Assembly: GCA_035289925.1 (NCBI GenBank)
Contig: DATDVR010000008.1
Coordinates: forward strand, 849-64,848
Direction of reading: 5' to 3'
Length of the DNA stretch: 64,000 bases
Origin: Candidatus Nanoarchaeia archaeon
Lineage (GTDB): Archaea; Nanobdellota; Nanobdellia; SCGC-AAA011-G17; DATDVL01
In this document: positions 1 through 64,000 of the stretch, one piece after another
Numbering within the stretch: the first letter of the stretch is position 1
Layout of the letters: the number at the start of each line of letters is the position of its first letter
Program-made: the position numbers and the translations under genes
Notes under the pieces: model-generated
Told to the model about the DNA's origin: nothing
Database searches by the model: none
The model's input: the letters and a program-made list of their open reading frames with translations, nothing else

Positions 1-218
1 CTATAGAATATTGCCTTCCCAGCAGTAGGACTTTTTCTTACAACTTTTATGACATCTCCTTCCTTTACTTCAAGATTAGTTATTGCTGCGTCTTTTGCTC
101 TTATTTTTGGTAATTGTTTTAAAGAAACATTAAATTTTTCTAGAACTTTCTGGACTTCTACATCAGTTAGCTTGCTATGCTTCGGAACCAAGCTATGCTC
201 TATTTCTGTTTGCGTCAT
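1..218 (-). CDS. rpoH: DNA-directed RNA polymerase subunit H (Rpo5); the C-terminus runs off the window
   Basis: Not in the ORF track because no stop lies within the window. The minus-strand ATG at 216-218 translates MTQTEIEHSLVPKHSKLTDVEVQKVLEKFNVSLKQLPKIRAKDAAITNLEVKEGDVIKVVRKSPTAGKAIFY. This fits the archaeal RpoH pattern H.LVPKH..L..E....L......QLPKI...D......GDV.K..R.S.TAG....Y. Confidence 0.8.
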   Translation of the reverse strand, partial: MTQTEIEHSLVPKHSKLTDVEVQKVLEKFNVSLKQLPKIRAKDAAITNLEVKEGDVIKVVRKSPTAGKAIFY

Positions 219-234
219 TTTTTATGGAGTATAA

Positions 235-344
235 CGGGTCGGATGGGATTTTCCCAACCTTTTCGATTGATTTGAACCCACGACCACCTGATTGCTTCCC
301 GACTGTTAAAAGTCAGGTGCTCTACCAAGCTGAGCTACCGACCC
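235..344 (-). tRNA. tRNA-Lys (anticodon UUU) with two putative introns, at about 292-306 in the anticodon loop and 248-269 in the T-arm
   Basis: The reverse complement folds by eye as GGGTCGG TA GCTC AGCTTGGTA GAGC A CCTGA CTTTTAA [14 nt] TCAGG TGGTC GTGGG TTCAAAT [CAATCGAAAAGGTTGGGAAAAT] CCCAT CCGACCC G. The acceptor, D, anticodon and T stems all pair once the two insertions are removed. Confidence 0.75.
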
Positions 345-346
345 AA

Positions 347-451
347 CGCCCTAGGCGAGAATCGAACTCGCGCCACGGCCTGGCTGTGGGCTCATTTTAA
401 TCTTGAACAGCCCATGACAGGGCCGTATCCTAGCCACTAGACAACTAGGGC
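347..451 (-). tRNA. tRNA-Asp (anticodon GUC) with a canonical-position intron of about 33 nt (about 382-414)
   Basis: The reverse complement reads GCCCTAG TT GTCT AGTGGCTA GGAT A CGGCC CTGTCA [33 nt] A GGCCG TGGC GCGAG TTCGATT CTCGC CTAGGGC G. It lies only 2 nt from tRNA-Lys, so the two are probably co-transcribed. Confidence 0.8.
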
Positions 452-723
452 ACAGCAATCTATCTATGACGTTTATTTTCAGGAAAAACAGCCCAAAATA
501 AGCTTCTTTTTCCTAGCTCATAGAAAGATTGTAACATTTAATCATTTTTAGAAAATTACCACTATATAAAGCTTTTGTTTTACCAAGTATATTAATTCTT
601 ACACAATCTAATGAAATACTAAGCAGTTTAGATATATAAATATTATTGTTATAAAAAAAGATGTTTTATGCTATATACTTCAGATTCAGAAGCCTTAAAT
701 AGTGTCACTTTATAGTAACTACT

Positions 724-1233
724 ATGGCAATATTACTTTTAGATGGAACAACTACAGATTTGATAGATGCAGTTCCAACAAGCGATTTAACAATAGCCGG
801 TTTTAATTCTAATCCTAAGTTAATGTCTATTGCAGATCCAAGTTATCTAGTAAATTTTCCACAGAATCTTCCTGGAGGTTACAAAAGAGATCATAGGGAT
901 AAAACAAGAACTTTAAGGGCAGATATTGAAGATTTTGCAAAAGCTAGTGATTTTCCAATTGAAAAGATAGCTTTAGATAATTTTGCGCACACCTCCTTGC
1001 ACAGTCAAAAAAGGCTAGAACAATCTTTAAATCAGTTTTTTACAAGTATAGATGAAGCAATAGTTAAAAATGGATTAAAAGAAACTGATATTTTAAATTT
1101 AAGAAAAGAAATAAACGAAGCAACATTTATGGCTACTTCAAGAGCAAAAACACAGGAACTAAGGACTCTTGTAAAGCCAGTTTATTTGACATTGAGAGAT
1201 GAAGGCTTTACACATTATGATTTAATACAGTAA
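724..1233 (+). CDS. hypothetical protein
   Basis: 169-aa ORF with non-repetitive composition. I recognise no motif. Confidence 0.5.
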   Translation: MAILLLDGTTTDLIDAVPTSDLTIAGFNSNPKLMSIADPSYLVNFPQNLPGGYKRDHRDKTRTLRADIEDFAKASDFPIEKIALDNFAHTSLHSQKRLEQSLNQFFTSIDEAIVKNGLKETDILNLRKEINEATFMATSRAKTQELRTLVKPVYLTLRDEGFTHYDLIQ

Positions 1234-1234
1234 A

Positions 1235-1894
1235 TTATTTTCTAGATATATCTAAAAGTAGCTTTTGCATTTCAGGTTTAAGGTTTCCATTTAATTTTTG
1301 AACAACTTGATCTAAAGATCTGGCCTTGACCAATGAATTCCAAACATTCCTTCTATCAATTTTAGATTTTAGTAAAGCATTTGCAGCTTCATAAGCACCA
1401 TTATTAGTATCATAACATTCAGGATCAAAGTAAAACATTCCCATTGCAAGCTCAAGATAACAAGCAGCAACCTCATCTATATAGCCCCTATATAGCAGAC
1501 CAGTATGAATAAATAAATCAGAAAATGGAATTCTAAATCTAAATTTAGAAAAATTAGAAGCATATTTTAGATGACCTAATTCATGTAATAATATTGAAGA
1601 TTCTTCATCACAATCTCCAGTCTTATTGATCAAAATTACCCTTGCTGAATCTGAAAAAATTCCACAAACATCGCTATCAATATCATCAGAGTATCCAACT
1701 TTACAAGTAATTTTTTCTCCAAAAAAGCGATAGTATTGCCTAAGAGCATCCCTCACTACCCTACGATCTACATTTCCAGATATTTTGACAGTACGTCCTT
1801 TATAAATTTCTATCATGCCATCTTTTACAGAAAATAAAGTTTCCATGTCTGGAATATATTTCCTACGATTAAGACTTTCAATTTGCCAAACCAT
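1235..1894 (-). CDS. putative HExxH zinc metallopeptidase (ImmA/IrrE-like)
   Basis: 219-aa ORF containing SSILLHELGHLKY. The HELGH motif in this context resembles the COG2856 / DUF955 ImmA/IrrE family. The family assignment rests on motif resemblance only. Confidence 0.5.
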   Translation of the reverse strand: MVWQIESLNRRKYIPDMETLFSVKDGMIEIYKGRTVKISGNVDRRVVRDALRQYYRFFGEKITCKVGYSDDIDSDVCGIFSDSARVILINKTGDCDEESSILLHELGHLKYASNFSKFRFRIPFSDLFIHTGLLYRGYIDEVAACYLELAMGMFYFDPECYDTNNGAYEAANALLKSKIDRRNVWNSLVKARSLDQVVQKLNGNLKPEMQKLLLDISRK

Positions 1895-1933
1895 AATAAG
1901 CCAGAATTTAATTAATTTATAAAACTTATGAAA

Positions 1934-2221
1934 TTATATTTTATTTAGTAAATTATCAAGATTGCTGGATTTTTTGATGAGATTGTAAGGCTTAGGTATA
2001 TAACCCTTTATTTTGCCTAAGGCTTCTTCAAAAAATATCTTTTTTCCATCAAAAATAACAATTTCTTTATCTCCCAACCTTAAAAATAGTTCAATGTCAG
2101 AATTCTTTTGGTACATCAATAACGGAGGAGTCCAAGCACTGTACCAAACTCTAAAAGAAGGTCCATTTGGTATTAATAATTCCTTAGAATAACTTTCAGA
2201 ATAACAATCTTCCTCATCCAT
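1934..2221 (-). CDS. hypothetical protein
   Basis: 95-aa ORF with no recognisable motif. Confidence 0.4.
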   Translation of the reverse strand: MDEEDCYSESYSKELLIPNGPSFRVWYSAWTPPLLMYQKNSDIELFLRLGDKEIVIFDGKKIFFEEALGKIKGYIPKPYNLIKKSSNLDNLLNKI

Positions 2222-2259
2222 AAAATAAGTAATTGCTTAAGGCTTATAAATATTATGAA

Positions 2260-2387
2260 TCTCTTCGGCCGGACTCGAACCAGCAACCCCTCGGTATCAG
2301 CTGATCATCTTTCATTCAAAGCATGCTGCTCCGTCAGATAATGGGTAATCCCTACAGCCGAGTGCTCTACCATTGAGCTACGAAGAG
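2260..2387 (-). tRNA. tRNA-Tyr (anticodon GUA) with a 56-nt intron (2296-2351)
   Basis: The reverse complement reads CTCTTCG TA GCTC AATGGTA GAGC A CTCGG CTGTAG [56 nt] A CCGAG GGGTT GCTGG TTCGAGT CCGGC CGAAGAG A. Confidence 0.8.
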
Positions 2388-2433
2388 ATGAATTAAAAAG
2401 AATAAATTTAGCTTATAAAGGTTTCTGTAAAAA

Positions 2434-3837
2434 TCAGTTTATTGTAACGTTTCTTGATTTTACTGTAACTACTTGCCCTTTGTCGTTTACAAAATGCACA
2501 GCTGCAGCAGGCAATACTAAGCTTCCGACAATATCAATCTTGCTCTTGACTTTATATGAAAATATTCTTTCTTCTCCAATTTCCAAAGAAGGAACATTCC
2601 AAATCAATCTTATGTTGTTGCTTCCTTTCTGCATATGGTCTGGCTTCAAGGTTCCAAACTCTTTTGTAAGCATCAAGTGATCAGGTATCAAATCTATTAT
2701 TTTTATTTCTTTTACAGGTTTTCCAGCCTTATTTTTTATATGAAGCATTATCTTAAGTTCTGTAATTCCTTCCTCAACATCGTGGCTTATCTTGAATACT
2801 CTCTTCTTTATATTGACCCCCCTTGTTAGAATATAATAAGCTAGTAAAATAAACAATGCCAATGCAAACAACACTATGAAAGGAGTTCTGTAATCAATCA
2901 GGATGTTTATTACCTGCTTTTCCCCAGCTCCTACATTGAATTCCCAGACATACATCCCGTCTTGATAGCTGGCTGCAGGATCAACTTTCGTAAAAAATCT
3001 TGAAATTCCTGAAATTTTGTATTCAATTCTTCTTTTTATTGGAGCATTGCCTTCATTCTCATTTGTTATTGTAATTTTTTTTCTTAAAAATCCAGATGCA
3101 ACGTTCTTGCTTTCCTTTATGTCAGGATTGGAAGCTACGGCAAAGTCAGAAGTGTAAACTCCTTTCAATTCCTGGTCCTTGTAGATTCTTATACTCAAAG
3201 TATAGACGCCAGGTTTTGTATCTGGCTTCAAGTCAATGTCAAAAGCTTCTGTAAAATCTTTTCCAGGTCTGAAAGTCAAAACTTTGCTTGCAGAAAAAAC
3301 CTCTGAAGTGACATATACTTCTGCATTCTCAATCAATATGTTTCCATTGTTCTTGAAATCAACAGCTATGCCGTTAGTATCACCAGGGATAAGCTCATCA
3401 GGCAAATGAGGAGTAACTTTTATTAAATCTTTTGAAGACGTTACATGCATCACTAATAAAGTTTCTTCTTTGACACTTGAATCAATTACAGAATGCGCTT
3501 TTAACGGTATCTCATAGTTCCTGCTTTCAGTTGTTGTGTCCATAGTTCTTATTGAAACTTTTACTTTTTTGCTAGCTCCTCCAGCAATGTCAAAGAAATT
3601 AGGCTCAATTTTAGCACTTAAAGCAAAGTCTGAAAAAGGAAACAAATTCAATTCATCTACAAATACTTTTATTGTGTCGCTTCTGGGCTGGTTGTTCACT
3701 ATTGTGACATCATATACAATTTCCCCCCCAGCTGGCACGTCAGGATTGTCAGTTTTTACCCCAAAAGTCAGGTCAGCCGCATAAGCAGAAGTCGTTAAAA
3801 GTAGAATTGCTGCCAATACTATAATGAGCCTCTTCAT
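2434..3837 (-). CDS. membrane-anchored surface protein with Ig-like (CARDB/NEW3/DUF11-like) domains
   Basis: Has an N-terminal signal peptide (MKRLIIVLAAILLLTTSAYA) and beta-rich repeats. An internal TM segment (FIVLFALALFILLAYYIL) is followed by a further beta-rich domain. Confidence 0.6.
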   Translation of the reverse strand: MKRLIIVLAAILLLTTSAYAADLTFGVKTDNPDVPAGGEIVYDVTIVNNQPRSDTIKVFVDELNLFPFSDFALSAKIEPNFFDIAGGASKKVKVSIRTMDTTTESRNYEIPLKAHSVIDSSVKEETLLVMHVTSSKDLIKVTPHLPDELIPGDTNGIAVDFKNNGNILIENAEVYVTSEVFSASKVLTFRPGKDFTEAFDIDLKPDTKPGVYTLSIRIYKDQELKGVYTSDFAVASNPDIKESKNVASGFLRKKITITNENEGNAPIKRRIEYKISGISRFFTKVDPAASYQDGMYVWEFNVGAGEKQVINILIDYRTPFIVLFALALFILLAYYILTRGVNIKKRVFKISHDVEEGITELKIMLHIKNKAGKPVKEIKIIDLIPDHLMLTKEFGTLKPDHMQKGSNNIRLIWNVPSLEIGEERIFSYKVKSKIDIVGSLVLPAAAVHFVNDKGQVVTVKSRNVTIN

Positions 3838-3866
3838 TGGAATCAGCTATTATAACTTCGAAGTGA

Positions 3867-3874
3867 TATATAAA
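3867..3874 (-). promoter_or_regulatory. candidate TATA box (TTTATATA) for the 2434-3837 gene
   Basis: Minus-strand TTTATATA lies about 30 nt upstream of the ATG at 3837. This spacing fits an archaeal promoter giving a very short leader. Confidence 0.4.
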
Positions 3875-3883
3875 CATTATGGT

Positions 3884-3913
3884 GAAAAAAAGTACTAAAA
3901 TTTGAACAAAAAA
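3884..3913 (-). terminator. candidate oligo-T terminator after rad50
   Basis: The minus strand directly after the rad50 stop reads CCTTTTTTGTTCAAATTTTAGTACTTTTTTTCACC. Archaeal termination typically occurs at T-runs. Confidence 0.35.
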
Positions 3914-3915
3914 GG

Positions 3916-5970
3916 TTATGCAGCCTCAGAAATATGGTTTTCTTTCTTGACTTTTATTATGTTTTCAACAAAGCTTTCTACTTTGCTTTCATGGCTTACT
4001 AATATTATCTGGTTAATATCTAGTTCATCAAACACATTCTTCAACCTATCTAGTTGTTCTGAAGAAAAACCATCAGTAGGCTCATCAAGAATTATCAAGT
4101 CTCTTGTTTTTATGGTGTTCATGATGCTGTTTACTACTTGATTTAGTCCTAACCTATAAGCCAATGCAACAGCTGTCTTCTCTCCTCCAGACAAATACCC
4201 ATAGTCAATCTCATGCTCGTTCTGTATTATTACAGGGCTGAAGTCATCGCTTAGCTTCAAGCTTATGCTCTCGGCATCTACTAGCATGAAAAACCACTTT
4301 TGCACTAAGTGATCAAAGTCATAATGTATCTTCATCATTACTTTTTTCTCCATAGTTTCAACAAGGTTAGTTAAAGTATTTTCTATGAAGTCCTGCAGTC
4401 CAATAAGATTGTCAAGGTTTTTCTTTATCTTAAGCTTGCTTTCAATTTCTTTTTCAATTTCTGCAGAAAAATTCTCCAAGTCTTTTATTTTTACTTCAAA
4501 TTCTGCCCTTTCTATGTCCAAGCTTCTTTCTTCATTCAATAGACTGTCAAATTCTTTCCTTGCTTTGCCGTAATTTTCTTCCAAATTCTTATTTTCATTA
4601 AAATCTTTGCTCAATATTGATATATTCCTTGTTAATTTATCCTTTTCAGATGTTAAAACTTTTATTTCTTTATTTATTCTTAATAAATTAACTTCCCTCT
4701 CTCTTAAATTCTCAGCCTTTACCTTGGTTAATTTTAGATTGCTTTCAATGGTTCTTAACTCTTCAAGTTCTTTCTTTGCATTTTCAAGTATTTTTTCATT
4801 TTCTCTTTCTTCTCCCTGTATTTTCTTAAGTTCAAGCTCAAATTTTGATATCTTATCATTTTCATTCTTGCTAATATTTAGAATATGGTCATTGCTTACA
4901 TTCTGCTTGCATAATGGACAGACATCAAGCTTTGAAATGTCATTTTTAATCTCATTTGCAGAGTTTATCTTGTGTTTTAGCTCTTCAGTTTTCCTTATTA
5001 TCTCTTTTATTTTAAGTTCAATTTTTTCAATATCTATTTTCTTAGTTTTGAATTTATTTTCATCAAAATCCTTTAGATTATTGTTAAACTCTTTTTTCAG
5101 CTCTATAATATTTTTACTTAATGTATTTTCCTCATTTAATATTACATTTAATCTTTCAGATCTTAAGTTAAGAAGGCTTTCGCTTGTCCTTAATTCCTCG
5201 CTTATCTTGCTGAATTTCTTCATCTTGTCTTCAAAGATTGATATTTCTTTCTTTTTTTCAGTTAATTTTTCTTTTAGTAAGCTTAACTTAGGTTTAAGAA
5301 GATTTAATTTATCATTTACAAGTTTTATTTCCTTTATCTTGCTCTCCTTCTCAATTTTTTTAGAATCTAAATCATAAATTTTTCCTAAAAACTCTTTTCT
5401 CTTTTCCTTTATCTTGCTTACCACAATATTTGCATTGTCTTTTATTCTCTTGTACTTGTCAATTCCAAAAACTTTTCTTAATGTGTCAACCCTATATTCT
5501 GCTTCAGTAGTCAGGATAGCCTTCATGTCCTCTTGTGGCGTGTATACTGTATATCTGTAGATTAAAGACTTGCTTTTAGTAAGAAGTTCTTTTGGATAGT
5601 TCAGCAAATCAAGTACATGCTGTTTCAACTCAACAGCTCCAAGTTCTTTTTTGTTGTTGTTCACTATAATGCTTCCAGTGTCCTGAGCTATTCCAGTGCT
5701 GCTTTTTTTTAGATTTCTTTTGACAACTATATCCTTGTCATCTATCTTGAAATGTAATTCAACACTGCCTTTATTTTCGCCTTTTCTTAGAAGTCCGTCT
5801 CCGCTTAACTCACCTTTAAGCAGTCCAAAAAGCGCAAATTCAACTGCCAGTAATATTGTGCTTTTTCCAGATCCAATGTCGCCGGAAAGCAATGTGCTTC
5901 CATTTTCAAAGTCAACTTCCTGACTCTTGTAGCTTCTTATGTTTTCCAGCTTCACTTTTTTTATAATCAT
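3916..5970 (-). CDS. rad50: DNA double-strand break repair ATPase Rad50
   Basis: Carries Walker A (GDIGSGKST), a long coiled coil with a CxxC zinc hook (CPLCKQ), the ABC signature (LSGGEKTAVALAYRL) and Walker B (LIILDEPTDGF). It overlaps mre11 by 4 nt. Confidence 0.9.
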   Translation of the reverse strand: MIIKKVKLENIRSYKSQEVDFENGSTLLSGDIGSGKSTILLAVEFALFGLLKGELSGDGLLRKGENKGSVELHFKIDDKDIVVKRNLKKSSTGIAQDTGSIIVNNNKKELGAVELKQHVLDLLNYPKELLTKSKSLIYRYTVYTPQEDMKAILTTEAEYRVDTLRKVFGIDKYKRIKDNANIVVSKIKEKRKEFLGKIYDLDSKKIEKESKIKEIKLVNDKLNLLKPKLSLLKEKLTEKKKEISIFEDKMKKFSKISEELRTSESLLNLRSERLNVILNEENTLSKNIIELKKEFNNNLKDFDENKFKTKKIDIEKIELKIKEIIRKTEELKHKINSANEIKNDISKLDVCPLCKQNVSNDHILNISKNENDKISKFELELKKIQGEERENEKILENAKKELEELRTIESNLKLTKVKAENLREREVNLLRINKEIKVLTSEKDKLTRNISILSKDFNENKNLEENYGKARKEFDSLLNEERSLDIERAEFEVKIKDLENFSAEIEKEIESKLKIKKNLDNLIGLQDFIENTLTNLVETMEKKVMMKIHYDFDHLVQKWFFMLVDAESISLKLSDDFSPVIIQNEHEIDYGYLSGGEKTAVALAYRLGLNQVVNSIMNTIKTRDLIILDEPTDGFSSEQLDRLKNVFDELDINQIILVSHESKVESFVENIIKVKKENHISEAA

Positions 5971-7139
5971 TTCCAGACCTCATCCAAGTCAAGCATCTTC
6001 AAGAAATCTTTCATGACTCTGTTTTCAAACTCAATGTTTCTTTCACCTTCGTCTTTCTCTTTGTTTAAAATAGTGATTATATTATTTACATTTAATTCAG
6101 ATTTTATTTCCTTGATTAATTTAGATTCAATCTCCTCAACTGTGCCTTCATCAACCTTTAATTCTTCCATCTCTCTGCTCTCAAGTTTTGCAGCGTTTCT
6201 CAAAACAAAATAGCTGTCTTTTAAATTTGAAGTTATTTCCTTGAAGTTTACATCACCAGGCTTCCCAGATTTTAAAGTTCCTTCAATCCTTATAGTTACA
6301 ATCTTGTCCTTCAAGTCATGCTTGTTTAATTTATCCTTTATTTCTTCCTCAAGCTCTTTAGGATTTTTATTGTTCGCATCAAAATTGAAGGTTTCAACGT
6401 CCTTTATTTTAACAGGAACATGCTTGTAGTTTAATTTATCATCAACAATGTAAAAACCTCCATGCTTAAACTCCTCTAATTCTTTGAAGTTATTTGGGAA
6501 CAAAGCTCCTGGATAAGTTATCAGTCCATATCCTTCTTTCTGTTTTGCAAAAATGTAGTGCGGATGTCCGCCTGCATAATAATTAAAGTTCTTAGGCAAA
6601 GAATTTGTAGGCTCTCCAGGTGCCATCTCCAAAGAAGCAGGCTTGAATTCCTCCAAAGTTGCATGGAATAAAAATATTTTAAAGCCTTTTTCTTCTTCTA
6701 AATTTGTTCTGTCAAGTTTTTCGTATATTTTTTTATCTAAGCCGCATGCTAATCCTAATATTCCAGTAATCTTGGCTCCAGTCTTGTCAACTGTAAATTC
6801 TAGTTTGTTTCCGTTGAGCTTGAAAACATTGTGGCATAATCCAGCTTTCTCCAGAACTTCAATCATAGTTTTTCCAGATGGAGAATAATCATGGCTTCCT
6901 GGAATTAAGTAAACTTCAATGTCGTTTTCCTTTAACTTAGCCAAGCCAGCAGCAACATCTCTTATCTGGTCTATGGGCGGCAAAGCAGTATTAAATAAAT
7001 CACCAGAAATTAATACAAAGGCAACATTCTCGCTTATGCATATGTCCACAGCTTTCAAGAAAGCCTGAATACTCATTACTTTAAGCTGCTCCTCTCTCCA
7101 CCCTCCTATATGTACATCAGAAAAATGTGCAAATTTCAT
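5967..7139 (-). CDS. mre11: DNA double-strand break repair nuclease Mre11
   Basis: Shows calcineurin-like phosphoesterase motifs (HFSDVHIG, SGDLFN, GSHD, GGHPH). It lies immediately upstream of rad50 and is coupled to it. Confidence 0.9.
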   Translation of the reverse strand: MKFAHFSDVHIGGWREEQLKVMSIQAFLKAVDICISENVAFVLISGDLFNTALPPIDQIRDVAAGLAKLKENDIEVYLIPGSHDYSPSGKTMIEVLEKAGLCHNVFKLNGNKLEFTVDKTGAKITGILGLACGLDKKIYEKLDRTNLEEEKGFKIFLFHATLEEFKPASLEMAPGEPTNSLPKNFNYYAGGHPHYIFAKQKEGYGLITYPGALFPNNFKELEEFKHGGFYIVDDKLNYKHVPVKIKDVETFNFDANNKNPKELEEEIKDKLNKHDLKDKIVTIRIEGTLKSGKPGDVNFKEITSNLKDSYFVLRNAAKLESREMEELKVDEGTVEEIESKLIKEIKSELNVNNIITILNKEKDEGERNIEFENRVMKDFLKMLDLDEVWK

Positions 7140-7203
7140 TTAAACCCCAAGAATAACCTATCCTATAGATTTATTAAAGTTTTTATATTAAATAAAGTAA
7201 AAT

Positions 7204-10200
7204 TTACTGTTTAGTCTGATTAATAAAAGTAATAATCCTATTTTTAATAGCAGCAGTGGAAGCATTTGAAAGTTCTAAAACATTCAAGACAGGGGTTATA
7301 TTAAACATGTTCAAGAAAGTTTCATTTTCGCTTATATAGTTGAAGGCCCAAGTTTGGTTATTTAGTCTTGTAACTACATCAAAAACGCCCAACATTTGGC
7401 TATTAAATTGATTTCTTGCGTAAATTGCCTGTTCTAAATATTCTAATTGACTCCCGTTTATTGCACTATTTCTTATGCCTTCAACTATTGCCTGTTCAGC
7501 ATCAGTTTCATTAGCAGAAAGCTCTACTTTTATAGTAAAATTAATCTCAGAAAAAGCACACAAATTATTTGTATCACAAGTTTTGACATTCCATAGATAA
7601 GAATTGGTTGGTAGATTTTTAACTTCAAACAGAGATTTATTATAATTTCCATCAATAGCAATAGTTTGATTTAACTGCCAAACTCCACTAATATTTATAT
7701 ATAAAGAAGCGTTATTTAACCCTTCTGCATCAGAATTATTTGCTATAAATGTGATGTTGCCAGTGCTGTCAAGAGAATTATTTAATGGGTTTATCAAAAC
7801 AGTAAGTGGCATGTCATTTATCCCAGCAACATTAACAATTATGGTTGTTGAATTTTGTTCTTTTAAGCTATCAAATGCAGTAAGGTTTAGTTCAACTTTG
7901 CCATATTGGTTGGGGTAGGTAGAAATATTTATTATGTTTGTGCCATTTTCTATTGTTAAATTAAATTTAGTGGTATCATTCAGTGTAAACGTCCATTCTA
8001 ACATTGAATCAGTGTCATTAAAGTCTGAGACATTTCCCGATAGATTTAAGGTTAAGTTTGTATCCTCATTTATGGTGATATTAATTAAATTAAAGGTTGG
8101 CAGCCCATTTACTTTAAAGTAGCTTTGAGTAAAAGTCCCGTTTGCAATTCCATCGCTAGGATTTAGAAGTACGTAATAAGTGATTGTTCTGTTTAATGTT
8201 GTAGAAATATTAAACTTTGTTTCATCTACACCACTAACAACATTAAAGGTGTATACTGTAGGACCTGAAGACGTATTTAAATTAACCCTGCCATAATAAG
8301 TCAGATTATCGCCATCAGAGTCTACTGCATTGCTCCAGTTAATGCTAGGAGTCAAATCAGATATAGAAGAATTTCTAGGGTTTGTTATTGCAGGTTTACT
8401 AGGATCTAAGGGATCAGTTTCAAATTCAGGGATGCTATTGTAAACATAAAAGCTATGCAACGTGCCCTGCCCCAAGTTGTTTAAGCTGTCATTTGCATAA
8501 TAGCGCCAGCTTACATTCTGTCCTCTGCTGTAATTCCCGATTCCAAGCGAAAATAAATAATCGATATCTGTGACTGTCCAGTTTTTAAATTGTCCACTTG
8601 AGTTTTCAGAAAAAAATACTGTATCCACCCCGCTTGGATCATCTATACTTGCGGTAAAGCTTATCATATTTTCCTTTGTTACTTGTTGAGGAAAATACAA
8701 TTCGTTGCTTATGCCTGGTGGTAGATTATCTAGTGTAAACTCAAAAGTCTGGCTTGTATTACAATTATTTACAATATCGCAGCTTACAATAGCCCAGTGA
8801 TAGATTCCAGCATTTGTCAAATTCAAATAAAAAATAAAATCTGATTTTTTTATCTCGGTATAATTTGTCTGATTTTCTGAGAAGACACCTGTAAAATCAC
8901 CAAAAAGTGTTACATTTTTTATTATGCTATTATCTGCAATAGTAACATTGAATGCGATAAAATTATTATTAAACGCACTGCTATTAGCAGGAGAGTTTAA
9001 TGTCATATTTGGCGGCAAAGTTTCCTTAACATATTCAAGATATACTTCATCCAATGCAGGAGTAAAATCAGTATTTTCTGTATTAAAGTAATTCGCATAC
9101 TGGAACAAAGTTTTATTTGAGAAAAAACTCTTGTTTAATATATAAAATTGCGATTCATTTTCAAAGTAAGAATCTGCATTTCCATCAGGTCCAATAAAAG
9201 CCTCAGAATCACAGGTATCCTCACAAATTCTAGCCTGCATCTTTAGTGAAACTGCGCCTTGAACATACATTTTTTCTATTTCAGAAGGCGATAAGCTTCT
9301 ATTCCATATGATAACTTCGTCCATAGTCCCATTTAAAGAATGGTCAGTTCCAATTGACTCATTATATCCTATTAAAAGCACTTGGGTATTATTGGCTAAC
9401 TTGCCTATAATTGATCTATTCCCAGTTTCCCTTCCATTTAAATAAATTTTTAGCTCATCAGATGTATGATTAAATACCCCAACCAGATGAGCCCAAGAGT
9501 CTTTTGTTATAGAAGTATTAGAAACGGCAACTTTCCCAACATTTGACGCATTAATTATTGCAAACGAAGCGTTATTGCCAGTAGTTATTCTCAGCCAATA
9601 ATGGGCAGGTTTTCTTACAAGGTATGTTGTTGTAGAATTATCATACTTTTTTACCCAAGCGCTTATTGAAAAGCTTCCATTAAAGTCAAGACTTTTGTTA
9701 TATTTGACAGTTATATGTGTTTTATTTGATGTGTTAAAAGTATATGCAGATAAAAACCTTCCAGAAATGTTGTAAGTTGGGCAGTAGCCAAAAGAACATG
9801 TTCCATTATTTTTTCCAGTTTCATCTTTAAAGAATGTTGCATTCTCGCCAGCTCCATTGTTAAGGTGCATTAGCAATACTATGCTATTGCTCATGTTCAT
9901 TTGCTGGCCATATTTAATGGGAGTAGTAAAAGTAAGGTTATCCCAACTCATGCCGCCAGCATATATTCTAGAAGTATAATTTCCATAAGAATAATAAGGG
10001 ATTTGATAACTCGTTGAATTTGCCAATACAACATATCCGGATGCATTAGAAGTAGTGTTATAATAAGTTCCTTCATCAAAATCAGTTTGTGTTGAGGTAT
10101 TATAAGTTGGATAAGGAATTAAGTATTCTTTGTTATTTATATATGTGCTTACATTATAGTTATCTTTAGTATTATAAGGCACCATGAAAAAGCCATGCAA

Positions 10201-10716
10201 AATTGCTGTTCCGTTCAATGTAATTTTATCTAAAGATCTTATATCAGCAAAGGAAGTTTCATTTTCAAGATGGCTTCCAATTTTCTTTCTAAATCCAAAT
10301 ATGTTGTAATCATAGTCGCAATACTCCATAGTCACGCCTAATTCCTCTTCATAGTTACACTTTAAAGCATAATCATTGACTTCTTTTGTTTTTAACTGCT
10401 CAAGATATATATTATTATTGGAATAAAAGGAATCTAATCCGCCATTGGATATTATTTTATGGATATCTTTACTTGAGTCGAGCAAAAAATTGATTCCATT
10501 TATTGACAATATAAACTCGCACTTCTGCCTGAAGTCATTCAAAGAAGTTCTGTTATAATATCCGCTGCAGGTAATATCTTCTGGATTATATTTAAAAATA
10601 AGTCCATCTTCATTTATGCCAACTGCTTTATCTTCCCTAAATAAAACGGCAGATGTACTTAAGCTTAGCAAAGCTAATAAAAACATTGTAGTTATTGTTA
10701 ATTTATAGTTTCTCAT
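7204..10716 (-). CDS. giant secreted surface protein with a LamG/concanavalin-A-like lectin domain
   Basis: Has a signal peptide (TTMFLLALLSLSTSAV). The LamG_3-type motif LNGTMDEVIIWNRSLSPSEIEKMY is present, as are D.DGDNLTY motifs. NxS/T sequons are very dense. It overlaps the upstream gene by 4 nt. Confidence 0.7.
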   Translation of the reverse strand: MRNYKLTITTMFLLALLSLSTSAVLFREDKAVGINEDGLIFKYNPEDITCSGYYNRTSLNDFRQKCEFILSINGINFLLDSSKDIHKIISNGGLDSFYSNNNIYLEQLKTKEVNDYALKCNYEEELGVTMEYCDYDYNIFGFRKKIGSHLENETSFADIRSLDKITLNGTAILHGFFMVPYNTKDNYNVSTYINNKEYLIPYPTYNTSTQTDFDEGTYYNTTSNASGYVVLANSTSYQIPYYSYGNYTSRIYAGGMSWDNLTFTTPIKYGQQMNMSNSIVLLMHLNNGAGENATFFKDETGKNNGTCSFGYCPTYNISGRFLSAYTFNTSNKTHITVKYNKSLDFNGSFSISAWVKKYDNSTTTYLVRKPAHYWLRITTGNNASFAIINASNVGKVAVSNTSITKDSWAHLVGVFNHTSDELKIYLNGRETGNRSIIGKLANNTQVLLIGYNESIGTDHSLNGTMDEVIIWNRSLSPSEIEKMYVQGAVSLKMQARICEDTCDSEAFIGPDGNADSYFENESQFYILNKSFFSNKTLFQYANYFNTENTDFTPALDEVYLEYVKETLPPNMTLNSPANSSAFNNNFIAFNVTIADNSIIKNVTLFGDFTGVFSENQTNYTEIKKSDFIFYLNLTNAGIYHWAIVSCDIVNNCNTSQTFEFTLDNLPPGISNELYFPQQVTKENMISFTASIDDPSGVDTVFFSENSSGQFKNWTVTDIDYLFSLGIGNYSRGQNVSWRYYANDSLNNLGQGTLHSFYVYNSIPEFETDPLDPSKPAITNPRNSSISDLTPSINWSNAVDSDGDNLTYYGRVNLNTSSGPTVYTFNVVSGVDETKFNISTTLNRTITYYVLLNPSDGIANGTFTQSYFKVNGLPTFNLINITINEDTNLTLNLSGNVSDFNDTDSMLEWTFTLNDTTKFNLTIENGTNIINISTYPNQYGKVELNLTAFDSLKEQNSTTIIVNVAGINDMPLTVLINPLNNSLDSTGNITFIANNSDAEGLNNASLYINISGVWQLNQTIAIDGNYNKSLFEVKNLPTNSYLWNVKTCDTNNLCAFSEINFTIKVELSANETDAEQAIVEGIRNSAINGSQLEYLEQAIYARNQFNSQMLGVFDVVTRLNNQTWAFNYISENETFLNMFNITPVLNVLELSNASTAAIKNRIITFINQTKQ

Positions 10717-13700
10717 GGAACCACCGTGCTAATTGTCTTTGAATCTGATATAGTTGAATTGAAGATAATGGCTTTTACAGTCTTGTTTCCAGACTGGGTA
10801 TAATTGTTTTCTATAAAGAAGAATATACTCTCGCTGCCAGTAAAGTTGAATAGTTGAGTGCTGTTAATTAAATTATCCGAAGTGTTTAGAGACCACGATA
10901 AATTCGCTATTTTATAAATCTCAATATTCAATCCAAGAAATTCAAATATAAAGTTTTTTCCAGAGGAGTTTGTAACAGATAAATTCGCTATATTAAAGGT
11001 TGGTGTTGGAGGAAATGTAAGATTTATATTTAAAGTCATGTTCATTCTAGGTTGCAGGTAATCTGAAAATAATTGGCTTCCATTTATGTCAGAAGCGCTG
11101 CATCTAACCATAACTCCATCCTGAGCGCTTACATTTATGAAATTCCAGGATACATTTTTATCTTTTGTATGATTTCCTACTCTTTCCCAATAGTGCTGGT
11201 TTGACTGGTATGTGATGTTAATATCATAGTATGTTAAATTGCCCCTATTGTCAGAATGGAAAACTACCGGAACTGAGCAATTCCCATACTGATCAGGAGT
11301 GCAATCAAAAAGATAATTGTTAATTTCTCTAGATAAGTCGGCAGTAAATTGAGGAGAATTATTCGAATCAAAAGTGCCTGCAAGCAGCCATTCATTAGTT
11401 TCGTCTGCTCCAATGTTTAATGACGGATTGAAAATCGTATTGTTTATTTCATAGCTTATGTTCATATAAATTCTCTTTGATGTATCAATTGAGTATTCCT
11501 TGCTCCAAAAAATCATATAATTCCCCTCAGCTTGATTTCCAGCAGAACCTTCAGCAACCCAGACAACAGATACTTTGTTGCTGTCATTTCCTAGCGCAGC
11601 ATTCAAAGCCTTAACAACATCTGCAAATACCCATCCCAAACTGCCAGCCCCCCCTATATCTCTGTCAACAGTAACATTGACTAAGAACCCTAAACTTGGC
11701 TTATTTGAATAAACTAAATTTTCCTCTTTCCACGTTACATTTGATGAATAATAAAGTTTAAGCCTTCTAGGTGGGAATTTCCTGTTTTCACGTTCATATC
11801 CAGCAATAAAAGCGCTAGTTATATTTGCACTTTCTTGTAAGTTTGTAATGTTAAACACTAACCAAGTCCATGTTTCCCCTACATTTGGATCTTCTTTAGT
11901 CTGGTTTGAGACAAATAACTCTGTTAGTGAGCCGTAATTAGTATTTATTTTTGAATTACCATCCGCATTAGCACCATTGGTAAAAGTATCTTCCAGTAAT
12001 TCAGTATCAGGAGTTTTTAGCTGCATATTTCCAGACTCGTAAGTTACATTGCTCTTTAGAACTACCTGCGCAAAATTTACAGTTATGTTCTTAGGCAATG
12101 TAATATATCTAGTGATGTTCTCATCACCAGTAAAAGACAAGTTTTCTTCAGCTAATCCATTTGAAAAAGTATTGATATAACCGCTAGAAACATTAGTGCT
12201 GTGGTTGTAGAAGGCATCAACAAAGTAAGTTATATTATCATTTTCTGGATCTATACTGCCATTGCACATTATGTCAAACTGATTGAAAAAAGTCTCATTT
12301 GTAATGCATAAATTAGTGTTACAGAAAATTTCAGATGGTGTTGTAGGCTCATTCTGGTTTGTAATCCCATAAGTATCAATGTTATTTGTTTCATTTAACT
12401 CTTCAATAAAGTCGTCAAAGTCAGCTATTGCGACTATTTTTGATGATATATTTGTAGCATTTATCTGATAAATAAAAGATTGTGAAGTATTGATATTAGG
12501 TATTAAAGAGGTGTTTGAATAAGATTCATTGTCAAAAACATCAACGAAAACATTGAAAGCTGGTGCATTGCCTTTATTGGTAACGTTAATCTGCAATGTT
12601 GCATCTCTGGCAGCAGTAAAGCTAACATTTAAATCTAGAATAAAATCTGGAAGCGGAGGCGCTGCAAATCCCAAGTAAGAATAAGCGTTTGTAATATAAG
12701 GCTCAAATACAAAGTCTACTTGTTTGTTGTTCTTCGAAAGATTTGCATACTGAATTAAGTAAGGTCCGTCAACTTTTGCGTAATGTATTACAGTGGCATT
12801 TATCCTTGACCTAAATACTTGTAATCCAGTGGTTGTAAAGTTGGTAGCGTTAGTGTAATTTAAGACGAAATTATTAAACAAATCTGACAAAGAATATTCA
12901 ATAGTATGCACTCCGATATCTTTTATGTTTACAGTAAAGTTCAGATCAAAATATTCTGTAATATTGTCATTCTGCAAGTCAAGAGCAGAATCAGAATAAT
13001 TGTAGAAATAGGAGGTTTTTGCAAAGTCTTCGTAATTATATGACGATGTAGTATGATTCGTATCTATCAATAAATCTCCTATTGCAACATTGTCGATAAG
13101 ATAAGTGCCACTGTAATGTGTGCTCTTTATGGTCTCATTGTCAAAATAAATGTTTAAAGTGTTTGAGCCAGCAGCCATATTATAAAGAGAAGTTGATGAT
13201 ATGCTTTTATTGCTATAATCCATGAAAACAGTGACATTTACATTGCCTAAGCTTTCATTGGCGTTAACACTTAGGGTAATCTTGATAAAGCTCGAGGTAT
13301 TTACGGCAGAATCAGTAATTGAAGTAATGCCCAAAAGCTGCGCATAATTTAAAATTGTCAAAGGAATCTTCTCTCTTTTGAAAACGAGGCTATCTGTAGT
13401 ATTATAGACAATGACAGAATAATTAAATACTGTGCCACTCAACAAAGAAGTCCTTAAGCTTATATTCACGTTTGAATCAGACGAGCTGACAAACTTGCTT
13501 GTTGTGTTTGATATTGTAGTATTCTTGTCGAACAAAGAAACGATGAAAGTATAATTAGTTGAATTAGTGGCATCCGTTATCAAAGTGAATAAAATTGTAT
13601 CATTCTTCCCATCATTGTTAATATCTTTCGCAATCCCTGTAGTGTTTGTAATATTTATTGTCCCATCATAAAAATCAAAGTTATAGGAAGCTACTAATTC

Positions 13701-13778
13701 TTCTAAAGTTAATGAAGCTACAGCTAATGAAAATGTTGCTAATAATATTGTTATTAATATTAATTTATTCAACTTCAT
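10713..13778 (-). CDS. giant secreted surface protein with a CARDB-like domain
   Basis: Has a signal peptide (KLILITILLATFSLAVA). The CARDB signature is NVTNKGNAPAFNVFVDVF...DFDDFIEELNETNN. The protein is Asn-rich and sequon-rich. Confidence 0.7.
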   Translation of the reverse strand: MKLNKLILITILLATFSLAVASLTLEELVASYNFDFYDGTINITNTTGIAKDINNDGKNDTILFTLITDATNSTNYTFIVSLFDKNTTISNTTSKFVSSSDSNVNISLRTSLLSGTVFNYSVIVYNTTDSLVFKREKIPLTILNYAQLLGITSITDSAVNTSSFIKITLSVNANESLGNVNVTVFMDYSNKSISSTSLYNMAAGSNTLNIYFDNETIKSTHYSGTYLIDNVAIGDLLIDTNHTTSSYNYEDFAKTSYFYNYSDSALDLQNDNITEYFDLNFTVNIKDIGVHTIEYSLSDLFNNFVLNYTNATNFTTTGLQVFRSRINATVIHYAKVDGPYLIQYANLSKNNKQVDFVFEPYITNAYSYLGFAAPPLPDFILDLNVSFTAARDATLQINVTNKGNAPAFNVFVDVFDNESYSNTSLIPNINTSQSFIYQINATNISSKIVAIADFDDFIEELNETNNIDTYGITNQNEPTTPSEIFCNTNLCITNETFFNQFDIMCNGSIDPENDNITYFVDAFYNHSTNVSSGYINTFSNGLAEENLSFTGDENITRYITLPKNITVNFAQVVLKSNVTYESGNMQLKTPDTELLEDTFTNGANADGNSKINTNYGSLTELFVSNQTKEDPNVGETWTWLVFNITNLQESANITSAFIAGYERENRKFPPRRLKLYYSSNVTWKEENLVYSNKPSLGFLVNVTVDRDIGGAGSLGWVFADVVKALNAALGNDSNKVSVVWVAEGSAGNQAEGNYMIFWSKEYSIDTSKRIYMNISYEINNTIFNPSLNIGADETNEWLLAGTFDSNNSPQFTADLSREINNYLFDCTPDQYGNCSVPVVFHSDNRGNLTYYDINITYQSNQHYWERVGNHTKDKNVSWNFINVSAQDGVMVRCSASDINGSQLFSDYLQPRMNMTLNINLTFPPTPTFNIANLSVTNSSGKNFIFEFLGLNIEIYKIANLSWSLNTSDNLINSTQLFNFTGSESIFFFIENNYTQSGNKTVKAIIFNSTISDSKTISTVVP

Positions 13779-13932
13779 TATTTACCTCTTTTCTGCATCC
13801 ATTTGAAAATCCAACATAGTCTGCCTTGTCTAAGGAAGGATTTGCATTTAAGACACCATCCCTTTCTGAGTAAGCTAAAGCTGCAGAAACTGAAGCTAAG
13901 CTTACAAGTAAAAAGAGAAAAATACGCTTCAT
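13765..13932 (-). pseudogene. orphan fragment of the lipase-like paralogs (signal peptide fused to an internal segment, truncated at the GFSNGC elbow)
   Basis: Translates MKRIFLFLLVSLASVSAALAYSERDGVLNANPSLDKADYVGFSNGCRKEVNNEVE*. Compared with the 14243-15226 product, it lacks about 85 aa between the signal peptide (SLASV) and PASVSAALAY. It ends just after the GxSxG motif. Its ATG overlaps the stop of the 13929-14231 gene (ATGA). Confidence 0.6.
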
Positions 13933-14231
13933 CTTCCGCCTCGTAGTTTTTTGATTATAAGAGCAACTAAATAGAATAAAAGACCATATGTAAATGGTGC
14001 TGTAAAAAATACTAATCCATAAACGATAAGGCAACCTAAATCATTAGTACAATTACTTAAAGTATATATTAATAGTAAAATTGGGTACTGCACATCGAAT
14101 ATAAAAAAACCAGTCACAACTTTAATAATATTGATATCAGCAAATGTTGCTCCAAGAATAGAAATTATTAGACCAAATATAAAACCAAATATAAAATATT
14201 TAGCATTTGATTTAAATTTTATTTTTTTCAT
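13929..14231 (-). CDS. small polytopic membrane protein (about 3 TM, basic C-terminus)
   Basis: 100 aa and hydrophobic, ending KKLRGGR. It occupies the same position and has the same size and topology as the 15223-15504 gene. Confidence 0.55.
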   Translation of the reverse strand: MKKIKFKSNAKYFIFGFIFGLIISILGATFADINIIKVVTGFFIFDVQYPILLLIYTLSNCTNDLGCLIVYGLVFFTAPFTYGLLFYLVALIIKKLRGGR

Positions 14232-14242
14232 TTTTATTCCTC

Positions 14243-15226
14243 CTATTGTCCACTTAATAAAAAGTAATTTCTTTCATAATTAGTAAGTGACTCATTATTC
14301 AAAGTTTTTCTAATAAAACTCTTTGTCCATTCATTATTTGTTAATCCCAAATGTGAAGTGCCAGCAATTCCCACTCTTCTTTTATTGTTTGAATTAACAT
14401 TGCTATAAATTGCTTGCTGGTCTGAAAGTGTTACAACGCCATCATTACCGAAGGGATAACCAACAATTTGCCCCTCAATTAAAGCAAATTTGTTTAAAAA
14501 TAAACTAGAAGCTGGTTGACTATCAACACTTGACTCAACCCAATTTATATATTGTTCCCATAATTTTAAAGAAATTTTAGAATTATTATTATCAGAGATC
14601 ATATTTTTCTCACCAAGCAAACCAGATTTAACTATCTCAGGTAGAGTTACATGAGTTTTTCCTTTTGATCTTAAATTTTTTAAACTATCCTCACCAGAAA
14701 ATTTAATTAAAGTCTTAGCAACACTATCACCTTCAAAAGCACCAGGACACGCAACCCCAACAAAAGTATCTATTGGAGAAGCTGGAAGTGATGTATCTAC
14801 AATCAGGCTTTTAGTCTCATTCTCAATCTTCCAGTTGTTGCTGTATCCACTTCCATGCTCTTTTAAAGAATCTAAAGCAACCCTGCATCCATTTGAAAAT
14901 CCAACATAGTCAGCCTTATCCAATGAAGGATTGTACTTCAATACTCCATCTCTTTCCGAATAAGCTAAAGCTGCAGAAACTGAAGCTGGCCACCAGTCGT
15001 CTTTCAAGGTTTCATAGGTGTAATCTGGACATGTGTCGCATTCTTCATTTGGCCCTCCAGTAACTTCAATCATCCATCCTTCTCTTCCTGTATTAGCCAT
15101 CTCGTTGGAAAACTCTTGCCATTTGAACAAGTTATTCCACAAGCCTCCTGAATAAATGACTGGCTTTGCTCTTGCTGTGGCAACAGAAGCTAAACTTACA
15201 AAGAGGAAAAAAGAAAAAAATCTCAT
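14243..15226 (-). CDS. secreted alpha/beta-hydrolase-like protein (lipase/esterase GxSxG)
   Basis: Has a signal peptide (MRFFSFFLFVSLASVATA) and the nucleophile-elbow motif YVGFSNGCRVAL. It is paralogous to the C-terminal ~335 aa of the 15514-19008 product. Its ATG overlaps the stop of the 15223-15504 gene (ATGA). Confidence 0.6.
   Translation of the reverse strand: MRFFSFFLFVSLASVATARAKPVIYSGGLWNNLFKWQEFSNEMANTGREGWMIEVTGGPNEECDTCPDYTYETLKDDWWPASVSAALAYSERDGVLKYNPSLDKADYVGFSNGCRVALDSLKEHGSGYSNNWKIENETKSLIVDTSLPASPIDTFVGVACPGAFEGDSVAKTLIKFSGEDSLKNLRSKGKTHVTLPEIVKSGLLGEKNMISDNNNSKISLKLWEQYINWVESSVDSQPASSLFLNKFALIEGQIVGYPFGNDGVVTLSDQQAIYSNVNSNNKRRVGIAGTSHLGLTNNEWTKSFIRKTLNNESLTNYERNYFLLSGQ
15054..15178. 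repeat. 125-nt near-identical segment shared with 16346-16470
   Basis: Aligned base by base by eye, the copies differ at 2 positions in 125. The segment encodes KPVIYSGGLWNNLFKWQEFSNEMANTGREGWMIEVTGG in both paralogs. Confidence 0.9.
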
Positions 15227-15504
15227 CTTTTTCTCCCTAGTTTATTCTTAATTTTCAAGAAAAGCCATGTTAATAGCATGCCTATAAGGAACCAAAATAG
15301 AATATTAAAAATAAAAAATAATACTCTATTATCTTTATCAATTAAATTTGTCGTAATAGCACCGGGGTATAAAAAAACTAAGAATATTGCACAAAGAAGA
15401 AATAAAGTATTTACACAACTATCAGATAAAGCAAACATAGTAATGAATAATATCATTATGACCATTATTACCCCACCAAATATTATTTTATATTTATTTT
15501 CCAT
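15223..15504 (-). CDS. small polytopic membrane protein (about 3 TM, basic C-terminus)
   Basis: 93 aa and hydrophobic, ending KNKLGRKR. It lies between the two lipase-like genes. Confidence 0.55.
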   Translation of the reverse strand: MENKYKIIFGGVIMVIMILFITMFALSDSCVNTLFLLCAIFLVFLYPGAITTNLIDKDNRVLFFIFNILFWFLIGMLLTWLFLKIKNKLGRKR

Positions 15505-15513
15505 TTTTTCCTC

Positions 15514-18500
15514 CTAATTAGTCTTCTGTTTAACATAAAGATTAATCTCATCTTTTGTCAAAGATTCATTATTCAATATTTTCTTAATAAGTACCATATT
15601 CGTTCTACTCTCAACCATAAAATTATGTGAATAAAAATTAGATAAGTAAACTTTATTATTGGAATTTATATTGTTATAAATAGCCTGAGCATCATTAGTT
15701 GTGACAACATCATCATTACTATTATTTGTAGCTTTCCCTCTAAATGAACCTTCTAATATCGCAAACTTATTAAAAGAAACTCCAGAACCTGGTTGGCTAT
15801 CATTAGTTTTAGTAGCCCAATCGTTATACTGACTAAATAAATTAACAGAAATTTTATTATCCTTATTCCCATTATCTAATAAACCAAATAAATAATCACC
15901 AACAATAGGCAAAGCAATTGCAACAAATTGATTTCTAGTTGCATGATTAATATTTTTAGTTCTAAGATTATTTATTGTTAAACTACCAGCTAACTTAAAT
16001 CCACTTTTGAATACAGAATCCCCTTCAAACGCGCCAGGGCATCCAACCCCAACAAAAGTGTCTATGGGAGATGAAGGCAGTGAAGTGTCAAGCACCAAAT
16101 CCCCATCTATATCTTCCCTCTTCCAGTTGTTAGAGTATCCTGCACCATGCTCGCTTAACGAATCTAAAGCAACTCGACATCCATTTGAAAATCCTACATA
16201 ATCTGCCTTGTCCAGGGAAGGATTTGCATTCAGCACTCCATTAGTTTCTGAGTAAGCTAGAGCTGCTGCAACAGAAGCTGGCCAGTAGTCATCAACTAAA
16301 TCATCATAAGTGTAGTCCTTGCAGGTGTCGCATTCCTCGTTAGGACCTCCAGTAACTTCTATCATCCATCCTTCTCTTCCTGTATTAGCCATCTCGTTGG
16401 AAAACTCTTGCCATTTGAACAAGTTATTCCACAAGCCTCCTGAGTAAATGACTGGCTTTGCTCTTGCTGTTGCGTCTAAAAACTTATTTGATTTTGTTGC
16501 TTTTACCTGTTTCAATCTTAGAACTGTGTTGTCATTTGTTTTGACATTCTTCAAGTCTTCCTGGAAAGTATTATGCAAACTGTTATTAACGATGAGCATG
16601 AAATTATTATTGTCCTGGCTGTAGTATTTCTGCTGTGTTTCGTTTGCATGCATGTAGTCTGATATTGAGATTGCTTTCACGTCTAAATTGTTAATGTATT
16701 CAGAATTCTCAGTACCTATCTTGGCAAAGTATTTTCCTTGATTTTCAACAAATCTTTTTACTGCTGCTATTGTTCCGTCTATTTCTGTTCCGTAAATCAA
16801 TATGTAATTAGTGCTTCCCTGCTTAAATCCTGCAACGACTCCATTGTAAGGATAAATTCCTTTCTTCCCTTCATAATCCAAGTATCTGTCTTTCTTGTTT
16901 ACCTGGAACTTCTTCTTAAGCCCATAGGTAAAGTCATTAATTGAGCTTGTAGGTGAAGGCTTTCCAACTTTTAAAGTAACGTCCTGCCCAGAACAAGAGC
17001 TTAATATTTCAACATTGTTCAATACTCCATTCTTCTTTAAGTAATTAGTTATAATATCATCAATTTTTCTTAAGTTTGTATTTATGTCAAAGCATACTTT
17101 AGGAACTTTTCCCTTGTATTTATTCACTTCGTTATTGTTCCTGTTCTCATCTCCGCTTTTAGAATTTGGATCAACAACGACCTTAAAGCTAAAAAGATTA
17201 TTCCCATTAAGAGGCACGCTTACTAATTTTGAAGAATAAGAAGATAAGGAAGCAGTTACTGTCCTGCTGTCAATCTTTCTGTTGTCCTTGTCAAAGCCAG
17301 TAAAGCTTACCTCAAGGTTTGAAGGTGCTAGGTTCTCTGTTCTTACCAAAGCAGAGACATTCACGCTTGAAGATGAAATATCAGCCAGGCTTACATCTTC
17401 AGCATTTAGCAAAACGTCTTTTTTATTTAAGCAAATCTGGCAGTTAAAGCTCAAGCTTTCAGTCTCGCCTTCAATGTCAATCGCAGCCTGTTTGGTCTGG
17501 CAGACAGTGGAGGCATCAGAGCATTTTACTTGTATGCTTTGCAGTTCACCGCAATTGTAGTTGCTCAAGCTTAATGATTTGTAGCCATTTGAATCTGATT
17601 GTCCTTGTGAATTTGAATTTAAGTAAACATAGGTGCTTGCAACGCTGCTTCCGTCATTGTCTTGGGATAATACATTTAAGGTTCCTGAGCATTTTTGTGC
17701 AGCTGCTCCGCCACATTTTCCAGAAGTGCAAGTTCCTGTGCTACAATCAGAAGCCTCATCACAAGTTAGTCCATCGCTTATTTTGGCCTGACAAGTTGAA
17801 TCGCATCTTCCAGAGTCACATTGACTGTTGTCGTTGCTTGTGCAAGTTTCGCCATTATTTCCATTTGTGCATATTTTAGTTCCAATAGAGCCCATGCAGT
17901 CATAGCCCCCATTGTCGTTCCAGCACTGTGAATTTGAAGTGCATGTAGCATATTTATTTAGTTTGCAAATATCAAGAGAAGTAAAAGAATCGTCACGGAC
18001 TTTCTCTAAATCTCTATCACATATATAATTAGCATCTAAGTCTGAGCTACAACTTTTACTTTCAGTATCAGTACCGCCAATAACCCCCCTCCCACCACAA
18101 GATTTAACATTAGTCTTCTTAGTAGTCACGGTCAAAGAAAAACTATCAGAACCATCAGACGAACATTTTGAAGTGTATTCTGTACCTGTGCTACCGCATT
18201 TTCCAGAAAAACATTGTTTATCAGCAGTACAAGCATTATAGTCTTCAGTCCCATCAGCAATGCTACAAGGATTTAACAGAGAGGCAGTCCTTGAACTAGA
18301 CTCAACATCATCATGGTTATCGTGGTTATCATTCTCGTCACATACAGTATAGTAAGGGTTTGGGCACTGGTTAAACTTTATATCTTTCCATGGAAGAGAA
18401 CTACTATACCTACCTTGCGAATAATAATGGTAAGTAAGTCCACTACAATCTAATTTTTTTCTATCTACAATATAAAATGTTTGGTAAATATACCCTGATC

Positions 18501-19008
18501 TTCCCCTCTTTCCAGCAGAATTATCGCAATCGTAATAAACCTCAGCTCTAGCATCGTATCTTTTTTTTGTTGAAGTATCAACGCCATCGCAAGTAGCGCA
18601 TATTCTCGAAGGCAGACCATCAATACCAATCCTACAGTCACTCTCAAGTTTACAGCCAGCTTTCCAAGTAGACGACATCCCCCCAGGGATACTGAAAGAA
18701 GAATTACAAGAGTTTGCATTACAACCCCCACCTCCGCAACCCCCACCAGTACTATTATCCCAATAACAATTGTCCCATCGTCCATTACTGTCCCAATCAT
18801 AACATACCATATCAGCTTCTGTATTAGTTATATCAATTAATTTTGGTAACACTTCATCATCAACAAATGCGATACTATCAGAAGTGCTACTGCCCACACT
18901 ACTATCACTACCCCACTCATCTATCATTGAGATAGAAAGGGCATTAACTGCTAAAACATGAAATACGACTAAAATTAGGATTAACAACATCCTTTTTTTG
19001 TACATCAT
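15514..19008 (-). CDS. giant secreted Cys-rich surface protein with a C-terminal lipase-like alpha/beta-hydrolase domain
   Basis: Has a signal peptide (LLILILVVFHVLAVNA) and long Cys-rich repeats (for example CTSNDNSQCDSGRCDSTC). A CARDB-like segment ends DENRNNNEV. The C-terminal domain is homologous to the 14243-15226 product and contains YVGFSNGCRVAL. Confidence 0.7.
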   Translation of the reverse strand: MMYKKRMLLILILVVFHVLAVNALSISMIDEWGSDSSVGSSTSDSIAFVDDEVLPKLIDITNTEADMVCYDWDSNGRWDNCYWDNSTGGGCGGGGCNANSCNSSFSIPGGMSSTWKAGCKLESDCRIGIDGLPSRICATCDGVDTSTKKRYDARAEVYYDCDNSAGKRGRSGYIYQTFYIVDRKKLDCSGLTYHYYSQGRYSSSLPWKDIKFNQCPNPYYTVCDENDNHDNHDDVESSSRTASLLNPCSIADGTEDYNACTADKQCFSGKCGSTGTEYTSKCSSDGSDSFSLTVTTKKTNVKSCGGRGVIGGTDTESKSCSSDLDANYICDRDLEKVRDDSFTSLDICKLNKYATCTSNSQCWNDNGGYDCMGSIGTKICTNGNNGETCTSNDNSQCDSGRCDSTCQAKISDGLTCDEASDCSTGTCTSGKCGGAAAQKCSGTLNVLSQDNDGSSVASTYVYLNSNSQGQSDSNGYKSLSLSNYNCGELQSIQVKCSDASTVCQTKQAAIDIEGETESLSFNCQICLNKKDVLLNAEDVSLADISSSSVNVSALVRTENLAPSNLEVSFTGFDKDNRKIDSRTVTASLSSYSSKLVSVPLNGNNLFSFKVVVDPNSKSGDENRNNNEVNKYKGKVPKVCFDINTNLRKIDDIITNYLKKNGVLNNVEILSSCSGQDVTLKVGKPSPTSSINDFTYGLKKKFQVNKKDRYLDYEGKKGIYPYNGVVAGFKQGSTNYILIYGTEIDGTIAAVKRFVENQGKYFAKIGTENSEYINNLDVKAISISDYMHANETQQKYYSQDNNNFMLIVNNSLHNTFQEDLKNVKTNDNTVLRLKQVKATKSNKFLDATARAKPVIYSGGLWNNLFKWQEFSNEMANTGREGWMIEVTGGPNEECDTCKDYTYDDLVDDYWPASVAAALAYSETNGVLNANPSLDKADYVGFSNGCRVALDSLSEHGAGYSNNWKREDIDGDLVLDTSLPSSPIDTFVGVGCPGAFEGDSVFKSGFKLAGSLTINNLRTKNINHATRNQFVAIALPIVGDYLFGLLDNGNKDNKISVNLFSQYNDWATKTNDSQPGSGVSFNKFAILEGSFRGKATNNSNDDVVTTNDAQAIYNNINSNNKVYLSNFYSHNFMVESRTNMVLIKKILNNESLTKDEINLYVKQKTN
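16346..16470. repeat. 125-nt near-identical segment shared with 15054-15178
   Basis: See the partner copy at 15054-15178. Confidence 0.9.
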
Positions 19009-20342
19009 TAGGATTCACCAAAATGTTCTTTTTTCCATTTCTCCTGAGCCTCAATCCATTCATCTAAATTAAATGGTCTCTTGAAATATTCTTCATACCT
19101 TTTGATAAATTCTTCCATAGTCTCAGAAGAATTTTGTGGAAAGTCTTCTAGAGTATAATTTTTCAAAGGATCAAATGCTTGTTCCTCTTCTCTTTTTTTT
19201 CTTTCTTCAACATCAGCAGGGTCTATAAATCTCAGATTCACAAAAAAATCAGCGTTTTGTCTTTCAAAGATTTTATCAAAAAAATCAGTATTTTTTACAT
19301 CATTAATCCTATCAAAATATTTCTCATTAAACTTTTTTCTATTTATACACTCCTCTAAAATATAGTCATAATTATATTCTACAATATCAACCCCAAAATT
19401 ATCTCCCTTGAAATTGTCTCTAATTAAATTACTTAAGTTATTATAGCATTCTCTTAAAAATTTATCTTTAAAACTATTTTTTAATATAAAAACATCTCTT
19501 GATTTACATTGCTCTAAAATTTCTTCTAGCTCTTTTTGAGAATGTGGCAAATCAAATTGATCAGTTTCCAAAACCTTTTTAATTTTCTCTTTATTAGAGT
19601 CAGAAGGACAACTAAATTCTTTATTGCTATCCTTCAAAGTCTTAATTAGTTCTTTACTAGATACCCCTTGAAAGAAGAAATCTTCATTTCTTAATACTTC
19701 GCCACAATCATCTTCATTACAATCACTAGGATATAACTTAAGATATTCTAAAATAATATCTGTAGGGAACTCATTATTTTCCAAAGGCTTTACAGCAGTT
19801 ATATCACTAAACTTACCTTTCACTTTTATAAAGAATGGACCACTTTTCCAGAAAACATAACTATTAGTTTTATCATAAAAAACTTTATTGCCATTAAAAT
19901 CAGAAACTTTAATGCCATCTTCAATTTGAGAATTTACCCAAGAAATCAAATAACCTTCATCAAAAAGAGTACTGTCAATCAATCTTCCATCAAATGGATA
20001 AATAGAAACGCTATACTTCACATCAGTTTCATTATCAACTATACTATTTTTATCAACATAAGAAAAAAGATAAACGGGCACAAAATCCTCATCAGTTTTC
20101 GCTTCGGCATCTTCATTTAATGTTTCAGAAGAGTACTCGTTGATTAGTTCAAAATTTTTTACTTGAGGTATCTTTCTTATTTCAAAATCAATTCTTTTTT
20201 CAACTATTTTAGATTGTTTATCAAATTCCTTAGCTAACTTCTCTTTATCAAAAACATACTCTGCATTAGAAAGTATAGTTATTAAAATTAAAGATATTAA
20301 TGCAAAAAGTATTGGATACAATTTTCTATTCTTTATAGTCAT
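19008..20342 (-). CDS. hypothetical N-terminally anchored protein
   Basis: The ORF track starts it at 20360. The ATG at 20342 gives a typical signal/anchor, MTIKNRKLYPILFALISLILITILSNA. Its stop overlaps the start of the 15514-19008 gene (TAATG). Confidence 0.55.
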   Translation of the reverse strand: MTIKNRKLYPILFALISLILITILSNAEYVFDKEKLAKEFDKQSKIVEKRIDFEIRKIPQVKNFELINEYSSETLNEDAEAKTDEDFVPVYLFSYVDKNSIVDNETDVKYSVSIYPFDGRLIDSTLFDEGYLISWVNSQIEDGIKVSDFNGNKVFYDKTNSYVFWKSGPFFIKVKGKFSDITAVKPLENNEFPTDIILEYLKLYPSDCNEDDCGEVLRNEDFFFQGVSSKELIKTLKDSNKEFSCPSDSNKEKIKKVLETDQFDLPHSQKELEEILEQCKSRDVFILKNSFKDKFLRECYNNLSNLIRDNFKGDNFGVDIVEYNYDYILEECINRKKFNEKYFDRINDVKNTDFFDKIFERQNADFFVNLRFIDPADVEERKKREEEQAFDPLKNYTLEDFPQNSSETMEEFIKRYEEYFKRPFNLDEWIEAQEKWKKEHFGES

Positions 20343-20820
20343 AAGTAACACCACCAACATACCATTTCTCTTTTAATTTTTCTCTTAAATCTTCGACAGC
20401 ACGAATTTTAGCATTCTCGCTTATAATATCATCAAACTCTATTTTTATTTGAGCTCTTTCAATATTGATGTTCCAAGCAACAAGTTCAATTGAAGTTATA
20501 TCATCAATTTCGCTTTTAATATTTACAAGATCATTATAAAAGTATGACTTAAAAGCAGCATTTTCAACGCCACTTATGTTGCCTTTCTCCTTGCTTAAGT
20601 AAGTGCTTGCTTTAATTCCATCTTGCTCTTTCTGGTTAAAATCTACAAATAAAGAATCTAAGTTATAATCAATTTTTTTCTGAATGCAGCCAATAAGGAT
20701 AATAGTCAGTAAAAAAAGCAAAAAGATTACAATTCTTTCTAATCTAAGTACTTTAAAGCTACTTTGCAAACCCCGCAATCCCCCCAATATTGAAGCATTA
20801 CATAGATATATAAATTTCAT
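20326..20820 (-). CDS. hypothetical lipoprotein-like or membrane-anchored protein
   Basis: 164 aa. A hydrophobic segment ends in a lipobox-like LIGC. Confidence 0.45.
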   Translation of the reverse strand: MKFIYLCNASILGGLRGLQSSFKVLRLERIVIFLLFLLTIILIGCIQKKIDYNLDSLFVDFNQKEQDGIKASTYLSKEKGNISGVENAAFKSYFYNDLVNIKSEIDDITSIELVAWNINIERAQIKIEFDDIISENAKIRAVEDLREKLKEKWYVGGVTYDYKE

Positions 20821-20838
20821 TAATTACTTCAAAGTGAC

Positions 20839-21411
20839 TTATCTGCATAAAGGAAGTCCTTTCACTTGAAGGTTCTGTATAGTCTTGCATAGCTTAACAT
20901 TTCCAGTATGATTTATGTATAGATAGACACAGTTGTCCCTGCTCAAGCTGTTCCTTGCTATATACTTGCTACTGTTGTATAGATAGTTACAGTTTCCAAC
21001 ATCATTGTTTTTTATTGCAAGCTCATTCACGCAGTTGTTCCTTTTTTCCTCTCCATCAATTTTGTCGCAAACTTCAACTTTTCCAGAAGACAAGGCTGCT
21101 TTGAAGAAGCATTCGTTGCTTTTATCTGCATTTTTTACATAATAGCACAAGCTTTCATCTTTTTGAGACACAGCAAACTCAATTAAACAATCATTTTTTG
21201 TATGCCAATCGCTTTCATCAGGAAGTTCATAGCAGTAGTCTGCATATCCTGCCTGCAAAGCAGTATTATATTCGCAGTTTTTAACGTCAAATTCGTTTCC
21301 AGCATCCTTGCATGCTTCTAATTTTGCCTTGTTCTCGTCAGAAATCTCTCTTGCAGGCTTGCATGCAACCAAAAATATTGCCAAAAAAATAATTATCGCC
21401 TCTTTTTTCAT
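20839..21411 (-). CDS. Cys-rich secreted or lipoprotein-like protein
   Basis: The ATG at 21411 gives MKKEAIIIFLAIFLVAC, which is lipobox-like. Cys pairs then recur regularly. The first start in the ORF track (21423) is a TTG. Confidence 0.5.
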   Translation of the reverse strand: MKKEAIIIFLAIFLVACKPAREISDENKAKLEACKDAGNEFDVKNCEYNTALQAGYADYCYELPDESDWHTKNDCLIEFAVSQKDESLCYYVKNADKSNECFFKAALSSGKVEVCDKIDGEEKRNNCVNELAIKNNDVGNCNYLYNSSKYIARNSLSRDNCVYLYINHTGNVKLCKTIQNLQVKGLPLCR

Positions 21412-21460
21412 GCAGTAAAACAAATTAAATTCGTATATAAATTATTCTAATTTATGAATA

Positions 21461-21907
21461 TTAATCTTCTTTATCTAAATAAGCTTCATTTTTATTTGGA
21501 TTAAAATATAAGGAAAAGTTGTTTTTTCTCAAAAAATCAGTTCCTATAATAGAGGGGGTTACTTCTCTGTCGTCTTCCTTCTTTTTTCCTTTTTGCGTAG
21601 ACAAGCCAAATTGAATTTCTTTTAAGTCAATTTTAAACAGTTTATTCTCTGTTGATTTTAAGTATAAAGTTGCTTTTTTGCCCAACATTAGCCTGTAGCT
21701 TGCAGCCCCCATCTTAAAATTTTCCTTAAACTTTAACGAATCTTCGGGTATTTGCAAAGTTAACGCATCGTTGTGCCCTATAAATGTTGTATCGCTGCCA
21801 GTATCTATTTAAAAAACGACATGTTTCAATCCAAAATGATAATTTTCAGAATGAATTGCGATGGTTATCATTAATCGACCATCTATAATCCTTAGAGGAA
21901 TTCTCAT
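21461..21907 (-). pseudogene. retropepsin-like (clan AA) aspartic protease interrupted by an in-frame TAA at 21809-21811
   Basis: One frame reads MRIPLRIIDGRLMITIAIHSENYHFGLKHVVF * IDTGSDTTFIGHNDALTLQIPEDS...IIGTDFLRKNNFSLYF. It contains the catalytic DTGS motif and the C-terminal IIGxDfL motif. I checked the frame codon by codon against the coordinates. Confidence 0.6.
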
Positions 21908-21915
21908 TGCATTCC

Positions 21916-22170
21916 CTATAATATCATCTTTATTTTTGACACGAATTGTATAACGACCTTAGAAGGATCTACGTTCTCTTTTTTAAGAGTATCTAAAAGT
22001 TTGCCCATATCTTTGTTGTGAGCCATTACTTTTCCTTTGTTAAAAGCTACGAATTCACCGTCAAAATTCTTTTTTAACTCCTGAATATTTTCTGCGAACC
22101 AATCTAATGCAGATTCGGATTCATTCAATAGTTGTAAGACTTGTTCTTCTTTTACCATTTTAAAGCCCAT
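21916..22170 (-). CDS. small hypothetical protein coupled to the retropepsin-like gene
   Basis: 84 aa. Its stop lies 8 nt before the ATG at 21907. Confidence 0.5.
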   Translation of the reverse strand: MGFKMVKEEQVLQLLNESESALDWFAENIQELKKNFDGEFVAFNKGKVMAHNKDMGKLLDTLKKENVDPSKVVIQFVSKIKMIL

Positions 22171-22462
22171 TTATAATCACTTTAAAGTAACTACTTCTAT
22201 TTAAAGATTTTGTTTTTATGCCTGCTTCTTCAGTTAAGAATATGATTATCCATCAACCTCTTTTGATATTATTAAGATTAATATAATATAAACGTGCGCC
22301 ACCATCGTAGAATGATGAATACAAAGCAAAAAGCCAATTATAGACTCAATGTTAAATGTGACGCTCATTATATATAAACCCTTTTATTTTTAAGCTTAAA
22401 AACTTAAATCTGGCGCCAATTATATATAAACAACCTAAAAATTAGCAGTTTTTGATTTGGAT

Positions 22463-23794
22463 TTAAAGCCTTACCTTATGTCCGTTCGTTAAAGAATGAA
22501 CTCTCTTGTTGTTGTAGCCCATCTCTTTTGCCAAGTCAGCAACCCTCGTCATTAATTTATGGTCGCCTTGGCACGGTATTATATGCTCTGGATTCAGTAT
22601 TTTTATGAAGTCTCTCAAGTCTTCTTTGCCACAGTGCCCTGAAGAATGAACACCTTTAAACAGTCTCAATCCTTTCTGCATGAACTTCCTTTCCATTATA
22701 GCCCTGTTAGTTATGTTAGGCTCCACAGGAATTACTCTATTTGAAAAAATTACGCTGTCCTCTTTCCTGAATTCAAAAGGCAGTTCATTGTGCAGCATCC
22801 TTGACAATACTGAGCTCTTTTCTCCTTGACCTCCGGTTGCTATGATTACGTAATCGCTTAGCCCATCTTTTTCAATCTTTTTCAATTTTTTTCTTATCTG
22901 GTTTTTATATGTTACAATCTCGGCTTCCTTAGAATATTTGCACAACCCAACATTTTCAGCAGACTTGATGTATTTCGTGAAGCTTCTTCCTAAAATCAGG
23001 ACTTTCCTATTCAATTTGTGTGAAAAATCAATTATGCTTCTTAGTCTTGCGATGTGAGAAGCAAAGCATGAAACAACTATGGCATGTCCTCTATTGTCTT
23101 CCTCAACCATGACTTCTTTGAGCATTTCCCTTGCAACAAGTTCTGAAGGAGTTTTATCTTGCGGAGCCGGAATTGAATCCAAAACCAATGCTTTTATTCC
23201 AATCTGGCTTAGCTCTTTTAATTTTTCATAGTCTACTTTGTCCCCTAAAACAGGATGGTTGTCTAACTTGAAGTCATTTGCATACAAAATAATTCCTTCC
23301 TTTGTATGAACTGCCAGTAAAGAAGTCTGCAGTGTAGAATGAGGAACATTTACAAATTCTACTTTTAAGTCTTTGTTTATTTTGTAAATTTTTCCTGGTT
23401 GCACCTTTTCAAACTTGTTTTTTAGATGCATTTTGTCATCATTCATCATTGTCTTAAGAACTTCCAAAGTGAATGGAGTACCAACAATAGGCGCATTATA
23501 TTTAGGAGCCAAATAAGGTATTGCTCCAATATGGTCTAGATGGCAGTGTGAAGCAAATATTCCCCTCACATTATTTCTCCATGAATTTAATACATTGTCA
23601 TCAGGGATTCCTTCCAGCTTTATCATTTGCTCTGTTGTTAGCTCTTGTCTGCTCCCACCATCTTCCTCAAAATCAGCTATTTTTTGCAGAAAAAATCCCA
23701 TGTCAAGAACTATTGCATCGTCATTTACTTTCAACGCAGACATGTTTCTTCCAGATTCTCCATATCCTCCTACGCCACAGAATTCAATTGCCAT
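22463..23794 (-). CDS. rnj: archaeal RNase J-like beta-CASP metallo-beta-lactamase ribonuclease
   Basis: The true start is taken as MAIEFCGVGGYGESGRN (ATG at 23792-23794). It carries the HxHxDH motif (SHCHLDHIGAIPYL) and is about 443 aa. The longer 555-aa ORF overlaps the upstream permease. Its ATG overlaps the permease stop (TAATG). Confidence 0.75.
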   Translation of the reverse strand: MAIEFCGVGGYGESGRNMSALKVNDDAIVLDMGFFLQKIADFEEDGGSRQELTTEQMIKLEGIPDDNVLNSWRNNVRGIFASHCHLDHIGAIPYLAPKYNAPIVGTPFTLEVLKTMMNDDKMHLKNKFEKVQPGKIYKINKDLKVEFVNVPHSTLQTSLLAVHTKEGIILYANDFKLDNHPVLGDKVDYEKLKELSQIGIKALVLDSIPAPQDKTPSELVAREMLKEVMVEEDNRGHAIVVSCFASHIARLRSIIDFSHKLNRKVLILGRSFTKYIKSAENVGLCKYSKEAEIVTYKNQIRKKLKKIEKDGLSDYVIIATGGQGEKSSVLSRMLHNELPFEFRKEDSVIFSNRVIPVEPNITNRAIMERKFMQKGLRLFKGVHSSGHCGKEDLRDFIKILNPEHIIPCQGDHKLMTRVADLAKEMGYNNKRVHSLTNGHKVRL

Positions 23795-25344
23795 TATGCC
23801 CTCAAGCTCTTCTTGCTGGATATGTTGCTTACAAGAACTAGGAACATTAATCCTATGAACATGGCTCCTAAAACATAAAATACAGGTACAAAAGATTTCA
23901 AAGGATAATTGAAAAGAAGTGCTTTCCTTAATAAATCTTCTCCAATCACAAAAGGATTGTACAAAGCTACTTGCTTGAAGATGGCAGGCATTGATTCCAA
24001 AGGCAATATTGTATTTGACAGGAAAAGCATTATGCTGCTTAAGGATATTGCAGCTAAAGTTCCTGTCTCTTCGCTCCTGAACAAATATCCTATTATTAAT
24101 CCTATTGAAATGAATATCAAAGACATGCAAAGCAGTATCAGGCTTACATTAGGCAGTGCACTTAGCAGGCTTCCTCTGAAAAAGTAGTAGGCAACGGCAA
24201 ATATCAATATCATTTGTAACAATATTATAAGCAAGGCAGTGATGTATATACCAATTATGAAAAGCAGGTCTGATGTAGGCGATATATAGTTCCTGAAATA
24301 TGCAGTGCTTGTTTTTTCTTTTATTACCAAGTCAGCAACCAACAATATGCTTATAAACATTATGACCATTATGACTAGAGTTGGGAACAAATAATTCAGG
24401 TAAGTTTTTTCTGCAACAACTGGCTCAATCTTGGCATTTATCGGACTTACTATCTTCCTTGCATCTTTTTCAGCAACAGCCTTTATTCCATTTATCATTG
24501 TCTTGAATATATTTTCCATCAAGGTTCCCTGGGTTACTATCTCAGAATTTGCATTTTTTATTTCTCCAAGCTTTGCAGCAACTTGCGATTTCAGCTTTGC
24601 ATTTGCATCCATTTGAGCTTGAGCCTCATCAACTAAAGCTCTTATCCTATTCATTGGCCCATAAATCCCGACAGTAGAAAAGTTAAATTGAGTCTTTAAA
24701 GCTTCGACATTGCTTTCCAAAGAGTCAAACTCCTGGTCAAACTTTGTTTTTCTAATCACAAAATCCTGCTGCGTCAATAAATCATCTGAAGCTTTTGCAA
24801 GATTTGTTGATTTTGAAGAAGCTATCAATATTGAATTTAAAGGAACAGTCTGGCCTGCTAGCTGGTCTCCAGTACTTTTTAAAGTATTTACTATTGTATT
24901 TGTAAGCTGTAAACTTATCTCATCAGATTTGGTTGCTATCTTTGAAGTTATAGTGTCCATCAAGCTATAAACTAAGTTTGTCCTTGAAGGATCAACATAA
25001 AATGTGATTTGTCCTTGGTTTTCAACGCTTAGTCCTTTAGGAAATATAGCGCATATATGGATTATGCTGTCTTTTATTCCTTTTATGCATTCATCTTGCG
25101 AAACCAATTTGTTTACAGCAAAGTTCTTTCCTGAAAGTTCTTTTATCATTGAATCTGCTAAAGGTGAATATTCCTCAGAATAAACTCCTACTCTTATTCC
25201 ATATAAGCTGGCAGAATTAAAGGCTGTTCCAACCATCATTATCAGGAACAAAGGTCCAAAAACCACTATCAATGCAGAACCCTTGCTTCTTAAGATAAGC
25301 TTTATGTTCTTCCCGACTATCCTTAGTAATTTGTTTAAAAACAT
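23794..25344 (-). CDS. ABC-2 type transporter permease
   Basis: Has an N-terminal TM segment, a large extracytoplasmic loop and a C-terminal cluster of TM helices. It lies directly downstream of the ABC ATPase gene. Confidence 0.7.
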   Translation of the reverse strand: MFLNKLLRIVGKNIKLILRSKGSALIVVFGPLFLIMMVGTAFNSASLYGIRVGVYSEEYSPLADSMIKELSGKNFAVNKLVSQDECIKGIKDSIIHICAIFPKGLSVENQGQITFYVDPSRTNLVYSLMDTITSKIATKSDEISLQLTNTIVNTLKSTGDQLAGQTVPLNSILIASSKSTNLAKASDDLLTQQDFVIRKTKFDQEFDSLESNVEALKTQFNFSTVGIYGPMNRIRALVDEAQAQMDANAKLKSQVAAKLGEIKNANSEIVTQGTLMENIFKTMINGIKAVAEKDARKIVSPINAKIEPVVAEKTYLNYLFPTLVIMVIMFISILLVADLVIKEKTSTAYFRNYISPTSDLLFIIGIYITALLIILLQMILIFAVAYYFFRGSLLSALPNVSLILLCMSLIFISIGLIIGYLFRSEETGTLAAISLSSIMLFLSNTILPLESMPAIFKQVALYNPFVIGEDLLRKALLFNYPLKSFVPVFYVLGAMFIGLMFLVLVSNISSKKSLRA

Positions 25345-25345
25345 T

Positions 25346-26275
25346 TTATGCCTGCGTCAGTTGTTCAAATACTTCATTTAGTGTTGGCTTCCTTACCTCT
25401 ACTTCTATTATCCTGTCATTTAAGTTGTCAACCAAGCTGAAAATTTCCTGCATAATTTTCTCAGGATTGTCAGTGAATATTTTTAGTCCAGATTCAGCCT
25501 TTATGATTTTCTCGACATTCAAGTTTCCAAGATGATTTATTATATAATCATAATTGTTTGAAGCCACTTCAAGGTATATTTCCTGATTCTTTGTATATAA
25601 TTCCCTTAATTCGTCTATGCTCCCTACTTTTAATATTTTAGAATTATGCAAGATTGCAATTTCATCGCATAGTTTTTCCATTTCCCACAATAAGTGAGAT
25701 GTTATTATTATTGTAGTTCCTGTCTGGTTCACTTTTTTTATCAAGTCAATCATGTCTCTTCTTAGTCTTGAGTCTAGATCCTCAGTTGGCTCATCTAAAA
25801 TCAATATTTTCGGATAATTTATTAAGGCGCATGCCAAGTCAAGCCTCTTCTGCATTCCTCCAGAAAGATTTTCAGCCACTATATGTTTTTGCTTCTCCAT
25901 TTCCAATAAAGGAAGTATTCTCTGTATGTTTGTTTCTATTACACTTTCAGGAAGTCCATACAAAGTGCCAAAATAATTTAAATTTTCTTTGACAGTTAGT
26001 TTAGGATAAAAAGAATTGTTCTGCGTTGCAAATCCAAAGTGCCTTTTGACTTCGCTTGCTTCCCTGTCTATTCTTTTTCCTTCAAAAAGGACGTTTCCTC
26101 TTGTCGGTCTGTAAAATCCTACCAAAGTGTTAAGCAAAGTCGTTTTTCCAGAGCCAGAAATGCCTATAATCCCTAATATTTTTCCTTTTTTTATGTCAAG
26201 GTCTATATTATCAAAAACCATCAGTTTCCTAAATTTCTTGGTCAAACTCTTGACCTGCAGAATCACCTCTTCCAT
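25346..26275 (-). CDS. ABC transporter ATP-binding protein
   Basis: Carries Walker A (GISGSGKTT), the signature motif (LSGGMQKRL) and Walker B (ILILDEPT). Confidence 0.9.
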   Translation of the reverse strand: MEEVILQVKSLTKKFRKLMVFDNIDLDIKKGKILGIIGISGSGKTTLLNTLVGFYRPTRGNVLFEGKRIDREASEVKRHFGFATQNNSFYPKLTVKENLNYFGTLYGLPESVIETNIQRILPLLEMEKQKHIVAENLSGGMQKRLDLACALINYPKILILDEPTEDLDSRLRRDMIDLIKKVNQTGTTIIITSHLLWEMEKLCDEIAILHNSKILKVGSIDELRELYTKNQEIYLEVASNNYDYIINHLGNLNVEKIIKAESGLKIFTDNPEKIMQEIFSLVDNLNDRIIEVEVRKPTLNEVFEQLTQA

Positions 26276-26356
26276 AGCTATCTTAAACCTCTGGTTGTTT
26301 TTAAACTTAACGTTGCTAAAATCTAGAAGATATAATCTATTTTAAACAAATAAACT

Positions 26357-28987
26357 TTAGAATAAATACTTAATTCTTATATAAAATAATTTTAATCTAA
26401 ATCTAATATACCACATCTTGGAGTAGAGATAACACAATAATAACAAACTAACTAAAGACCCTGCAATCATAATTATCCCTTCTTTTGATTTTACATAATC
26501 CCCTAACACTGAAAAACCCGTAAGAACATTATTTTGCTTTGTTTCTGTTTTAATTTTTTCTTGTATCATTGATATTGGTTCTTGAACTGGTTCACTTAAT
26601 AAAACACATTGCTCTCTTTCATCAAAAGCATAGCCAGGAGCACATTCCCTTGGAGGCAAGCTTAAAGGAACTTGTATAGCTTCTTCTTTTATAACTGGAA
26701 TCCTTCTACTTCCACCCCCTCCGCCTCCACCACCGCCTCCGGAACTTCCAGATGAAGATTGTGGTTCAGGCACAGGAAGTGTTTCAGCAACTACAAAGTT
26801 TGAAAAGTGAGGAGTTGTTGCTTTAAATCTGACTATGCCAACAGATTCATCTAACAAGGTTGTAGGTAATTCTTTCCAGCTATCTAAATCTTCTTCATAA
26901 ACATAAAGTCTTACATTACTTAACGAAACAGAACCGAAGCTTGCTTTTGGCAAATTAAAGTGAACATCAAAGGTTTGATTTTCTGGTAAGGTATGATAAA
27001 TATCAATCTGAAAAAATTCAAATTGTTTGCCCATTTCTGACAAAGAAGGAGCCCTAATTGCAGGTAAGCTATATCCATTGTAATCTTTTTTAATCAATTC
27101 TCCAACAGGAGCTGTTTCTCCCCAATTTAAAAAAAATATTGTCGTTGATTCATCTAAACCATCAATTTTATCCACAACCTGTTCTATTTGTGGATCCTCA
27201 ATTGTCCCAGTAACAAATATTTTAGTTACCCCACCTATTAAACTTGAAGAGCCTGAAGGATCTTTATCAGGATGATAAAAAACTTTATTATACTTTGCAT
27301 TATCAAAATCAGAAAGCAATCTTCCAGCCTTTCTCCTATCTTCAGGATCCTGCCCAGTTATAATTAATGCAGAATTTGGACCATTTTCAACAGCTTCAAT
27401 TACAGCTACCCCTTTATCCAAACCTTTTATAGATTTCTTGCCATCTCCAGAAATATCGCACTTATATGAACTTAAGGCATCTACTAAAGGATTTTCACAT
27501 GGATGCCCAACAACGATAAGATTATAATTTTGTATTTGATCCGGGTTATTAAGTTCAGTATCAAGAAAACTATTAACTTCCCTAAAAGCATTGTTAAAGC
27601 TAGACCCATAATTATTTAAAGTATTATTTAAATTAATCCATTCACCTTCCCCAATTTCTTCCCAACTACCAGTTTGAAGTTTTGTTATTATATCTACCAA
27701 AGTTAAAACATCTGAAGCGGGGGCATTTGATCCTACAACTACCCCTATATTATCACTTTGCCCATAATAATAAGGAAAAGGATAACTATCAAAGGGGTAG
27801 TATGAAGGGGTATAATGACCAGGCCATGAATTAAGCTCTAAATTAAAAGAAACCCTATCGCCATGTAAAGCTCCATTTTCATCCCTACCGGTTACTACTA
27901 ATTTACATATTAAATTTTCATCTTCTTTTATACTTAGGTTGACCTTTATCTTTTTACTCTCATTGGGATTCAAAATAATCTTATCTGTTTGTATCTCAAA
28001 TGGGATTTTACTTTCTACTCCACTGCACTCAAAATTTCTGGTTTCATTATCTATAACTATTTCCTTAATTACCCCAATGCTATTAATACTCAGGTTTTCA
28101 TCTTGACTGAAGTTATTTTTAATTTCTACTTCTAAAGATATAGTATCCCCTGGTTTTAGGTCATGAATCGTACTTCTATCATAAATGTCTTGAGTCGAAT
28201 GATTATTTATTATTGCTTCTATTTTATTAATATTAAGTTGGTTTTTACGTTGCATCTTTATATAAGCACCAGACATAAATGGGGTACCTATTGATTTATT
28301 TTCTCCAATAGTAACAAAAGCAACATTAAATTCAAGTTCGCTTCCATCTAAAAAGACTGCGTCTAAGTTTTGTGGAATCCTAATTTTTATAGGAACTGAA
28401 ACAGTTTTATTAGCAGGCACAACCACAGACTTATTAGGTACATCAATGGTCAAATCTAAATCTTCTTTTGAGAAATTATAAAAAGGATAAACATCCCTAA
28501 TAAAACTATCGGCCACAATCAACTTAGATATTTCTATATCTTTAAAAAGAAATGGATTAGTTATAGTAACCTCTTTAATATCAAATATATCCCTCTTGCT
28601 TTCATCAACATGTTTTGGATTACTTACCGAATAATCTTCCCCACCAAATCTGATATCATCTAACAAAAATTCATAATTAAAAGTCTGTAAAAAAAATTCG
28701 ACACTATTATCAAAAATATCTAAAACACCTATCATCCCCCCTTCACCAATAAGGCTATAATCATCTTTATAAATATAATCTGTCAATTCGCCATTAATTT
28801 CAAACTGAACGGCCGTGGTTGGCATATCCTCATAAATAATTACTTTAACATTATAACTTCCCCCATTTAGAGTGTAATTGTTTTGGTCACCTTCCTTTAT
28901 AATATCTGAAAACCCTTCTGCACTCACATTAGCTACCAATAACAAAGAAATTGCTAAGATAAAACCTAATATTTTTGGATTATTCAT
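26357..28987 (-). CDS. large C-terminally anchored surface protein with an S-layer-type domain
   Basis: Has a signal peptide (ILGFILAISLLLVANVSA). The central segment VVVGSNAPASDV...LIVVGHPCENPL...ALIITGQDPEDRRKAGRLL resembles methanogen S-layer protein domains. A poly-Gly linker (SSGSSGGGGGGGGGGS) and a C-terminal TM helix follow. Confidence 0.6.
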   Translation of the reverse strand: MNNPKILGFILAISLLLVANVSAEGFSDIIKEGDQNNYTLNGGSYNVKVIIYEDMPTTAVQFEINGELTDYIYKDDYSLIGEGGMIGVLDIFDNSVEFFLQTFNYEFLLDDIRFGGEDYSVSNPKHVDESKRDIFDIKEVTITNPFLFKDIEISKLIVADSFIRDVYPFYNFSKEDLDLTIDVPNKSVVVPANKTVSVPIKIRIPQNLDAVFLDGSELEFNVAFVTIGENKSIGTPFMSGAYIKMQRKNQLNINKIEAIINNHSTQDIYDRSTIHDLKPGDTISLEVEIKNNFSQDENLSINSIGVIKEIVIDNETRNFECSGVESKIPFEIQTDKIILNPNESKKIKVNLSIKEDENLICKLVVTGRDENGALHGDRVSFNLELNSWPGHYTPSYYPFDSYPFPYYYGQSDNIGVVVGSNAPASDVLTLVDIITKLQTGSWEEIGEGEWINLNNTLNNYGSSFNNAFREVNSFLDTELNNPDQIQNYNLIVVGHPCENPLVDALSSYKCDISGDGKKSIKGLDKGVAVIEAVENGPNSALIITGQDPEDRRKAGRLLSDFDNAKYNKVFYHPDKDPSGSSSLIGGVTKIFVTGTIEDPQIEQVVDKIDGLDESTTIFFLNWGETAPVGELIKKDYNGYSLPAIRAPSLSEMGKQFEFFQIDIYHTLPENQTFDVHFNLPKASFGSVSLSNVRLYVYEEDLDSWKELPTTLLDESVGIVRFKATTPHFSNFVVAETLPVPEPQSSSGSSGGGGGGGGGGSRRIPVIKEEAIQVPLSLPPRECAPGYAFDEREQCVLLSEPVQEPISMIQEKIKTETKQNNVLTGFSVLGDYVKSKEGIIMIAGSLVSLLLLCYLYSKMWYIRFRLKLFYIRIKYLF

Positions 28988-29147
28988 TTCTTTCTTTAAA
29001 TTACCTCAAAAAGAAGTAAGATTTACTATATTTAAATCTTTCTGTTATAACTACTTATAAGTAATAATCAATATGATATAACGGTTCTTCTCAATCTTCT
29101 GAACTTAATTGCTAATTCAAAAAGATATCTTCCGTTAATAAATAAAT

Positions 29148-29495
29148 CTAAACAAACCTAAATTTCTCATTAATCTTAAACTTATCCCCAACCCCTTTCT
29201 TTACTTCTATAATATACTTAGCAGCTTTCCTAGGGGCAGAAAACAAACTAAAGGGTTTTACATTCTTCTTCATATCAACTATTTTTTTATTCTTATCAAG
29301 CCATATCACATCTATTGGAAAAAACACAAATAGCATGTCAATTGTAGAGTCAATTATGCTTTCATCTTTACCTTCAATCAAGACTGCTTCATTCTCCTTG
29401 AGCTGCTTGCTGAACCTTAATCCAATAAAAGATTTTATGCCATTGCAGACCTTTACATTGTCTATTACAAGTTTATTTCCAGAATATATTTTCAT
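29148..29495 (-). CDS. DUF192 family protein
   Basis: 115 aa. The pattern GLRF....EAVL......IDMLFVFFPIDVIWLDKNKKIV...A.YIIEV..G fits DUF192 (COG1430). Its ATG overlaps the pilin stop (ATGA). Confidence 0.6.
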   Translation of the reverse strand: MKIYSGNKLVIDNVKVCNGIKSFIGLRFSKQLKENEAVLIEGKDESIIDSTIDMLFVFFPIDVIWLDKNKKIVDMKKNVKPFSLFSAPRKAAKYIIEVKKGVGDKFKINEKFRFV

Positions 29496-29941
29496 TCTAC
29501 TTCAGCTTCTAATTTGCCATAACTTATATGGGGGCTTCCAGAGCTTGTATAGCTTATCTTAAGCCTTGAAGTTATTTTCTCTCCGCTTTCAGAAGATATC
29601 GCGCATGTGAATGAAAGCTTTTCCTCTTCACCATCATTCAATCCAGAAGAAGCAGCCTGTAATACGTTGTCGCACGGTCCTCCATCAGATTCAAAAGTGA
29701 TGTTGAACTCTGTCAGGTCATATCCTAATCCGTTTCTTACTACAATATCAGCACTGCTTGTAGCTACTCTGAATCCAACGCAGTCTAATCCTATTGTTAA
29801 GCTGCACGATTCAGGCTTGAACTTGCTGAAGTCAAGAACGCCGAAATAATAGATTGCTGCAACAGAAGCCATTATCGCAACTATAACCCATCCATAAGTT
29901 GCCATGTACTCCAAGGCAGCTTGTCCTTTTTTGCTGTTCAT
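29492..29941 (-). CDS. archaeal type IV pilin (class III signal peptide)
   Basis: The N-terminus is MNSKKGQAALEYMATYGWVIVAIMASVAAIYYFGV, which is a QxSxExxxL-type motif. The C-terminal domain has two Cys pairs, like the pilins at 39924-41335. It shares the same AAGGTGATAAATCATG initiation region. Confidence 0.8.
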   Translation of the reverse strand: MNSKKGQAALEYMATYGWVIVAIMASVAAIYYFGVLDFSKFKPESCSLTIGLDCVGFRVATSSADIVVRNGLGYDLTEFNITFESDGGPCDNVLQAASSGLNDGEEEKLSFTCAISSESGEKITSRLKISYTSSGSPHISYGKLEAEVE

Positions 29942-30369
29942 GATTTATCACCTTTATTTTGCTTTATATCTTTAATTTCCTTGATTAGCTTTTTGCATTT
30001 ATCTATGGCAGGTATTGCTGTCTCAAAATCCATTCTGTTGCCGTAGTAAGTTAATGAATTTATTTTATATCCTACATCATCAAAGATAACATACAAGTCA
30101 TTCCTCTTAAGGATGTCTCTGATATAATACCCAAGGCATAATTGGTTCAATACAGCATATCCCTCCCTGATAACTAAGGCCTGCAATAATTCCAGCAAGG
30201 AAGTGTAATAATCTTCAAATACAAAATTACAATTTTTCTCATCTATTTCTCCTATTATTTTTATCCTTTCTTCTGCTGTTTCAATCAGAGATTTTGCCCT
30301 TTCCAAGTCTGGAGATACTTTTTTTGCAGAGTTGCTTTCTATACAATCGCTCCATGATGCTTCTTTCAT
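29938..30369 (-). CDS. HEPN-like protein (partner of the nucleotidyltransferase)
   Basis: 143 aa and all-helical. It overlaps the upstream MNT gene by 4 nt. I could not find a clear Rx4-6H motif by eye. Confidence 0.5.
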   Translation of the reverse strand: MKEASWSDCIESNSAKKVSPDLERAKSLIETAEERIKIIGEIDEKNCNFVFEDYYTSLLELLQALVIREGYAVLNQLCLGYYIRDILKRNDLYVIFDDVGYKINSLTYYGNRMDFETAIPAIDKCKKLIKEIKDIKQNKGDKS

Positions 30370-30899
30370 TTAAACACCTCTAAAAAATTATTTAAGGTTA
30401 TGCCATTTATGATGTTATTAGCAAGGTGCTTATTTGAAATTTTATTTATATCATTATAAAGAAATATCTGGATTTTCCTTCTAAGGAATTTCTCAAATTT
30501 TTCGAGATTTACATTTTTTTTAGATGGAGTTTCTATATATAAGTCTAGATCGCTTGTCTCTGTATCTTCTCCTTTGGCATAAGAGCCAAAAACAACAATA
30601 ACAGGATTGCTTAAGGCCTCTTTTAGATAATCAATAATCCCAGAGCAATGGATTTGCTTTATGTTGTAAGACCTTTTTTCCAGCAAGTATTTGAGATTTG
30701 TCCTGTCAGCAGTATAAAAGATGACATTTCCCGTTCTTGCTATTTTAATAATTCCTTCTTTTTCTAATTCCTTGCAGTACCTGATTACAGAAGGCAGAGA
30801 AAGCTTTAGTGTTCTTTCTATCTCCCTTACCCTCAGCTTGGCAGTCGGGTTAAGGAAAAAATACTTTTGAATTATTGTCTTGATATTTTTTAGTTTCAT
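30366..30899 (-). CDS. winged-helix + minimal nucleotidyltransferase (MNT) protein
   Basis: The N-terminal wHTH is LRVREIERTLKLSLPSVIRYCKELEKEGII. The NTase motif is GSYAKGEDTETSDLDLYI. Confidence 0.75.
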   Translation of the reverse strand: MKLKNIKTIIQKYFFLNPTAKLRVREIERTLKLSLPSVIRYCKELEKEGIIKIARTGNVIFYTADRTNLKYLLEKRSYNIKQIHCSGIIDYLKEALSNPVIVVFGSYAKGEDTETSDLDLYIETPSKKNVNLEKFEKFLRRKIQIFLYNDINKISNKHLANNIINGITLNNFLEVFK

Positions 30900-30977
30900 T
30901 TGGTAATATATAATATCAATTGATATTTAAAGTTATCTGTATGCATTCTAGCTAATAGGATATAATAAAATAGAAAT

Positions 30978-33900
30978 TTATTGGCAAACCTCAGTAGCTA
31001 TAACATCATCTACTTCTGGAGCTAAGCTTAAATTAATTGTTTCCATGAATAACTTATACTGCAGGTAGGTATTGTTTGCAATGTTTGAAGTTATGGCAGC
31101 AGGAGAAGATGTATAATTTCCTATGAAGCTTTCTCCAGAGCAGCTTAAATCATCACAGGTTCTTAATTGCAGGCTTGCCTTTGTATAGCCTGCCTTGTAA
31201 AGTTCATAAATCTCATTGTTTGACAAAGACCTTTGCCATATCCCTATCTCATCCAGAGTTCCATCAAGGAAAATATCTCCAGTAGCATCCAAAAAGTCAT
31301 ATCCCAATGTTATTGCAGAAGGATTGTCACATATCTGCTGGGTTGTGGTGTTTGACTGAGCAACATTATTGATGAAGAGTTGTCCAAGGCTGTTTTCCAC
31401 CCTATAAACTAGATGATACCATTGGTTAGAATTGACTGTCAAATCAGAGTATTTTTGGGCTGATACAGTATTACATGATTGCCTAAATGCAAATTTATTA
31501 AGCACATTGTCATAGTAGACTTTCCAGCCATCTTCTGAGTTAAAACTTAAGTCCCTTATTATTCCATATCTATCTGAAAGAGTGTCAAAATTAACCCATA
31601 AGGAGACTGTGAAGTTGTTGCTTAAGTTCAAGTTTGATGCTGTTATGTTTAATATGTCGCTTGAGTTGAAGTTAAATGCTCCATATAGCTTGCCATTATT
31701 AATAAATGCTGGGCAGTTTGGACTGATGCAGACTGCATTATATCCATTGCCAGTATGATCATAAACAAATGTAGTGTTCTCTCCAAAGCTTGCATTATTG
31801 TTCAAATGTAAAAGCATAGCAAGGTTAGAGTTGTTATAATTTCCAATTTCCCAGGAATTGTTTAAGAAACTAGACCAATAAACTTTGCTCCAGATAGTGT
31901 TGTTTTGGATATGGCCAAATACCTTGCTTGTGTAATCTCCATTAGGGTAAGACAAGTTAAGCTGGTTGTTATAGATAGTGGATATTTCGCTTGCTGTTAA
32001 GCTTCTATTAAACATAAACAACTCGTCCATCTCTCCGTCAAATAAATTTGCTCCGCCGGCTGTTGAAGAGCCAATGAACAAGTTTCCAGTTCCAGAAGCT
32101 ATATTTCCAGCGCCTGTCGGGCAGGTATTATTGTTCTTTCCATTCCAATAAACTTTCAAATTACCCCCTTCTTTAACGCAAGAAATATGATTCCAGCTTC
32201 CAGCTGTTGTATAGCCAGAAGGCAAAGTGGTATCACAAAGCTTATTTACTCCAGCAACCCTCACCATGCATCTATATTGGTCTATTGCAGATTCCAGCCT
32301 TATATGATAAGCATTAACAGTGCCGCTGTGTTTGTTTAGAACATATTTGTCTCCTGCTGCAGTAAGCTCAAAATCAGGGTTAATCCAAGAGCCGAAGCTG
32401 ATGTTGCCGCCAACATACCTTATCTTTCCAAATTCATTGATTGTTAAAACATCCCCAATTCCATCAAAGTCTCTTGATTTATCTATTTTAGCAGTATTTG
32501 TAACAGAAGGACAGCTAGGAGGGCTACAGGTTGCATTGTCAAATCCAGCGTAATTCTTAACTAAAGTTGTATTTTCACCTTCAGAAGATAAATTGTTGAA
32601 ATGCAATAAAACTGCCAGTTCATTCAAGCTGACTAAATTAGAGTTTATTTCTAATAGACTTTTATTAAGCATTAATATTCCAGAAGCATTTGCTATAGTC
32701 TGATTATAGGTTCCTAAATCCCAGTCTGATTTGTTTGTTGTGTTGATTAGATTTTCGCAAACTGCTGCGCTAGAAGTTACATAATAAGCTTCAAAATTAG
32801 ACAAGTTTAAAGTTCCATTTGTGTCTGAGCTGAATTTAAGGGTTATATTGCAATATCCTTGAGCATCTGCAACACAATTATCGATTGCACTTTGCAATGT
32901 AGATTCGTAATTTTCAATATATTCGCTGCCTGAAAGGTAACCTGTTCTGTTCCATACATTAGTATTTTCAACATACATTTTTAAGTTTGAAACTGTAGTT
33001 CTTATTGTAACATTAGAAGAGCTGACTTCAGTTCCGTTTGTTAATCCATCGCTAGGCATGATTGTACAATACCATTTGTCATTTAAGCTTAAGTTTCCTT
33101 TTGCCAGAGTTTCATAATTTAAATTTTGATTAACACCATTTTTAAACCACTTATATGTAGATCCTTTTTCTGAATAATTAAATATTGAATGATAGGTGTA
33201 ATTACATAATAAATCATCGCCTAAATTAGGGATAGATGGTAACACAGAAACATTACCAACTGAGGTAAGATCAATTCCTGCAATTAAAGTTAGAGTTACA
33301 TTTAAGCTTGGATAATATTCAGGAGTTGCTGTTTCTTTTGAATGAACGTTAAAGTGGGGACTATTAAAGTTCTCTCGCAAATCCATTAAGAAAGTGATTG
33401 CAGGGTCACCAGCTTTACAAGAAGAATTAACAGCCTGTGAAACTACTAGTGAAAATGGAGCATTGTTGGATGTTGCACAGATGCTTGTGAAGTTCACAAT
33501 GTTTTTATCTGGCGTAAAAATGTTACTATAGGTCAATGTTTCTTCTCTCCAGGTGATATTGGTGGCATTCCAAACTCTGTATGTAACAGAACAATTATTC
33601 AAATGAGAAACTTTATGCAAAGTTAGGATAGCATTGTTTAGGTTGTAAAGTGAACAATCTACAGAAGAGATATCAAATCTAAAAGTAGAATTAACTATAT
33701 CAGTCTGCATATGGTAAGTTTCAATAACGCTGGCGTTGGCGCAGTAAGTTGTATCAGGAAGTGTATTTTGGACACAAGTATCATCTAATACCTCAGAATC
33801 TGGTTCTTTCAGCTCTATGGTTGTTGAATCAGGACCTACATGAATAACATCTCCAAATTTAGCATCTAAAGTTAGAGTCAAAATTTTGTCTTTAGTATCT

Positions 33901-34349
33901 ATGCTATAGTAATCTAATTTCTTTATATATTTATCAAATTGTTTTTTTGTAAAGTTGAATGAAGTTTCATTTTGCGATACAATGCTTATTGGATATTTAT
34001 CAAAAGACTTAAAATTTTTTAATGAGTCAAAATTATCTTTTGCGTCTGAAGTTAAAGCAACCTCAACTTTTATGGAGGTATAATTATAATCCAAGCATAC
34101 AGCATCAGTAACACCATCTGATTTAACAATGCATTTAACTGGAGAATTTTTCAGAGATTCAGCAGACTCAATAGTTTTCCAACCATTATCATTAACAAAT
34201 CTTATTCCACCATATAGCTCATAGTTAAGCAAGTTGCCATCTTTGGTCATTTTGCTATTGTAAGAATAAGTCTGAGAATTATCTATAGCGTAGCTTATTG
34301 AATTAATTAAACTAAATACCAATATCCAAATAAATATTTTCTTAATCAA
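30978..34349 (-). CDS. giant secreted surface protein with multiple LamG-like lectin domains
   Basis: Has a signal peptide (IFIWILVFSLINSISYA). Two clear LamG_3 motifs are present, FDGEMDELFMFNRSLTASEISTIY and LDGTLDEIGIWQRSLSNNEIYELY. It is sequon-rich and overlaps the upstream gene by 4 nt. Confidence 0.7.
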   Translation of the reverse strand: MIKKIFIWILVFSLINSISYAIDNSQTYSYNSKMTKDGNLLNYELYGGIRFVNDNGWKTIESAESLKNSPVKCIVKSDGVTDAVCLDYNYTSIKVEVALTSDAKDNFDSLKNFKSFDKYPISIVSQNETSFNFTKKQFDKYIKKLDYYSIDTKDKILTLTLDAKFGDVIHVGPDSTTIELKEPDSEVLDDTCVQNTLPDTTYCANASVIETYHMQTDIVNSTFRFDISSVDCSLYNLNNAILTLHKVSHLNNCSVTYRVWNATNITWREETLTYSNIFTPDKNIVNFTSICATSNNAPFSLVVSQAVNSSCKAGDPAITFLMDLRENFNSPHFNVHSKETATPEYYPSLNVTLTLIAGIDLTSVGNVSVLPSIPNLGDDLLCNYTYHSIFNYSEKGSTYKWFKNGVNQNLNYETLAKGNLSLNDKWYCTIMPSDGLTNGTEVSSSNVTIRTTVSNLKMYVENTNVWNRTGYLSGSEYIENYESTLQSAIDNCVADAQGYCNITLKFSSDTNGTLNLSNFEAYYVTSSAAVCENLINTTNKSDWDLGTYNQTIANASGILMLNKSLLEINSNLVSLNELAVLLHFNNLSSEGENTTLVKNYAGFDNATCSPPSCPSVTNTAKIDKSRDFDGIGDVLTINEFGKIRYVGGNISFGSWINPDFELTAAGDKYVLNKHSGTVNAYHIRLESAIDQYRCMVRVAGVNKLCDTTLPSGYTTAGSWNHISCVKEGGNLKVYWNGKNNNTCPTGAGNIASGTGNLFIGSSTAGGANLFDGEMDELFMFNRSLTASEISTIYNNQLNLSYPNGDYTSKVFGHIQNNTIWSKVYWSSFLNNSWEIGNYNNSNLAMLLHLNNNASFGENTTFVYDHTGNGYNAVCISPNCPAFINNGKLYGAFNFNSSDILNITASNLNLSNNFTVSLWVNFDTLSDRYGIIRDLSFNSEDGWKVYYDNVLNKFAFRQSCNTVSAQKYSDLTVNSNQWYHLVYRVENSLGQLFINNVAQSNTTTQQICDNPSAITLGYDFLDATGDIFLDGTLDEIGIWQRSLSNNEIYELYKAGYTKASLQLRTCDDLSCSGESFIGNYTSSPAAITSNIANNTYLQYKLFMETINLSLAPEVDDVIATEVCQ

Positions 34350-37075
34350 TTTGAACCACTCACCTTTATTCTTGAATAAAGTATCGTTGCATTCTTTGGT
34401 AGTCTTACTTGGACTGTCTTATTTTCAGGAGTACTAGTATAAATCAAAGAAGCTTTATTGCCTGTTGTAAAGTTTTCCTGCCTTGTTGAGTTTTCATTAA
34501 ATATTTTTAAGTCAATATATTCAAAATCAGATAGATTGCCATCGCTTACTTCAACTAAAATTGAGTAATTTCCAGTATCATTTGAAGTTGTCTGCCATAA
34601 ACCAGAACCATTAAATTCACCACCATAAGAGTATGTTAAGCTATCTCCATCCTGATCAAATGCTGTCAATTGACCACTTTTATTTATATTAATTAATTCG
34701 CCAGCTATTCCTGTTAAGTTATCCAAAGGAGCTATAACTGGTTGTTTATTTCCGCTTGAAATCAAAGTCAGTAAGGTAATTGGAGATCCTTGTCTTGTTA
34801 CAGCAAGTTCAGCTTTTCTGTCATTGTCAATGTCTCCTATTATTGGAGAATTACCTAAGGTCCCAAGAACACGGTAAGCTTGGTCTAATGTTCCGTCATT
34901 ATTTAGGATTATAACCCCTGTAGTGTTTGCTGCTAGAATATTATAATTACCATCTCCATCTATGTCTGCTATATTTGGTGCTGTTGTTTCAGCAATTGGT
35001 GAATAATCATAGTTCCATTCTTGAGAATCTGTTTTAGGGTCATAAGCCCTAAGGCTTGCAGTGCTAGAACCGCAACTTGTTTCTCCATTAATAACAATTT
35101 CTGGATTTTCGTCAGTATCAAGATTTGCAATAGATGGAGTAACTCTAGGCTCTAAGCTAGAAACAGTTATTTCTGAATTGGAATTGTCGGCAATACATGC
35201 TGTGGCATTTTTTATAATAATTTTATCGAAACAACTGCCAACATTGCAGCTGCAAGTGTGCGTTGCAAATACAATCTCATAATCATTGTCATAATCTATA
35301 TCATAAATTACTGGAGAACCACCAGTTTTTCCTGCACTTACATTACACGATTGACTTAAAATTCCAGAATTATAATTATATACCCTTAAACCATAAAATT
35401 CAGTTATTGCTATCTCTAAATCTCCATCTTCATCTAAATCAGCGATGGCTGGAGCTGAAACCCCCCCTCCATTACTTCCTATGCTAATATTTTTCACTAA
35501 AGTTGCGCTATTCCCGTTGTCATGCAAAATATATAAGTCACCTGGCCAAGTATAATCAACCTCTATTCCATCAATAAAAATTATCTCTTTTACCCCATTG
35601 TTATCCAAGTCTTCAACAGCAGTATATCCTAAATTACCTATCCTGTTGCTCATAGTCATTGTGCTAAATTTAGCAGGAACAGTATAAGTCCAAGCACGAG
35701 TTCCATCAGAATTAAGTTTATATAAGGTACCATTCTCTAAACCAAAGAAGATTTCTAACTTTTTATCACCATATGTATCTGCTAAAGTTGGTGGAGCTAT
35801 TAAAGCGGCGCCTTCAGCCATAAAAGGATTTTTCCACTTTTCACGTGTCTTTGGATTAGGATTAAGAAAAGTCTGACTATCCTTTCCAACAGCATAAATA
35901 TATTTATCCGTATTTTCAGAATTAACAATAATAACCTCCATTCCTTCATTACCATCTATATCTCCCATGGCATATCTGGCTATTGAGCCACTATCCTGCG
36001 GTACATTTTTTACTACAAAGTCCAAATCATTTTTAGAGTTAGTTGAATCAGCATCGCCTTTTAATAATGTAAAGCCTGCTCTTTTATTATCATGATGGTA
36101 TGTTGGCCAAGAATAACTGTTTACAGTATCTAAAAACAATCTGTATAAACCAGCTGTTGCTTTCATTGCATGAGGTATTGTAGCATTTGCTTCCTTGCTT
36201 ACTGTATTAGAAGTTAAACCAACACTGGTATTAACAAAATCGCTACAGGAAGTAAAACCAAAATCTCTCCAAAGATTTGTAGAGCCAGTTCCGCTACAAG
36301 CCCAGTTTTGTGGTGTATCATCTAATTCTCTATATATTGTATTTCCATCTACATCATCACTAGCCCAATACTGAGTTTTTTGTGCTGTATACCAAAACAA
36401 TCTAAATAAATAATCTAATTTATCAGGCTCTACTTTTGACCAATCAAAACTAGAAATTAAATTTTCATAATAATAAGGATTAAAGTTTTTGCCAGTCCAG
36501 TTGTATTGAGATTTTAAAGTATTGAAATTATCACCTGTATAATCTTCTAAAATTGAAGAATCTACAAGCGGAACATGTGGATCTAAAAGTACGTGCGAGG
36601 GTTGAGCAGCATCTTCCAATAAATGAGCAACTCTCCCTAGCCAATAGTAAGATTCATTTATATTACCTTTCAAATAATTGTCAATTATTTTTGTTTTCCA
36701 GAATCCATTGGCTCTTGCCCAACTACTTTGAAATGTTTGACCCAACCCAATATCATAATCACCATAATCTGGAGAGTCTGGTTGCCAGAAATGTCTTAGA
36801 AATCTACCTTCTATTATTGGGAGATCTTCCTCTCTAGAACCATCAATAATGTCGTCACCTTGATTATAACCATTATCTGAAGAAGTTCTAGTAATAGAAT
36901 TAGTAGAATGATTTTTAATCTCAAACGGAATTTGTTCCCAAACAGCTTTTGATTCATTAGTTAAATATTGGTGCACTTCTTCGCCAGATTCAACATTATA
37001 AGCATTTACAATAGGAAAAATCAAAATAAGTAAAACTACAATAAAAAGCAAATTAAAGATTCTTTTATTTTTCAT
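34346..37075 (-). CDS. secreted zinc phospholipase-C-like domain fused to FG-GAP/VCBS beta-propeller repeats
   Basis: The start is taken at the ATG at 37075 (MKNKRIFNLLFIVVLLILIFPIVNA); the ORF track lists a TTG at 37102. The motif WLGRVAHLLEDAAQPSHV matches the H-x3-D-x5-H zinc site of the PLC/alpha-toxin family. There are many D.D.DG repeats (DIDGDGNYNI, ADLDEDGDLEI, GDIDNDRKAEL). Confidence 0.6.
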   Translation of the reverse strand: MKNKRIFNLLFIVVLLILIFPIVNAYNVESGEEVHQYLTNESKAVWEQIPFEIKNHSTNSITRTSSDNGYNQGDDIIDGSREEDLPIIEGRFLRHFWQPDSPDYGDYDIGLGQTFQSSWARANGFWKTKIIDNYLKGNINESYYWLGRVAHLLEDAAQPSHVLLDPHVPLVDSSILEDYTGDNFNTLKSQYNWTGKNFNPYYYENLISSFDWSKVEPDKLDYLFRLFWYTAQKTQYWASDDVDGNTIYRELDDTPQNWACSGTGSTNLWRDFGFTSCSDFVNTSVGLTSNTVSKEANATIPHAMKATAGLYRLFLDTVNSYSWPTYHHDNKRAGFTLLKGDADSTNSKNDLDFVVKNVPQDSGSIARYAMGDIDGNEGMEVIIVNSENTDKYIYAVGKDSQTFLNPNPKTREKWKNPFMAEGAALIAPPTLADTYGDKKLEIFFGLENGTLYKLNSDGTRAWTYTVPAKFSTMTMSNRIGNLGYTAVEDLDNNGVKEIIFIDGIEVDYTWPGDLYILHDNGNSATLVKNISIGSNGGGVSAPAIADLDEDGDLEIAITEFYGLRVYNYNSGILSQSCNVSAGKTGGSPVIYDIDYDNDYEIVFATHTCSCNVGSCFDKIIIKNATACIADNSNSEITVSSLEPRVTPSIANLDTDENPEIVINGETSCGSSTASLRAYDPKTDSQEWNYDYSPIAETTAPNIADIDGDGNYNILAANTTGVIILNNDGTLDQAYRVLGTLGNSPIIGDIDNDRKAELAVTRQGSPITLLTLISSGNKQPVIAPLDNLTGIAGELININKSGQLTAFDQDGDSLTYSYGGEFNGSGLWQTTSNDTGNYSILVEVSDGNLSDFEYIDLKIFNENSTRQENFTTGNKASLIYTSTPENKTVQVRLPKNATILYSRIKVSGSN

Positions 37076-37373
37076 TTTTAAATAACGCATATAAAAATCC
37101 AATTATTCCTCCAATTATTCCATAAAATATAGGATTATAGATAAATCCATAAAAGATAACAAAAAATCCACAGGATTCACCTATTCCAAGTCTAAGTAAA
37201 TTACAAAGCGCTTCATCAGGTACTTTCGAAAATATAGTATAAACTATCACAGGCAATCCTAATTTTTCTCCGAAAAGTACAAAAAATGGAACTTTAAATA
37301 ATCCAAATATCATTCCAATAAATAAACCTTTACCCCAAATAGGGAGTTTTTTCCATCTATCTTTAAGCTTCAC
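37065..37373 (-). CDS. small polytopic membrane protein (GESC motif)
   Basis: 102 aa and hydrophobic. It contains GIGESCGFFVIFY, which resembles GGGGESCWSVFIY in the 37538-37951 product. Its stop lies 11 nt inside the PLC-like gene. Confidence 0.55.
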   Translation of the reverse strand: MKLKDRWKKLPIWGKGLFIGMIFGLFKVPFFVLFGEKLGLPVIVYTIFSKVPDEALCNLLRLGIGESCGFFVIFYGFIYNPIFYGIIGGIIGFLYALFKNEK

Positions 37374-37548
37374 TTTTTAAACCTCCATTTATTTCATTAG
37401 GAGTCTGCTCCCACACTTTTTGGGATTCATTGGTTAGATACTGATGCACTTCCTCACCAGATTCCACAGTATAAGCAAGAGTACTATTTATAATAAATAA
37501 AAGATATCCAATTGTAATTAACAATAATATTCTTTTTTTATTTAACAT
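37363..37548 (-). pseudogene. orphan N-terminal fragment of a PLC-like paralog
   Basis: Translates MLNKKRILLLITIGYLLFIINSTLAYTVESGEEVHQYLTNESQKVWEQTPNEINGG.... This parallels the first ~60 aa of the 34346-37075 product (NAYNVESGEEVHQYLTNESKAVWEQIPFEI) and then stops. It has the same 11-nt overlap with the preceding TM gene. Confidence 0.55.
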
Positions 37549-37951
37549 TTTTATTTTGTATGTAAGCTCCAATTAATAAACCGTATAATCCTAAAGTTAT
37601 TATACTTAAATAAATAAAAACACTCCAGCAACTTTCACCCCCTCCTCCACAACCAATTATATGTCCTATTAATCCGCTTAGAGGGAAAAAAATCAATAAT
37701 AATAAAACCCCAGTTCCATAACTAATAAATCCAAGGAAGGATCCTATGATTAAACCTAAAACAGCACCAAATTTATTTTTCAACAAAAATTCTTTTATAG
37801 ATAAAAATAATAACAATAATCCAATTATTAAAATTATAAATATTGGTATTTGAGTAGATAAATTTCTTTGTGTAGTCCCAGCAAAAAAATAGCTTAATAT
37901 ATCAGCAAACAATATTACAATAAGGGATATCCATAAAAGTTTATTTTTCAT
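37538..37951 (-). CDS. small polytopic membrane protein (GESC motif)
   Basis: 137 aa with about 4 TM segments. It contains GCGGGGESCWSVFIY. Confidence 0.55.
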   Translation of the reverse strand: MKNKLLWISLIVILFADILSYFFAGTTQRNLSTQIPIFIILIIGLLLLFLSIKEFLLKNKFGAVLGLIIGSFLGFISYGTGVLLLLIFFPLSGLIGHIIGCGGGGESCWSVFIYLSIITLGLYGLLIGAYIQNKNVK

Positions 37952-37965
37952 TTTTAGTTCTCCAA

Positions 37966-38394
37966 TTATTCTTTAACAACCTCCATTTCAAAAGAATCAA
38001 AAGCGCGATGATAATCCTCACAGTAATCTAAATCAGGGCATCTATTAAATCTTAAATTAGAAATAACAACTTTGTGATTATTATCTAAATCAACTTTATT
38101 ATTCTCATCTTCTTTATCAGCATAAATTTTAGGATATAGTACCCCATTAATTCTAAACCAGCAGGCTTTCTCTTGTCTATCACAATACAACAAATCTATA
38201 AGATAATTCTTACCATCTAGTTTTATAGTGCCAATTTCTTTATTTGAATTGCTTATTCTTAATTCTTGTTTATAAGGGAGTTTACTATCGATAGAATTAA
38301 ATTTTAGATTAGCAAAGCTTGGGTTATATTTAATGAAATAATCATAAGCAAATACATCATCAACAATCCTTCTATTTCCAACCAATGGAGACAA
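37966..38394 (-). CDS. hypothetical secreted protein; the N-terminus is probably longer than the ORF call
   Basis: The open frame continues upstream to 38580 and encodes a signal-peptide-like KQFNLVALFLLALAIIVVAQS. That stretch has no ATG, GTG or TTG. Confidence 0.5.
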   Translation of the reverse strand: MSPLVGNRRIVDDVFAYDYFIKYNPSFANLKFNSIDSKLPYKQELRISNSNKEIGTIKLDGKNYLIDLLYCDRQEKACWFRINGVLYPKIYADKEDENNKVDLDNNHKVVISNLRFNRCPDLDYCEDYHRAFDSFEMEVVKE

Positions 38395-38642
38395 TTCTAA
38401 AGAATTTATCTTATTATTTAATGTTAAAGCCTGTGATTCTGGAGCAATAAAAGAATCTGCTTGGTTTGGAATCGCTTGATTAGGCTCATTTTCACTTTGA
38501 GCAACAACTATAATTGCTAAAGCTAATAGAAATAATGCTACAAGATTAAACTGCTTTATTTGCCCCTCTTTTATTTTAATACCCCCTTAGACTAATTAAA
38601 TAAGGCTTTATTTATATATAAATCTTTGTAACCATTTAGAAA

Positions 38643-39443
38643 TTATTGAAACAAGCTTACAAACCATAGCCACATTCTTTTGATTAAGCCAGGTTCATTT
38701 TCTTCTTTTATTCTAGTGCTTATTACTGGCCCAATCCCTTCCTCAGTTTTCTTATCCGATTTAACTTCATCTAATTTAGGCTTATAGTTTTCAGATTCCA
38801 ATTCAGCAATAGTTTCTAGTTGCTCTTGTTTTTTAATATTCTTCTCTACTTCTTTTTCAATTTCTAGCAGTTCTGGCAATCTAAAGGTAAACTCAGGATT
38901 TCCATCAGGACCTTTAATAAATAATTCTCTTCTTCCTTCAAGTTCTCTTCCTCTAAATATATCATAATCTTCGTAATTGCCAAGAACGTCAGCAGCAGTT
39001 CTTCTTGCTTCATCATATTGGGCATTAATCAGCAAAACCGCATGATTATTGTTGTTTTTAATTTCTACAACAGCATACTTGTCTAATTCGTAAACATTTC
39101 TGCATTTATAAGAGCTAAATTCTTCAACAATTTCATTCTCGCAGGGATTTCCCACAGCAATTATATTATAAGAGTTTAATATATTAATGTCCTTCAATAG
39201 TTCATTGTCCATAATGGTGGTTCCAAAATTCTTTGAGTTGGCCAAGGACTGCAAACCACTAGAGATTTGTATTAATGCAAGGACATCAGAAGCAGGTGCT
39301 TTTTCACCTACAACAAAAGCCAAAGGACGATCTTTGTTTTGAATAAAAAAGTTAGGATAATCATCTAAGTAATAAATTGTATCTGCATCTATTGGAGATA
39401 AAAACAATAAAAAAAGGCTAATTAATAAAACATTTTTTTTCAT
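38643..39443 (-). CDS. secreted protein with an S-layer-type domain (paralog of the central domain of the 26357-28987 product)
   Basis: Has a signal peptide (LLISLFLLFLSPIDA). The segment FVVGEKAPASDVLALIQ...YNIIAVGNPCENEIVEEFSSYKC...AVLLINAQYDEARRTAADVL matches the corresponding segment of the 26357-28987 product. Confidence 0.6.
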   Translation of the reverse strand: MKKNVLLISLFLLFLSPIDADTIYYLDDYPNFFIQNKDRPLAFVVGEKAPASDVLALIQISSGLQSLANSKNFGTTIMDNELLKDINILNSYNIIAVGNPCENEIVEEFSSYKCRNVYELDKYAVVEIKNNNNHAVLLINAQYDEARRTAADVLGNYEDYDIFRGRELEGRRELFIKGPDGNPEFTFRLPELLEIEKEVEKNIKKQEQLETIAELESENYKPKLDEVKSDKKTEEGIGPVISTRIKEENEPGLIKRMWLWFVSLFQ

Positions 39444-39501
39444 TTTATCAAATTAGATAACGTATTATATAAATATTGTGAAAATGCTTGAAAGCTTAAC
39501 G

Positions 39502-39921
39502 CTAATAAGTTATCTCTATCTTTATTCTTCCATTTGAAGTCCTGCTTATTGTTCTTCCCTGCCATCCTTCAGTATAATCTATAAACAAGTCAGATTCTAA
39601 TTTAGTTCCAGCTTCCCCATTGTTGCAGTCCTCAAAAACAAGCTTTTCTTCTTCTCCTTTAAACAGCCCATTTTTTGCTTCAACATTTTTATTGCACGAA
39701 TATAGATATACAGAAAAATGGCTTAGGTATGATTTATCAACGTTTGCAGTCCTGTAATTCTTGACTAAAATTTCAACCCCATTTTCAGTCGCTCTTATCC
39801 TGTCGCATCTTACTTCTGGTATGCCTAAAGAGCATCTTGTAGGTATGATTGCTTCAAAGAAACCAAAAGAAAAAAAAGCCATAACAAAAAGAAAAATAAA
39901 GATGAGATATAGTGGCCTCAT
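39502..39921 (-). CDS. pilin-domain paralog with a degenerate N-terminal signal
   Basis: Has a hydrophobic N-terminus without the Q..E motif. The C-terminal domain has the same Cys-pair and GEEEKL.F..C layout as the neighbouring pilins. It is the last gene of the pilin array. Confidence 0.5.
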   Translation of the reverse strand: MRPLYLIFIFLFVMAFFSFGFFEAIIPTRCSLGIPEVRCDRIRATENGVEILVKNYRTANVDKSYLSHFSVYLYSCNKNVEAKNGLFKGEEEKLVFEDCNNGEAGTKLESDLFIDYTEGWQGRTISRTSNGRIKIEITY

Positions 39922-39923
39922 AA

Positions 39924-40394
39924 TTACTCTATTGTTCCTACTATCTGCCCATTCTTTGTGCGGGTAAGTGCATTAGCGCCAGATCCTTCTGTCCAGTTTA
40001 TCTGGAGATTTCCCTTGAATCTGTCTCCAGCTGCACCAGTATCTGTGCCTAACGCACAAGTAATTGTTAGTTTTATAGTTTCACCATCTGAAAACGTTGC
40101 GTCTGTTGCTGCAGGACTTGCATCACAGGTAGAGCCAGAATTCTGCAAACCAACACTGAAAGAAGTCAATGAAATTCCCATTCCATTCTGGATTACCATC
40201 TCAATTGTGCCTGTTGCAATCTTGAAATTGCTGCACCCTACTCCAGGGAAATATACGCAGCTGCTTGGCAGGAATCTTGATGGATTCAATACTCCAAAGT
40301 AAGCCAAAGCGCCTATTGCGATAAGAACTACTAAAATAGCCCAGCCATAGGTCATTAAAAACTCTAAAGCTGCTTGTCCTCTTTTGTTATTCAT
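39924..40394 (-). CDS. archaeal type IV pilin (class III signal peptide)
   Basis: The N-terminus is MNNKRGQAALEFLMTYGWAILVVLIAIGALAYFGVLNP. An AGGTGA Shine-Dalgarno sequence lies 6 nt upstream of the ATG. Confidence 0.85.
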   Translation of the reverse strand: MNNKRGQAALEFLMTYGWAILVVLIAIGALAYFGVLNPSRFLPSSCVYFPGVGCSNFKIATGTIEMVIQNGMGISLTSFSVGLQNSGSTCDASPAATDATFSDGETIKLTITCALGTDTGAAGDRFKGNLQINWTEGSGANALTRTKNGQIVGTIE

Positions 40395-40415
40395 GATTTA
40401 TCACCTTTATTGTTT

Positions 40416-40871
40416 TTATTCGTATTTTGTGGCAACCTTGCCTGTTTCTTTGTGAGTTATTGCAACTCCCACTTCTGAATATTGTAATACCAAATCTTCG
40501 CTGTAGGAATTTCCTTCTGTTCCTGTTGTCAAGCCTGAAAAGGCACAGCTTAGCTGCTTCCCAGATTTCCAGGTTGTTCCGTTCCATCCAACGCCGGTGC
40601 ATGTTCCAGCAAGGCTTTCAATTGTAAGGGTGAAATTCCCTAAGTCTTTTCCTATTCCGTTTCTAATTATAAATGTTCCTGTTCCGTCAGACTTTACAAT
40701 AAAATCATCACAGTTAAATCCAGGTGCCAAGATGCATGATTTTGGCAATATCCCTTTTGGATTCAATACACCGAAATAAGCTAAAGCTCCAATTGCGATT
40801 AAAACTACTAAAATAGCCCAGCCATAGGTCATTAAAAACTCTAAAGCTGCTTGTCCTTTTTTGTTATTCAT
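40416..40871 (-). CDS. archaeal type IV pilin (class III signal peptide)
   Basis: The N-terminus is MNNKKGQAALEFLMTYGWAILVVLIAIGALAYFGVLNP. It has the same Shine-Dalgarno sequence and spacing. Confidence 0.85.
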   Translation of the reverse strand: MNNKKGQAALEFLMTYGWAILVVLIAIGALAYFGVLNPKGILPKSCILAPGFNCDDFIVKSDGTGTFIIRNGIGKDLGNFTLTIESLAGTCTGVGWNGTTWKSGKQLSCAFSGLTTGTEGNSYSEDLVLQYSEVGVAITHKETGKVATKYE

Positions 40872-40882
40872 GATTTATCACC

Positions 40883-41335
40883 TTATTCATATTTTGCGTT
40901 AAATTTGCCTGTTTCTTTGTGAACCAAAGTGCTTCCTCTCTCAGTATACTGCAATATCAAATCAGCACTTAAAACATCTCCAATTGCTCCTGTTGTCAAG
41001 CCTGTAAAGTCGCAGTCAAGCTGAGTTCCATCAACCCAGTTTGTTCCGTTCCAATTTACTCCATTGCATGATCCTGTAGCGCTTGCCAATGTTATTGTCC
41101 AGTTATTTAAAGTCTTTCCAAAGCCGTTTCTTATTATCACTGTTGAAGTTCCATCAGTATTTAATATAAAGTCATCACATGAAAAGCCAGGTGCAATTAT
41201 GCAGGTGTCTGGCAATGCTCTTTTTGGATTCAATACACCGAAATAAGCCAAAGCGCCTATTGCGATAAGAACAACAAGGATTGCCCAGCCATAAGTCATT
41301 AAAAACTCTAAAGCTGCTTGTCCTCTTTTACTCAT
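40883..41335 (-). CDS. archaeal type IV pilin (class III signal peptide)
   Basis: The start is taken at the ATG at 41335 (MSKRGQAALEFLMTYGWAILVVLIAIGALAYFGVLNP). The TTG start in the ORF track (41350) lies inside the GAGGTG Shine-Dalgarno sequence. Confidence 0.85.
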   Translation of the reverse strand: MSKRGQAALEFLMTYGWAILVVLIAIGALAYFGVLNPKRALPDTCIIAPGFSCDDFILNTDGTSTVIIRNGFGKTLNNWTITLASATGSCNGVNWNGTNWVDGTQLDCDFTGLTTGAIGDVLSADLILQYTERGSTLVHKETGKFNAKYE

Positions 41336-41484
41336 TAATGAACACCTCAATTTAATATATTTATATCCAATTACTGCTATATAAACTTAACTGTTGTTTT
41401 TCATAATTTTGGCTATTTTATTAATTTATTACCACTCAAAAAAGATTAACAAGTAATATAAGATTTTTAAATCAGCTTACTAGC
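41336..41484. promoter_or_regulatory. divergent promoter region between the pilin array and the pilus assembly operon
   Basis: Minus-strand TTTATATA (41378-41385) lies about 43 nt upstream of the ATG at 41335, with a GAGGTG Shine-Dalgarno sequence between them. Plus-strand TAATATAA (41454-41461) lies about 23 nt upstream of the ATG at 41485, which suggests a leaderless transcript. Confidence 0.4.
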
Positions 41485-41901
41485 ATGAATAAAAAAGCGC
41501 AGGCAAGCACAGAATATATTTTTCTTATAGCAATAATATTAATTGTTTTCATCCCTGTTTTATATTACTCAATAAACAAGGTCAACAATGAAGTGAAGTT
41601 AAGCAAGGTAAACGAGATGGTGATAAGTTTACGGCAAGGAATAAAAAACATCTACTCTTTCGGCCCAAATAATTTAGAAGTAGTTTTAGTAAACATTCCT
41701 GCAGGCATCAATTCAGTCAGCATTTCAGGCAAGGAAATAATATTCAAGTTTGAAATTTACGGCCAAGTCTCAGATGTTATAGTGGATTCGCCTGCTCAAT
41801 TAGTGGGCAATCTTTCAATAAAGCCAGGCACGCACAACATTTTGATAAATAATACAAACGGAAGCTTAATTAGATTAACAGACAAGGAATTTTTACAATG
41901 A
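41485..41901 (+). CDS. pilin-like protein (class III signal peptide)
   Basis: The N-terminus MNKKAQASTEYIFLIAIILIVFIPVLYY fits QxSxExxxL exactly. Confidence 0.75.
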   Translation: MNKKAQASTEYIFLIAIILIVFIPVLYYSINKVNNEVKLSKVNEMVISLRQGIKNIYSFGPNNLEVVLVNIPAGINSVSISGKEIIFKFEIYGQVSDVIVDSPAQLVGNLSIKPGTHNILINNTNGSLIRLTDKEFLQ

Positions 41902-42281
41902 AATCTGGCCAAGTTTCAACAGAGTTTATTTTTTCTTTGATAATACTATTTGTTGCTTTGACAATGCTGCTTGCAATAAACTTTGACAAGAGATCACAAT
42001 TAATAGATCTTGAAAAATTTGTATTGGCAAGGGAAGATTGTTTAAAAATATCAAATGCACTTAACACTCTCTATACTAATGGCCCAGAATCAAGGACTAC
42101 TTTAAATGTTTACAATCTAGTTTCAATATACAACAACAGCAGGATTGAAATAAACGACAACAAGACAGATGAACTCTTGACCCAATGCCCATACACTGCA
42201 GTTTTTACTGACAATTTGCAGAACTTAACAGGGCAGATTAGGTTTATAGTGGATTATGATGGGATAGTGAGGCCTGGTTAA
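41898..42281 (+). CDS. pilin-like protein (class III signal peptide)
   Basis: The N-terminus is MKSGQVSTEFIFSLIILFVALTMLLA. It overlaps the upstream gene by 4 nt. Confidence 0.75.
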   Translation: MKSGQVSTEFIFSLIILFVALTMLLAINFDKRSQLIDLEKFVLAREDCLKISNALNTLYTNGPESRTTLNVYNLVSIYNNSRIEINDNKTDELLTQCPYTAVFTDNLQNLTGQIRFIVDYDGIVRPG

Positions 42282-42282
42282 G

Positions 42283-42756
42283 ATGAAAAAAGCCCAGGCC
42301 ATAATAACAGACTTGCTGGTAGCAGTAAGCATAGGCATAGTTCTTCTTATCTCAATAAACCTGTCATGGGATTACTACACTTTGAAGCTGAGCGATGATG
42401 TAACATATTCAGACATGTTCATAAGGGCATCTGAGACAAGCGAAGTTCTTGTCAGCACGCAAGGCTATCCCAAAAACTGGAACAGCAACAATGTTATCCT
42501 AGCAGGTCTTGCAGACTATGACAGGAAAATTTCTGAATCAAAGCTTTCAAATTTCGCAGCCCTCAACAATTCTGCAATCAAGGACATGTTCAAGGTAAAT
42601 CTTTATAACTTCACTTTTGAGATGAAATATAAAATAAATGATTCCAACATAACATCCATAGGCGAGGCAGGAAATGCCAACGTATCAGTAAACTCAAGGA
42701 GGCTAGTTATATACAGAAATGAACCGGCAATCGTTAACTTTATCGTCTGGAAATAA
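42283..42756 (+). CDS. pilin-like protein
   Basis: The N-terminus is MKKAQAIITDLLVAVSIGIVLLISI, a basic segment followed by a hydrophobic helix. Confidence 0.6.
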   Translation: MKKAQAIITDLLVAVSIGIVLLISINLSWDYYTLKLSDDVTYSDMFIRASETSEVLVSTQGYPKNWNSNNVILAGLADYDRKISESKLSNFAALNNSAIKDMFKVNLYNFTFEMKYKINDSNITSIGEAGNANVSVNSRRLVIYRNEPAIVNFIVWK

Positions 42757-43138
42757 GGGGGCAATATTTTCAATAGACGTTGCAATAGCCTTTTTTATAG
42801 TTGCAATAGTGCTCTTCACGTCTGCATATTATGCAGGCAGGCAGAATCAGGACTATCTTGCAAATCTTCAGATGTACAAAGCAGGCTACGATGTTGTTAC
42901 AGTGCTCGACTACAAAAACATTCTGAACACGACAGATAACATCACTCTGCAAAGCAGCATGTACAACCTGACAGCAGTCAACTATCTCATGAAGATTCGC
43001 ATAGACGACACAAACGGCGCCTTAATAATTATGACAAACGACACTGCGCCTACAGAAAGCCTGGTTTTGAGCGGCGAACGTCCAATAATGAGGGACACTA
43101 CCCAGGCAATAGCGAGGTTCTGGATATGGCCAAGATGA
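42719..43138 (+). CDS. pilin-like protein
   Basis: NKGAIFSIDVAIAFFIVAIVLFTSAYY resembles a prepilin cleavage site followed by a helix. The start codon is uncertain because it gives a 38-nt overlap with the upstream gene. Confidence 0.5.
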   Translation: MNRQSLTLSSGNKGAIFSIDVAIAFFIVAIVLFTSAYYAGRQNQDYLANLQMYKAGYDVVTVLDYKNILNTTDNITLQSSMYNLTAVNYLMKIRIDDTNGALIIMTNDTAPTESLVLSGERPIMRDTTQAIARFWIWPR

Positions 43139-43956
43139 GAAAAAAAGCTATTTTATTCACTTTAGGTATGGTTTTTTTAGCTTTGTCCTTGCTGTCCCTG
43201 TCTTTCTTGATTTACAGAAACAGTTTGTCAAGCAGGGAAATAGACTACAACGCTATAGCTTCAATAAGAATGCAGAACCTGTTCAGCGCTGCAGATTACC
43301 ATTTCACAAGCCTTTTTTACAACAATACAGGATTTAAGGTGACAAAAAATGAGACAGGAATAACATTCAGGCACAATTTAGATGACAATTTTAATGCCTT
43401 TTTTATCAATGCAAATAAATACAACAACATAGTAAATAAAGTTTATGGTGTAACCTCCACAATGTTGTTCAATTCAACTGAAATGTTTTTCAATATCACA
43501 AAAAGCTTGAAGGCAACAAGCAGCCAGATAGCCTATAATGTTTACTCAGGCACGGGAAATAAGACAATAGTTATTTATGACGAGCCTTCAGTTTCTTCTT
43601 ACACAATACGTGTTAACAGCACAGATTCAAACGGCACTGCAGGCTGGGGCACAGTTTCGCCAGGTAATACAAACTTTGTCATAATTGTTGAAGGCCAGAG
43701 CGGATGGAGAAGCACATCCCAGCAGCAGATTTCAACATCAAGCTTCAGTTTTGCAGGAGTGTCTGGTTTTGCAAACAGCTTTAACATAACAATAAATGGA
43801 GGCAATGTTACAATAAGGACAGACACAGGAAACCTGATTCTTGAAGCAACTTTAAATTTTTCAGCAGCTTCAAACGAAGTTTTGCTTCCGGTTAAAATAG
43901 ACTATAATATGTCTTCTTCAAACGTCTTCAGATCATATTATCCTAGAATTTTGTAA
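43126..43956 (+). CDS. pilin-like or pilus-associated protein with an N-terminal hydrophobic helix
   Basis: The N-terminus is MAKMRKKAILFTLGMVFLALSLLSLSFLIY. The remainder is Ser/Thr/Asn-rich and beta-rich. Confidence 0.5.
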   Translation: MAKMRKKAILFTLGMVFLALSLLSLSFLIYRNSLSSREIDYNAIASIRMQNLFSAADYHFTSLFYNNTGFKVTKNETGITFRHNLDDNFNAFFINANKYNNIVNKVYGVTSTMLFNSTEMFFNITKSLKATSSQIAYNVYSGTGNKTIVIYDEPSVSSYTIRVNSTDSNGTAGWGTVSPGNTNFVIIVEGQSGWRSTSQQQISTSSFSFAGVSGFANSFNITINGGNVTIRTDTGNLILEATLNFSAASNEVLLPVKIDYNMSSSNVFRSYYPRIL

Positions 43957-44013
43957 CTATTGGTGAAGTAAAACACTAGTTTTTATTAAAAAGAAGTGGT
44001 TTTTAAATTGAGA

Positions 44014-45165
44014 ATGGCGAAAATAAAGTGGTTTGACATAGTCTTCTGGCTCGGCGTATTGGTTGTAGCGCTTGCATTGTTGTTGATGGACAACCCTTCA
44101 ATAGTCATAGTAGGCATCATCTTCGAAATTTTAGGCACTCTAGGTATAGTAATGGTCAGGAGAAAAGACAAGCCAAAGCCTGAAGAGCCAGAGAAAAAGA
44201 AGAAAGATTTGAAGCCAAAGCCATACAACAAGGAAGTGGCTGAAAAAGAACGTCCAAAGAAAGAGCTAGTAATTGGAACAACATCAGAATTCTACAAAAA
44301 AAACATAATGATTTTTGTTGCTGCAGTTGTTGTGATTCTTGGATTCATAATCTACCAGCTTGTCAACATTTCTGGCAAATCAATAATATATATTCTTCTG
44401 CTTATATTCAATTTTGTAATCCTGGTTTTATTGTTTGTTTTTGGCACTTACTTGATTAAAAGGAAAAAAGAGGCAGAGCTTGACAACAAGCCTTTGATAG
44501 AGACAGAAAAAGAACTGAATGCAAACAAGAAAGTGAGCAAGTTCGTGGTTTTAAGGCACTATGTCAGGAAGGCCTTGGAAAAAGATTTCTCAAGAGAGCA
44601 AATTGTTAAGGCAGCTTTGGCAGCTGGCTGGCCAGTAAGATTCATAGAAAAAGCCTACAAGAGGGAAATCAAGAGAAGCGATATAATCAGCACTTTAATC
44701 AAGGGCTATGAGACAAAGATATTGAAGCGCTATATCAAGACTGCAATGGAAGACGGATTTAAAAAAGACGAGATAATTGCCGCTGCAAAAAATGCAGGCT
44801 GGCCTGATAAAATCATTGAAAACTCTTACGATGCATTAGAAGGAAAAGAGCTTGTCTTCAGAAAAGAAAAAGAAATAGGATTGGAGCAAGAGTTGACGGA
44901 TGAAGAAGAGGAAAAACAGACAAAAAACATCCTGAAAGTAACAGCAAAGTTAATAAAGCATGAAACAGATTTTGATAGGTTGTATAATTTGGTTAAAAAG
45001 AGAGGTGCTATGAAGTTGTCTGAGGTTTCTAAAGAATTTAATATCAGTAAGAAGCAGGCAGAGGAATGGGGACAAATTCTTGAGGATCACGAGCTTATTG
45101 AATTGTATTATCCAGTAATAGGAGAGCCAGAACTAAGATGGAAGAAATCGAAAGCTACAGGATAA
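44014..45165 (+). CDS. membrane protein with two GWP repeats and a C-terminal wHTH-like domain (pilus locus accessory protein)
   Basis: Has N-terminal TM helices. There is an internal duplication, HYVRKALEKDFSREQIVKAALAAGWPVRFIEKAY versus RYIKTAMEDGFKKDEIIAAAKNAGWPDKIIENSY. The C-terminus reads KLSEVSKEFNISKKQAEEWGQILEDHELIELYYP. The ORF track lists a GTG start at 43996. Confidence 0.55.
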   Translation: MAKIKWFDIVFWLGVLVVALALLLMDNPSIVIVGIIFEILGTLGIVMVRRKDKPKPEEPEKKKKDLKPKPYNKEVAEKERPKKELVIGTTSEFYKKNIMIFVAAVVVILGFIIYQLVNISGKSIIYILLLIFNFVILVLLFVFGTYLIKRKKEAELDNKPLIETEKELNANKKVSKFVVLRHYVRKALEKDFSREQIVKAALAAGWPVRFIEKAYKREIKRSDIISTLIKGYETKILKRYIKTAMEDGFKKDEIIAAAKNAGWPDKIIENSYDALEGKELVFRKEKEIGLEQELTDEEEEKQTKNILKVTAKLIKHETDFDRLYNLVKKRGAMKLSEVSKEFNISKKQAEEWGQILEDHELIELYYPVIGEPELRWKKSKATG

Positions 45166-46622
45166 AAACAAACGAGCTGGATGTTGAAGTAAGCATCACA
45201 GGTGGCAAAGGAAAATTTAAACAATATCATTTGATAATTCCTTACCTAAACCCTGCTACAGTTGCTTTGCTTGAGCATATCAAGACAAGCTTGATCACGA
45301 ATGTTGCAGTGACATCTTCAGAGTTGCTTGAGCCTAAAATGCTCGAGTCATTGAAGACAAAGTTCAAAGAGCAAGCCCTAGTTCTCTTGAAAAGATCCCT
45401 GCCAAATGCAGATGATGAAACAATAAACTTCCTCCTTTCAGTTTTGATACAGGAAATTCTAGGATTGGACAAGGTAGAATATCTTCTTAATGACGAGTCA
45501 TTGGAAGAAATTGTAATTGTCTCAGCAAAGGAGCCAATACGTGTTTACCATAAAAGGCACGGCTGGCTTATCACAAACCTAAGGATTACAACAGAAGCTC
45601 AAATCCAGAATATAGCAAATATCATAGCAAGAAGGATTGGAAGGCAAGTAACTACATTAAATCCTTTGTTGGACGCTCACTTATTGACAGGAGACAGAGC
45701 GAATGCAGTCTTGTATCCAGTGTCAACAAAAGGAAACACAATCACTATAAGAAAGTTCGCGAGAGACCCATGGACAGTAACAGACTTCATAAGGAACAAC
45801 ACAGTTACTTCAAAGCTGATGTCATTGATATGGATTGCAATACAGTATGAGATGAACATGATTGTCGCTGGAGGCACAGCATCAGGAAAAACTTCTTTGC
45901 TGAACGTCTGCATGCCATTCATCCAGCCAAACCAAAGAATAATTTCAATAGAGGACACAAGAGAAATTGAGCTTCCTAAATTTTTGTATTGGTGCCCTTT
46001 AGTTACAAGAGAGCCTAACGCAGAAGGAAAAGGAGAAGTCTCAATGTTAGATTTATTAGTCAACTCCTTAAGAATGAGGCCAGACAGGATTGTTCTTGGA
46101 GAAATAAGAAAGAAAGACCAGGCGCAAGTTCTTTTCGAAGCAATGCACACAGGTCACTCAGTATACTCAACTATGCACGCAGACTCTCTTCCAGAAACAA
46201 TTTCAAGATTGGTTAATCCACCAATTGATATCCCGGTAAATTTGCTTGACTCTGTAAACTTATGCATGGTAATGTTCAGGGACAGAAGAAAAGGAATAAG
46301 AAGAGCTTACCAATTAGGAGAATTTGTTGTAGGAGAGGAAGAAGGAAGACTAGTAGCAAAGCCAAACTTGATTTACAGGTGGAATCCAACAACAGACAAG
46401 ATGATACAGCACTCAACTTCTGTAAGATTATTTGAAGATCTTACAAGAAGAACAGGAATGTCGCAGCAGGAATTGGACGATGATGTCGCTGAGAAGAAAG
46501 CAATTCTTGACTGGCTTGCAAGAAGAAATATAAGGCACATAACTGAAGTTGGCGAAGTAATAAAAGACTATTATCTTGATCCTGAATCTATCCTTAAGAA
46601 AATTAAGGTAAAAAAGGAATAA
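45138..46622 (+). CDS. type IV pilus/archaellum-family secretion ATPase (ArlI/FlaI, PilB/TadA-like)
   Basis: Carries Walker A (GGTASGKTSLLN), Walker B/Asp box (RPDRIVLGEIR) and a His box (HTGHSVYSTMHA). Confidence 0.9.
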   Translation: MEEIESYRIKTNELDVEVSITGGKGKFKQYHLIIPYLNPATVALLEHIKTSLITNVAVTSSELLEPKMLESLKTKFKEQALVLLKRSLPNADDETINFLLSVLIQEILGLDKVEYLLNDESLEEIVIVSAKEPIRVYHKRHGWLITNLRITTEAQIQNIANIIARRIGRQVTTLNPLLDAHLLTGDRANAVLYPVSTKGNTITIRKFARDPWTVTDFIRNNTVTSKLMSLIWIAIQYEMNMIVAGGTASGKTSLLNVCMPFIQPNQRIISIEDTREIELPKFLYWCPLVTREPNAEGKGEVSMLDLLVNSLRMRPDRIVLGEIRKKDQAQVLFEAMHTGHSVYSTMHADSLPETISRLVNPPIDIPVNLLDSVNLCMVMFRDRRKGIRRAYQLGEFVVGEEEGRLVAKPNLIYRWNPTTDKMIQHSTSVRLFEDLTRRTGMSQQELDDDVAEKKAILDWLARRNIRHITEVGEVIKDYYLDPESILKKIKVKKE

Positions 46623-46623
46623 A

Positions 46624-47505
46624 ATGTTCAATGTACCTTACTCAATAATACCTACAAGAACATTAAAGCAGGCTTCTAAAAAAATATTTTACAGCATTGC
46701 TTCAAAGATGGCAGTCGGCCTGCCAAACTTGCCAATGTATTTAAGGCAGGCTGAAACTGACTTGACTCCTAAGGAATATATAAGCATGTGCATGCTTTCA
46801 TCAACTTTCCTATTTGGTTTTTTCCTGATATTTAGTGTTTTCCTTACAAAAGCAGGGCTTAACTTTTTCCTTGGCTTTATAGTTTCAATGATATTAACAA
46901 TTATTCTTTTCGTCCAGCAGCTCCTGTATCCAAAAACAGCAGCAAACAAAAGAGTTAGGGACATAGAAAAAAATCTTCTGTCAGTATTGCAGAACATTTT
47001 GATACAGATTAATTCTGGAGTGCCTTTGTTCAATGTGATAGTCTCGATAGCAAACAGCAACTACGGCCAGATTTCAAAGGAGTTTGAAATGGCAGTTAGA
47101 GAAATCAACGCTGGAAAGCAGCAGGTTGCAGTTCTCGATGATTTAGCTACAAGAAATCCTTCTGTTAATTTCAGGAGAGCTATCTGGCAGATTACAAACG
47201 GCATAAAGACAGGTTCAGACTTGTCAAGAGTAATAGAGGAAAACATATCAGCTTTAAGCGAACTCCAGTTGATTCAAATCCAGAAATACGGAAGCCAGCT
47301 AAAGCCAATTGCAATGTTCTACTTGTTATTGGCAATAATACTGCCTTCTTTAGGTGCAACTTTCATAATCCTCATGTCTTCATTCATCGCAATGTCTGAA
47401 TTTGGGATAAAAGTAATATTCTGGACTCTTTTTGGGATAGTTTCATTGGTGCAGCTCTTCTTTTTAGGTGTTGTAAAATCAAGGAGGCCAACATTGTTGG
47501 GTTAA
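46624..47505 (+). CDS. pilus platform membrane protein with a single T2SSF domain (TadB/TadC, EpdJ/K-like)
   Basis: T2SSF-like helical segment (LQNILIQINSGVPLFNVIVSIA...REINAGKQQVAVLDDLA) flanked by TM helices. Confidence 0.75.
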   Translation: MFNVPYSIIPTRTLKQASKKIFYSIASKMAVGLPNLPMYLRQAETDLTPKEYISMCMLSSTFLFGFFLIFSVFLTKAGLNFFLGFIVSMILTIILFVQQLLYPKTAANKRVRDIEKNLLSVLQNILIQINSGVPLFNVIVSIANSNYGQISKEFEMAVREINAGKQQVAVLDDLATRNPSVNFRRAIWQITNGIKTGSDLSRVIEENISALSELQLIQIQKYGSQLKPIAMFYLLLAIILPSLGATFIILMSSFIAMSEFGIKVIFWTLFGIVSLVQLFFLGVVKSRRPTLLG

Positions 47506-47506
47506 A

Positions 47507-48478
47507 ATGTACTTACTCCTATCAAAATTATATCCAAAAGGCCTTAAAGAAGGTTACAAGAGGCTTCTTAAAAGTGCTAATATCAACGTGAACCTTGACA
47601 GATTCATAGGCTTTGTTCTTTTTGTAGGTGCAGGCCTTGCATTGGCAATAACTTTCTATCTTGGCAAGTATCTTGATATGCCTCTATGGGTCATCTGGGT
47701 TTTACTCTTCCTTGGAATTGAAACAACTTTGTACATGTGGCTTAATCTAAAGGTAAACAAGAAGATAAAAGAGATAGAGAAAGTATTGCCTGATGCTTTG
47801 CAACTTATGAGCTCTAACTTAAGAGCTGGCTTGACTCCGGACAAGGCTTTCCTTCTTGCTGCAAGGCCGGAATTTGGAGTTTTTAAGGATGAAATAAATC
47901 GTGTAGGAAGAGAGATTACTGTAGGAAAAACTCTTGAGATGTCTTTGATAAATATGAGCCAAAGGATAAACTCTGAAAAGATTGAGAAAGTAGTTCTTCT
48001 TATCATCTCGGGAATAAAGTCAGGTGGAGAGCTTGCAGACTTGCTTGAAGAGACAGCAAGAAACACAAGAAATCAAGACTTGATGGAGCAAAAAATAAAG
48101 TCAAGTGTTTTATCATATGTAATATTCATATTTGCAGCAGTAGCTTTTGGAGCCCCAATACTTTTTGGACTAAGCTCTTTTTTGGTTGAAGTATTGAAGC
48201 AGGTCTTCAGCCAGATTGACATACCAGCGTCTGCAGCTGTGAATATCCCAATCAAAATATCAAAGATTTCAATTTCAACAGATTTTATAGTGACCTATTC
48301 AATAGTAAGCTTGGTGGCAACATCAATATTAAGCTCGTTGCTTATAGGGGGTATAGTCAAGGGCAGAGGCAAGGAAGGATTTAAGTATATACCTATAATG
48401 ATATTGATTACATTGGTAATGTTTTTCACCTGCAGGTCATTGATATCAGGATTGCTTGGAAGTTTGTTTGTATTTTAG
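47507..48478 (+). CDS. pilus platform membrane protein with a single T2SSF domain (TadB/TadC, EpdJ/K-like)
   Basis: T2SSF-like segment (LPDALQLMSSNLRAGLTPDKAF...GKTLEMSLINMSQR) flanked by TM helices. Confidence 0.75.
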   Translation: MYLLLSKLYPKGLKEGYKRLLKSANINVNLDRFIGFVLFVGAGLALAITFYLGKYLDMPLWVIWVLLFLGIETTLYMWLNLKVNKKIKEIEKVLPDALQLMSSNLRAGLTPDKAFLLAARPEFGVFKDEINRVGREITVGKTLEMSLINMSQRINSEKIEKVVLLIISGIKSGGELADLLEETARNTRNQDLMEQKIKSSVLSYVIFIFAAVAFGAPILFGLSSFLVEVLKQVFSQIDIPASAAVNIPIKISKISISTDFIVTYSIVSLVATSILSSLLIGGIVKGRGKEGFKYIPIMILITLVMFFTCRSLISGLLGSLFVF

Positions 48479-48513
48479 TAAATCTTTTATATAATCAAAG
48501 TCAAAGAAAAACC

Positions 48514-49203
48514 ATGGAAAGAATACCAACAGGGATAAAAGGTCTTGATGAGCTTATACAGGGCGGATTCAAGAACGGAAGTGTCAATCTTATCACTGGA
48601 GATCCTGGAGCTGGTAAGACTGTTTTTGCACTGCAGTTTTTGTTCGAAGGTTTAAGAAGAGGCGAAGCATGTCTATACGTCACATTTGAGGAAAGGAAAA
48701 AGAAGTTGTACGATGATATGATCGGGTTTGGAATTGATCTGGAAAAATTCGAGAAAGCAGGGTTGTTTGTCTTCTTAGCATATACCCCGGAGCAGGTTAA
48801 AAAATTGCTTGTTGAAGGTGGAGGTACAATAGATGCAATCATTTCAAAGTCAAAGATTAAGAGGCTGGTAATAGACAGCATAACTTCATTTGCTCTTCTT
48901 TATCAGGACAGGCTTTTGCAGAAAGAAGCTGCATTGGAATTGTTTGACTTGATAGAATCATGGGGTTGTACAGCGTTGGTAACTTCCCAAAATACAGTAA
49001 GCGAGGAAAGCACTGTTAATGCTGCATTGGAATTTGAGGTTGACTCAATATTGATTCTTTATCATGTCAGGATCAAAGGAGAAAGGAAAAGAGCTCTTGA
49101 AATACTGAAGATGCGCGGCACTAAGCATCCAAACAAGACTTTTGCAGTCGAGATAGACTCTACAGGAATGAAAATTAATCCAAAAGAGCTTATAGTTTTT
49201 TAA
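48514..49203 (+). CDS. KaiC/RecA-superfamily ATPase (ArlH/FlaH-like)
   Basis: The N-terminus is IPTGIKGLDELIQGGFKNGSVNLITGDPGAGKTVFALQF (Walker A). Walker B is KRLVIDSITSF, and ILKMRGTKHP is also present. Confidence 0.8.
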   Translation: MERIPTGIKGLDELIQGGFKNGSVNLITGDPGAGKTVFALQFLFEGLRRGEACLYVTFEERKKKLYDDMIGFGIDLEKFEKAGLFVFLAYTPEQVKKLLVEGGGTIDAIISKSKIKRLVIDSITSFALLYQDRLLQKEAALELFDLIESWGCTALVTSQNTVSEESTVNAALEFEVDSILILYHVRIKGERKRALEILKMRGTKHPNKTFAVEIDSTGMKINPKELIVF

Positions 49204-49205
49204 AA

Positions 49206-49346
49206 ATGGAAAACCAAAATTATTTAGATGAAAGTAATATGATAGTTATAAATAAAGTTCTTTATGATTATTGTGATAATAGAAGGTTCTGCGATTATTT
49301 CTATGACGCTTATGATATCATTGAATTGGAGATTGTTAGAAAATGA
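49206..49346 (+). CDS. possible small protein (46 aa)
   Basis: Below the size cut-off of the ORF track. It translates MENQNYLDESNMIVINKVLYDYCDNRRFCDYFYDAYDIIELEIVRK. Its stop overlaps the ATG of the next gene (ATGA). Confidence 0.3.
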   Translation: MENQNYLDESNMIVINKVLYDYCDNRRFCDYFYDAYDIIELEIVRK

Positions 49347-49717
49347 ATGACAATCTATCTAAACAAATAAATAAAAAAATATTAATTGCATCTCTAGTTT
49401 ATCTTTTAATTTTTTTAGTATCCACTTTTTTTTATACTATTTATAAATTAGGGATTATTTTTTTCTTAAAAAATATGGTATCTATAATTACTATAGCAAT
49501 TACTTTATCGCCAGTTTATTACTTAATTTCTTGCTCACAGATTTTAATTATAGGATTTTTACTTAAGTTTTTTTATAGAAATAAATATCTTTTGCTTAAT
49601 AAATATTTGAGTTTAAAGAATAAATCATTTAATATTACTTTATTGCTTTTTACTTTTTTTTGGGTTTTAGTAAACTTTTATATTTGGAGTCAAATAAAAT
49701 TCAGAGGTTTCCATTAA
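49343..49717 (+). CDS. small polytopic membrane protein
   Basis: 124 aa with about 4 TM segments. A PLC-like fragment follows 1 nt downstream. Confidence 0.5.
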   Translation: MNDNLSKQINKKILIASLVYLLIFLVSTFFYTIYKLGIIFFLKNMVSIITIAITLSPVYYLISCSQILIIGFLLKFFYRNKYLLLNKYLSLKNKSFNITLLLFTFFWVLVNFYIWSQIKFRGFH

Positions 49718-49718
49718 T

Positions 49719-49916
49719 ATGAACAAAATAAGATTTTTATTTTTATCTGTATTATTAATTTGTATTTATTCGACAATAGCTTTTGGATATCGACAAAGTC
49801 CTGATGATCCTGATGTAACAGACCCAAATAATTACACTCATCAAAAAATAACTAAAGAAGCTGAAAAAGCATGGAATTTCATGCCTTATAACATTAAAAA
49901 AATTTATATAGAATAA
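49719..49916 (+). pseudogene. orphan signal peptide + N-terminal fragment resembling the PLC-like family
   Basis: Translates MNKIRFLFLSVLLICIYSTIAFGY...NYTHQKITKEAEKAWNFMPYNIKK. Compare EEVHQYLTNESKAVWEQIPFEIKN at the N-terminus of the 34346-37075 product. It stops after 65 aa. Confidence 0.4.
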
Positions 49917-49932
49917 AATTCTTATAATTGCC

Positions 49933-50112
49933 ATGGGTAAAGAGTTTGATGAAGACTATCCTGAGGAAGAAGACAACATCTATGATGAAGATGTGATTGA
50001 AGACTTGGAAGAGAACGACGAGATAAATCCTAGCGAAGGAGCTTTCATTGAAGGCTATGTTAAAGACTCAAAACCAAAAAAAAAGCTCAGGAAAAAGTCA
50101 AAAAAGAAGTGA
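49933..50112 (+). CDS. possible small acidic protein with a basic tail (59 aa)
   Basis: Translates MGKEFDEDYPEEEDNIYDEDVIEDLEENDEINPSEGAFIEGYVKDSKPKKKLRKKSKKK. It is below the ORF-track cut-off. Confidence 0.3.
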   Translation: MGKEFDEDYPEEEDNIYDEDVIEDLEENDEINPSEGAFIEGYVKDSKPKKKLRKKSKKK

Positions 50113-50114
50113 AA

Positions 50115-50438
50115 TTATTTCTTAGGCAGGTTGTCCTTAAATACCAGTATCGAAACTATGAAGCATACAGCAACCAAAGGCATTATCCAAATGTTTAATG
50201 ATTCTGTCAATGCTGTCACATATGGAGCTGGCAGAAGCAATAATTTGAATGTTGCTCTCAAGTCTGCCATAAAGTTTATCAGTAAAGCAATCAAGAATAC
50301 AAACATTCCAAAAAGCAGTACATTGACTCCAGAAGCAAAGCTTTCATCTTCCTTCTTTCTCTTTTTTACTATGTAGATAAAGCTGACTAGGAAAAATGCA
50401 AGACTCAATAAATTAAATATTACAGTTGCTAGGCTCAT
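50115..50438 (-). CDS. small membrane protein (3 TM)
   Basis: 107 aa and hydrophobic. It overlaps the upstream gene by 4 nt. Confidence 0.5.
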   Translation of the reverse strand: MSLATVIFNLLSLAFFLVSFIYIVKKRKKEDESFASGVNVLLFGMFVFLIALLINFMADLRATFKLLLLPAPYVTALTESLNIWIMPLVAVCFIVSILVFKDNLPKK

Positions 50439-51745
50439 AGTTTACCAGTCCTTATAGTTTTTTGAAGTAATGTTACCTTGTCTCTTTCCTTCCTGAGTTC
50501 TTTCTCTCTTCTTACTAATAAATCTTTTAAAATTTCAATGTCTCTGTTCTTGGCATTCACGTCTGAAATCTTAGACTCAACACCCTCTTCCTTTTTTCTC
50601 AATTCCTTTGCCTTCTTGTCAATCTGCTTTCCTTCTGCATCCAATCTGTCCTTCTCCTCAAGAAGCTCTTCTTCCAAGTCAAGCAATTCAAGCTTTTTCT
50701 GTTTTATCTTTTCCCTTTCGTCGTCAATTTTTCTCTGCATTTTTTCAAGTGCTCTCTGGTTTGAAGTTAAGCTTTCTCTTTCCTTGAAGAAGTCCTTCAA
50801 TTTTCTCTTTTCAATCTCAATTACTTCCTTTTGATCATCCAAATTTATCTGCAGCTCATTAAGTTTTTTCATTTCCTTGTCATGATTTGCCTTTTCGCTG
50901 TTGATTTGTTTTCTTAATTCTTCTATTTCTGATTTTTCGCTGTTGATTTTATCAAGTTCCTGGTCAACTTGCTTTTCTTTCTGCTTTAGCTCTTTTATCT
51001 TTGAAGAATATTTTTTCTTTACGTTTTCTACAGTCTTGTTTGCTTTTTCAATTATTTTATCTTCTTTTTCTTTTATTGAACTAGAAATATTTCTCTCTTT
51101 TTCGTCAAGCCTCTTACTTAATTTCTGTAATTTTTTGTTCAATGAGTCAAGCTCTCTCTTCTTGTCTAGAATGTCTTCCTGGTCATATAAAATCCTGTCT
51201 TTTTCCCTCTTCAATTTGTTGTTTAGTGACTTATATTTGTCTTTTTCTTCTCTTGCTTCAATGTTTTTGACGTCAGTATCCTTGAATTTCTTCTCCAAGT
51301 CCTTCTTCAAATCTTCAAGCTCCTCTTCTTTCTGCTTGATTTTCTTCCTGCCTTCAATCAATTCCTTGTCAACCTTCTTTTTCAATGCTTCAAGCTTCTT
51401 CACTTGAGGCATCAATGCTTCATGCTTTATGCCTATCTTCAAGGGCTTTACTCCAGCAACAGAAGTTCTATACTGTCTCAAAACAGTTGCCATTAAATAA
51501 AGCAATATCAATGCCGTCAGTCCTGATGCCAAGAAATCTCTCAAGTCAGCAGGTATAATTGTCAGTACTTTTATCAAAAGAGGAAAAACAAGTAGTATCA
51601 ATATGTCAATTATTCTCTTTATCTTTATGCCTTCAACTTTTCCTGTAGCTTTTAGCTTGTACCATGAAAATCCTGCAATTAAAAATAGGACAACTGTTAT
51701 ATAGCCTTGTAAAGTTATGAAGATTTCTGACACCATTATTATCAC
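50435..51745 (-). CDS. membrane-anchored coiled-coil protein
   Basis: N-terminal TM helices are followed by about 300 aa of K/E-rich heptad-like sequence. Confidence 0.6.
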   Translation of the reverse strand: MIIMVSEIFITLQGYITVVLFLIAGFSWYKLKATGKVEGIKIKRIIDILILLVFPLLIKVLTIIPADLRDFLASGLTALILLYLMATVLRQYRTSVAGVKPLKIGIKHEALMPQVKKLEALKKKVDKELIEGRKKIKQKEEELEDLKKDLEKKFKDTDVKNIEAREEKDKYKSLNNKLKREKDRILYDQEDILDKKRELDSLNKKLQKLSKRLDEKERNISSSIKEKEDKIIEKANKTVENVKKKYSSKIKELKQKEKQVDQELDKINSEKSEIEELRKQINSEKANHDKEMKKLNELQINLDDQKEVIEIEKRKLKDFFKERESLTSNQRALEKMQRKIDDEREKIKQKKLELLDLEEELLEEKDRLDAEGKQIDKKAKELRKKEEGVESKISDVNAKNRDIEILKDLLVRREKELRKERDKVTLLQKTIRTGKL

Positions 51746-51860
51746 TCGTGAATAATATCTATAATAATACCATTTAAAAGTGGTATATAAATCTTTCTAT
51801 GCAGCCTAAGGAAAAGTATATAAAAACAGCTTTAAGCTGATTATATCAAAGAGGTTGAAA

Positions 51861-52367
51861 ATGAATTTTAGTCAGTTGCCATCAGATTTCAGAATTTTAA
51901 TAGATACTAATAAGCACAATCATCTTGATGCCTACAACATTCTTGAGCAGCTTCACACAAGAGGAATCTGCCTGACTTTAGGAAGACCAGCCTCAAACTT
52001 GAAGTCTTTATTGAATGCGAAGGGCATTTCAACTGAAAATCTAACTTTCATCGACTGCATTACAAAAAAAATAAAAGAAAGCAAAAGGTTAGATGATTGC
52101 TACTATGCAAATATCGACAATTTCTCAGAGGTTTTTGCAGCAATAGATGCAGCTTCTTCAGAAATAAAAGGCAAAAAATTCCTGATCCTAGATTCATTGA
52201 ATGAATTGTCCATGCATCACGGCTACAGGTCATTGATTTTTCTAGATTTCCTGCATAACATGCTTGCAACTCATAATTCTCGTGCTATCTTTCTTACAAA
52301 CAACATGCAAGACCAGCAGATTAGGGCTTATATAGAAAATAAGTGTGACAAAAAGATAATGATTTAG
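51861..52367 (+). CDS. hypothetical protein, possibly a RecA/KaiC-fold protein without a P-loop
   Basis: The ATG at 51861 is preceded by an AGAGGT Shine-Dalgarno sequence. The layout (ICLTLGRPASNL...FIDCI...KKFLILDSLNEL) recalls KaiC-like domains, but I see no Walker A motif. Confidence 0.45.
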   Translation: MNFSQLPSDFRILIDTNKHNHLDAYNILEQLHTRGICLTLGRPASNLKSLLNAKGISTENLTFIDCITKKIKESKRLDDCYYANIDNFSEVFAAIDAASSEIKGKKFLILDSLNELSMHHGYRSLIFLDFLHNMLATHNSRAIFLTNNMQDQQIRAYIENKCDKKIMI

Positions 52368-52975
52368 TCAGTGTCCATGAAGTCTTCTATTTTATTCTTG
52401 AACTCTGCATCTTCTTTTATGATGCCTCTTAGCTTCATGTATTCTCTAGCTATTATATAAAAAAATAATCCAAGGCTTTTCTTTCCCTTGTTGTTGCAAG
52501 GCACTACCAAGTCAATGTAGTTGCTCTCGTTGTTAGTATCGCACAAAGCTATTACAGGCAATCCAACCTTTACAGCGTCTCTTACAACGTTCTTGTCAGG
52601 CCACGGATCTGTAACCAATACTATCTTAGCTTCAATGAAGTTGTCTAGATTTGTGTTTGTTAATATTCCAGGAGGATATCTGCCTGCAAAGGCTCTTATT
52701 CCTGTCAATTGTGAAAATAATTTTATTGCTTTCCAGCCGTTTTCTCTTCTTCCAACAATCAATATATCTTCAGGCTTGTATTGTGACAAAAACTTGGCTG
52801 CTATTTCGATTCTTTCGTTTATTTTTTGAACATTTAAAACAGCTAGTCCATCTGGCCTTATCTTGTAAATGAAAGGCTCCATATACTTTGTCCTAAACTT
52901 TGTACCTATGTGTAACCCAACCTTCAAGTATTCATCTAAAGGAACTAGGAAATTTGATTGTTCTTGTTCTGCCAT
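52364..52975 (-). CDS. rps2: 30S ribosomal protein uS2
   Basis: LVPLDEYLKVGLHIGTKFRTKYMEPFIYKIRPDGLAVLNV is typical of archaeal S2. Confidence 0.9.
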   Translation of the reverse strand: MAEQEQSNFLVPLDEYLKVGLHIGTKFRTKYMEPFIYKIRPDGLAVLNVQKINERIEIAAKFLSQYKPEDILIVGRRENGWKAIKLFSQLTGIRAFAGRYPPGILTNTNLDNFIEAKIVLVTDPWPDKNVVRDAVKVGLPVIALCDTNNESNYIDLVVPCNNKGKKSLGLFFYIIAREYMKLRGIIKEDAEFKNKIEDFMDTD

Positions 52976-53057
52976 GCGGAAAGTTTACTAAAATTCACTT
53001 TATAAAGTTTACTAATACATGTTTAAAATAAGAGAAAAATAAAAGAAAAAAGCCTGT

Positions 53058-53606
53058 TTACTGGCAGGCTCCATTTGAACAACTTGTAAAGTTCCCGCTG
53101 TTGCAGTTAAATGTGGTAAGTGCTGGCGTTGTTCCACTACAAAATCTTTCTGTTAAGAGTGTAGCGTTAGCTCCAGTCCCACATGAATCTGTGAAGCTGT
53201 ATGAACTTCCGCTTTGGCTTCCACTTATAGTGCCTTGAGTTCCATAAACTACTCCGCCATCAGTGTCAGAACAGCTATTTGTAAAACAGCTAGATGTTAC
53301 AAAGCTAGTGCAGCTTGAAGCACATGATAAAGTTCCTCCGCTAAATCCTTGGCTTACACAAGTTTGTCCATTTAAATTACTACCATCGCAAACTTCATTT
53401 CCATTTACAATTGCATCTCCGCAGTTGTTTTCATTATTATCGCTATTGCCAGTGCAACCAGGATCATTAGGATAGTCTGTTAATCCGTCTCCATCATTGT
53501 CTAATCCATCATTGCATTGTTTTGGTGCTGCATTAACAAAAATAACAGCAAGCAAAGCAACCACTAAAATACTGGTGATTAATATTGCCCTTCCTTTTTT
53601 ATTCAT
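53058..53606 (-). CDS. secreted Cys-rich protein
   Basis: A signal/anchor is followed by CNDGLDNDGDGLTDYPNDPGC and a CGDAIVNGNEVCDGSNLNGQTC-type cysteine-rich repeat. Confidence 0.6.
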   Translation of the reverse strand: MNKKGRAILITSILVVALLAVIFVNAAPKQCNDGLDNDGDGLTDYPNDPGCTGNSDNNENNCGDAIVNGNEVCDGSNLNGQTCVSQGFSGGTLSCASSCTSFVTSSCFTNSCSDTDGGVVYGTQGTISGSQSGSSYSFTDSCGTGANATLLTERFCSGTTPALTTFNCNSGNFTSCSNGACQ

Positions 53607-53705
53607 TTTAAAACCTCCATTATTTTAAAGAAGATAATAGAATTAATTATATATATATCTAACTACTAAACAGTAAAACTAATCAAAAAAGATAGAAAAA
53701 AAGCA

Positions 53706-54377
53706 CTAGAAGTGCTTTCTTATGTTCCTTACAATGTCTTCAGATTCTTTCTTCAATCCCAATCCAAGACCAATTCCTAATGCCAATGCCAATCCTAGTG
53801 CAAAAGCTCCTACTATAATTAAGAATGTGTTCTCCAATATTGAGACATTGATTCCAATCTGTTTTAATGCTAGTATCACCAATACTACTGTTAATACCCA
53901 GCTTAAAATCTTGTTTGCTAATTTAGCACCCTTCATTTTTGTGTGCTCATCGATTGTTGCATTCAAGTAATGTATTCCTGCTAGTCCTAACAAGAAGATT
54001 ATTAATGCTCCCATCAATGAAGGTAACCATAGCGAGAATTTAACAAGCATTGTCGATAATGCTCCAAGCCTTACCAATTGTACTGCTGGTGCCAAGAACA
54101 ATATTATAATGTACCATTTGACTATTTCTCCTACTAGTCCAGGCACATGTGTATGTCCTACAGCCCTTGTTAATCTTGCTTTTCTGACGTAATCATCCAC
54201 TTTCATTTTTTCTAGAACAACTCTTACTGCATGCCCTAAGATGACTCCTATAAAGCAACCCACAATTAGAACTATTATTGCACCGATAATATCAGGCACA
54301 ATTTCTACAATCTTTAACCAAATCTTTTGCAATGGGCTTATGATAGCTACACTAGTATCGCTAATTATATTTGCCAC
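53706..54377 (-). CDS. membrane protein with repeated conserved-TM-helix segments (MscS-N-terminal-like)
   Basis: 223 aa with about 5 TM helices. The family assignment is tentative. Confidence 0.5.
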   Translation of the reverse strand: MANIISDTSVAIISPLQKIWLKIVEIVPDIIGAIIVLIVGCFIGVILGHAVRVVLEKMKVDDYVRKARLTRAVGHTHVPGLVGEIVKWYIIILFLAPAVQLVRLGALSTMLVKFSLWLPSLMGALIIFLLGLAGIHYLNATIDEHTKMKGAKLANKILSWVLTVVLVILALKQIGINVSILENTFLIIVGAFALGLALALGIGLGLGLKKESEDIVRNIRKHF

Positions 54378-54495
54378 GCATCAACACCTCCGTTATTATA
54401 AATAATGTTAAGAATTTATCATTTAGGAATGTATATAAACATTTATACTAATTTTATAGAAGTAACAAAATGTCAATAAATAAGGTAATAAAAAA

Positions 54496-54702
54496 TTAAT
54501 TGTTTATCTTTTCAGGCAAAGGCCTTTTGATTGTTATTGGCAATATCCCGTCTTCAAACTCCTTCCTTGCAATTTTTACAGAATCGTAGTTCATCTTCTT
54601 GAAGTCCTTTTCCTCAATTTTTACCAATATAGGAGCGCCCATTGCAATCTGCAATGCTCTAGCACCAATTATCCTTGCTTTCTCATATTTTGTAAACTTC
54701 AT
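54496..54702 (-). CDS. rpoK: DNA-directed RNA polymerase subunit K (Rpo6)
   Basis: Translates MKFTKYEKARIIGARALQIAMGAPILV...ELEDGILPITIKRPLP-like. It overlaps rrp42 by 4 nt. Confidence 0.85.
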   Translation of the reverse strand: MKFTKYEKARIIGARALQIAMGAPILVKIEEKDFKKMNYDSVKIARKEFEDGILPITIKRPLPEKINN

Positions 54703-55490
54703 TTTTCAAGCACCTTCCTGAATTCCTTTCCTTTGTCGATTCCAATGTCAATCATCTTGTCGATGTCTTCCAATGTGAAAGAATCTGCTCCGCCTTTCTG
54801 CAGTGCGCATATTGTTCCGTCTTTCAATGAAGCAACTGTTAATCTTGCATCATAGATTTGTGTCTCTTCGTAATTTGGATCAATTAAAAAGCTATCTTTT
54901 ATTTTTAGCACAGTCACGCTTGCTGGCAGTTCAATTATTGGTAGTTTCTTTTCAGTCTTCTTCGTGTAGTCTATCTTGTCATTTTTCTCGTCATAATGGG
55001 GGAATTTTGCATCTTTTACTGCAGCTAATGCAGCTAAAGCGCAGGCATCAAATAAGTTGCCATTATCATTCAAAGGATATATATCTACTACTACAGTCCA
55101 GACTTTTTCTCCTTTCTTTATGCAAAGCTTCTTCATGTCAACGCATTTGCTTTCTCTTATTGCCCTGTCAACAACTCTTGCCAATTCAATAGCCTCTATT
55201 CCTGGAGGTCCTAGCTCAAACTCAGGGTTTGACAATGGCAGTAACTCTACATTGACCATTAGATTTCCTTCATCAGGTGAGTCTGGAAAAGGTTCCATAA
55301 CTTCCATTTTTACTCCAGCTACAACTTCAGTTTCTCCAATTTGTACTTTGGCTGAACCTTCAGCTGACTTTGGAGAGACTCCATATTCAACTGTCATTGG
55401 TTTCCTATATTCTAGTAATTTTCTTCCATCGTCTCTTATTCCTTTAGAAACTAGTGAAGTGATATAGTCTCTGATCATTTTACTTGTCAT
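54699..55490 (-). CDS. rrp42: exosome complex subunit Rrp42 (RNase PH-like, inactive)
   Basis: RNase PH-fold sequence (RDDGRKLLEYRKPMTVEYGV...) lying downstream of rrp41. Confidence 0.85.
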   Translation of the reverse strand: MTSKMIRDYITSLVSKGIRDDGRKLLEYRKPMTVEYGVSPKSAEGSAKVQIGETEVVAGVKMEVMEPFPDSPDEGNLMVNVELLPLSNPEFELGPPGIEAIELARVVDRAIRESKCVDMKKLCIKKGEKVWTVVVDIYPLNDNGNLFDACALAALAAVKDAKFPHYDEKNDKIDYTKKTEKKLPIIELPASVTVLKIKDSFLIDPNYEETQIYDARLTVASLKDGTICALQKGGADSFTLEDIDKMIDIGIDKGKEFRKVLEK

Positions 55491-56187
55491 TTTGATACCT
55501 CTCCTTCAAGGCTTTCTTCTGAATTTCATAAATTTCCTTGCATCCTTTAATTGCCATCTTTATTGCTTCTTTTAATTGCTCTTTCTTTATCTTTCCGTCT
55601 AGTTGCAATAAAGTTACTTCCCCAGTTCTTGGCATTATAGCAATTGGAATGTCTGTTGCTCCCATGTCGCAGTCTTCGTATGCATTGATATCAAGACATA
55701 GAGTTCCTTCTGCATCTCCCACAGAGACAGCAGTTACTAAATCTTTCATCGGAATTCCAGCATCAGCTAAAGCCATTGCAGCTGCACAAATAGCAGCGCA
55801 TCTTGTTCCAGCATCAGTTTCAACTAGTTCAATGAAAATATCTATTACAGCGTTTGGATAAGCAGTCAAGTCTAATACAGGTGTCAATGATTTCTCAATT
55901 ACCATGGACAATTCTTTTGCTCTCCTGTTTGGGCCTGGCCTTACTCTTTCTCCAGCACCAGAAAATCCCATCATGTTGTAGTTGCATCTCAAAACTCCCT
56001 TCTCAGGATTCTGTAAAAACTTAGGATGCAGTTCTCTAGGTCCGTATACAGCAGCTATTGCTCTTGTATTTCCAATCTTGAACATAGCACTTCCATCTGC
56101 TCTTTTTACAACTCCAGTTTTAGCTTGAATTGGTCTTAATTCGTCAAACTTTCTTCCATCATTTCTTTTCTTGTACATGTTGTTCAC
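55480..56187 (-). CDS. rrp41: exosome complex exonuclease Rrp41 (RNase PH)
   Basis: Contains RNDGRKFDELRPI...GSAMFKIGNTRAIAAVYGPRE and CDMGATD. Confidence 0.85.
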   Translation of the reverse strand: MNNMYKKRNDGRKFDELRPIQAKTGVVKRADGSAMFKIGNTRAIAAVYGPRELHPKFLQNPEKGVLRCNYNMMGFSGAGERVRPGPNRRAKELSMVIEKSLTPVLDLTAYPNAVIDIFIELVETDAGTRCAAICAAAMALADAGIPMKDLVTAVSVGDAEGTLCLDINAYEDCDMGATDIPIAIMPRTGEVTLLQLDGKIKKEQLKEAIKMAIKGCKEIYEIQKKALKERYQNDK

Positions 56188-56893
56188 CTTTGATTACCTT
56201 CAAGTTCTTGCATTTTGATTCTAAGAATTTTGTCATTTCTTCTGTCAGTCCTTCCCTGTGCGCTTTCTTTTCTATCATCTCGATAGCTTCAGACGCAGTA
56301 AGCACATTTTCAGGTTCTCCAGAAATCCAGACAATTCCGTTTTGTCCGACTATTATCCTTGTTCCTGTTTTTTCTTTTATCAATGAAATCATGGATCCTT
56401 GCTTTCCAATTATCCTTGGAACTTTTGAAGAAGCAACCTTCATTATTTTTCCAGGGCTTAATTTTCTCAAGCCTGGTGCTCTCATTGTTATTTCAACAGT
56501 GCTTCTTGTAACCTTAGTTACTTGAGCAGAGATATAATCGCCGAAGCTGTAATATTGTGCCAAATCAGCTCCCTTCTCCACAAACTCTGTTGAGTCTCTT
56601 GAACTCATCACAGCATCATTTGCGCATCCGATGTCTACATACCAGTTTGAGAAGCTCATGTCAACAATCCTTCCGATTATTGTGTCGCCTCTTTTAGGAA
56701 CGTATTTTCCATTCAATGGAATTATTTTTATTAATCTTCCATCAATGTTTATCAAACCTAATTGGCTTGCAATTATGTTATCATTTTCTCTGAATGTGCC
56801 GTTTGCTGGCAAAAAATCCATTCCGTTTGCCAATATCTGTCCAGGCACTACAATTTCTTTTGTTTTTACTAATAATTCTCCCATTTTTTTCAC
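56159..56893 (-). CDS. rrp4: exosome RNA-binding subunit Rrp4 (S1 + KH)
   Basis: Has an S1-like segment (GDTIIGRIVDMSFSNWYVDIG) and a KH motif (VPRIIGKQGSMISLIKEKTG). Confidence 0.85.
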   Translation of the reverse strand: MKKMGELLVKTKEIVVPGQILANGMDFLPANGTFRENDNIIASQLGLINIDGRLIKIIPLNGKYVPKRGDTIIGRIVDMSFSNWYVDIGCANDAVMSSRDSTEFVEKGADLAQYYSFGDYISAQVTKVTRSTVEITMRAPGLRKLSPGKIMKVASSKVPRIIGKQGSMISLIKEKTGTRIIVGQNGIVWISGEPENVLTASEAIEMIEKKAHREGLTEEMTKFLESKCKNLKVIKGEQHVQEKK

Positions 56894-57588
56894 CTTGTTC
56901 TCATTACTTTTAAATCTATTTCACCATGAGTTGCTTTGTTCAATTCAGAAAACAATTCTTCCTGTATTCCTGCTGGAACTTCAACTATAATCTTCAAGCT
57001 TCCATCATTCATCCATTCTTCATGTAAAACCTTGTACTTTTTAGCTACAGGAAATGCTCTTGCAGAATGCTGTGGTGGCACTATTGCCTGAATTTCTTTT
57101 ACTTCAAATTTTATCGGTATGATTGGCCTTAATTTTCTCAATATTTCTTCAACCTGCTCTTCAGCAGACTTGTTTTCATCTATTTTTACTTTAGCTTCAG
57201 TCATAGCAGCTTCTATTCTTTGAGGAGGATGCGGATATCCAGTCTTAGGATCAACAGCATTTCTATGAATTATGTTTATTACTTGCTTTTTCTTTTCTTC
57301 CCTGTCCTTTGCTAAATGCTTTGTTGTTAGCTGAACATGACCTTCTCTTACAATAATTCTGAAAACATTATCAATGTCTCCTGTTCCAAAAATCTTCTGG
57401 ACATCATGCAAGCTTGCTTTCTCGCCTTTCTTGACATCCTTGAAAACATCGTCTACAGCCACAATGTCTCTTATTGCAACCTGCTTTCCTCTTTTAAATT
57501 CTAAAGCTTTGTCGCAGTCTACTAGAATCTCAAAATGCTGGCCGTTCCTGTCTATTCTTGCTAATACTGCCTTGTCTACATCTACCAT
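56890..57588 (-). CDS. SBDS family ribosome maturation protein
   Basis: AVLARIDRNGQHFEILVDCDKALEFKRGK is typical of archaeal SBDS. The gene sits in its conserved position in the exosome superoperon. Confidence 0.85.
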   Translation of the reverse strand: MVDVDKAVLARIDRNGQHFEILVDCDKALEFKRGKQVAIRDIVAVDDVFKDVKKGEKASLHDVQKIFGTGDIDNVFRIIVREGHVQLTTKHLAKDREEKKKQVINIIHRNAVDPKTGYPHPPQRIEAAMTEAKVKIDENKSAEEQVEEILRKLRPIIPIKFEVKEIQAIVPPQHSARAFPVAKKYKVLHEEWMNDGSLKIIVEVPAGIQEELFSELNKATHGEIDLKVMRTR

Positions 57589-57589
57589 T

Positions 57590-58309
57590 TTACTTTACTT
57601 TAGAAAGCTCTTCCTTTGTGTATCTCTTGAACTGCCTGTCTGCCAGTGTGATGTAAGCTCCGTCAACCCTTTCCATGCTGAAATCTTTTCCTAGAACTTT
57701 CTTTAATGCATTCAATGCTAACTTTAATCCATCATCAAGAGTCATGCTTTCTTTGTACTCCTTGTTTAATATATCTTTAACTTCTGTCTCAGCTTCGCCT
57801 ATTGCTGTTGCTTTGTATTCGAAAAATATTCCTGTTGGGTCTGTCACAAACAACTGTGCACCATCGTTTACCCCTATGAACATCAATGCTACCCCAAATG
57901 GTCTTGCTCCACCTGCTTGTGTATAAACTTGTTTTAAATTGCAGATGTTCTTTACTAAAGATTCTACTTCTATAGGCTCGTCAAATGTAACTCTATGCTG
58001 TTGTGAAACTACTTGTGCTCTTTCAATCAATATTCTTCCGTCAGAAATAATTCCTGAAGCTGTTGCTCCAATATGATCATCAATCTGGAAAACTTTCTCG
58101 ATAGACTTTCCAACTATCAATTTTTCTACTATTCTCTTGTCTGCAAGCAATAAAACACCATCTTTGCATGTAACTCCAATAGCAGTAGTTCCCTGCTTTA
58201 CTGTCCTTTTTGCATATTCTACCTGCAATAATCTTCCATCTGGGCTGAACATTGCTGATGTTCTGTCATAACCCATTGCTTGATGTGACATTTCTGCTGC
58301 TGGTTGCAT
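57590..58309 (-). CDS. psmA: proteasome subunit alpha
   Basis: Contains YDRTSAMFSPDGRLLQVEYAKRTVKQGTTAIGV. Confidence 0.9.
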   Translation of the reverse strand: MQPAAEMSHQAMGYDRTSAMFSPDGRLLQVEYAKRTVKQGTTAIGVTCKDGVLLLADKRIVEKLIVGKSIEKVFQIDDHIGATASGIISDGRILIERAQVVSQQHRVTFDEPIEVESLVKNICNLKQVYTQAGGARPFGVALMFIGVNDGAQLFVTDPTGIFFEYKATAIGEAETEVKDILNKEYKESMTLDDGLKLALNALKKVLGKDFSMERVDGAYITLADRQFKRYTKEELSKVK

Positions 58310-58323
58310 GTTTTATTCCTCCT

Positions 58324-58656
58324 TTAAATGTAATTTTTGGCTTTTTGTATTGAACCTGACAATATCAAAGTTCTTATCAAAACTGCTTCTTTGTTTATAT
58401 TCTTTACTAATATCAATGCTGATCTTAAAATATCTGCATATTTGTTGCTTACCTTCAAGATAGCCTTGTTTCCCTTGGCTTCAACCAAGTCTAAATTAGC
58501 TTTAGAAAGCGTGAATTCGCCTAAAAAATCCTTTATTTTATTGAATAATTCAGTCTTAATTTGAGAGACTTCCAGCTTTTTATCTGCTATAATCTCAAAT
58601 GCTAAGTATCTTTTCTTTTGTCTTAAACTTGGTAATAACGGCTTGATTTTAGCCAC
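58324..58656 (-). CDS. rnp2: RNase P protein component 2 (Pop5)
   Basis: The N-terminus is KPLLPSLRQKKRYLAFEI, from a GTG start. It lies in the conserved position upstream of psmA. Confidence 0.75.
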   Translation of the reverse strand: MAKIKPLLPSLRQKKRYLAFEIIADKKLEVSQIKTELFNKIKDFLGEFTLSKANLDLVEAKGNKAILKVSNKYADILRSALILVKNINKEAVLIRTLILSGSIQKAKNYI

Positions 58657-58807
58657 CTTAAAGAAAAACTCTTTAAATCCGGTTTTCCTTTTCTCGTACT
58701 TAACTACTATAGAATTTGGGTTTATAAAGGTTGCTTTTTTAATAAAAAGCGAAAAATAGATTTTTATAGTTAAAAAATGCTAAATATTAGCAAAAATAAC
58801 CAATAAA

Positions 58808-58815
58808 TTTATAAA
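58808..58815 (+). promoter_or_regulatory. candidate TATA box (TTTATAAA) for the ATPase/RloB pair
   Basis: Lies about 22 nt upstream of the ATG at 58838. This fits a leaderless archaeal transcript. Confidence 0.4.
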
Positions 58816-58837
58816 TAAGAGATTTTATAGATATTAC

Positions 58838-60088
58838 ATGATAATAGAAACTTCAGTTGAAAACTACCTATCCATAAAGGATAAAATTATATTTAGTCTC
58901 GAAAGTAGTTCTAGCAAGAGGCTTCTAGATAATTTAATAAAGGTTGATGAAAAAACAAACATACTTAAATCTGCAGCAATATACGGTGCAAACTCTTCTG
59001 GCAAATCTAATTTTATTAAATCGCTATTCTTTATATGGTATATGGTTAAAAACTCTCATAACCTTAATATAGATGCAAAAATTCCAAGAGTTCCTTTTAA
59101 ATTAAATGATATTTTTTTAAGGAAACCTAGTAAATTTGAGCTTATTTTTATCTACAATAATATAAAATACCAATATGGATTCTCTTGCAATGAGCAAGAA
59201 TTCATTGAAGAATACTTATTCTACTGGCCAAAGGGTAGAAAAGCGCAAATATTTCATAGAAAAAACACAACGGAATATAATTTTAAAATAGATAGGAAAA
59301 GGCAAGAACTTATAAAAAGTCAGATGAATAAAAATGTACTTTACTTATCTAGAGCCACACAATTAGGCTACGATAAAACAAAAGACGTCTACAATTTTAT
59401 TATTAATAGTATAGTAATAAATTATAGCCCTATTTGGGCGGATTTTACAATAAAAAAGATTCATGAAGACGAAAAAGTTAAGCAGATGGTTATTGAAGTA
59501 TTACAAAAAGCCGATTTTGGGGGAATACAAGGTATAAGAATAAATAAAGAAAAAAAGAAGTTTAAAGGAGTTGAATTAAAATTAGATAAAAGAGGAACGT
59601 ACTTAAATCCAATTCCTATAGAAGAAAAAGAAGAAGATTTTTATGACATAAAATTTTTACATTCCAACGAGCACGGAAAAGAAGTTGAATTAAATTATCA
59701 AGAAGAGTCCGAAGGCACAAAAAAGACATTAGCTATGCTAGGCTGGATATTTGATATTCTTCAAAATGGTAAAACAGTTTTTATAGATGAAATAGAAGCA
59801 AGCCTACATCCAAATATAATAAAATTTCTTGTTAAGATGTTTAACAATAAAAATAACAAAAAAGCTCAATTAGTATTTACTACTCACAATACAAATTTGC
59901 TCGACAATCAATTATTTAGAAGAGATCAAATTTATATTTGCACAAAAGAGCCAAATAAAAATACCTTAATGAATTCATTTTTAGATTATGAACTAAGAGA
60001 GGGGGTAGATTTTGAAAAAGCATACCTAGATGGCAGAGTTGGCGGTCTCCCATTCATAGATGAAACTTTTTTTGATCAAAAATGGTGA
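58838..60088 (+). CDS. AAA_21/ABC-like ATPase (AbiLi / RloA-like)
   Basis: Carries Walker A (IYGANSSGKSNF) and Walker B with the LHP motif (VFIDEIEASLHP). FTTHN follows. Confidence 0.8.
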   Translation: MIIETSVENYLSIKDKIIFSLESSSSKRLLDNLIKVDEKTNILKSAAIYGANSSGKSNFIKSLFFIWYMVKNSHNLNIDAKIPRVPFKLNDIFLRKPSKFELIFIYNNIKYQYGFSCNEQEFIEEYLFYWPKGRKAQIFHRKNTTEYNFKIDRKRQELIKSQMNKNVLYLSRATQLGYDKTKDVYNFIINSIVINYSPIWADFTIKKIHEDEKVKQMVIEVLQKADFGGIQGIRINKEKKKFKGVELKLDKRGTYLNPIPIEEKEEDFYDIKFLHSNEHGKEVELNYQEESEGTKKTLAMLGWIFDILQNGKTVFIDEIEASLHPNIIKFLVKMFNNKNNKKAQLVFTTHNTNLLDNQLFRRDQIYICTKEPNKNTLMNSFLDYELREGVDFEKAYLDGRVGGLPFIDETFFDQKW

Positions 60089-60678
60089 GAAAAAATGGGC
60101 ATAAGTCAACAAAAAATCTATGGATTTTTTGTGAAGGTAGAACTGAAAAGAACTATTTTAATAAATTGAAATATATTGATAGGATAAGAAGATTAGTAAT
60201 TAAAGCTATAGATGTCACTCATAATAGTGCAGATGGTATAGTAAAAGAAGCAATTAATTTTAAAGAAAAGCATAATAATTTTCAAGAAGATGATATAATT
60301 ATATGTGTTTTTGATAGAGATCAAAATAATAGAGAACAACTAATTAAAGCAAAGTCTCTAGCTGATCAAAGAGATATCAAACTAGTCTTTTCTAATCCTT
60401 GTTTTGAATATTGGATTTTATGTCATTATGGCCATTTTCCAAATCAACAAGAAAAGCAAGAAATAGAGAGGAAAATACTCCGATACTTGGGAAATTATAT
60501 AACTAATGATCCAGACTTATATATTAAAACTAGAGGTAAAATTCAAGAAGCAGTTAAAAATTCTAAAAAGATGTTTAACCAACATATCAGAAATAGAACT
60601 CAAATAATAAGCAGAGAGAGCAATCCATTGACACTTATGTTTGAATTAATTGATTTAATCAATTCTTTTAAAAACTGA
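60082..60678 (+). CDS. RloB-like (AbiLii) Toprim-like protein
   Basis: Contains LWIFCEGRTEKNYF, VFDRDQ and FSNPCFEYWILCHYG, which are the RloB family signatures. It overlaps the ATPase gene by 7 nt. Confidence 0.8.
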   Translation: MVRKNGHKSTKNLWIFCEGRTEKNYFNKLKYIDRIRRLVIKAIDVTHNSADGIVKEAINFKEKHNNFQEDDIIICVFDRDQNNREQLIKAKSLADQRDIKLVFSNPCFEYWILCHYGHFPNQQEKQEIERKILRYLGNYITNDPDLYIKTRGKIQEAVKNSKKMFNQHIRNRTQIISRESNPLTLMFELIDLINSFKN

Positions 60679-60688
60679 ATAAAAGTTT

Positions 60689-61183
60689 TTAATAAACTTC
60701 AACGTCTCTCTTTTTCTTCTCAAAATTCAAGGCTTTCTTGACTTCAGAGCCAGTCATTCCAATAACTTTCCCGAAAGCAATCAAATCTTTAGCACTTCTC
60801 ATCTCAAATTTGTTCTTGGCACCAGAAAATAAAGCCATTCTTACTTTGTATTTTCTGCATAATTTGACATTCTGCATCATTCTTCCAATTATCTTTTGTT
60901 TATTATCAGAATTCAAAGCTAAATTGAAGTCAAATCCGATTGCTATCTTGTTTTCGCTTGCTTCCTTGCATATTACCTGATTCAATCCAGAGCTTCTTGC
61001 ATTCAGCTTGTCCTTTTTTTTGTAATTTTCAACTCCAGTTATAATATCAACATTGAAATTAGAAGCAGTCTTTATTATCTTGTCTTCATCAGCAGTCTCA
61101 AAAATTTTAAAATCTTTGAAAGTGTAAATTTTAGAAAAACCTAAGTTGAACATGCTTCCTTGAAATCTTACAATGTCTATCAT
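60689..61183 (-). CDS. rnp3: RNase P protein component 3 (Rpp30-like), short form
   Basis: Contains DIITGVE...LNQVICKEASENKIAIGFDFNL...KYKVRMALFSGAKNKFEMRSAKDLIAFGKVIGM. This resembles the C-terminal two thirds of Rpp30. Confidence 0.55.
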   Translation of the reverse strand: MIDIVRFQGSMFNLGFSKIYTFKDFKIFETADEDKIIKTASNFNVDIITGVENYKKKDKLNARSSGLNQVICKEASENKIAIGFDFNLALNSDNKQKIIGRMMQNVKLCRKYKVRMALFSGAKNKFEMRSAKDLIAFGKVIGMTGSEVKKALNFEKKKRDVEVY

Positions 61184-61659
61184 TTGTATTTTGAAAACTT
61201 AAAACCTTTTAAGCCTTTGCTAGTGTCAACAACTATTATATTATGGTTATTTTTTGCAGCTTCAAACAAGCAGACATCAAATATCTCTGCATCCATGTTC
61301 TCCCTTATCTTTAATTTGTTGTAATGCCTCTTTTCAAGCCTTTTCTTCAATGTTTTTAAATTGCATTTAGTAACAAAACAATAGTCTACTTTAGAAGACG
61401 GTAGATAATGGCTTAGATGGCTGTCAATTACAATGCTTTTCTTGCTTTCCTTTATTATTTTCAGTAAAAATTTATTTGATTTGTTGACATCAACTTCATA
61501 AGTATCAAATTTTTTATTGTATTTTGAGTAAATTTTATTTTTTTTAAGCAAATTGTTAACATCAACATATTCTGCTTTGGCTTGCCTGGAAATTAATTTA
61601 GCAAGGGTTGTTTTTCCTGTTCCAACAGATCCGCTTACTGCAATTACAAATTTATGCAT
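61180..61659 (-). CDS. Fap7 / adenylate kinase 6-like nucleoside kinase
   Basis: Has the P-loop VSGSVGTGKTTLAK. Also contains VIDSHLSHYLP...VDYCFVTKCNLKTLKKRLEKRHYNKLKIRENMDAEIFDVCLFEA. Confidence 0.7.
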   Translation of the reverse strand: MHKFVIAVSGSVGTGKTTLAKLISRQAKAEYVDVNNLLKKNKIYSKYNKKFDTYEVDVNKSNKFLLKIIKESKKSIVIDSHLSHYLPSSKVDYCFVTKCNLKTLKKRLEKRHYNKLKIRENMDAEIFDVCLFEAAKNNHNIIVVDTSKGLKGFKFSKYK

Positions 61660-61660
61660 A

Positions 61661-61939
61661 TTAAGACTTCCTCAAATAAATCTGATCATGATGATCAAAA
61701 TCAACAAACACAATTTTATTTTCAGATTCAATAAATTTAAAAACTAAAACAAAAGAACCGCCAACATGGACTCTTTTTTTATCTTTTAAATCATATCTAA
61801 GATTCTTGTAATGTTCTACATCTGCAGAATTAATAACTTCATCAATCTTTTTTATTGCAGATTCGTAAAGAACTTTATCCCTTTTATATAATTTTTCTAA
61901 TATCTTCTGCAAAGATGGGAGGATTTCGTAAGAATACAA
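61661..61939 (-). CDS. RelE/ParE-superfamily type II toxin
   Basis: 92 aa. The pattern ...LEKLYKRDK..YESAIKKIDEVI.....YKNLRYDLKDKKRVHVGGSFVLVFKFIESENKIVFVDFDHHDQIY is the typical RelE/YoeB-like layout. Confidence 0.6.
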   Translation of the reverse strand: MYSYEILPSLQKILEKLYKRDKVLYESAIKKIDEVINSADVEHYKNLRYDLKDKKRVHVGGSFVLVFKFIESENKIVFVDFDHHDQIYLRKS

Positions 61940-61941
61940 AA

Positions 61942-62181
61942 CTATCCCTCTATTATTTTTCTTAATTCTTTAATATTCTTAAAAGGTATCCCTTTTTCTT
62001 TTTCAAGCTTTTTTAGCTTTACGATATATTCGGGCCTTAATTCAGGTTCGAGCATTTCTTCTCCATATTCCTCAACGACTCTAGTTATTGCTTCGCTTTT
62101 AGTTTTTAGCTTATATTTGGCCTTCACAATATTTAAAACATGATTCACTTTCTCTGGTATTTCTATTATCGCTTGTACCAT
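61942..62181 (-). CDS. antitoxin-like protein (partner of the RelE-like toxin)
   Basis: 79 aa, ending 2 nt upstream of the toxin gene. It contains VNHVLNIVKAKYKLKTKSEAITRVVEEY, a ribbon-helix-helix-like or DUF2683-like segment. Confidence 0.5.
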   Translation of the reverse strand: MVQAIIEIPEKVNHVLNIVKAKYKLKTKSEAITRVVEEYGEEMLEPELRPEYIVKLKKLEKEKGIPFKNIKELRKIIEG

Positions 62182-62235
62182 TTTAACTCCATATTAATAC
62201 AATATTAATATCATATTAATATATAAAGCTTTCTA

Positions 62236-62382
62236 TTAAGGAGATAAGAACTCTTTGATTCTGCCTTTTTTAACATCATCAAAACTTAGCTTTAGTCTGA
62301 CTATAGCATCGTCAGCTATCTCTTCTTTTCTCTTTAATTTTTCATATTCTTTTTTTGTAATGGTAATAGTCTCTTGCTTCAT
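62236..62382 (-). CDS. possible small antitoxin-like protein (48 aa)
   Basis: Below the ORF-track cut-off. It translates MKQETITITKKEYEKLKRKEEIADDAIVRLKLSFDDVKKGRIKEFLSP. Confidence 0.3.
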   Translation of the reverse strand: MKQETITITKKEYEKLKRKEEIADDAIVRLKLSFDDVKKGRIKEFLSP

Positions 62383-62444
62383 AATTTAAAATAATAATCT
62401 TTTCTTTATATACTTTTCTGTGAATTATCCGTAAAATTTTCGGT

Positions 62445-63122
62445 TTATGCTATGACAGTTCCTTTGTACTTCTTTCCTTTCAAGAAGTTTTCAAAATTGC
62501 CCATGTTCTTATTTAAAATAAATGTTTTAACTTTCTTTTTCATGGCAATGTCTGCAGCCTTATGATCCAAAACAAAGTGCAGTCCAGCTTCATATTTTAT
62601 CTTCATTATAATTTTATGGAAATCTTTGTAAGATATCTTGCTTATTAATTGTGCATCCCAATGTTTTTTTGGATCTTTATCATATAATCCATCAACATCA
62701 GTCAGATTAACAAAAGGAGCTTTAAAATGCGCAGCAATCTCAGCAGCAACAGCATCAGAAGTCTGGTCTTCCTCGTATCTTAATGCGCCGCAAAACACAA
62801 TCTTGTCTTTTTTTATCAAGTTTCCAATCTCTTTTATTGTAGTTGGAAGTTTTTTATTAGCATAATTTTTGAAAAGCTCCATCAAAAACCTTGCATGGAA
62901 TCTTGTTATAGCAATTCCAGCTAGACATTGTATCTTATTGCTCAGTCCATCTGCTCTTAAAGCTTTAATATATCTTCTTGCAGTAGCTCCTCCGCCAGTA
63001 ACAATGATGAATTTTAATTTTTTCTGCTTAGTTAAAGTCTCTCTAAATTCTTTCAAGAAATTATAATCAACATCATCAGGATTTATTATGCTTCCTCCTA
63101 AAGATATCACAATCAGTTTCAT
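62445..63122 (-). CDS. pyrH: UMP kinase (archaeal type)
   Basis: Contains MKLIVISLGGSIINPD...IIVTGGGATARRYI and AGIAITRFHA. The length of 225 aa is typical of archaeal PyrH. Confidence 0.8.
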   Translation of the reverse strand: MKLIVISLGGSIINPDDVDYNFLKEFRETLTKQKKLKFIIVTGGGATARRYIKALRADGLSNKIQCLAGIAITRFHARFLMELFKNYANKKLPTTIKEIGNLIKKDKIVFCGALRYEEDQTSDAVAAEIAAHFKAPFVNLTDVDGLYDKDPKKHWDAQLISKISYKDFHKIIMKIKYEAGLHFVLDHKAADIAMKKKVKTFILNKNMGNFENFLKGKKYKGTVIA

Positions 63123-63134
63123 TTATACCTCTTT

Positions 63135-63437
63135 TTATTTATCGTCAACAGTAAATAATCTTGAATCGTGAACGTCAAATATGCCTATTTTTGCTCCAGC
63201 ATCAAGCCATCCATGGGCATAATTCAATGCAGCAAAGGCAGTGACAATGTTTCCTTTTTCCTTGAAGTGCTTGGCATCAGATAAATACCTTTCAACCATG
63301 TCAACAAAGTCCTTCCTTGTCTGTTCTCCTATATCAAGGTTTTCATGGCTTTCTTTTGCCTTTTTCAGAGCTTCTTCAGTCACAGAAAAGTACTTTTCAA
63401 GCTTCTCATTGCTTATGTTATTCCCCTCTAAAACCAT
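63135..63437 (-). CDS. DUF357 family protein
   Basis: Contains YLSDAKHFKEKGNIVTAFAALNYAHGWLDAGAKIG. Confidence 0.7.
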   Translation of the reverse strand: MVLEGNNISNEKLEKYFSVTEEALKKAKESHENLDIGEQTRKDFVDMVERYLSDAKHFKEKGNIVTAFAALNYAHGWLDAGAKIGIFDVHDSRLFTVDDK

Positions 63438-63572
63438 GATATAATACTGATTAAAGACCTTTAAGAAGTTTTTGCTTTGTTTAAAAAAATCAATTATATA
63501 CTAACTCAAGAATAGTAGCATTCATTTTTATACCCAAAAAACAGCTGTAAAAGCAATAAAGGAGGTATTATT

Positions 63573-63728
63573 ATGAAAGATGGAGACAGTAAGACATGGG
63601 GCTGGATAATCCTAATAGTAGGTGTAATCTACTTACTTCAGGACTTGGGATCAGCAGCTTGGTGGCCATTTAGTTGGTACACATCGCTATTTGTAATAGC
63701 AGGTCTTAAGTGGGCTTTCGCAAAGTAA
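63573..63728 (+). CDS. small membrane protein (51 aa)
   Basis: A strong AAGGAGGT Shine-Dalgarno sequence lies 7 nt upstream of the ATG. It translates MKDGDSKTWGWIILIVGVIYLLQDLGSAAWWPFSWYTSLFVIAGLKWAFAK. Confidence 0.5.
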   Translation: MKDGDSKTWGWIILIVGVIYLLQDLGSAAWWPFSWYTSLFVIAGLKWAFAK

Positions 63729-63783
63729 GCCCTTTTTCTTATTTTTGATAAGTTTTAAATACTTAGGTCTTTAAATCAGATTT

Positions 63784-64000
63784 ATGAATCCAACAATGCC
63801 AAAAGTTTTGGTCGGTTGTCCAACATATGACGGCATGGATTACTGCTTGGAAAGATATGTTAAGGCCGTAAAGAATCTGAGCTATCCAAATTATGATGTT
63901 TTGCTTATTGATAATTCCAAAGACGATAAATATGCAGAAAAGATAAAGAAATTAGGCCTGAAGGTAGTTCACATTTCAAGAGATTTAGAGCCAAAAAAGC
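63784..64000 (+). CDS. glycosyltransferase family 2-like protein; the C-terminus runs off the window
   Basis: The N-terminus is MNPTMPKVLVGCPTYDGMDYCLERYVKAVKNLSYPNYDVLLIDNS. Confidence 0.55.
   Translation, partial: MNPTMPKVLVGCPTYDGMDYCLERYVKAVKNLSYPNYDVLLIDNSKDDKYAEKIKKLGLKVVHISRDLEPKK

Follow-up and report, generated by a model that had tools for sequence, protein, structure and literature searches.

Tandem pairs of an exported hydrolase and a small membrane protein, probably serving host contact, are conserved among DPANN archaea

The window analysed here, a 64,000-nucleotide stretch of a Candidatus Nanoarchaeia archaeon contig, contains tandem pairs of genes for an exported enzyme and a membrane protein, which are conserved across relatives and probably serve host contact rather than forming a classic locus of swappable toxins. 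The locus consists of a cassette of two genes that is repeated in tandem and is specific to DPANN archaea of the Woesearchaeales/Pacearchaeales type. The first gene of the cassette encodes a Sec-exported alpha/beta-hydrolase with a Ser-Asp-His triad, and the second, immediately downstream and translationally coupled, encodes the hydrolase's own small polytopic membrane protein. The first hydrolase is the C-terminal domain of a giant protein, the second a stand-alone enzyme, and the third a copy that has decayed to a 55-aa open reading frame (ORF). All five minus-strand ORFs reported in an earlier note on this DNA were found in place. These genes, their parts, and the gene that follows them are listed below.

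15514..19008, minus strand: copy 1, giant exported surface protein of 1164 aa, signal peptide at residues 1-25
17449-18828, minus strand: Cys-rich region of copy 1 (residues 61-520; 38 Cys, 8.3%)
16474-17691, minus strand: conserved middle/pre-hydrolase module of copy 1 (residues 440-845)
15517-16473, minus strand: C-terminal alpha/beta-hydrolase domain of copy 1 (residues 846-1164)
16186-16188, 15712-15714 and 15625-15627, minus strand: catalytic residues S941, D1099 and H1128 of copy 1, respectively
15223..15504, minus strand: TM93, 93-aa partner of copy 1, three hydropathy peaks, Lys/Arg-rich C-terminal tail
14243..15226, minus strand: copy 2, stand-alone secreted hydrolase paralogue of 327 aa, signal peptide MRFF...ATARA
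14894-14896, 14441-14443 and 14351-14353, minus strand: catalytic residues S111, D262 and H292 of copy 2, respectively
14507-14731, minus strand: cap region of copy 2 (residues 166-240)
13929..14231, minus strand: TM100, 100-aa partner of copy 2, three hydropathy peaks, tail KKLRGGR
13765..13932, minus strand: 55-aa ORF, counted from its ATG, decayed remnant of a third hydrolase copy
10713..13778, minus strand: exported CARDB and CBM96 protein of 1021 aa with many N-glycosylation sequons

The two junctions leading from a membrane protein gene to a hydrolase gene had attracted attention as identical ATGA stop/start overlaps (15223-15226 and 13929-13932). Both overlaps follow from the coordinates, and the one at 13929-13932 was also read directly. 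However, at least six further 4-nt start/stop overlaps occur among the ORFs of at least 150 aa in the window, and the two junctions are therefore not distinctive. They represent ordinary operon punctuation, and their interpretation as marks of cassette boundaries was rejected.

The hydrolases are members of an alpha/beta-hydrolase family that had no name, and their Ser-Asp-His triad is intact. Copies 1 and 2 are 62% identical over 318 aligned residues (E 4e-125), both proteins have a signal peptide, and both carry the YVGFSNGC sequence from which a GxSxG hydrolase domain had originally been proposed. Structure prediction, suggested in the earlier note as a check for a triad and a lipase-type fold, confirmed the alpha/beta-hydrolase fold and a complete triad, with lipases as the nearest relatives. 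The AF2 model of the hydrolase reached a pLDDT of 85 and a pTM of 0.87, and a second AF2 model a pLDDT of 76. The predicted fold consists of a central beta-sheet with flanking helices and canonical strand order. In this prediction, the nucleophile elbow G-F-S-N-G lies directly after strand 105-110 (strand 5), D262 follows strand 242-253 (strand 7) and H292 follows strand 277-288 (strand 8), which gives the order Ser-Asp-His; the cap is formed by three helices inserted between strands 6 and 7. S111, D262 and H292 occur without exception in 30 database homologues. Among 68 domains derived from the loci, Ser and Asp are each present in 68 and His in 66 (the other two are alignment gaps), and both window copies retain all three residues.

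Foldseek comparison with the PDB at E<=1e-3 returned >1000 and 683 matches for the two models, all of them alpha/beta-hydrolases, and the best match of the longer model was dog gastric lipase (E 8e-8). Because these structural matches are generic (TM-score 0.45-0.59), "lipase" is to be understood only as the nearest label. A family profile compared with PDB sequences gave marginal matches to lysosomal/gastric lipase and PhaZ7 around the nucleophile elbow, and some family members showed sub-threshold matches to Lipase_2 and Abhydrolase_1; a search of Pfam and NCBIfam returned no match for the family. The acid lipases and PhaZ7 share with the present enzymes a capped alpha/beta-hydrolase fold and a similar elbow (YVGHSQG vs. 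YVGFSNG), the similarity being marginal (E 6e-4 to 3e-3, TM-score 0.4-0.54). In contrast, the family-specific WxxExxGG motif and Cys114/Cys160 pair, as well as the pre-hydrolase module, are absent from them as far as the alignments show. Overall, the hydrolases look like putative esterases or lipases with a variable cap, closest to acid lipases.

The hydrolase family was found in DPANN MAGs only and is confined to Woese-, Pace- and Nanoarchaeota (55 loci among 185,579 species genomes), where it usually takes the form of the extreme C-terminal domain of a surface protein of 1000-1700 aa. The array lies in a run of exported surface proteins with CARDB, CBM96, Laminin_G_3 and S-layer domains. The CARDB and CBM96 protein is its syntenic downstream neighbour in at least 20 related loci, and synteny within this surface-protein operon is kept across distant genomes. 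Other neighbouring genes encode further surface proteins, an ABC transporter, RNase J and Mre11/Rad50. Arrays of two to three cassettes recur in relatives and are often followed by a CARDB-like giant gene.

The small membrane protein genes are likewise a constant feature of these loci. In a survey of 60 loci, from which the partner families were also defined, approximately 66 of 70 complete hydrolase genes are followed, at -20 to +15 nt, by an ORF of 58-224 aa with 2-6 TM segments, as expected if the adjoining membrane gene is conserved in relatives; approximately four of the 70 have no partner gene. The partners themselves are highly diverse, 69 of them falling into approximately 40 BLAST clusters, whereas the hydrolases remain 35-65% identical. 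They contain 2-6 hydrophobic segments connected by very short loops and end in a TM helix with a Lys-rich tail, and their predicted extracellular exposure ranges from a few residues to approximately 30. TM93 belongs to a 19-member cluster in which the last helix, WFLxGSLxGFLVYKxKK, is best conserved and contains GxxxG. TM100 falls into a separate three-member cluster with proteins from loci L032 (107 aa) and L048 (98 aa), and no similarity between TM93 and TM100 was detectable (E 0.63). It had been considered that such proteins might prove to be generic factors. Since TM93-type ORFs are found essentially only after a hydrolase (20 of 21 directly follow one), TM93-type proteins are dedicated partners. 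Additional membrane protein genes were also considered as orphan immunity paralogues, and this idea was rejected, as only tm214 of L002 is detectably similar to a partner (tm209).

The arrangement of the locus had suggested the architecture of CDI/Rhs-type polymorphic toxins, and it could accordingly be a true toxin/immunity system of this type for competition among related archaea, in which the downstream cassettes and the fragment serve as an orphan reservoir recombining onto the giant delivery protein. As in CDI (CdiA-CT/CdiI) and Rhs loci, the C-terminus of a large exported protein is an enzyme domain, and an adjacent small gene, extra cassettes and a fragment come next; the small gene directly downstream recurs in the proportion given above. 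Gene conversion in the conserved 5' half of the hydrolase gene could in principle also allow the variable 3' half to be exchanged together with the partner. However, an exhaustive HMMER search with the pre-hydrolase module across 1.84 billion representatives identified 94 proteins with a match reaching the module end, of which 88 continue into the hydrolase, none into another domain, and six are truncated. The homologous delivery regions never carry a different domain (0/94), and the reading of a swappable C-terminal toxin was rejected; this constancy of the C-terminal domain already largely refutes the CDI/Rhs interpretation. It is the N-terminal part of the giant protein that varies. Neither Pfam nor NCBIfam revealed trafficking, repeat or pre-toxin domains (FHA, RHS/YD, LXG, VENN, PT-TG and others) in the giant protein, and no known toxin or immunity domain was matched in Pfam, NCBIfam or PADLOC. 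Furthermore, each additional hydrolase copy is a complete gene that has a signal peptide or pre-hydrolase module of its own, and the surface-operon synteny kept in distant genomes also speaks against a polymorphic locus. Archaeal membranes are ether-linked, and the proposal of a membrane-attacking toxin against archaeal kin is weakened because an ester-hydrolysing lipase would not cut such lipids. Taken together with the fragments described below, these observations make a CDI/Rhs-type system very unlikely.

Archaeal polymorphic toxin systems are mentioned in the literature (PMC6393860), and an archaeal layout resembling such a system is also found in the VARTIG module of Thermococcales, in which a large exported multi-domain protein heads the locus and variable small genes lie downstream (PMC8416519). 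There, however, hypervariability resides in the Ig domain at the C-terminus of the large protein (PMC8416519), whereas here the C-terminal enzyme is conserved and the cap, the C-terminal half and the membrane partner vary.

The 55-aa ORF had been described as a mosaic with a deletion junction on a repeated ASV string, and nucleotide comparison bore this out. Over a stretch of 105 nt (13793-13897), the match is 87% with copy 2 (E 2e-24) and 85% with copy 1 (E 3e-20); the 5' third is closer to copy 2, and the middle and 3' part are closer to copy 1. A 16-nt piece corresponds to the end of the copy-2 signal peptide (15/16). The junction, SLASV|SAALAY, falls on the ASV string common to the signal peptide and the internal WPASVSAALAY, and the 105-nt piece ends just after GFSNGCR, followed by a short new tail sharing 14 nt with the next gene. 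Judged from these matches, the fragment is real rather than a product of chance, and the ORF is a decayed, 3'-truncated third hydrolase copy that underwent an internal deletion at the ASV microhomology. Similar remnants were indeed found in four other loci (L006, L049, L054 and L060), with breakpoints that differ from locus to locus (HMM positions 4-57, 7-76, 8-85 and 47-101, and 95-119 in the window). In all five, the fragment is 3'-truncated and lacks both the Asp/His half and a partner gene; 5'-truncated orphan toxin pieces with their own immunity gene, as known from polymorphic toxin loci, were absent from these five loci. The fragment is thus a 5' piece and not the displaced orphan module that had been envisaged, and the locus-specific breakpoints are a further point against a CDI/Rhs-type reservoir.

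Nonetheless, the 55-aa ORF still has its start codon within the ATGA overlap, its signal peptide is intact and its frame open, and it could in theory encode a functional small secreted peptide, e.g., a decoy or regulator, rather than being a pseudogene remnant. It is identical in three assemblies, and a truncated hydrolase ORF also lies ahead of the CARDB-like gene in L049 and in L054. However, the three assemblies all represent the same species (99.8-100% identity), so that their agreement is uninformative with regard to selection, and the fragments of the other loci span different parts of the domain, with no common product being conserved. A functional peptide is thus highly improbable.

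The array evolves by tandem duplication, gene conversion of the 5' half, and loss through truncation or decay. In all six within-locus paralogue pairs, the N-terminal half is 71-99% identical, compared with 22-37% for the cap and 27-50% for the C-terminal half, and the variable half of the hydrolase gene is the one that adjoins the partner gene. The 5' half is kept similar between copies by gene conversion, and the cap, the C-terminal half and the partner gene diverge. Both recent and ancient array duplications are present. Two tracts in copy 2 bear on the process:

15047..15181, minus strand: low-dS tract at the 5' end of the copy-2 domain (dS 0.1-0.3 vs. a saturated remainder)
14968..15068, minus strand: copy-2 tract of approximately 100 nt that has copy-1 sequence in L001 (115/116 match)

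The former indicates that gene conversion between copy 2 and copy 1 took place recently. The latter comes from a comparison with L001, another assembly of this species, and reflects either gene conversion within the population or a chimeric assembly. The dN/dS of the cap is 1.5 in the window pair, a small sample, and 0.44-0.94 in the other pairs with estimable dS, in which dS is saturated. As dN/dS exceeds 1 only in the window pair, positive selection on the cap is not claimed.

What we infer about the substrate, the target and a protective, as opposed to docking, role of the partner leads to the following reading. The hydrolase would be displayed or released at the cell surface and would act on envelope ester bonds of a host or prey during contact, whereas the cognate membrane protein would remain in the producer membrane and specifically restrain or neutralise its own hydrolase there. 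Such immunity-type self-protection would serve a conserved host-interaction apparatus rather than a polymorphic toxin for kin competition. A lineage-specific surface effector whose dedicated membrane partner restrains it in the producer is our leading interpretation, held tentatively and at somewhat less than an even chance. The position of the array among exported surface proteins and the restriction of the family to DPANN MAGs fit this reading, as does the reliance of cultivated DPANN archaea on host lipids and on cell contact (10.1101/2023.12.06.570485; PMC11291902). Several observations count against it. The exposed partner surface is small for inhibiting a soluble enzyme, and a carboxyl-ester hydrolase should spare the ether lipids of the producer. 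Self-protection may therefore be needless, except where the enzyme acts on something other than a lipid or where scavenged ester lipids occur in the membrane. Moreover, the hydrolase is conserved and vertically inherited within a core surface operon, which a housekeeping exoenzyme would fit equally well, cap dN/dS is elevated in a single pair, and the extra membrane genes lacking a hydrolase are proven partner paralogues in one locus only.

In this context, it is possible, with lower probability, that the partner is a cognate anchor or maturation factor with no protective function, and that the enzyme works as an exoenzyme kept at the surface, where it would scavenge nutrients or lipids or remodel the envelope. 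The giant protein and the stand-alone copy both lack a TM segment and a C-terminal anchor, and the partner would hold the hydrolase, and thereby the C-terminal end of the giant protein, on the producer surface. The hydrolase always lies at the extreme C-terminus (a median of 3 residues follow the domain), which is the usual anchor end of archaeal surface proteins, and the partner's TM helix with its Lys-rich tail, in which the GxxxG helix is best conserved, resembles a C-terminal anchor supplied in trans. Partner type also tracks the hydrolase tail: TM93-type partners are confined to hydrolases with a C-terminal extension of approximately 15 aa (18/25 vs. 0/43, Fisher 4e-11). In mirror-tree and partial Mantel analyses, partner distances correlated best with the C-terminal half plus tail (r 0.88), a value confounded by shared phylogeny, through which all parts of the hydrolase correlate with the partner. 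Ether lipids would, in addition, remove the need for immunity. An apparent fusion of partner-like TM segments to a CARDB-like protein in L055, which would have favoured docking if real, was rejected as an artefact of an N run in the scaffold. On the other hand, structural subunits are rarely so variable in length, TM number and sequence next to an enzyme as well conserved as this hydrolase, anchoring is usually, and more simply, achieved by a fused TM segment or lipid, and partnerless hydrolases, which a docking role should tolerate, are very rare. In our judgement, self-protection is favoured over docking.

Another option is that the hydrolase frees acyl chains, lysolipids or other ester-bound nutrients from the host or environment and that the product is then imported or inserted by the small membrane protein, which would oligomerise. 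Translational coupling and strict adjacency would be in line with coupled uptake, the GxxxG helix suggests oligomerisation, and DPANN archaea rely on host lipids (10.1101/2023.12.06.570485). However, conservation is the rule among transporters, whereas the partners are hypervariable and some have only 58-93 aa; Pfam and NCBIfam gave no match to a transporter family, and there is no evident reason for each paralogue to have a different transporter. Coupled uptake is thus unlikely.

The favoured reading, an effector restrained by its own membrane partner, has counterparts in bacteria, none of which matches it closely. T6SS Tle1-4 lipase effectors are GxSxG alpha/beta-hydrolases directed against a neighbour's envelope; like the present enzymes, they are encoded beside a cognate (here putatively protective) gene and have been duplicated and diversified. 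The Tli immunity proteins, however, are soluble proteins of the periplasm or lipoproteins, whereas the present partners are polytopic membrane proteins, and the enzyme is Sec-exported, also fused to a giant surface protein, and found in an archaeon. No sequence or Pfam link to the Tle families was found, and no T6SS, VgrG or Hcp genes are present among the neighbouring genes. In size and topology, the partners are reminiscent of the immunity proteins of pore-forming colicins and class II bacteriocins, small polytopic proteins (roughly 90-180 aa, 3-4 TM) that are encoded beside an exported protein, cognate-specific and fast-evolving, and that act in the producer membrane. Their toxins, however, are membrane-inserting pore formers and not hydrolases, and no sequence relationship was detected in Pfam, NCBIfam or PADLOC. 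In the lipase-specific foldase (Lif) operons of Pseudomonas and Burkholderia, a secreted lipase gene is likewise followed by the gene of a membrane-anchored, lipase-specific helper. Lif, nonetheless, has approximately 340 aa, a single TM helix at its N-terminus and a large periplasmic domain wrapped around the lipase, whereas the partners described here are far shorter and almost entirely membrane-embedded, and those in the window have no Pfam match to Lipase_chap.

In its boldest form, which we regard as speculative and less likely than not, the locus would be the first archaeal example of such an effector/immunity system: a lipase-like effector carried on a giant adhesin would breach or harvest the host or prey envelope, each paralogue would be neutralised by its own polytopic immunity protein, and recombination in the conserved 5' half would diversify, and possibly exchange, a variable unit made up of the cap, the C-terminal half and the partner gene. 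If true, this would represent a miniature, intragenic form of polymorphic-toxin logic in symbiont-host conflict. The locus also provides a caution, as a giant protein followed by a small gene and a fragment need not be a polymorphic toxin system. The cassette is conserved, lineage-restricted and wholly unannotated, is present in at least 55 species-level genomes, and comprises two new protein families, the hydrolase and its membrane partner, in which specific residues (S111, D262 and H292, and the partner's GxxxG helix) have been pinpointed. DPANN archaea lack lipid synthesis of their own and depend on contact with other cells; this cassette is a concrete candidate for a part of the machinery by which they physically exploit their hosts.

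Two unannotated protein families, an exported hydrolase and the small membrane protein encoded beside it, form a conserved, DPANN-specific enzyme/membrane-partner cassette. The five minus-strand ORFs described for the window by the earlier note were all found, with exactly the limits it had assigned to them, and are followed by a further large gene:

15514-19008, minus strand, giant protein, 1164 aa, ending in hydrolase copy 1
15223-15504, minus strand, TM93, the membrane partner of copy 1, 93 aa
14243-15226, minus strand, stand-alone hydrolase (copy 2), 327 aa
13929-14231, minus strand, TM100, the membrane partner of copy 2, 100 aa
13765-13932, minus strand, hydrolase fragment, 55 aa counted from ATG
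10713-13778, minus strand, next gene after the fragment, 1021 aa, CARDB and CBM96 domains

The giant protein carries a signal peptide, 38 cysteines fall within its residues 61-520, and its last 318 residues (copy 1) are 62% identical to the 327-aa copy 2 (E 4e-125). The duplication is seen in the DNA as well, at a spacing of 1271-1292 nt, and when every ORF of the window was searched with an HMM, no hydrolase-related sequences came up other than the two copies and the fragment. TM93 and TM100 each show three hydrophobic peaks, in agreement with the approximately three TM segments proposed for them, and each has a basic C-terminal tail; when the two were compared, similarity was undetectable (E 0.63). 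Both of the identical ATGA overlaps between partner and hydrolase genes exist, but their identity carries no information, since 4-nt overlaps are frequent among window genes. The fragment and the gene at 10713-13778 overlap by 14 nt.

The array lies inside a large cell-surface island (7204-21423, 26357-28987, 30978-37102, and 38643-39443) of co-directional genes that have exported products and overlap by 1-14 nt. Its proteins include those of 1170 aa (Laminin_G_3), 1021 aa (CARDB+CBM96), 876 aa (S_layer_C+fn3_5), 1123 aa (Laminin_G_3), 918 aa (FG-GAP), and 266 aa (S_layer_C). The flanking housekeeping genes are known from Pfam annotation of L001, an identical contig from the second assembly of the same species (related loci that were fetched are numbered in this way): the downstream flank (3916-7139) encodes Mre11-like (Metallophos) and Rad50-like (SMC_N/AAA_23) proteins, and the upstream flank (22463-24130) carries an RNase J-type beta-CASP gene. 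Two minus-strand tRNA genes, presumably containing introns, were assigned by Rfam (347-451, 105 nt; 2260-2387, 128 nt); ARAGORN returned no tRNA over the whole window. These tRNA genes, together with the relatives of the hydrolase family, identify the organism as an archaeon.

Pfam, NCBIfam, and PADLOC models gave no match to either hydrolase, and a search over 5.8 billion proteins returned only 38 relatives, one of which is labelled 'alpha/beta hydrolase [Candidatus Woesearchaeota archaeon]'. The fold and the catalytic apparatus are established. Both window copies keep a Ser-Asp-His triad (S111, within G-F-S-N-G, D262, and H292 in copy-2 numbering), which is invariant in the alignment, as are C114, C160, H192, and S219; among 68 domains from related loci, the serine and the aspartate are each present in 68/68 and the histidine in 66/68. 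In the AF2 model (pLDDT 85, pTM 0.87), the serine follows strand 5, the aspartate strand 7, and the histidine strand 8, and three helices inserted between strands 6 and 7 form a cap. Foldseek matched the model to alpha/beta-hydrolases only, namely carboxylesterases, monoacylglycerol lipases, and gastric/lysosomal lipase (TM-scores 0.45-0.59), and the top match of a longer model including the pre-hydrolase region was dog gastric lipase. The family profile gives marginal matches to acid lipases and PhaZ7 near the nucleophile elbow, and some family members have sub-threshold matches to Lipase_2 and Abhydrolase_1. The nearest label is 'lipase', as a candidate activity. The family also has a specific motif, W-x2-E-x2-G-G (copy-2 residues 51-58; 15053-15076), whose E, G, and G each occur in 68/68 domains. 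Cys114 (14885-14887) and Cys160 (14747-14749), each found in 64/68 domains, may form a disulfide.

One genome per species was scanned (185,579 species), and the family was found in 55 loci, all in Woesearchaeota, Pacearchaeota, or Nanoarchaeota MAGs together with some auto-binned 'Methanosarcinales' records. ORFs were called across 60 fetched loci and then searched with the family HMM. The commonest form is a protein of 1000-1700 aa with the hydrolase at its end (median distance from the hydrolase end to the stop codon, 3 residues). Residues ~440-845 of the window giant are homologous to the matching part of most giants, and the Cys-rich N-terminus is not conserved among them. Polymorphic toxin systems are known from archaea (PMC6393860), and the earlier note had framed the locus in these terms. 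The swappability of the C-terminal domain was tested by an exhaustive HMMER search with residues 440-845 against 1.84 billion representative proteins; it gave 136 matches, 94 of which cover the pre-hydrolase module as far as its end. The hydrolase follows in 88/94, the other six are cut off by contig ends, and a different C-terminal domain follows in 0/94. The enzyme is thus an invariant part of a conserved surface protein, the reverse of what makes a toxin polymorphic; that framing should be dropped, and a true system of this kind is highly improbable, less likely than either immunity or docking. A word-index homology search with giant residues 500-845 (16474-17511) returned no matches, although L001 encodes an identical protein; given the 136 relatives found by HMMER, word-index negatives are untrustworthy for divergent DPANN proteins.

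The hydrolase is an exported, catalytically intact enzyme, either presented by a giant surface protein or set free from it, and its gene is translationally coupled to a dedicated membrane-protein gene. This pairing is conserved in relatives: approximately 66/70 complete hydrolase genes have an ORF directly behind them (-20 to +15 nt) whose product of 58-224 aa contains 2-6 hydrophobic segments. The recurrent order is a giant hydrolase gene, a TM gene, zero to two more hydrolase/TM pairs, and a CARDB-like giant gene, sometimes preceded by a hydrolase fragment. The partners are hypervariable (69 fall into about 40 clusters), and each window partner has same-position orthologues in other loci. 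The TM93 cluster comprises 19 members, proteins of about 80 aa that are most strongly conserved in their last helix, WFLxGSLxGFLVYKxKK (containing GxxxG), and many have a C-x5-C loop; TM100 groups with the partners found in L032 and L048, and the TM93 profile matches this cluster only weakly. TM93-type ORFs lie directly 3' of a hydrolase in 20/21 cases; the partner is dedicated and not the generic secretion factor considered as an alternative.

In L002 (3097-4745), L031 (6853-7944), L043 (6869-7605), L053 (6956-7988), and L038 (1838-3012), a single hydrolase gene precedes a run of two or three small multi-TM genes. Within these runs, paralogy is demonstrable only in L002, for the proteins of 209 and 214 aa; most extra TM genes are not demonstrably partner paralogues. 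An apparent partner-CARDB fusion in L055 (4339-8799, 1486 aa) is an artefact spanning a masked N run ('XXXX' in translation).

What the partner does can be read in several ways. It might be a subunit that docks or retains the hydrolase; this main rival is a possible but somewhat doubtful explanation. TM93-type ORFs occur only after hydrolases with a C-terminal extension of ~15 aa (18/25 vs. 0/43; Fisher 4e-11, a value inflated by shared ancestry), and such a link between partner type and C-terminal tail suits docking, as do the anchor-like end of the partners, the strictly C-terminal position of the hydrolase, and the lack of an anchor on the hydrolases themselves. A coupled uptake function of hydrolase and partner appears unlikely, less probable than immunity or docking. 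Tentatively, we favour an immunity-like role: the enzyme would act on the envelope of a host or prey during contact, and the partner would restrain or neutralise it in the producer's own membrane. The extreme variability of the partners and the near absence of partnerless hydrolases point in this direction, and small polytopic proteins whose genes adjoin those of exported toxins usually act as immunity factors in the systems known so far. Against this role stand the very small extracellular surface of the partner, the chemical resistance of archaeal ether lipids to esterases, and the vertical inheritance of the locus, which resembles that of a housekeeping gene set.

The immunity-like role is also favoured by the contiguity of the enzyme's variable half with the partner gene. 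The six within-locus pairs examined (window, L027, L049, L052, L053, and L054) all show this contrast: the N-terminal half is 71-99% identical, whereas the cap is 22-37% and the C-terminal half 27-50% identical. In L053 (7997-11274), the N-terminal half is 99% identical with a dS of 0.07, and codons 16-60 of copy 2 in the window have a dS of 0.1-0.3; the remainder is saturated in both. This identity and these low-dS tracts show that the 5' half is homogenised through gene conversion. Concerted evolution is limited to the N-terminal half; beyond it, cap, C-terminal half, and the partner gene next to them are saturated or unalignable and form one contiguous variable block. Within-locus paralogues are recent in the window (63%), L049 (65%), and L053 (74%) and ancient, with best matches in other genomes, in L002, L004, L030, L032, and L048; cap dN/dS exceeds 1 only in the window pair. 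L001 and the window are 99.8% identical over 15 kb, and 27/32 differences fall within ~100 nt of copy 2 (window 14968-15068, L001 10159-10259), where L001 agrees with copy 1 at 115/116 positions. The window and a third assembly do not differ; the tract stems either from gene conversion among members of the population or from an assembly chimera caused by the repeat.

The 55-aa fragment is a true hydrolase relic. Over 105 nt (13793-13897) it is 87% identical to copy 2 and 85% to copy 1, in the mosaic pattern proposed earlier, and the junction indeed falls on the shared ASV string. Ahead of this stretch, 15/16 positions match the last part of the signal peptide of copy 2. Truncated hydrolase ORFs also occur in four other loci (L006, L049, L054, and L060); all of them lack the 3' part, the breakpoint differs from one to the next, and no partner gene accompanies any of them. 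They are decay products at array ends, not CDI/Rhs-style orphan C-terminal modules.

The closest functional analogues are T6SS Tle/Tli pairs, the membrane proteins that give immunity to bacteriocins and colicins, lipase/Lif operons, and the VARTIG module of archaea (PMC8416519). In sequence, domain, and defining architecture, none of these has anything in common with the present locus. A full-text search of the DPANN/Woesearchaeota literature on lipase, effector, immunity, and polymorphic toxin found no description of the cassette, which is relevant to symbiosis biology.

Follow-up and report, generated by a model that had tools for sequence, protein, structure and literature searches.

Organization of the locus

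In the 64,000-nt stretch of DNA analysed here (the window), four co-directional genes lie on the minus strand, and all four ORFs were located where the initial annotation had placed them (Table 1). They encode a small membrane protein (W137), a 61-aa stub, a second small membrane protein (W102), and a 909-aa protein (PLC909), and the module sits inside a cell-surface gene island. The host is a tiny, symbiotic-type, low-GC DPANN archaeon, publicly recorded as a "Candidatus Nanoarchaeia" MAG. An 11-nt stop/start overlap had been claimed for both junctions leading from a membrane-protein (TM) gene to a PLC-like gene; it is present at both, and the third junction has 11 nt too (ATGTTAAATAA, GTGAAGCTTAA, and ATGAAAAATAA). 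W102 starts with a GTG 7 nt past GGAGGT, and PLC909 overlaps the next gene, which encodes a 1123-aa LamG-domain protein, by 4 nt. Upstream lies the FRINGV gene, the third conserved member of the module. Its protein gave no match in Pfam or NCBIfam, and its homologs are found directly upstream of TM+PLC in other loci (L001, L002, L003, L012, L016, and L026). Altogether, the locus holds a publicly unannotated zinc-PLC-like enzyme within an unusual, conserved gene module.

Table 1. Positions of the module, its domains, and related features in the window.
Feature	Position	Strand	Description
FRINGV gene	37966..38394	-	Upstream; 4-Cys secreted protein; homologs in other loci
W137	37951-37538	-	ORF, 137 aa, contains GCGGGGESCWSVFIY
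PLC stub ORF	37548-37363	-	61 aa from ATG; signal peptide, then YTVESGEEVHQYLTNESQKVWEQ
W102	37373-37065	-	ORF, 102 aa, contains GIGESCGFFVIFY
PLC909	37075-34346	-	909 aa from ATG; mature start YNVESGEEVHQYLTNESKAVWEQ
Sec-type signal peptide of PLC909	37001..37075	-	Residues 1-25; from sequence
Zinc phospholipase-C-fold head of PLC909	36041..37000	-	Residues 26-345; profile, AF2, Foldseek, conservation
FG-GAP-type beta-propeller of PLC909	34766..36040	-	About residues 346-770; D-x-D-x-DG loops; PF13517
Ig-like domain and C-terminal tail of PLC909	34346..34750	-	Big_9-like, residues 776-847
Decayed second module copy	49206..49916	+	FRINGV fragment, TM protein, PLC stub
FRINGV C-terminal fragment	49206-49346	+	46 aa; part of decayed second copy
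TM protein	49343-49717	+	124 aa; part of decayed second copy
PLC stub	49719-49916	+	65 aa; part of decayed second copy
W100	13929..14231	-	100-aa TM protein; same small-membrane-protein family; in lipase-like cassette

Domain architecture of PLC909

PLC909 is a Sec-secreted protein. Its cleavage site, placed by the A-x-A rule and not computed, is predicted between VNA and Y, with Tyr26 as the mature N-terminus; of 41 aligned relatives, 33 have Y and 4 have H just after the predicted cleavage. In known PLCs a mature N-terminal Trp ligates zinc, whereas the PLC909 family has Tyr or His in its place.

The head (~320 residues) belongs to the trinuclear-zinc phospholipase C/alpha-toxin fold, of which it forms a divergent branch without public annotation; the PLC/alpha-toxin family had been named in the initial annotation. 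The search against PF00882 proposed there for residues ~30-330 did not itself bear this out: the single sequence has no PF00882 match in a Pfam search even at E<=1, and PLC909 alone reaches no Pfam threshold for the PLC or the S1-P1 nuclease family. However, a family profile built from 47 relatives matched Listeria PlcB (8cqm; E 6.5e-10) and B. cereus PC-PLC (E about 5e-5, range 3-6e-5) in the PDB, the ligand motifs being aligned in these matches, and PF00882 is the top Pfam family, weakly, for 24 of the 47 relatives. Moreover, when a confident AF2 model (pLDDT 88.7, pTM 0.88) was compared with the PDB using Foldseek, ranks 1-17 were all zinc PLCs/alpha-toxins at E about 1e-4, these 17 best matches having a probability of 1.00 each and TM <=0.70 on target.

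The H-x3-D-x5-H motif noted earlier is present as AHLLEDAAQPSHV (H151, D155, and H161 in precursor numbering). Together with H35, E83/D84, H95, H167, and E177, these are candidate ligands, invariant or nearly so among relatives (E83/D84 nearly invariant, H167 invariant). PLC ligands H14, H69, H118-x3-D122-x5-H128, and E146 align with invariant family residues; B. cereus D55 and H142 have no column-for-column alignment, and E83/D84 and H167 are nearby conserved candidates. Judged from the alignments, every side-chain metal ligand of the zinc-PLC fold appears to have a conserved candidate counterpart in the family. PLC909 is similar to zinc PLCs (B. cereus PC-PLC, Listeria PlcB, C. perfringens alpha-toxin; PF00882) in its all-alpha fold, its secretion, and its motifs (an early His, HF(W/Y)xPD, H-x3-D-x5-H with QP-x-H, and a final Glu). 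It differs from them in being archaeal and below Pfam thresholds, in the size of its head (about 320 residues with inserted hairpins, against about 245), and in having no evident propeptide.

The FG-GAP-type repeats that had been read after the head are borne out by a match to FG-GAP_3 (PF13517) over four stretches, at 52.2 bits against a cut-off of 26.9 (E 9.4e-14), and the region also matches Cake designed propellers in the PDB. The Ig-like domain is below threshold (PF17963, E 0.0084), and the Ig-like/tail region is conserved in a 926-aa protein of L003. In this protein an unrelated, non-PLC, non-lipase head sits on a stalk that it has in common with PLC909 (39% identity over 608 aa, E 2e-126), and a gene of the small TM family adjoins its gene. 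No C-terminal membrane anchor was found in PLC909, which has no terminal hydrophobic segment. As in alpha-toxin, a catalytic N-domain, here a predicted one, is followed by a predicted binding C-domain, but alpha-toxin has a PLAT/C2-like domain where PLC909 has a propeller and an Ig-like domain.

The 61-aa stub and the history of the duplication

The 61-aa ORF is a remnant of an upstream PLC paralog after internal deletion. It comprises a signal peptide and the first PLC helix, including the first His ligand, and matches PLC HMM positions 3-58. In comparison with PLC909, 24 of 29 residues are identical (BLASTP E 1e-14), and the DNA forms a 90-nt direct repeat (36915-37004 and 37388-37477; 76% identity) whose copies differ at many synonymous positions. 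The proposal that a TM+PLC unit was duplicated and one copy truncated is borne out by L088/L089, where the order is PLC(644 aa)-TM-PLC with a full-length upstream paralog, and by L087, where it is TM-stub(94 aa)-TM-PLC with a longer stub at the equivalent place. The same Shine-Dalgarno and 11-nt overlap are found in the window, L087, and L088/L089 at the junction with the downstream TM gene. The duplication is ancient, not recent, and the internal deletion left both translationally coupled junctions in place.

It is also conceivable, if on balance doubtful, that stubs such as the 61-aa ORF are retained because they yield secreted mini-proteins, relay translational coupling so that the downstream TM gene stays expressed, or provide homology when cassettes are exchanged. 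An intact start, signal-peptide character, and an open frame in ~33% GC DNA are seen in at least 10 stubs from at least 7 genomes, both junctions are kept, and the N-terminal segments of stubs reach scores similar to those of full-length genes (53.1 bits for the stub, 51.6 for its intact neighbour). For the stub, dN between the window and L087 is 0.35, the same as for the adjacent TM gene, which is under constraint, synonymous sites being saturated, and stub-vs-stub dN/dS is 0.12-0.32, but with saturated dS over segments of just ~30 codons. Stub lengths vary from 38 to 121 aa, as progressive decay would give, and the truncations may be independent and recent, so that constraint could be inherited from full-length ancestors.

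Small Cys-loop membrane proteins and their association with PLC genes

W102 has an N-terminal basic/Trp segment, a C-x10-C loop containing GESC, and a C-terminal part consisting of an IFYGIIGGIIG helix and a basic tail. W137 is a small polytopic protein with the loop C-GGGGES-C, the family core, and two extra N-terminal TM helices. The relatedness first claimed for the TM proteins holds as distant paralogy by profile comparison, but not as similarity detectable by BLASTP, which was not significant between W102 and W137. W102 matches the DPANN Cys-loop family HMM with E 1e-33, hydrophobic composition inflating TM-family profile scores by a bias of 10-33 bits. The W137 subfamily aligned with the core family by hhalign with a probability of 96.4% and a score of 56, compared with <=16 for column shuffles and 28 for the reversed alignment. 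The two belong to a single family of small Cys-loop membrane proteins, within which they are distant paralogs. W102 and its orthologs have dN/dS of 0.15-0.30.

The TM/PLC synteny expected elsewhere is strongly borne out in DPANN archaea. Among 6328 ORFs, all TM family HMM matches with E<1e-3 fall within PLC, FG-GAP, or lipase-like cassettes. Such matches are directly upstream of PLC starts in L002, L003, L007, L009, L011, L013, L015, L018, L022, L024, and the window, with overlaps of about 3-10 nt; other small polytopic TM genes occupy the same position in L010, L012, L017, L028, L029, L037, and L044, and L001 encodes the TM part and the PLC as an in-frame fusion. The adjacency recurs in >20 independent archaeal contigs. 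In most of the archaeal loci examined, a Cys-loop family member adjoins PLC-like genes. Unlike in known zinc PLCs, either a family member or another small polytopic protein is encoded right beside almost every archaeal PLC-like gene in this set, in most cases with an overlap at the PLC start. In this analysis the Cys-loop family is limited to DPANN archaeal loci, with 0 of about 45 bacterial loci examined containing a member; CPR loci L030 and L035 have an unrelated small 3-TM gene divergently upstream.

W137 orthologs adjoin PLC genes or stubs in L011, L028, and L087, and in L087, L088, and L089 a W102 ortholog (42-57% identity) is immediately followed by a PLC gene. A 56%-identical W102 ortholog precedes a 121-aa PLC fragment in L024, and a 57%-identical one precedes just a 43-aa PLC stub in L005, where three to four membrane-protein genes are intact and the enzyme partner has decayed. 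Tandem TM-TM arrays without an enzyme gene between them occur in L011 and L014, and in several loci the TM gene is on the strand opposite to the PLC gene.

Proposed function and comparison with known systems

The best explanation of the whole, held with slightly better than even confidence, is a secreted enzyme of the zinc-PLC fold with paralogous TM partners, preferably for self-protection, and a deletion-derived stub. The PLC909 head would be an active metallo-phosphodiesterase cleaving phospholipid head groups, in another cell's membrane or in scavenged lipid, and the propeller would give Ca-dependent binding, the part played by alpha-toxin's C-terminal domain. The co-translated membrane protein may be the cognate partner within the producer's own membrane. 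Self-protection (immunity) is preferred for this partner because TM genes persist where the enzyme has decayed (W137; L005) and form tandem arrays, as orphan immunity genes do. PLC attacks a phosphodiester bond, which is found in archaeal lipids too. The enzyme may not act on the ether lipids of the archaeon itself, in which case immunity would be superfluous, and the short external loop (about 6-12 residues) counts against it. That one TM family pairs with at least two, possibly three, unrelated heads is odd for an immunity protein that blocks an active site, and is just as compatible with a generic part in docking or maturation.

The gene layout resembles a toxin-plus-protection cassette. 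Polymorphic toxin/immunity loci with orphan modules, such as CDI cdiA-CT/cdiI, Rhs, and T6SS Tle-Tli lipase-immunity pairs (Zhang et al. 2012, PMC3482391), also couple a secreted enzyme closely to a small cognate gene, contain arrays in which enzyme genes are truncated and small genes retained, and carry varied enzyme heads on a shared delivery/stalk body. The likeness is one of gene arrangement, and the polarity is mirrored, the variable head here being N-terminal and the small gene usually upstream. The partner here is a polytopic membrane protein, of one family for unrelated heads, and secretion is Sec-dependent with no dedicated injection system. With cinquedea, a secreted bactericidal phospholipase (alpha/beta-hydrolase PLA1), there is precedent for archaeal secretion of an enzyme that hydrolyses membrane lipids of other cells; unlike the PLC909 module, cinquedea is a single-gene unit without a partner, and its authors argue that ether lipids make self-immunity unnecessary (bioRxiv 10.64898/2026.06.10.730825). 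Halocin C8 (discussed in bioRxiv 10.64898/2026.07.27.741052) offers an archaeal example of an immunity moiety, HalI, that is encoded N-terminal to the toxin; HalI is unrelated in sequence.

The small membrane proteins might instead dock, anchor, or mature the secreted enzyme on the surface of the cell, perhaps by forming a complex via the Cys loop or by handling the enzyme's signal peptide or disulfides, a role that we consider unlikely. PLC909 is without a membrane anchor of its own, the TM family precedes unrelated heads (the L003 926-aa protein; lipase-like genes at 13929-15504), the L001 fusion is a Rosetta-stone hint of physical association, and the tight start/stop overlaps imply stoichiometric co-expression; yet TM genes are intact and constrained where the enzyme is a stub or absent, and both the tandem arrays and the opposite-strand loci argue against such partnership. 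In Pseudomonas aeruginosa plcHR, overlapping genes likewise give rise to a secreted haemolytic PLC and a small accessory protein expressed together with it (PMC2673038), but PlcH is from a different phosphoesterase superfamily, and PlcR is a soluble chaperone encoded downstream, plcHR having no membrane protein.

It is quite improbable that the head acts as an S1/P1-type nuclease or general phosphoesterase, through which a nucleotide-auxotrophic DPANN cell would scavenge nucleic acids or phosphate. A trinuclear zinc site is common to PLCs and P1 nucleases (PLC/P1 superfamily), and PLC909 shares with the latter this site, as a candidate, and a helical fold. The first His is spaced 9 residues from the mature N-terminus, between the values for P1 nuclease (5) and B. 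cereus PLC (13), and the Pfam thresholds of both families are missed. S1, TBN1, and SmNuc1 appear at Foldseek ranks 18-31, but at E 0.2-4 and probability <=0.72, much weaker than the PLCs. The PDB profile matches are all PLCs and none is a nuclease, the recurrent weak Pfam match is PF00882 and not the S1-P1 family, and the final ligand position holds an invariant Glu, the residue found in PLCs, where P1 has Asp. Finally, chance association of TM genes, PLC genes, and the GESC motif in an AT-rich genome that is densely packed with genes and has numerous small hydrophobic ORFs, a reading favoured by the BLASTP result and the hydrophobic bias, is effectively ruled out by the HMM distribution, the hhalign controls, and the recurrent, exclusively archaeal adjacency.

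Decayed module copy and lipase-like cassette in the window

A second, decayed copy of the module lies on the plus strand (Table 1). The parallel drawn earlier with the putative lipase cassettes at 13765-19008 stands in part, insofar as W100 belongs to the same TM family (seed-only HMM E 4.7e-5, iterated HMM E 5e-14). Since a head that is neither PLC nor lipase is also preceded by a gene of the TM family, "small membrane protein plus secreted surface enzyme" describes the module better than a specifically lipolytic label. W93 (15223-15504) is a marginal match to the TM family (E 0.05 and 0.004).

The four-gene string and its surroundings

The four minus-strand open reading frames (ORFs) reported in the initial annotation are present exactly as described (see the table), in a window of ~33% GC from a Candidatus Nanoarchaeia (DPANN) metagenome-assembled genome. 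All four are also found in NCBI, JGI, ENA and Logan assemblies, on contigs of up to 82 kb, and this recurrence in several independent public assemblies rules out an assembly artefact. In public records the 909-aa protein (PLC909) is named "FG-GAP-like repeat-containing protein" and the products of the other three genes are "hypothetical". The 11-nt overlap noted at both junctions from a small membrane-protein gene (TM gene) to a PLC-like gene was confirmed, and the junction between the stub, a remnant of an upstream PLC paralog, and W102 is a third 11-nt overlap, W102 starting with GTG 7 nt 3' of GGAGGT.

Downstream, the PLC909 stop is overlapped by 4 nt by the gene of a 1123-aa protein in which two Laminin_G_3 (LamG) domains were recognised (E 8.5e-34); in loci L008, L012 and L013, the PLC stop is likewise overlapped by a gene for a large secreted Cys-containing protein. 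Just upstream of the module, the same gene string encodes several proteins of 139-156 aa with no Pfam match, one of them with an archaeal class III (pilin-like) signal, QAALEFLMTYGWAILVV. A 595-nt ENA contig (P0078) carries a strain variant of W102 that is identical to residue 92 and ends ...GFIYGKIK versus ...GFLYALFKNEK in W102, which suggests another downstream junction in another population.

Features of the window and of related loci (positions within each stretch or locus)
Feature	Locus	Position	Strand	Description
W137	window	37951-37538	minus	137 aa; contains GCGGGGESCWSVFIY
Stub	window	37548-37363	minus	61 aa; signal peptide + YTVESGEEVHQYLTNESQKVWEQ
W102	window	37373-37065	minus	102 aa; contains GIGESCGFFVIFY
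PLC909	window	37075-34346	minus	909 aa; mature start YNVESGEEVHQYLTNESKAVWEQ
LamG protein	window	30978-34349	minus	1123 aa
Proteins upstream of the module	window	39502-41350	minus	139-156 aa each
FRINGV protein	window	37966-38394	minus	4-Cys secreted protein; frame extends upstream to ~38590
Lipase-like cassette	window	13765-19008	minus	
W100	window	13929-14231	minus	small membrane protein
W93	window	15223-15504	minus	small membrane protein
T2SSE ATPase	window	45138-46622		type IV set
Two T2SSF genes	window	46624-48478		type IV set
KaiC-like ATPase	window	48514-49203		type IV set
Second, decayed copy of the three-gene module	window	49206-49916	plus	
Gene of 926-aa protein	L003	6057-8837		
TM genes interleaved with PLC stubs	L005	3100-5700		
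Opposite-strand TM gene	L007	4603-4890		
Opposite-strand TM gene	L009	1970-2266		
Three-TM gene	L030	4581-4904		CPR
Three-TM gene	L035	1965-2309		CPR

A probable divergent zinc-PLC head on an FG-GAP/Ig stalk

The initial annotation had noted in PLC909 an H-x3-D-x5-H zinc-binding spacing that fits the PLC/alpha-toxin family, and had proposed a search of its N-terminal part against the zinc-dependent phospholipase C (PLC) family (PF00882). Searched with the PLC909 sequence alone, PF00882 gave no match at E<=1; a Pfam scan returned FG-GAP_3 (E 9.4e-14) with weak propeller and Ig matches and no enzyme family, and phmmer against the PDB found designed propellers only. At family level, the likeness to zinc PLCs was borne out. 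The head has 59 relatives, and a profile of 47 sequences matched Listeria PlcB (8cqm_A, E 6.5e-10) and B. cereus PC-PLC (1ah7, 2fgn, 1p5x, 2huc and 2ffz, E 3-6e-5), and no PDB protein other than zinc PLCs at E<=10. When the 47 relatives were scanned singly, 24 weakly matched PF00882 (best E 1.6e-4) and no other enzyme family recurred; the window protein itself stays below the gathering score for formal PF00882 membership.

The side-chain zinc ligands of the B. cereus enzyme are H14, D55, H69, H118, D122, H128, H142 and E146. In the profile alignment, H14, H69, H118, D122, H128 and E146 correspond to H35, H95, H151, D155, H161 and E177 of PLC909 (precursor numbering), with H35 found in every one of the 43 ungapped rows and the other five in all 47 sequences. 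D55 and H142 lie in loops that do not align column for column with the head family, and conserved candidates close to their positions are E83 (44/46), D84 (45/46) and H167 (47/47). In known zinc PLCs, the amine and carbonyl of Trp1 also ligate zinc once the signal or propeptide has been removed; the residue after the predicted signal cleavage in the head family is Tyr in 33 and His in 4 of 41 sequences, versus Trp in the known enzymes.

The structural modelling proposed at the outset gave a confident AlphaFold2 (AF2) model of residues 25-345 (pLDDT 88.7, pTM 0.88) with the all-alpha PLC/P1 fold, of low confidence at the first five residues. Searched with Foldseek against the PDB, this model has nothing but alpha-toxins, B. 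cereus PC-PLC and PlcB among its best 17 matches (E 8e-5 to 2e-3, probability 1.00 each; TM-score 0.45-0.52 by query length, 0.43-0.70 by target length). Nucleases of the S1/P1 type have the same fold as zinc PLCs, with Asp as the last ligand. A nuclease of this type was rejected as the closest match, as such proteins appear in the Foldseek list only at E 0.2-4, below the zinc PLCs, do not match the profile, and differ from the head family in its last ligand, an invariant Glu. Given the profile, ligand, PF00882, AF2 and Foldseek evidence from the family, the head most likely belongs to the zinc-PLC family as a distant, divergent branch below the Pfam thresholds. PLC909 is confidently predicted to be secreted, with a head of zinc-PLC fold that has a conserved candidate for each side-chain ligand position.

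The FG-GAP repeats proposed to follow the head were confirmed, PF13517 scoring 52.2 bits against a cut-off of 26.9 over four stretches. Residues 323-907 of PLC909 align with the last 600 residues of a protein of 926 aa in locus L003 (39% identity, E 2e-126), an identity that extends over 608 aa of propeller and Ig. The first ~320 residues of the L003 protein are unrelated to PLC and have no Pfam or PDB match, and the PLC head of L003 is a 427-aa gene of its own. Because the 926-aa protein has the stalk without the PLC head, which is separate there, the architecture appears from these alignments to be a conserved FG-GAP/Ig stalk with exchangeable N-terminal heads, of which L003 provides one clear case. 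The gene of the 926-aa protein is also preceded by a TM-family gene.

A Cys-loop membrane-protein family coupled to PLC genes

A hidden Markov model (HMM) of the TM family was built from 11 small proteins adjoining PLC genes and searched against 6328 ORFs of all loci; every match at E<1e-3 falls in a PLC, FG-GAP or lipase-like cassette. The family consensus begins with a basic/Trp stretch (K-x2-W-K-K-L-x-Y-W-x-K-G), continues with a Gly-zipper helix, a conserved Pro and a Cys ... (G/S)-E-x-Cys loop, and ends with a second helix (P-x2-Y-x-l-i-G-x-l-i-G) and a basic tail. Neither W102 nor W137 matched Pfam or NCBIfam, a word-indexed search with W102 returned close relatives only, and an exhaustive search with W137 found six proteins. 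The dN/dS of W102 orthologs is 0.15-0.30. W137, which has two extra N-terminal helices, is missed by the HMM (E 0.016, with heavy composition bias). It had been proposed that the GESC-containing proteins are related, and this holds for W102 and W137 as distant paralogs at profile level, since the W137 subfamily aligns with the core family by hhalign with 96.4% probability and a score of 56, GESC loops in register, far above the controls (thirty column shuffles at most 16, reversed alignment 28); the relation is not detectable by BLASTP, which gave no significant match.

The adjacency of TM and PLC genes, expected to be syntenic elsewhere, does recur across archaeal loci. In the closest of these (L002, L003, L007, L009, L011, L013, L015, L018, L022, L024, and twice in the window), a TM-family gene runs 3-10 nt past the start codon position of the PLC gene or stub that follows, and in L003 a second family member likewise precedes the 926-aa gene with its non-PLC head. 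The same position is taken by other small polytopic membrane proteins in L010, L012, L017, L028, L029, L037 and L044, and in L001 the membrane part and the PLC lie in one frame as a natural fusion. In L007, L009, L016, L021, L023 and L025, a TM-family member adjoins the PLC gene on the opposite strand. No family member was found in ~45 loci of bacterial homologs, from CPR, Elusimicrobia and Planctomycetota among other groups. Coupling of TM and PLC genes is tight, conserved and lineage-specific. Two CPR loci (L030 and L035) have a small, divergently oriented three-TM gene just upstream of the PLC homolog, its product unrelated to the archaeal family by HMM.

A programmed frameshift between TM and PLC genes was rejected, as overlaps of 4, 7-8 and 11 nt place the PLC start in differing relative frames; termination-reinitiation coupling is a simpler account of the overlaps. 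In L007 and L009, the TM gene that comes after a PLC stub is on the opposite strand and is transcribed away from the following full PLC gene; its antisense frame holds a long spurious Pro/Ile/Lys-rich ORF. An invertible switch was also rejected for these two genes: no inverted repeat was found apart from the 5' regions of the two TM paralogs (61 nt, 70% identity), and no site-like repeat flanks them.

The lipase-like cassette of the window had been described as following the same logic with an unrelated membrane-active enzyme. The parallel stands as far as the membrane protein is concerned: W100 matches the TM-family HMM (E 4.7e-5), W93 does so marginally, and the family of W100 is, by profile search, the verified link between the PLC and lipase-like cassettes. 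The hydrolase is unconfirmed by domain libraries or by a shallow AF2 model. A 327-aa protein shares 62% identity with the C-terminal part of a 1164-aa protein, and both have a GFSNG motif resembling a nucleophile elbow, with Asp and His further on in alpha/beta-hydrolase order; Pfam and NCBIfam scans of the lipase-like protein (14243-15226) gave no hydrolase family, phmmer against the PDB gave nothing meaningful, and the AF2 model (pLDDT 34.8, from an alignment of only three window sequences) was unusable.

Duplication, truncation and recurrent PLC stubs

The stub matches the PLC909 N-terminus at 24 of 29 residues (E 1e-14), and at DNA level the two form a direct repeat of 90 nt that is only 76% identical and differs at many synonymous sites, so the two copies diverged long ago; recent gene conversion was rejected on the same grounds. 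A Pfam scan of the 61-aa stub gave no match. A metagenome scan with a narrow TM alignment found three loci with W102 orthologs. L087 has the gene order of the window (a 137-like TM gene, a 94-aa stub, a 102-like TM gene, a PLC of at least 814 aa), and L088 and L089 have a full 644-aa PLC where the stub sits, followed by a 102-like TM gene and a PLC of at least 1005 aa. At the junction with the TM gene, these loci agree in Shine-Dalgarno sequence, in start position and in the overlap of 11 nt. The proposal that a TM+PLC unit was tandemly duplicated and one copy truncated is therefore right, as these loci keep either a stub or a full PLC with a common junction; it can be refined in that the duplication dates far back and the truncation arose by an internal deletion, which left both coupled junctions intact.

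At least 10 PLC stubs were found; the window has two of them and L005 three or four, with further ones in L007, L009, L024, L025, L028 and L087. All keep a plausible signal peptide, several end 3-11 codons past a conserved "EIK", and against the family model their N-terminal segments equal those of intact genes in score. Between the syntenic stubs of the window and L087, dN is 0.35, equal to that of the adjacent W102 gene, with synonymous sites saturated; dN/dS between stubs is 0.12-0.32. Stub conservation could mean that a mini-protein, coupling relay or recombination handle is under selection, and could equally result from independent, recent truncations.

Paralog arrays decay while their membrane genes are retained. 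In L005, three to four different small TM genes are interleaved with PLC stubs of 69, 38, 71 and 43 aa, and no full-length PLC is present in the 7.7 kb analysed of this locus. On the P0001 contig, PLC fragments are interspersed in turn with genes for products of about 95-99 aa (236, 99, 322, 95, 212, 99, 474 and 91 aa in order, the 236-, 322- and 212-aa products being PLC fragments), with gene overlaps of 11 nt and 4 nt; by its gene order, it appears to be a longer alternating array of the same kind.

Possible function

DPANN archaea, which lack lipid and nucleotide synthesis, presumably live at the expense of other cells. A conserved, secreted enzyme of zinc-PLC fold on an adhesin-like propeller, missed by public annotation under its FG-GAP name, is a concrete, testable candidate for the step by which they breach or harvest the membrane of a partner. 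The PLC909 enzyme would act on the head groups of phospholipids, either in another cell or in scavenged lipid, to the benefit of a lipid-auxotrophic DPANN cell, and the small membrane protein would be its cognate partner. PLC cleaves a phosphodiester bond that archaeal ether lipids also contain; together with the small membrane partner, this raises the testable idea that an archaeon protects itself from its own lipid-attacking enzyme. Self-protection of the producer is the favoured role of the TM partner, because of this target bond and because orphan TM genes persist under constraint (dN/dS of W102 orthologs; L005). In contrast, for cinquedea, an archaeal phospholipase of PLA type, ether lipids have been argued to give intrinsic immunity (bioRxiv 10.64898/2026.06.10.730825).

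The main rival is that the TM protein is a docking or maturation partner, which is supported by the pairing of the TM family with unrelated heads and by the natural TM-PLC fusion in L001. By analogy with a cysteine switch, it may be guessed that the Cys/Glu loop of the TM protein could cap the zinc site. The locus organisation resembles that of polymorphic toxin-immunity loci with orphan modules (PMC3482391), in that a small cognate gene is immediately adjacent, co-transcribed and conserved among relatives, and orphan small genes and enzyme-gene remnants occur in arrays (W137 with the stub, L005, L087, the P0001 contig), but here the polarity is mirrored and the partner is a membrane protein.

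A broader reading, tentative and on balance improbable, is that these loci represent an undescribed, mirror-image effector cassette of DPANN archaea. Interchangeable N-terminal heads (zinc-PLC-like, lipase-like and others) would sit on a common FG-GAP/Ig stalk, each translationally coupled to a member of one fast-evolving Cys-loop TM family that protects or arms the producer, and the 5' PLC stubs (signal peptide and first helix with the first zinc ligand) would be maintained elements that could serve in cassette exchange as recombination handles, or as coupling relays or secreted mini-proteins. If true, the cassettes would form a membrane-attack and lipid-harvesting toolkit of lipid-auxotrophic episymbionts. 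Apart from this reading, the recurrent conserved gene stubs may be more than debris. No description of the PLC-like family or of the module was found in the searchable literature, and three unannotated protein families are defined here: the PLC-like head, the Cys-loop membrane protein and the FRINGV protein.

The FRINGV gene and a second copy of the module

The FRINGV gene, the third of the module, whose product has a conserved FRINGV motif, directly precedes the TM gene in L001, L002, L003, L012, L016 and L026. Pfam and NCBIfam scans of its product gave no known domain, and a word-indexed search returned the protein itself only. In the window, the signal-anchor segment KQFNLVALFLLALAIIVVAQS is in frame but lies 5' of the first ATG, GTG or TTG, so that either a non-canonical start is in use or the start has been lost.

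The second copy of the three-gene module consists of a 46-aa C-terminal FRINGV fragment, a 124-aa three-TM protein ending ...KFRGFH, which resembles the TM proteins TM132 of L005 and TM130 of L017, and a 65-aa PLC stub. This copy immediately follows a type IV filament assembly set.

Follow-up and report, generated by a model that had tools for sequence, protein, structure and literature searches.

In a 64,000-nt stretch of the genome of a Candidatus Nanoarchaeia archaeon (hereafter the window), two plus-strand genes, encoding an ABC-type ATPase and a small RloB protein, lie between the minus-strand RNase P genes pop5 and rpp30. The features of the locus, by position in the window, are as follows:

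58324..58656, minus strand: pop5 (RNase P Rpp14/Pop5), left flank
58657..58837, unstranded: divergent intergenic region between pop5 and the cassette, 181 nt, 21.5% GC
58672-58678, minus strand: TATA-like tract on the pop5 side, TTTAAAG, candidate promoter
58808-58817: TATA-like tract on the cassette side, TTTATAAATA, candidate promoter
58838..60088, plus strand: AbiLi-type ABC (AAA_21, Rad50/SMC-like) ATPase, 416 aa
58985..59011, plus strand: Walker A / P-loop, GANSSGKSN, residues 50-58 (G50 to N58)
59705..59719, plus strand: ABC signature-like motif, ESEGT, residues 290-294
59777..59812, plus strand: Walker B and D-loop, VFIDEIEASLHP, residues 314-325 (VFIDEIE 314-320, SLHP 322-325)
59879..59887, plus strand: H-loop, TTH, residues 348-350
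60082..60088, plus strand: overlap of ATPase stop and RloB start, 7 nt, ATGGTGA, read from the sequence
60082..60678, plus strand: RloB, AbiLii-type small Toprim-like protein, 198 aa
60130..60147, plus strand: Toprim glutamate motif C17-E18-G-R-T-E22, within FCEGRTEKNYF (residues 16-26)
60313..60321, plus strand: Toprim DxD motif D78-R-D80, within VFDRD (residues 76-80)
60391..60426, plus strand: RloB family motif SNPCFEYWILCH, residues 104-115 (S104 to H115)
60679..60688, unstranded: spacer between the convergent RloB and rpp30 stops, 10 nt
60689..61183, minus strand: rpp30 (RNase P p30), 164 aa, right flank

The first gene was readily assigned. An HMM search matched its product to Pfam AAA_21 (PF13304) with E = 1e-43, and the PADLOC AbiLi model PDLC02335 aligned to residues 1-412 (2.1e-82, 274.8 bits). 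Alignment placed its N-terminus in line with those of homologues. Across 43 ATPase homologues, G50, N52, G55, K56 and N58 of Walker A, E290, S291, G293 and T294 of the signature-like motif, and D317, E318 and H324 of the Walker B/D-loop segment are invariant, and T348, T349 and H350 of the H-loop are conserved in at least 90%. As read from the sequence, the AAA_21/ABC motif set is complete, from Walker A through the signature, Walker B and D-loop to the H-loop. The AlphaFold2 (AF2) model (pLDDT 87.6) retrieved Rad50, SMC heads, retron PtuA and the OLD protein 6P74 in Foldseek searches, with E values of the order of 1e-8 to 1e-10 (6e-10 to 8e-8) and a probability of 1.00, and these matches identify the modelled fold as an ABC head.

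The second protein matched Pfam RloB (PF13707) over model positions 3-194 of 195 (6.3e-34, 118.3 bits, against a gathering cut-off of 31.5 bits). AbiLii (PDLC02337; 1.2e-24) was the sole PADLOC family that it matched. Secondary Pfam matches to Toprim, DUF4276 and OLD-like_TOPRIM were weak and confined to a few RloB homologues. Among 45 RloB homologues, G19, T21 and E22 of the glutamate motif are invariant and E18 is kept in at least 90%; D78 of the DxD motif is invariant, with R79 and D80 kept in at least 90%; and S104, P106, F108, W111 and H115 of the family motif are invariant. RloB has been described as a Toprim member with a conserved E and DxD (PMC12065111). In the AF2 model (pLDDT 92.5), which has a four-strand beta-alpha core, the glutamate motif stands immediately past strand beta1 (residues 11-17) and the DxD motif closes strand beta3 (residues 72-78); a conserved Glu following beta1 and a DxD following beta3 are the acidic residues expected of the Toprim superfamily (PMC12065111). 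The closest structural match of the model was a phage RloB-like protein (TM 0.82). Against the PDB, Foldseek returned for the RloB model generic Rossmann/flavodoxin-like matches only (E > 0.002, TM about 0.3) and no significant match, OLD Toprim structures included, and so did not confirm a Toprim fold like that of the solved nucleases OLD and RNase M5; PDB sequence searches with the ATPase and with RloB gave no meaningful match for either.

These results bear out the core of the preliminary description of this DNA, which had proposed an AbiL-like pair of ATPase and RloB from two plus-strand genes overlapping by 7 nt. The overlapping reading frames were recovered, every quoted motif was found, the second protein was placed in the RloB family above the gathering cut-off, and Pfam and PADLOC models agree on the identity of a pair whose catalytic motifs are intact. 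The overlap suggests translational coupling of ATPase and RloB; in homologous loci, RloB starts about 3 nt past the ATPase stop.

The flanks were likewise as described: Pfam identified minus-strand pop5 (PF01900, 6.8e-16) and rpp30 (PF01876, 1.6e-15) on either side, the latter with its stop 10 nt from the cassette. pop5 is the first gene of the string pop5-psmA-SBDS-rrp4-rrp41-rrp42, and the pop5-psmA-SBDS adjacency is retained wherever relatives' loci extend across these genes. A gene for a fap7-like kinase precedes rpp30. We considered whether rpp30 is truncated and rejected this, 164 aa being normal for the order (orthologues in relatives measure 156-256 aa). The same 4-kb stretch carries a toxin-antitoxin (TA) pair, YafQ/ParE-like + DUF2683. 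In the divergent intergenic region, TATA-like tracts lie about 20-30 nt upstream of both start codons and may act as promoters for pop5 and the cassette; T-runs on both strands around the spacer between RloB and rpp30 may act as terminators. No marks of insertion (integrase, tRNA, flanking repeat or IS) were seen at the cassette: searches for flanking direct or inverted repeats returned nothing beyond short, coincidental matches in AT-rich sequence, no tRNA genes were found in 50-64 kb of the window, and Rfam had no match in 56-64 kb at E <= 0.1.

By its sequence, the pair corresponds to AbiL as defined in PADLOC, with an AbiLi match, an AbiLii match, and adjacent, co-oriented genes in the order ATPase then RloB. 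[quoted passage not shown] 1999, reviewed in PMC13064643), classed with the ABC-ATPase + TOPRIM defence systems (PMC11464382); the review also treats its analogy to PARIS (PMC13064643). Both AbiL (AbiLi + AbiLii) and the present pair are two-gene operons in which an ABC/Rad50-like ATPase precedes a small RloB/Toprim protein, but the prototype is bacterial and plasmid-borne whereas the present pair is archaeal, chromosomal and distant in sequence. RloA/RloB pairs, found in type I restriction-modification loci of Campylobacter (Miller et al. 2005, cited in PMC13064643 and PMC12065111), share the Pfam family RloB PF13707 and an AAA ATPase partner; unlike them, the present cassette has no adjacent type I restriction-modification genes and is flanked by pop5 and rpp30.

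Other defence systems share parts of this design. PARIS (AriA + AriB) likewise joins an AAA15/21 ABC ATPase to a separate Toprim nuclease and provides the mechanistic model of a sensor ATPase and a released nuclease (PMC11464382), and the PADLOC AriA model matched our ATPase at 5e-42. The PARIS effector, however, is DUF4435/AriB, for which Pfam and PADLOC found no match in the second protein, an RloB. In addition, AriA has about 470-500 aa with helical insertions, whereas the present ATPase has 416 aa and, according to its model, a beta-hairpin insertion. The OLD family (P2 Old in class 1, Gabija GajA in class 2) follows the same ATPase + Toprim logic, and the ATPase model matched the Thermus scotoductus OLD structure 6P74 (Foldseek, E 7e-8); OLD and GajA are each a single polypeptide combining both parts, whereas the present pair occupies two ORFs, and no helicase gene (GajB-like) lies between pop5 and rpp30. 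Septu and retron PtuAB systems have a closely similar ATPase fold, with the PtuA of retrons IA and Ec83 among the top PDB matches (E about 1e-9) and a weak PADLOC PtuA match, but the PtuB effector is an HNH nuclease in place of RloB, and no reverse transcriptase or ncRNA is present at the cassette (Rfam, 56-64 kb). Finally, Menshen (NsnABC), in variants of which NsnC carries an RloB domain (PMC12065111), also combines an ABC ATPase with an RloB-type Toprim effector domain, and the cassette gave a weak PADLOC NsnB match (9e-10). Menshen has three genes including NsnA (ParB-DUF262), whereas only two genes lie between pop5 and rpp30, and its RloB domain is fused to inPIN whereas the present RloB stands alone.

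The preliminary description had supposed the cassette to be accessory, and its distribution agrees. RloB was found in 3 of the order's 240 genomes. It was not found in any of the four from the same family, three of which (G001, G003, G004) have the rpp30/pop5 junction without it. The ATPase + RloB pair is accessory. Its closest homologues, at 62-65% identity, belong to DPANN archaea, and where the sources name organisms, the clade of its nearest relatives bears the labels DPANN and Methanosarcinales. Every close homologous locus examined keeps the two-gene layout and the order of ATPase and RloB. Their surroundings differ, including a GmrSD/Mrr/methylase defence island, ribosomal/eIF2 genes and Schlafen-AlbA2. 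Because a fap7-like AAA_18 gene is also found near the closest homologous cassette (L066), we considered whether that cassette sits at the same junction; this was rejected, as no rpp30 or pop5 matches were found there.

Comparison of the junction itself did not sustain the view that the cassette interrupts a tight, conserved pop5-rpp30 string. Of the 23 relatives in which a single contig carries both rpp30 and pop5, only two have them side by side; the other 21 have 0.7-8.2 kb of differing genes in between, frequently in the opposite orientation. Elsewhere in the class, in other orders, rpp30 and pop5 are on separate contigs or hundreds of kb apart. The cargo of the gap in relatives includes a protease, ZIP, ThyX, HicAB (in G028) and an RM methylase; G019 has a restriction-type methylase with an IS transposase, and G038 an Hjc-like endonuclease. 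In the closest relatives, uncharacterised genes lie on the opposite strand, and PADLOC found no match in the opposite-strand gap ORFs of G001, G003, G004, G005 and G015. The gap is variable across the whole order and is older than the arrival of the cassette. Since it was already variable, the cassette broke no tight operon, and since it holds varying genes in relatives, the AbiL-type find is real but ordinary. The gap could also serve the whole lineage as a landing spot for accessory genes, flanked by essential genes and repeatedly refilled, a proposal that we regard as tentative and rather doubtful.

An impression that the cassette is richer in AT than its neighbours was only partly upheld. 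Its GC content is 27.4%, while the genome as a whole has 33.4% (z = -2.3; 1.9th percentile against 1.84-kb windows of the genome), but rpp30 (31.5%), fap7 (29.0%) and the TA pair (26-31%) are low too, and the contrast is sharp only against psmA-rrp42 (36.5-38.8%). Codon usage, at the 71st-73rd percentile, is no outlier. The deviation in composition is genuine yet modest and, codon usage being unremarkable, composition alone does not establish a recent transfer.

Taken together, these data probably reflect a two-gene defence module of AbiL type that was acquired horizontally, is intact and lies in a variable gap, most likely with the ATPase as sensor and a Toprim nuclease as effector. One could suspect that a foreign contig was chimerically joined into the operon, the genome being apparently metagenome-derived, in 16 contigs and 88.5% complete. 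The arrangement pop5, cassette, rpp30-fap7 was nevertheless recovered at 100% and 99.7% nucleotide identity (Logan SRR2090153, ENA ERZ4903137), and an identical ATPase occurs on twelve contigs. Because separate assemblies from other samples reproduce the junction, it is no assembly chimera, and we give this explanation a negligible probability. In the second assembly, the 10 differing sites all lie outside the cassette, mostly near contig ends, and population SNPs are therefore uninformative on selection. It is very unlikely that the cassette is an inactive relic, its genes intact by chance and expression or function lost. The reduced genome and the AT-richness of the cassette would fit such a relic, but both ORFs are full length relative to homologues and keep every invariant catalytic residue, the cassette sequence is identical across independent samples, and a TATA-like element precedes the start codon with the expected spacing.

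The position of the cassette between two RNase P protein genes and beside exosome genes could be explained if a Toprim RNase had been recruited to act with these neighbours in host RNA processing, and Toprim domains do include RNase M5, while the PARIS nuclease cleaves tRNA (PMC12065111, PMC11464382). Against this, the cassette is on the opposite strand, RloB is missing from 237 of the 240 genomes of the order, all same-family ones included, homologous cassettes occur in unrelated or defence contexts, and the gap in relatives holds unrelated cargo; such a role is highly improbable. An unlikely alternative, which we nonetheless take more seriously, is that the pair is mainly a selfish, TA-like addiction module, RloB being the toxin and the ATPase its antitoxin, kept since loss of the pair kills the cell and bringing no real antiviral benefit to this host. 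In PARIS, which acts as a type II TA pair, the ATPase neutralises a toxic nuclease (PMC13064643, PMC11464382), the 7-nt overlap implies co-expression, the YafQ/ParE-like + DUF2683 pair is close by, and the cassette shows no decay in a genome reduced to 0.92 Mb. TA behaviour and defence are, however, compatible, known relatives do both, and close homologues sit in the GmrSD/Mrr/methylase island of defence genes.

For the preferred reading, a defence module of AbiL type, the antiviral phenotype, the division into sensor and effector and the substrate are inferred. The 416-aa AbiLi-like ABC ATPase would most likely be an ATP-dependent sensor and keeper, and the translationally coupled, AbiLii-like RloB of 198 aa its effector, a metal-dependent nuclease of Toprim type. 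As in the analogous systems PARIS, OLD and Gabija, the ATPase would restrain the nuclease, which a viral cue would then activate or free; the nuclease might thereupon cut nucleic acid (RNA/tRNA or DNA), leading to aborted infection or cell arrest.

The module is of a known kind, canonical AbiL-type, in a new DPANN copy. With it the AbiL family gains a clean archaeal example from DPANN whose catalytic residues are intact, and one that is retained in a 0.9-Mb genome. The supposedly conserved archaeal exosome/proteasome string is open at the rpp30/pop5 gap in this order and holds varied cargo there, and the site allows accessory genes to be compared among these poorly known archaea. If the gap is indeed a landing spot, it would be a predictable place for new defence and host-interaction genes in reduced archaeal genomes.

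The preliminary description had placed two overlapping plus-strand genes between pop5 and rpp30, and both ORFs, their 7-nt overlap and the 10 nt to the rpp30 stop were all seen in the sequence.

Features of the pop5-cassette-rpp30 junction (window positions)
58838-60088, plus strand: ATPase gene (first cassette gene), ORF of 416 aa
60082-60678, plus strand: RloB gene (second cassette gene), ORF of 198 aa
181-nt divergent spacer between pop5 and cassette, both strands: 21.5% GC, TATA-like tracts

The ATPase gene ends in AAA TGG TGA and the RloB start codon lies inside ATGGTGA, while the spacer between the RloB stop and the rpp30 TAA on the opposite strand spans 60679-60688. The minus-strand order is DUF2683-like antitoxin, YafQ/ParE-like toxin, fap7-like AAA_18 kinase and rpp30, then, beyond the cassette, pop5, psmA, SBDS, rrp4, rrp41 and rrp42. 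In this layout pop5 must have a promoter of its own. TATA-like tracts lie 20-30 nt upstream of both start codons (pop5 and ATPase) in the divergent spacer, a spacing that would fit leaderless transcripts from putative promoters. Since assemblies built independently from other samples show the pop5/cassette/rpp30-fap7 order too, with nucleotide identities of 100% and 99.7%, and an identical ATPase was found on twelve contigs, the junction is no assembly chimera; we consider the chance of an artefact negligible.

Directly upstream of fap7 (61661-62181, minus strand) there is another accessory module, a toxin-antitoxin pair less than 1 kb away from the AbiL genes. Its 92-aa protein matches the YafQ family (TIGR00053, 4.9e-18) and also ParE_toxin; for the 79-aa partner there is a weak DUF2683 match (3.1e-5) that falls below the cut-off. 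One relative (G005) carries a YafQ-like gene near rpp30 (53% identity). The 263-nt AT-rich spacer between the pair and pyrH (62182-62444, 24% GC) contains a 48-aa ORF according to the gene calls of another assembly.

The identification of the pair as AAA_21 ATPase plus RloB was confirmed by profile searches. The ATPase matched the full Pfam AAA_21 model (1e-43) and PADLOC AbiLi (2.1e-82), with weaker matches to AriA, PDC-M12A, HEC-01A, NsnB, PtuA and GajA. Alignment of 43 homologues, counting columns invariant or at least 90% conserved, identified Walker A (G50, N52, G55, K56, N58), a signature-like ESxGT (290-294), Walker B (D317, E318), H324 in the D-loop region and the H-loop H350; the window protein retains every one of them. 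Its AlphaFold2 model (pLDDT 87.6) matched Rad50 and SMC head domains, retron-associated PtuA and Thermus OLD (E 6e-10 to 8e-8). At the position of the Rad50 coiled coil, the two ABC lobes are separated by an insertion of helices and a beta-hairpin (about residues 195-286), whose tip (244-260) is disordered. By sequence, no relative of solved structure was found for either cassette protein. A second, weak AAA_21-type match in the window (about 25694-25951, minus strand; G000:C8:26542-26799 in its own genome; 3.8e-9) covers only the C-terminal part of the model, within a 331-aa open frame.

The second protein is a member of the RloB family: it matched Pfam RloB at 6.3e-34 (model positions 3-194 of 195), and AbiLii (1.2e-24) was its sole match in the PADLOC library. 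Among 45 homologues, G19, T21, E22, Y25, D78, S104, P106, F108, W111 and H115 are invariant, and E18, R79 and D80 at least 90% conserved. In the AlphaFold2 model (pLDDT 92.5; core beta1-alpha-beta2-alpha-beta3-alpha-beta4), E18 directly follows beta1 and D78-x-D80 lies at the end of beta3, in agreement with the Toprim arrangement of RloB described in PMC12065111. These motif positions, with the literature, point to Toprim chemistry. A Foldseek search of the PDB with this model returned no Toprim nuclease and no match with E below 0.001; the sole strong structural match was a phage "RloB-like protein" in BFVD (TM 0.82). RloB homologues gave weak side-matches to Toprim, DUF4276 and OLD-like_TOPRIM.

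The accessory status proposed for the cassette was upheld by its distribution. RloB was found in 3/240 genomes of the order: the window genome (0.916 Mb, 16 contigs, 88.5% complete) and two others, which share a genus in a different family. The four same-family genomes (56-88% complete) yielded no RloB; three of them (G001, G003, G004) have the rpp30-pop5 interval on one contig, occupied by other genes. The closest ATPase homologues (62-65% identity) have Woesearchaeota, Nanoarchaeota and Aenigmarchaeota as named sources, with Methanosarcinales coming next at about 50%; the sources of the RloB homologues follow a like pattern. The RloB gene lies directly 3' of the ATPase gene in every homologous locus examined, in varying surroundings.

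Contexts of cassette homologues
Locus L063: defence island with GmrSD, EcoRI-type methylase, Mrr and a PD-(D/E)XK protein
Locus L066: S6e/eIF2-gamma neighbourhood
Same-order genome G084: two Schlafen-AlbA2/HATPase_c_4 genes beside diphthamide synthase

Same-order copies (61-62% identity) are no nearer than copies from elsewhere, consistent with a mobile two-gene module having been acquired independently more than once. The AT-richness noted by eye was real but modest. Cassette GC is 27.4% versus 33.4% for the genome (z = -2.27, 1.9th percentile of 1.84-kb windows; ATPase 7.6th, RloB 2.8th percentile, RloB GC3 17%), but neighbouring rpp30 (31.5%) and fap7 (29.0%) are also below average, and strong contrast is limited to psmA-rrp42 (36.5-38.8%). 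Codon-usage distance from the genome falls at the 71st-73rd percentile of ORFs of similar length for both genes. One homologous locus has 28% GC, and an AT-rich donor would be compatible with the low cassette GC.

In the archaeal exosome superoperon, rpp30 and pop5 are usually adjacent. The superoperon is mentioned as a known genome feature in PMC2695463, citing Koonin et al. 2001. The premise of a conserved pop5-rpp30 string did not hold here: the two genes share a contig in 23 relatives and are adjacent in 2/23 (G026, 45 nt; G033, 190 nt between matched stretches). In the remaining 21 the gap measures 668-8235 nt and holds one to six ORFs, often on the opposite strand, and about a dozen further relatives have the genes on different contigs. 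Across about 40 genomes with both genes from other orders of the class, they are never found within 10 kb of each other on one contig; in G243, G248, G263 and G301 a single large contig carries both, 245-508 kb apart. Such variability weakens, rather than strengthens, the original reason for interest.

Cargo of the rpp30-pop5 gap in relatives
Large S8 peptidase, homologues in nine genomes
ZIP transporter, ThyX, PfkB kinase, epimerase
Hjc-like endonuclease
HicAB toxin-antitoxin pair (G028)
914-aa restriction-type methyltransferase and DDE transposase (G019)
Same family: unrelated, uncharacterised opposite-strand proteins of 265-280 aa, without PADLOC match
Closest relatives, opposite-strand ORFs: L032 6386-7183, L034 3950-4777, L033 1442-3217, L038 543-2087

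Where relatives' loci reach all three genes, pop5-psmA-SBDS is contiguous. At 164 aa, rpp30 has normal length for the order, ruling out its truncation by the cassette. With the junction variable in relatives and rpp30 at full length, the cassette therefore sits in a long-standing variable gap and breaks no tight operon. No repeats, tRNA, integrase or ncRNA marking the insertion were found.

In G019, whose gap spans 8.2 kb, the methyltransferase (PADLOC MTase_II, 5e-83) ends in a specificity domain at its C-terminus and is adjoined by the 405-aa transposase (L059, G019:C3, 5264-9108); mobile defence genes have thus inserted at this junction as well. The S8 peptidase of nine relatives is a large secreted subtilase of 634-1194 aa, encoded immediately downstream of rpp30 on the strand of the operon (L061, G018:C1, 1283-4102; homologues in G013, G016, G019, G023, G025, G028, G036, G038); for part of the order it may be the older occupant of the gap. 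The gap of the closest relatives (G001, G003, G004, G015) carries fast-diverging opposite-strand ORFs of 225-280 aa without Pfam or PADLOC match, recognisably homologous only between G001 and G004; in G004 there are also two small ORFs of 73 and 92 aa, with a 4-nt overlap, laid out like a toxin-antitoxin pair. Rpp30 (60689-61183 and orthologues) is short across the order and much of the class (about 156-200 aa), matching only the C-terminal half of Pfam p30 (about positions 70-212 of 214); the N-terminal half instead matches other, separate proteins, about 570-590 aa long. These archaea have either a strongly diverged N-terminal half or a reduced RNase P p30 subunit.

The cassette is best supported as an AbiL-type defence module, given which domains it encodes, its intact catalytic residues, the coupling of its genes, its patchy distribution and the defence-island contexts of its homologues; that it is an inactive relic is quite improbable. 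AbiL is grouped with the AAA15/21 ABC-ATPase plus TOPRIM systems PARIS, OLD, Gabija and MADS (PMC11464382); how AbiL itself works is not yet established, according to PMC13064643. The PARIS ATPase keeps its nuclease sequestered until it senses a viral protein; the nuclease is then set free and cuts tRNA. If the cassette works in a similar way, its ATPase would be an ATP-dependent sensor and keeper and RloB the effector nuclease, with abortive infection or growth arrest as the outcome; trigger, substrate and phenotype are all inferred. The pair could also persist as an addiction module bringing no defence benefit, which we consider unlikely. Recruitment for RNA processing is attractive given the RNase P and exosome neighbours, but the cassette lies on the opposite strand and is absent from 237/240 genomes of the order, and unrelated cargo fills the same gap in other relatives; we find it very hard to credit.

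The cassette is an intact AbiL-type pair of the canonical kind, with no changed catalytic residue and no additional partner gene. Standard tools such as PADLOC would detect it automatically, and public records already give DPANN MAG homologues the label "RloB domain-containing protein". Few, compact defence systems have been reported in DPANN archaea (PMC12988326, PMC12259885), so a further example comes as no surprise. The sole mildly new point is the variability of the rpp30/pop5 gap across the order, which may, tentatively, serve there as a landing spot for accessory cargo.
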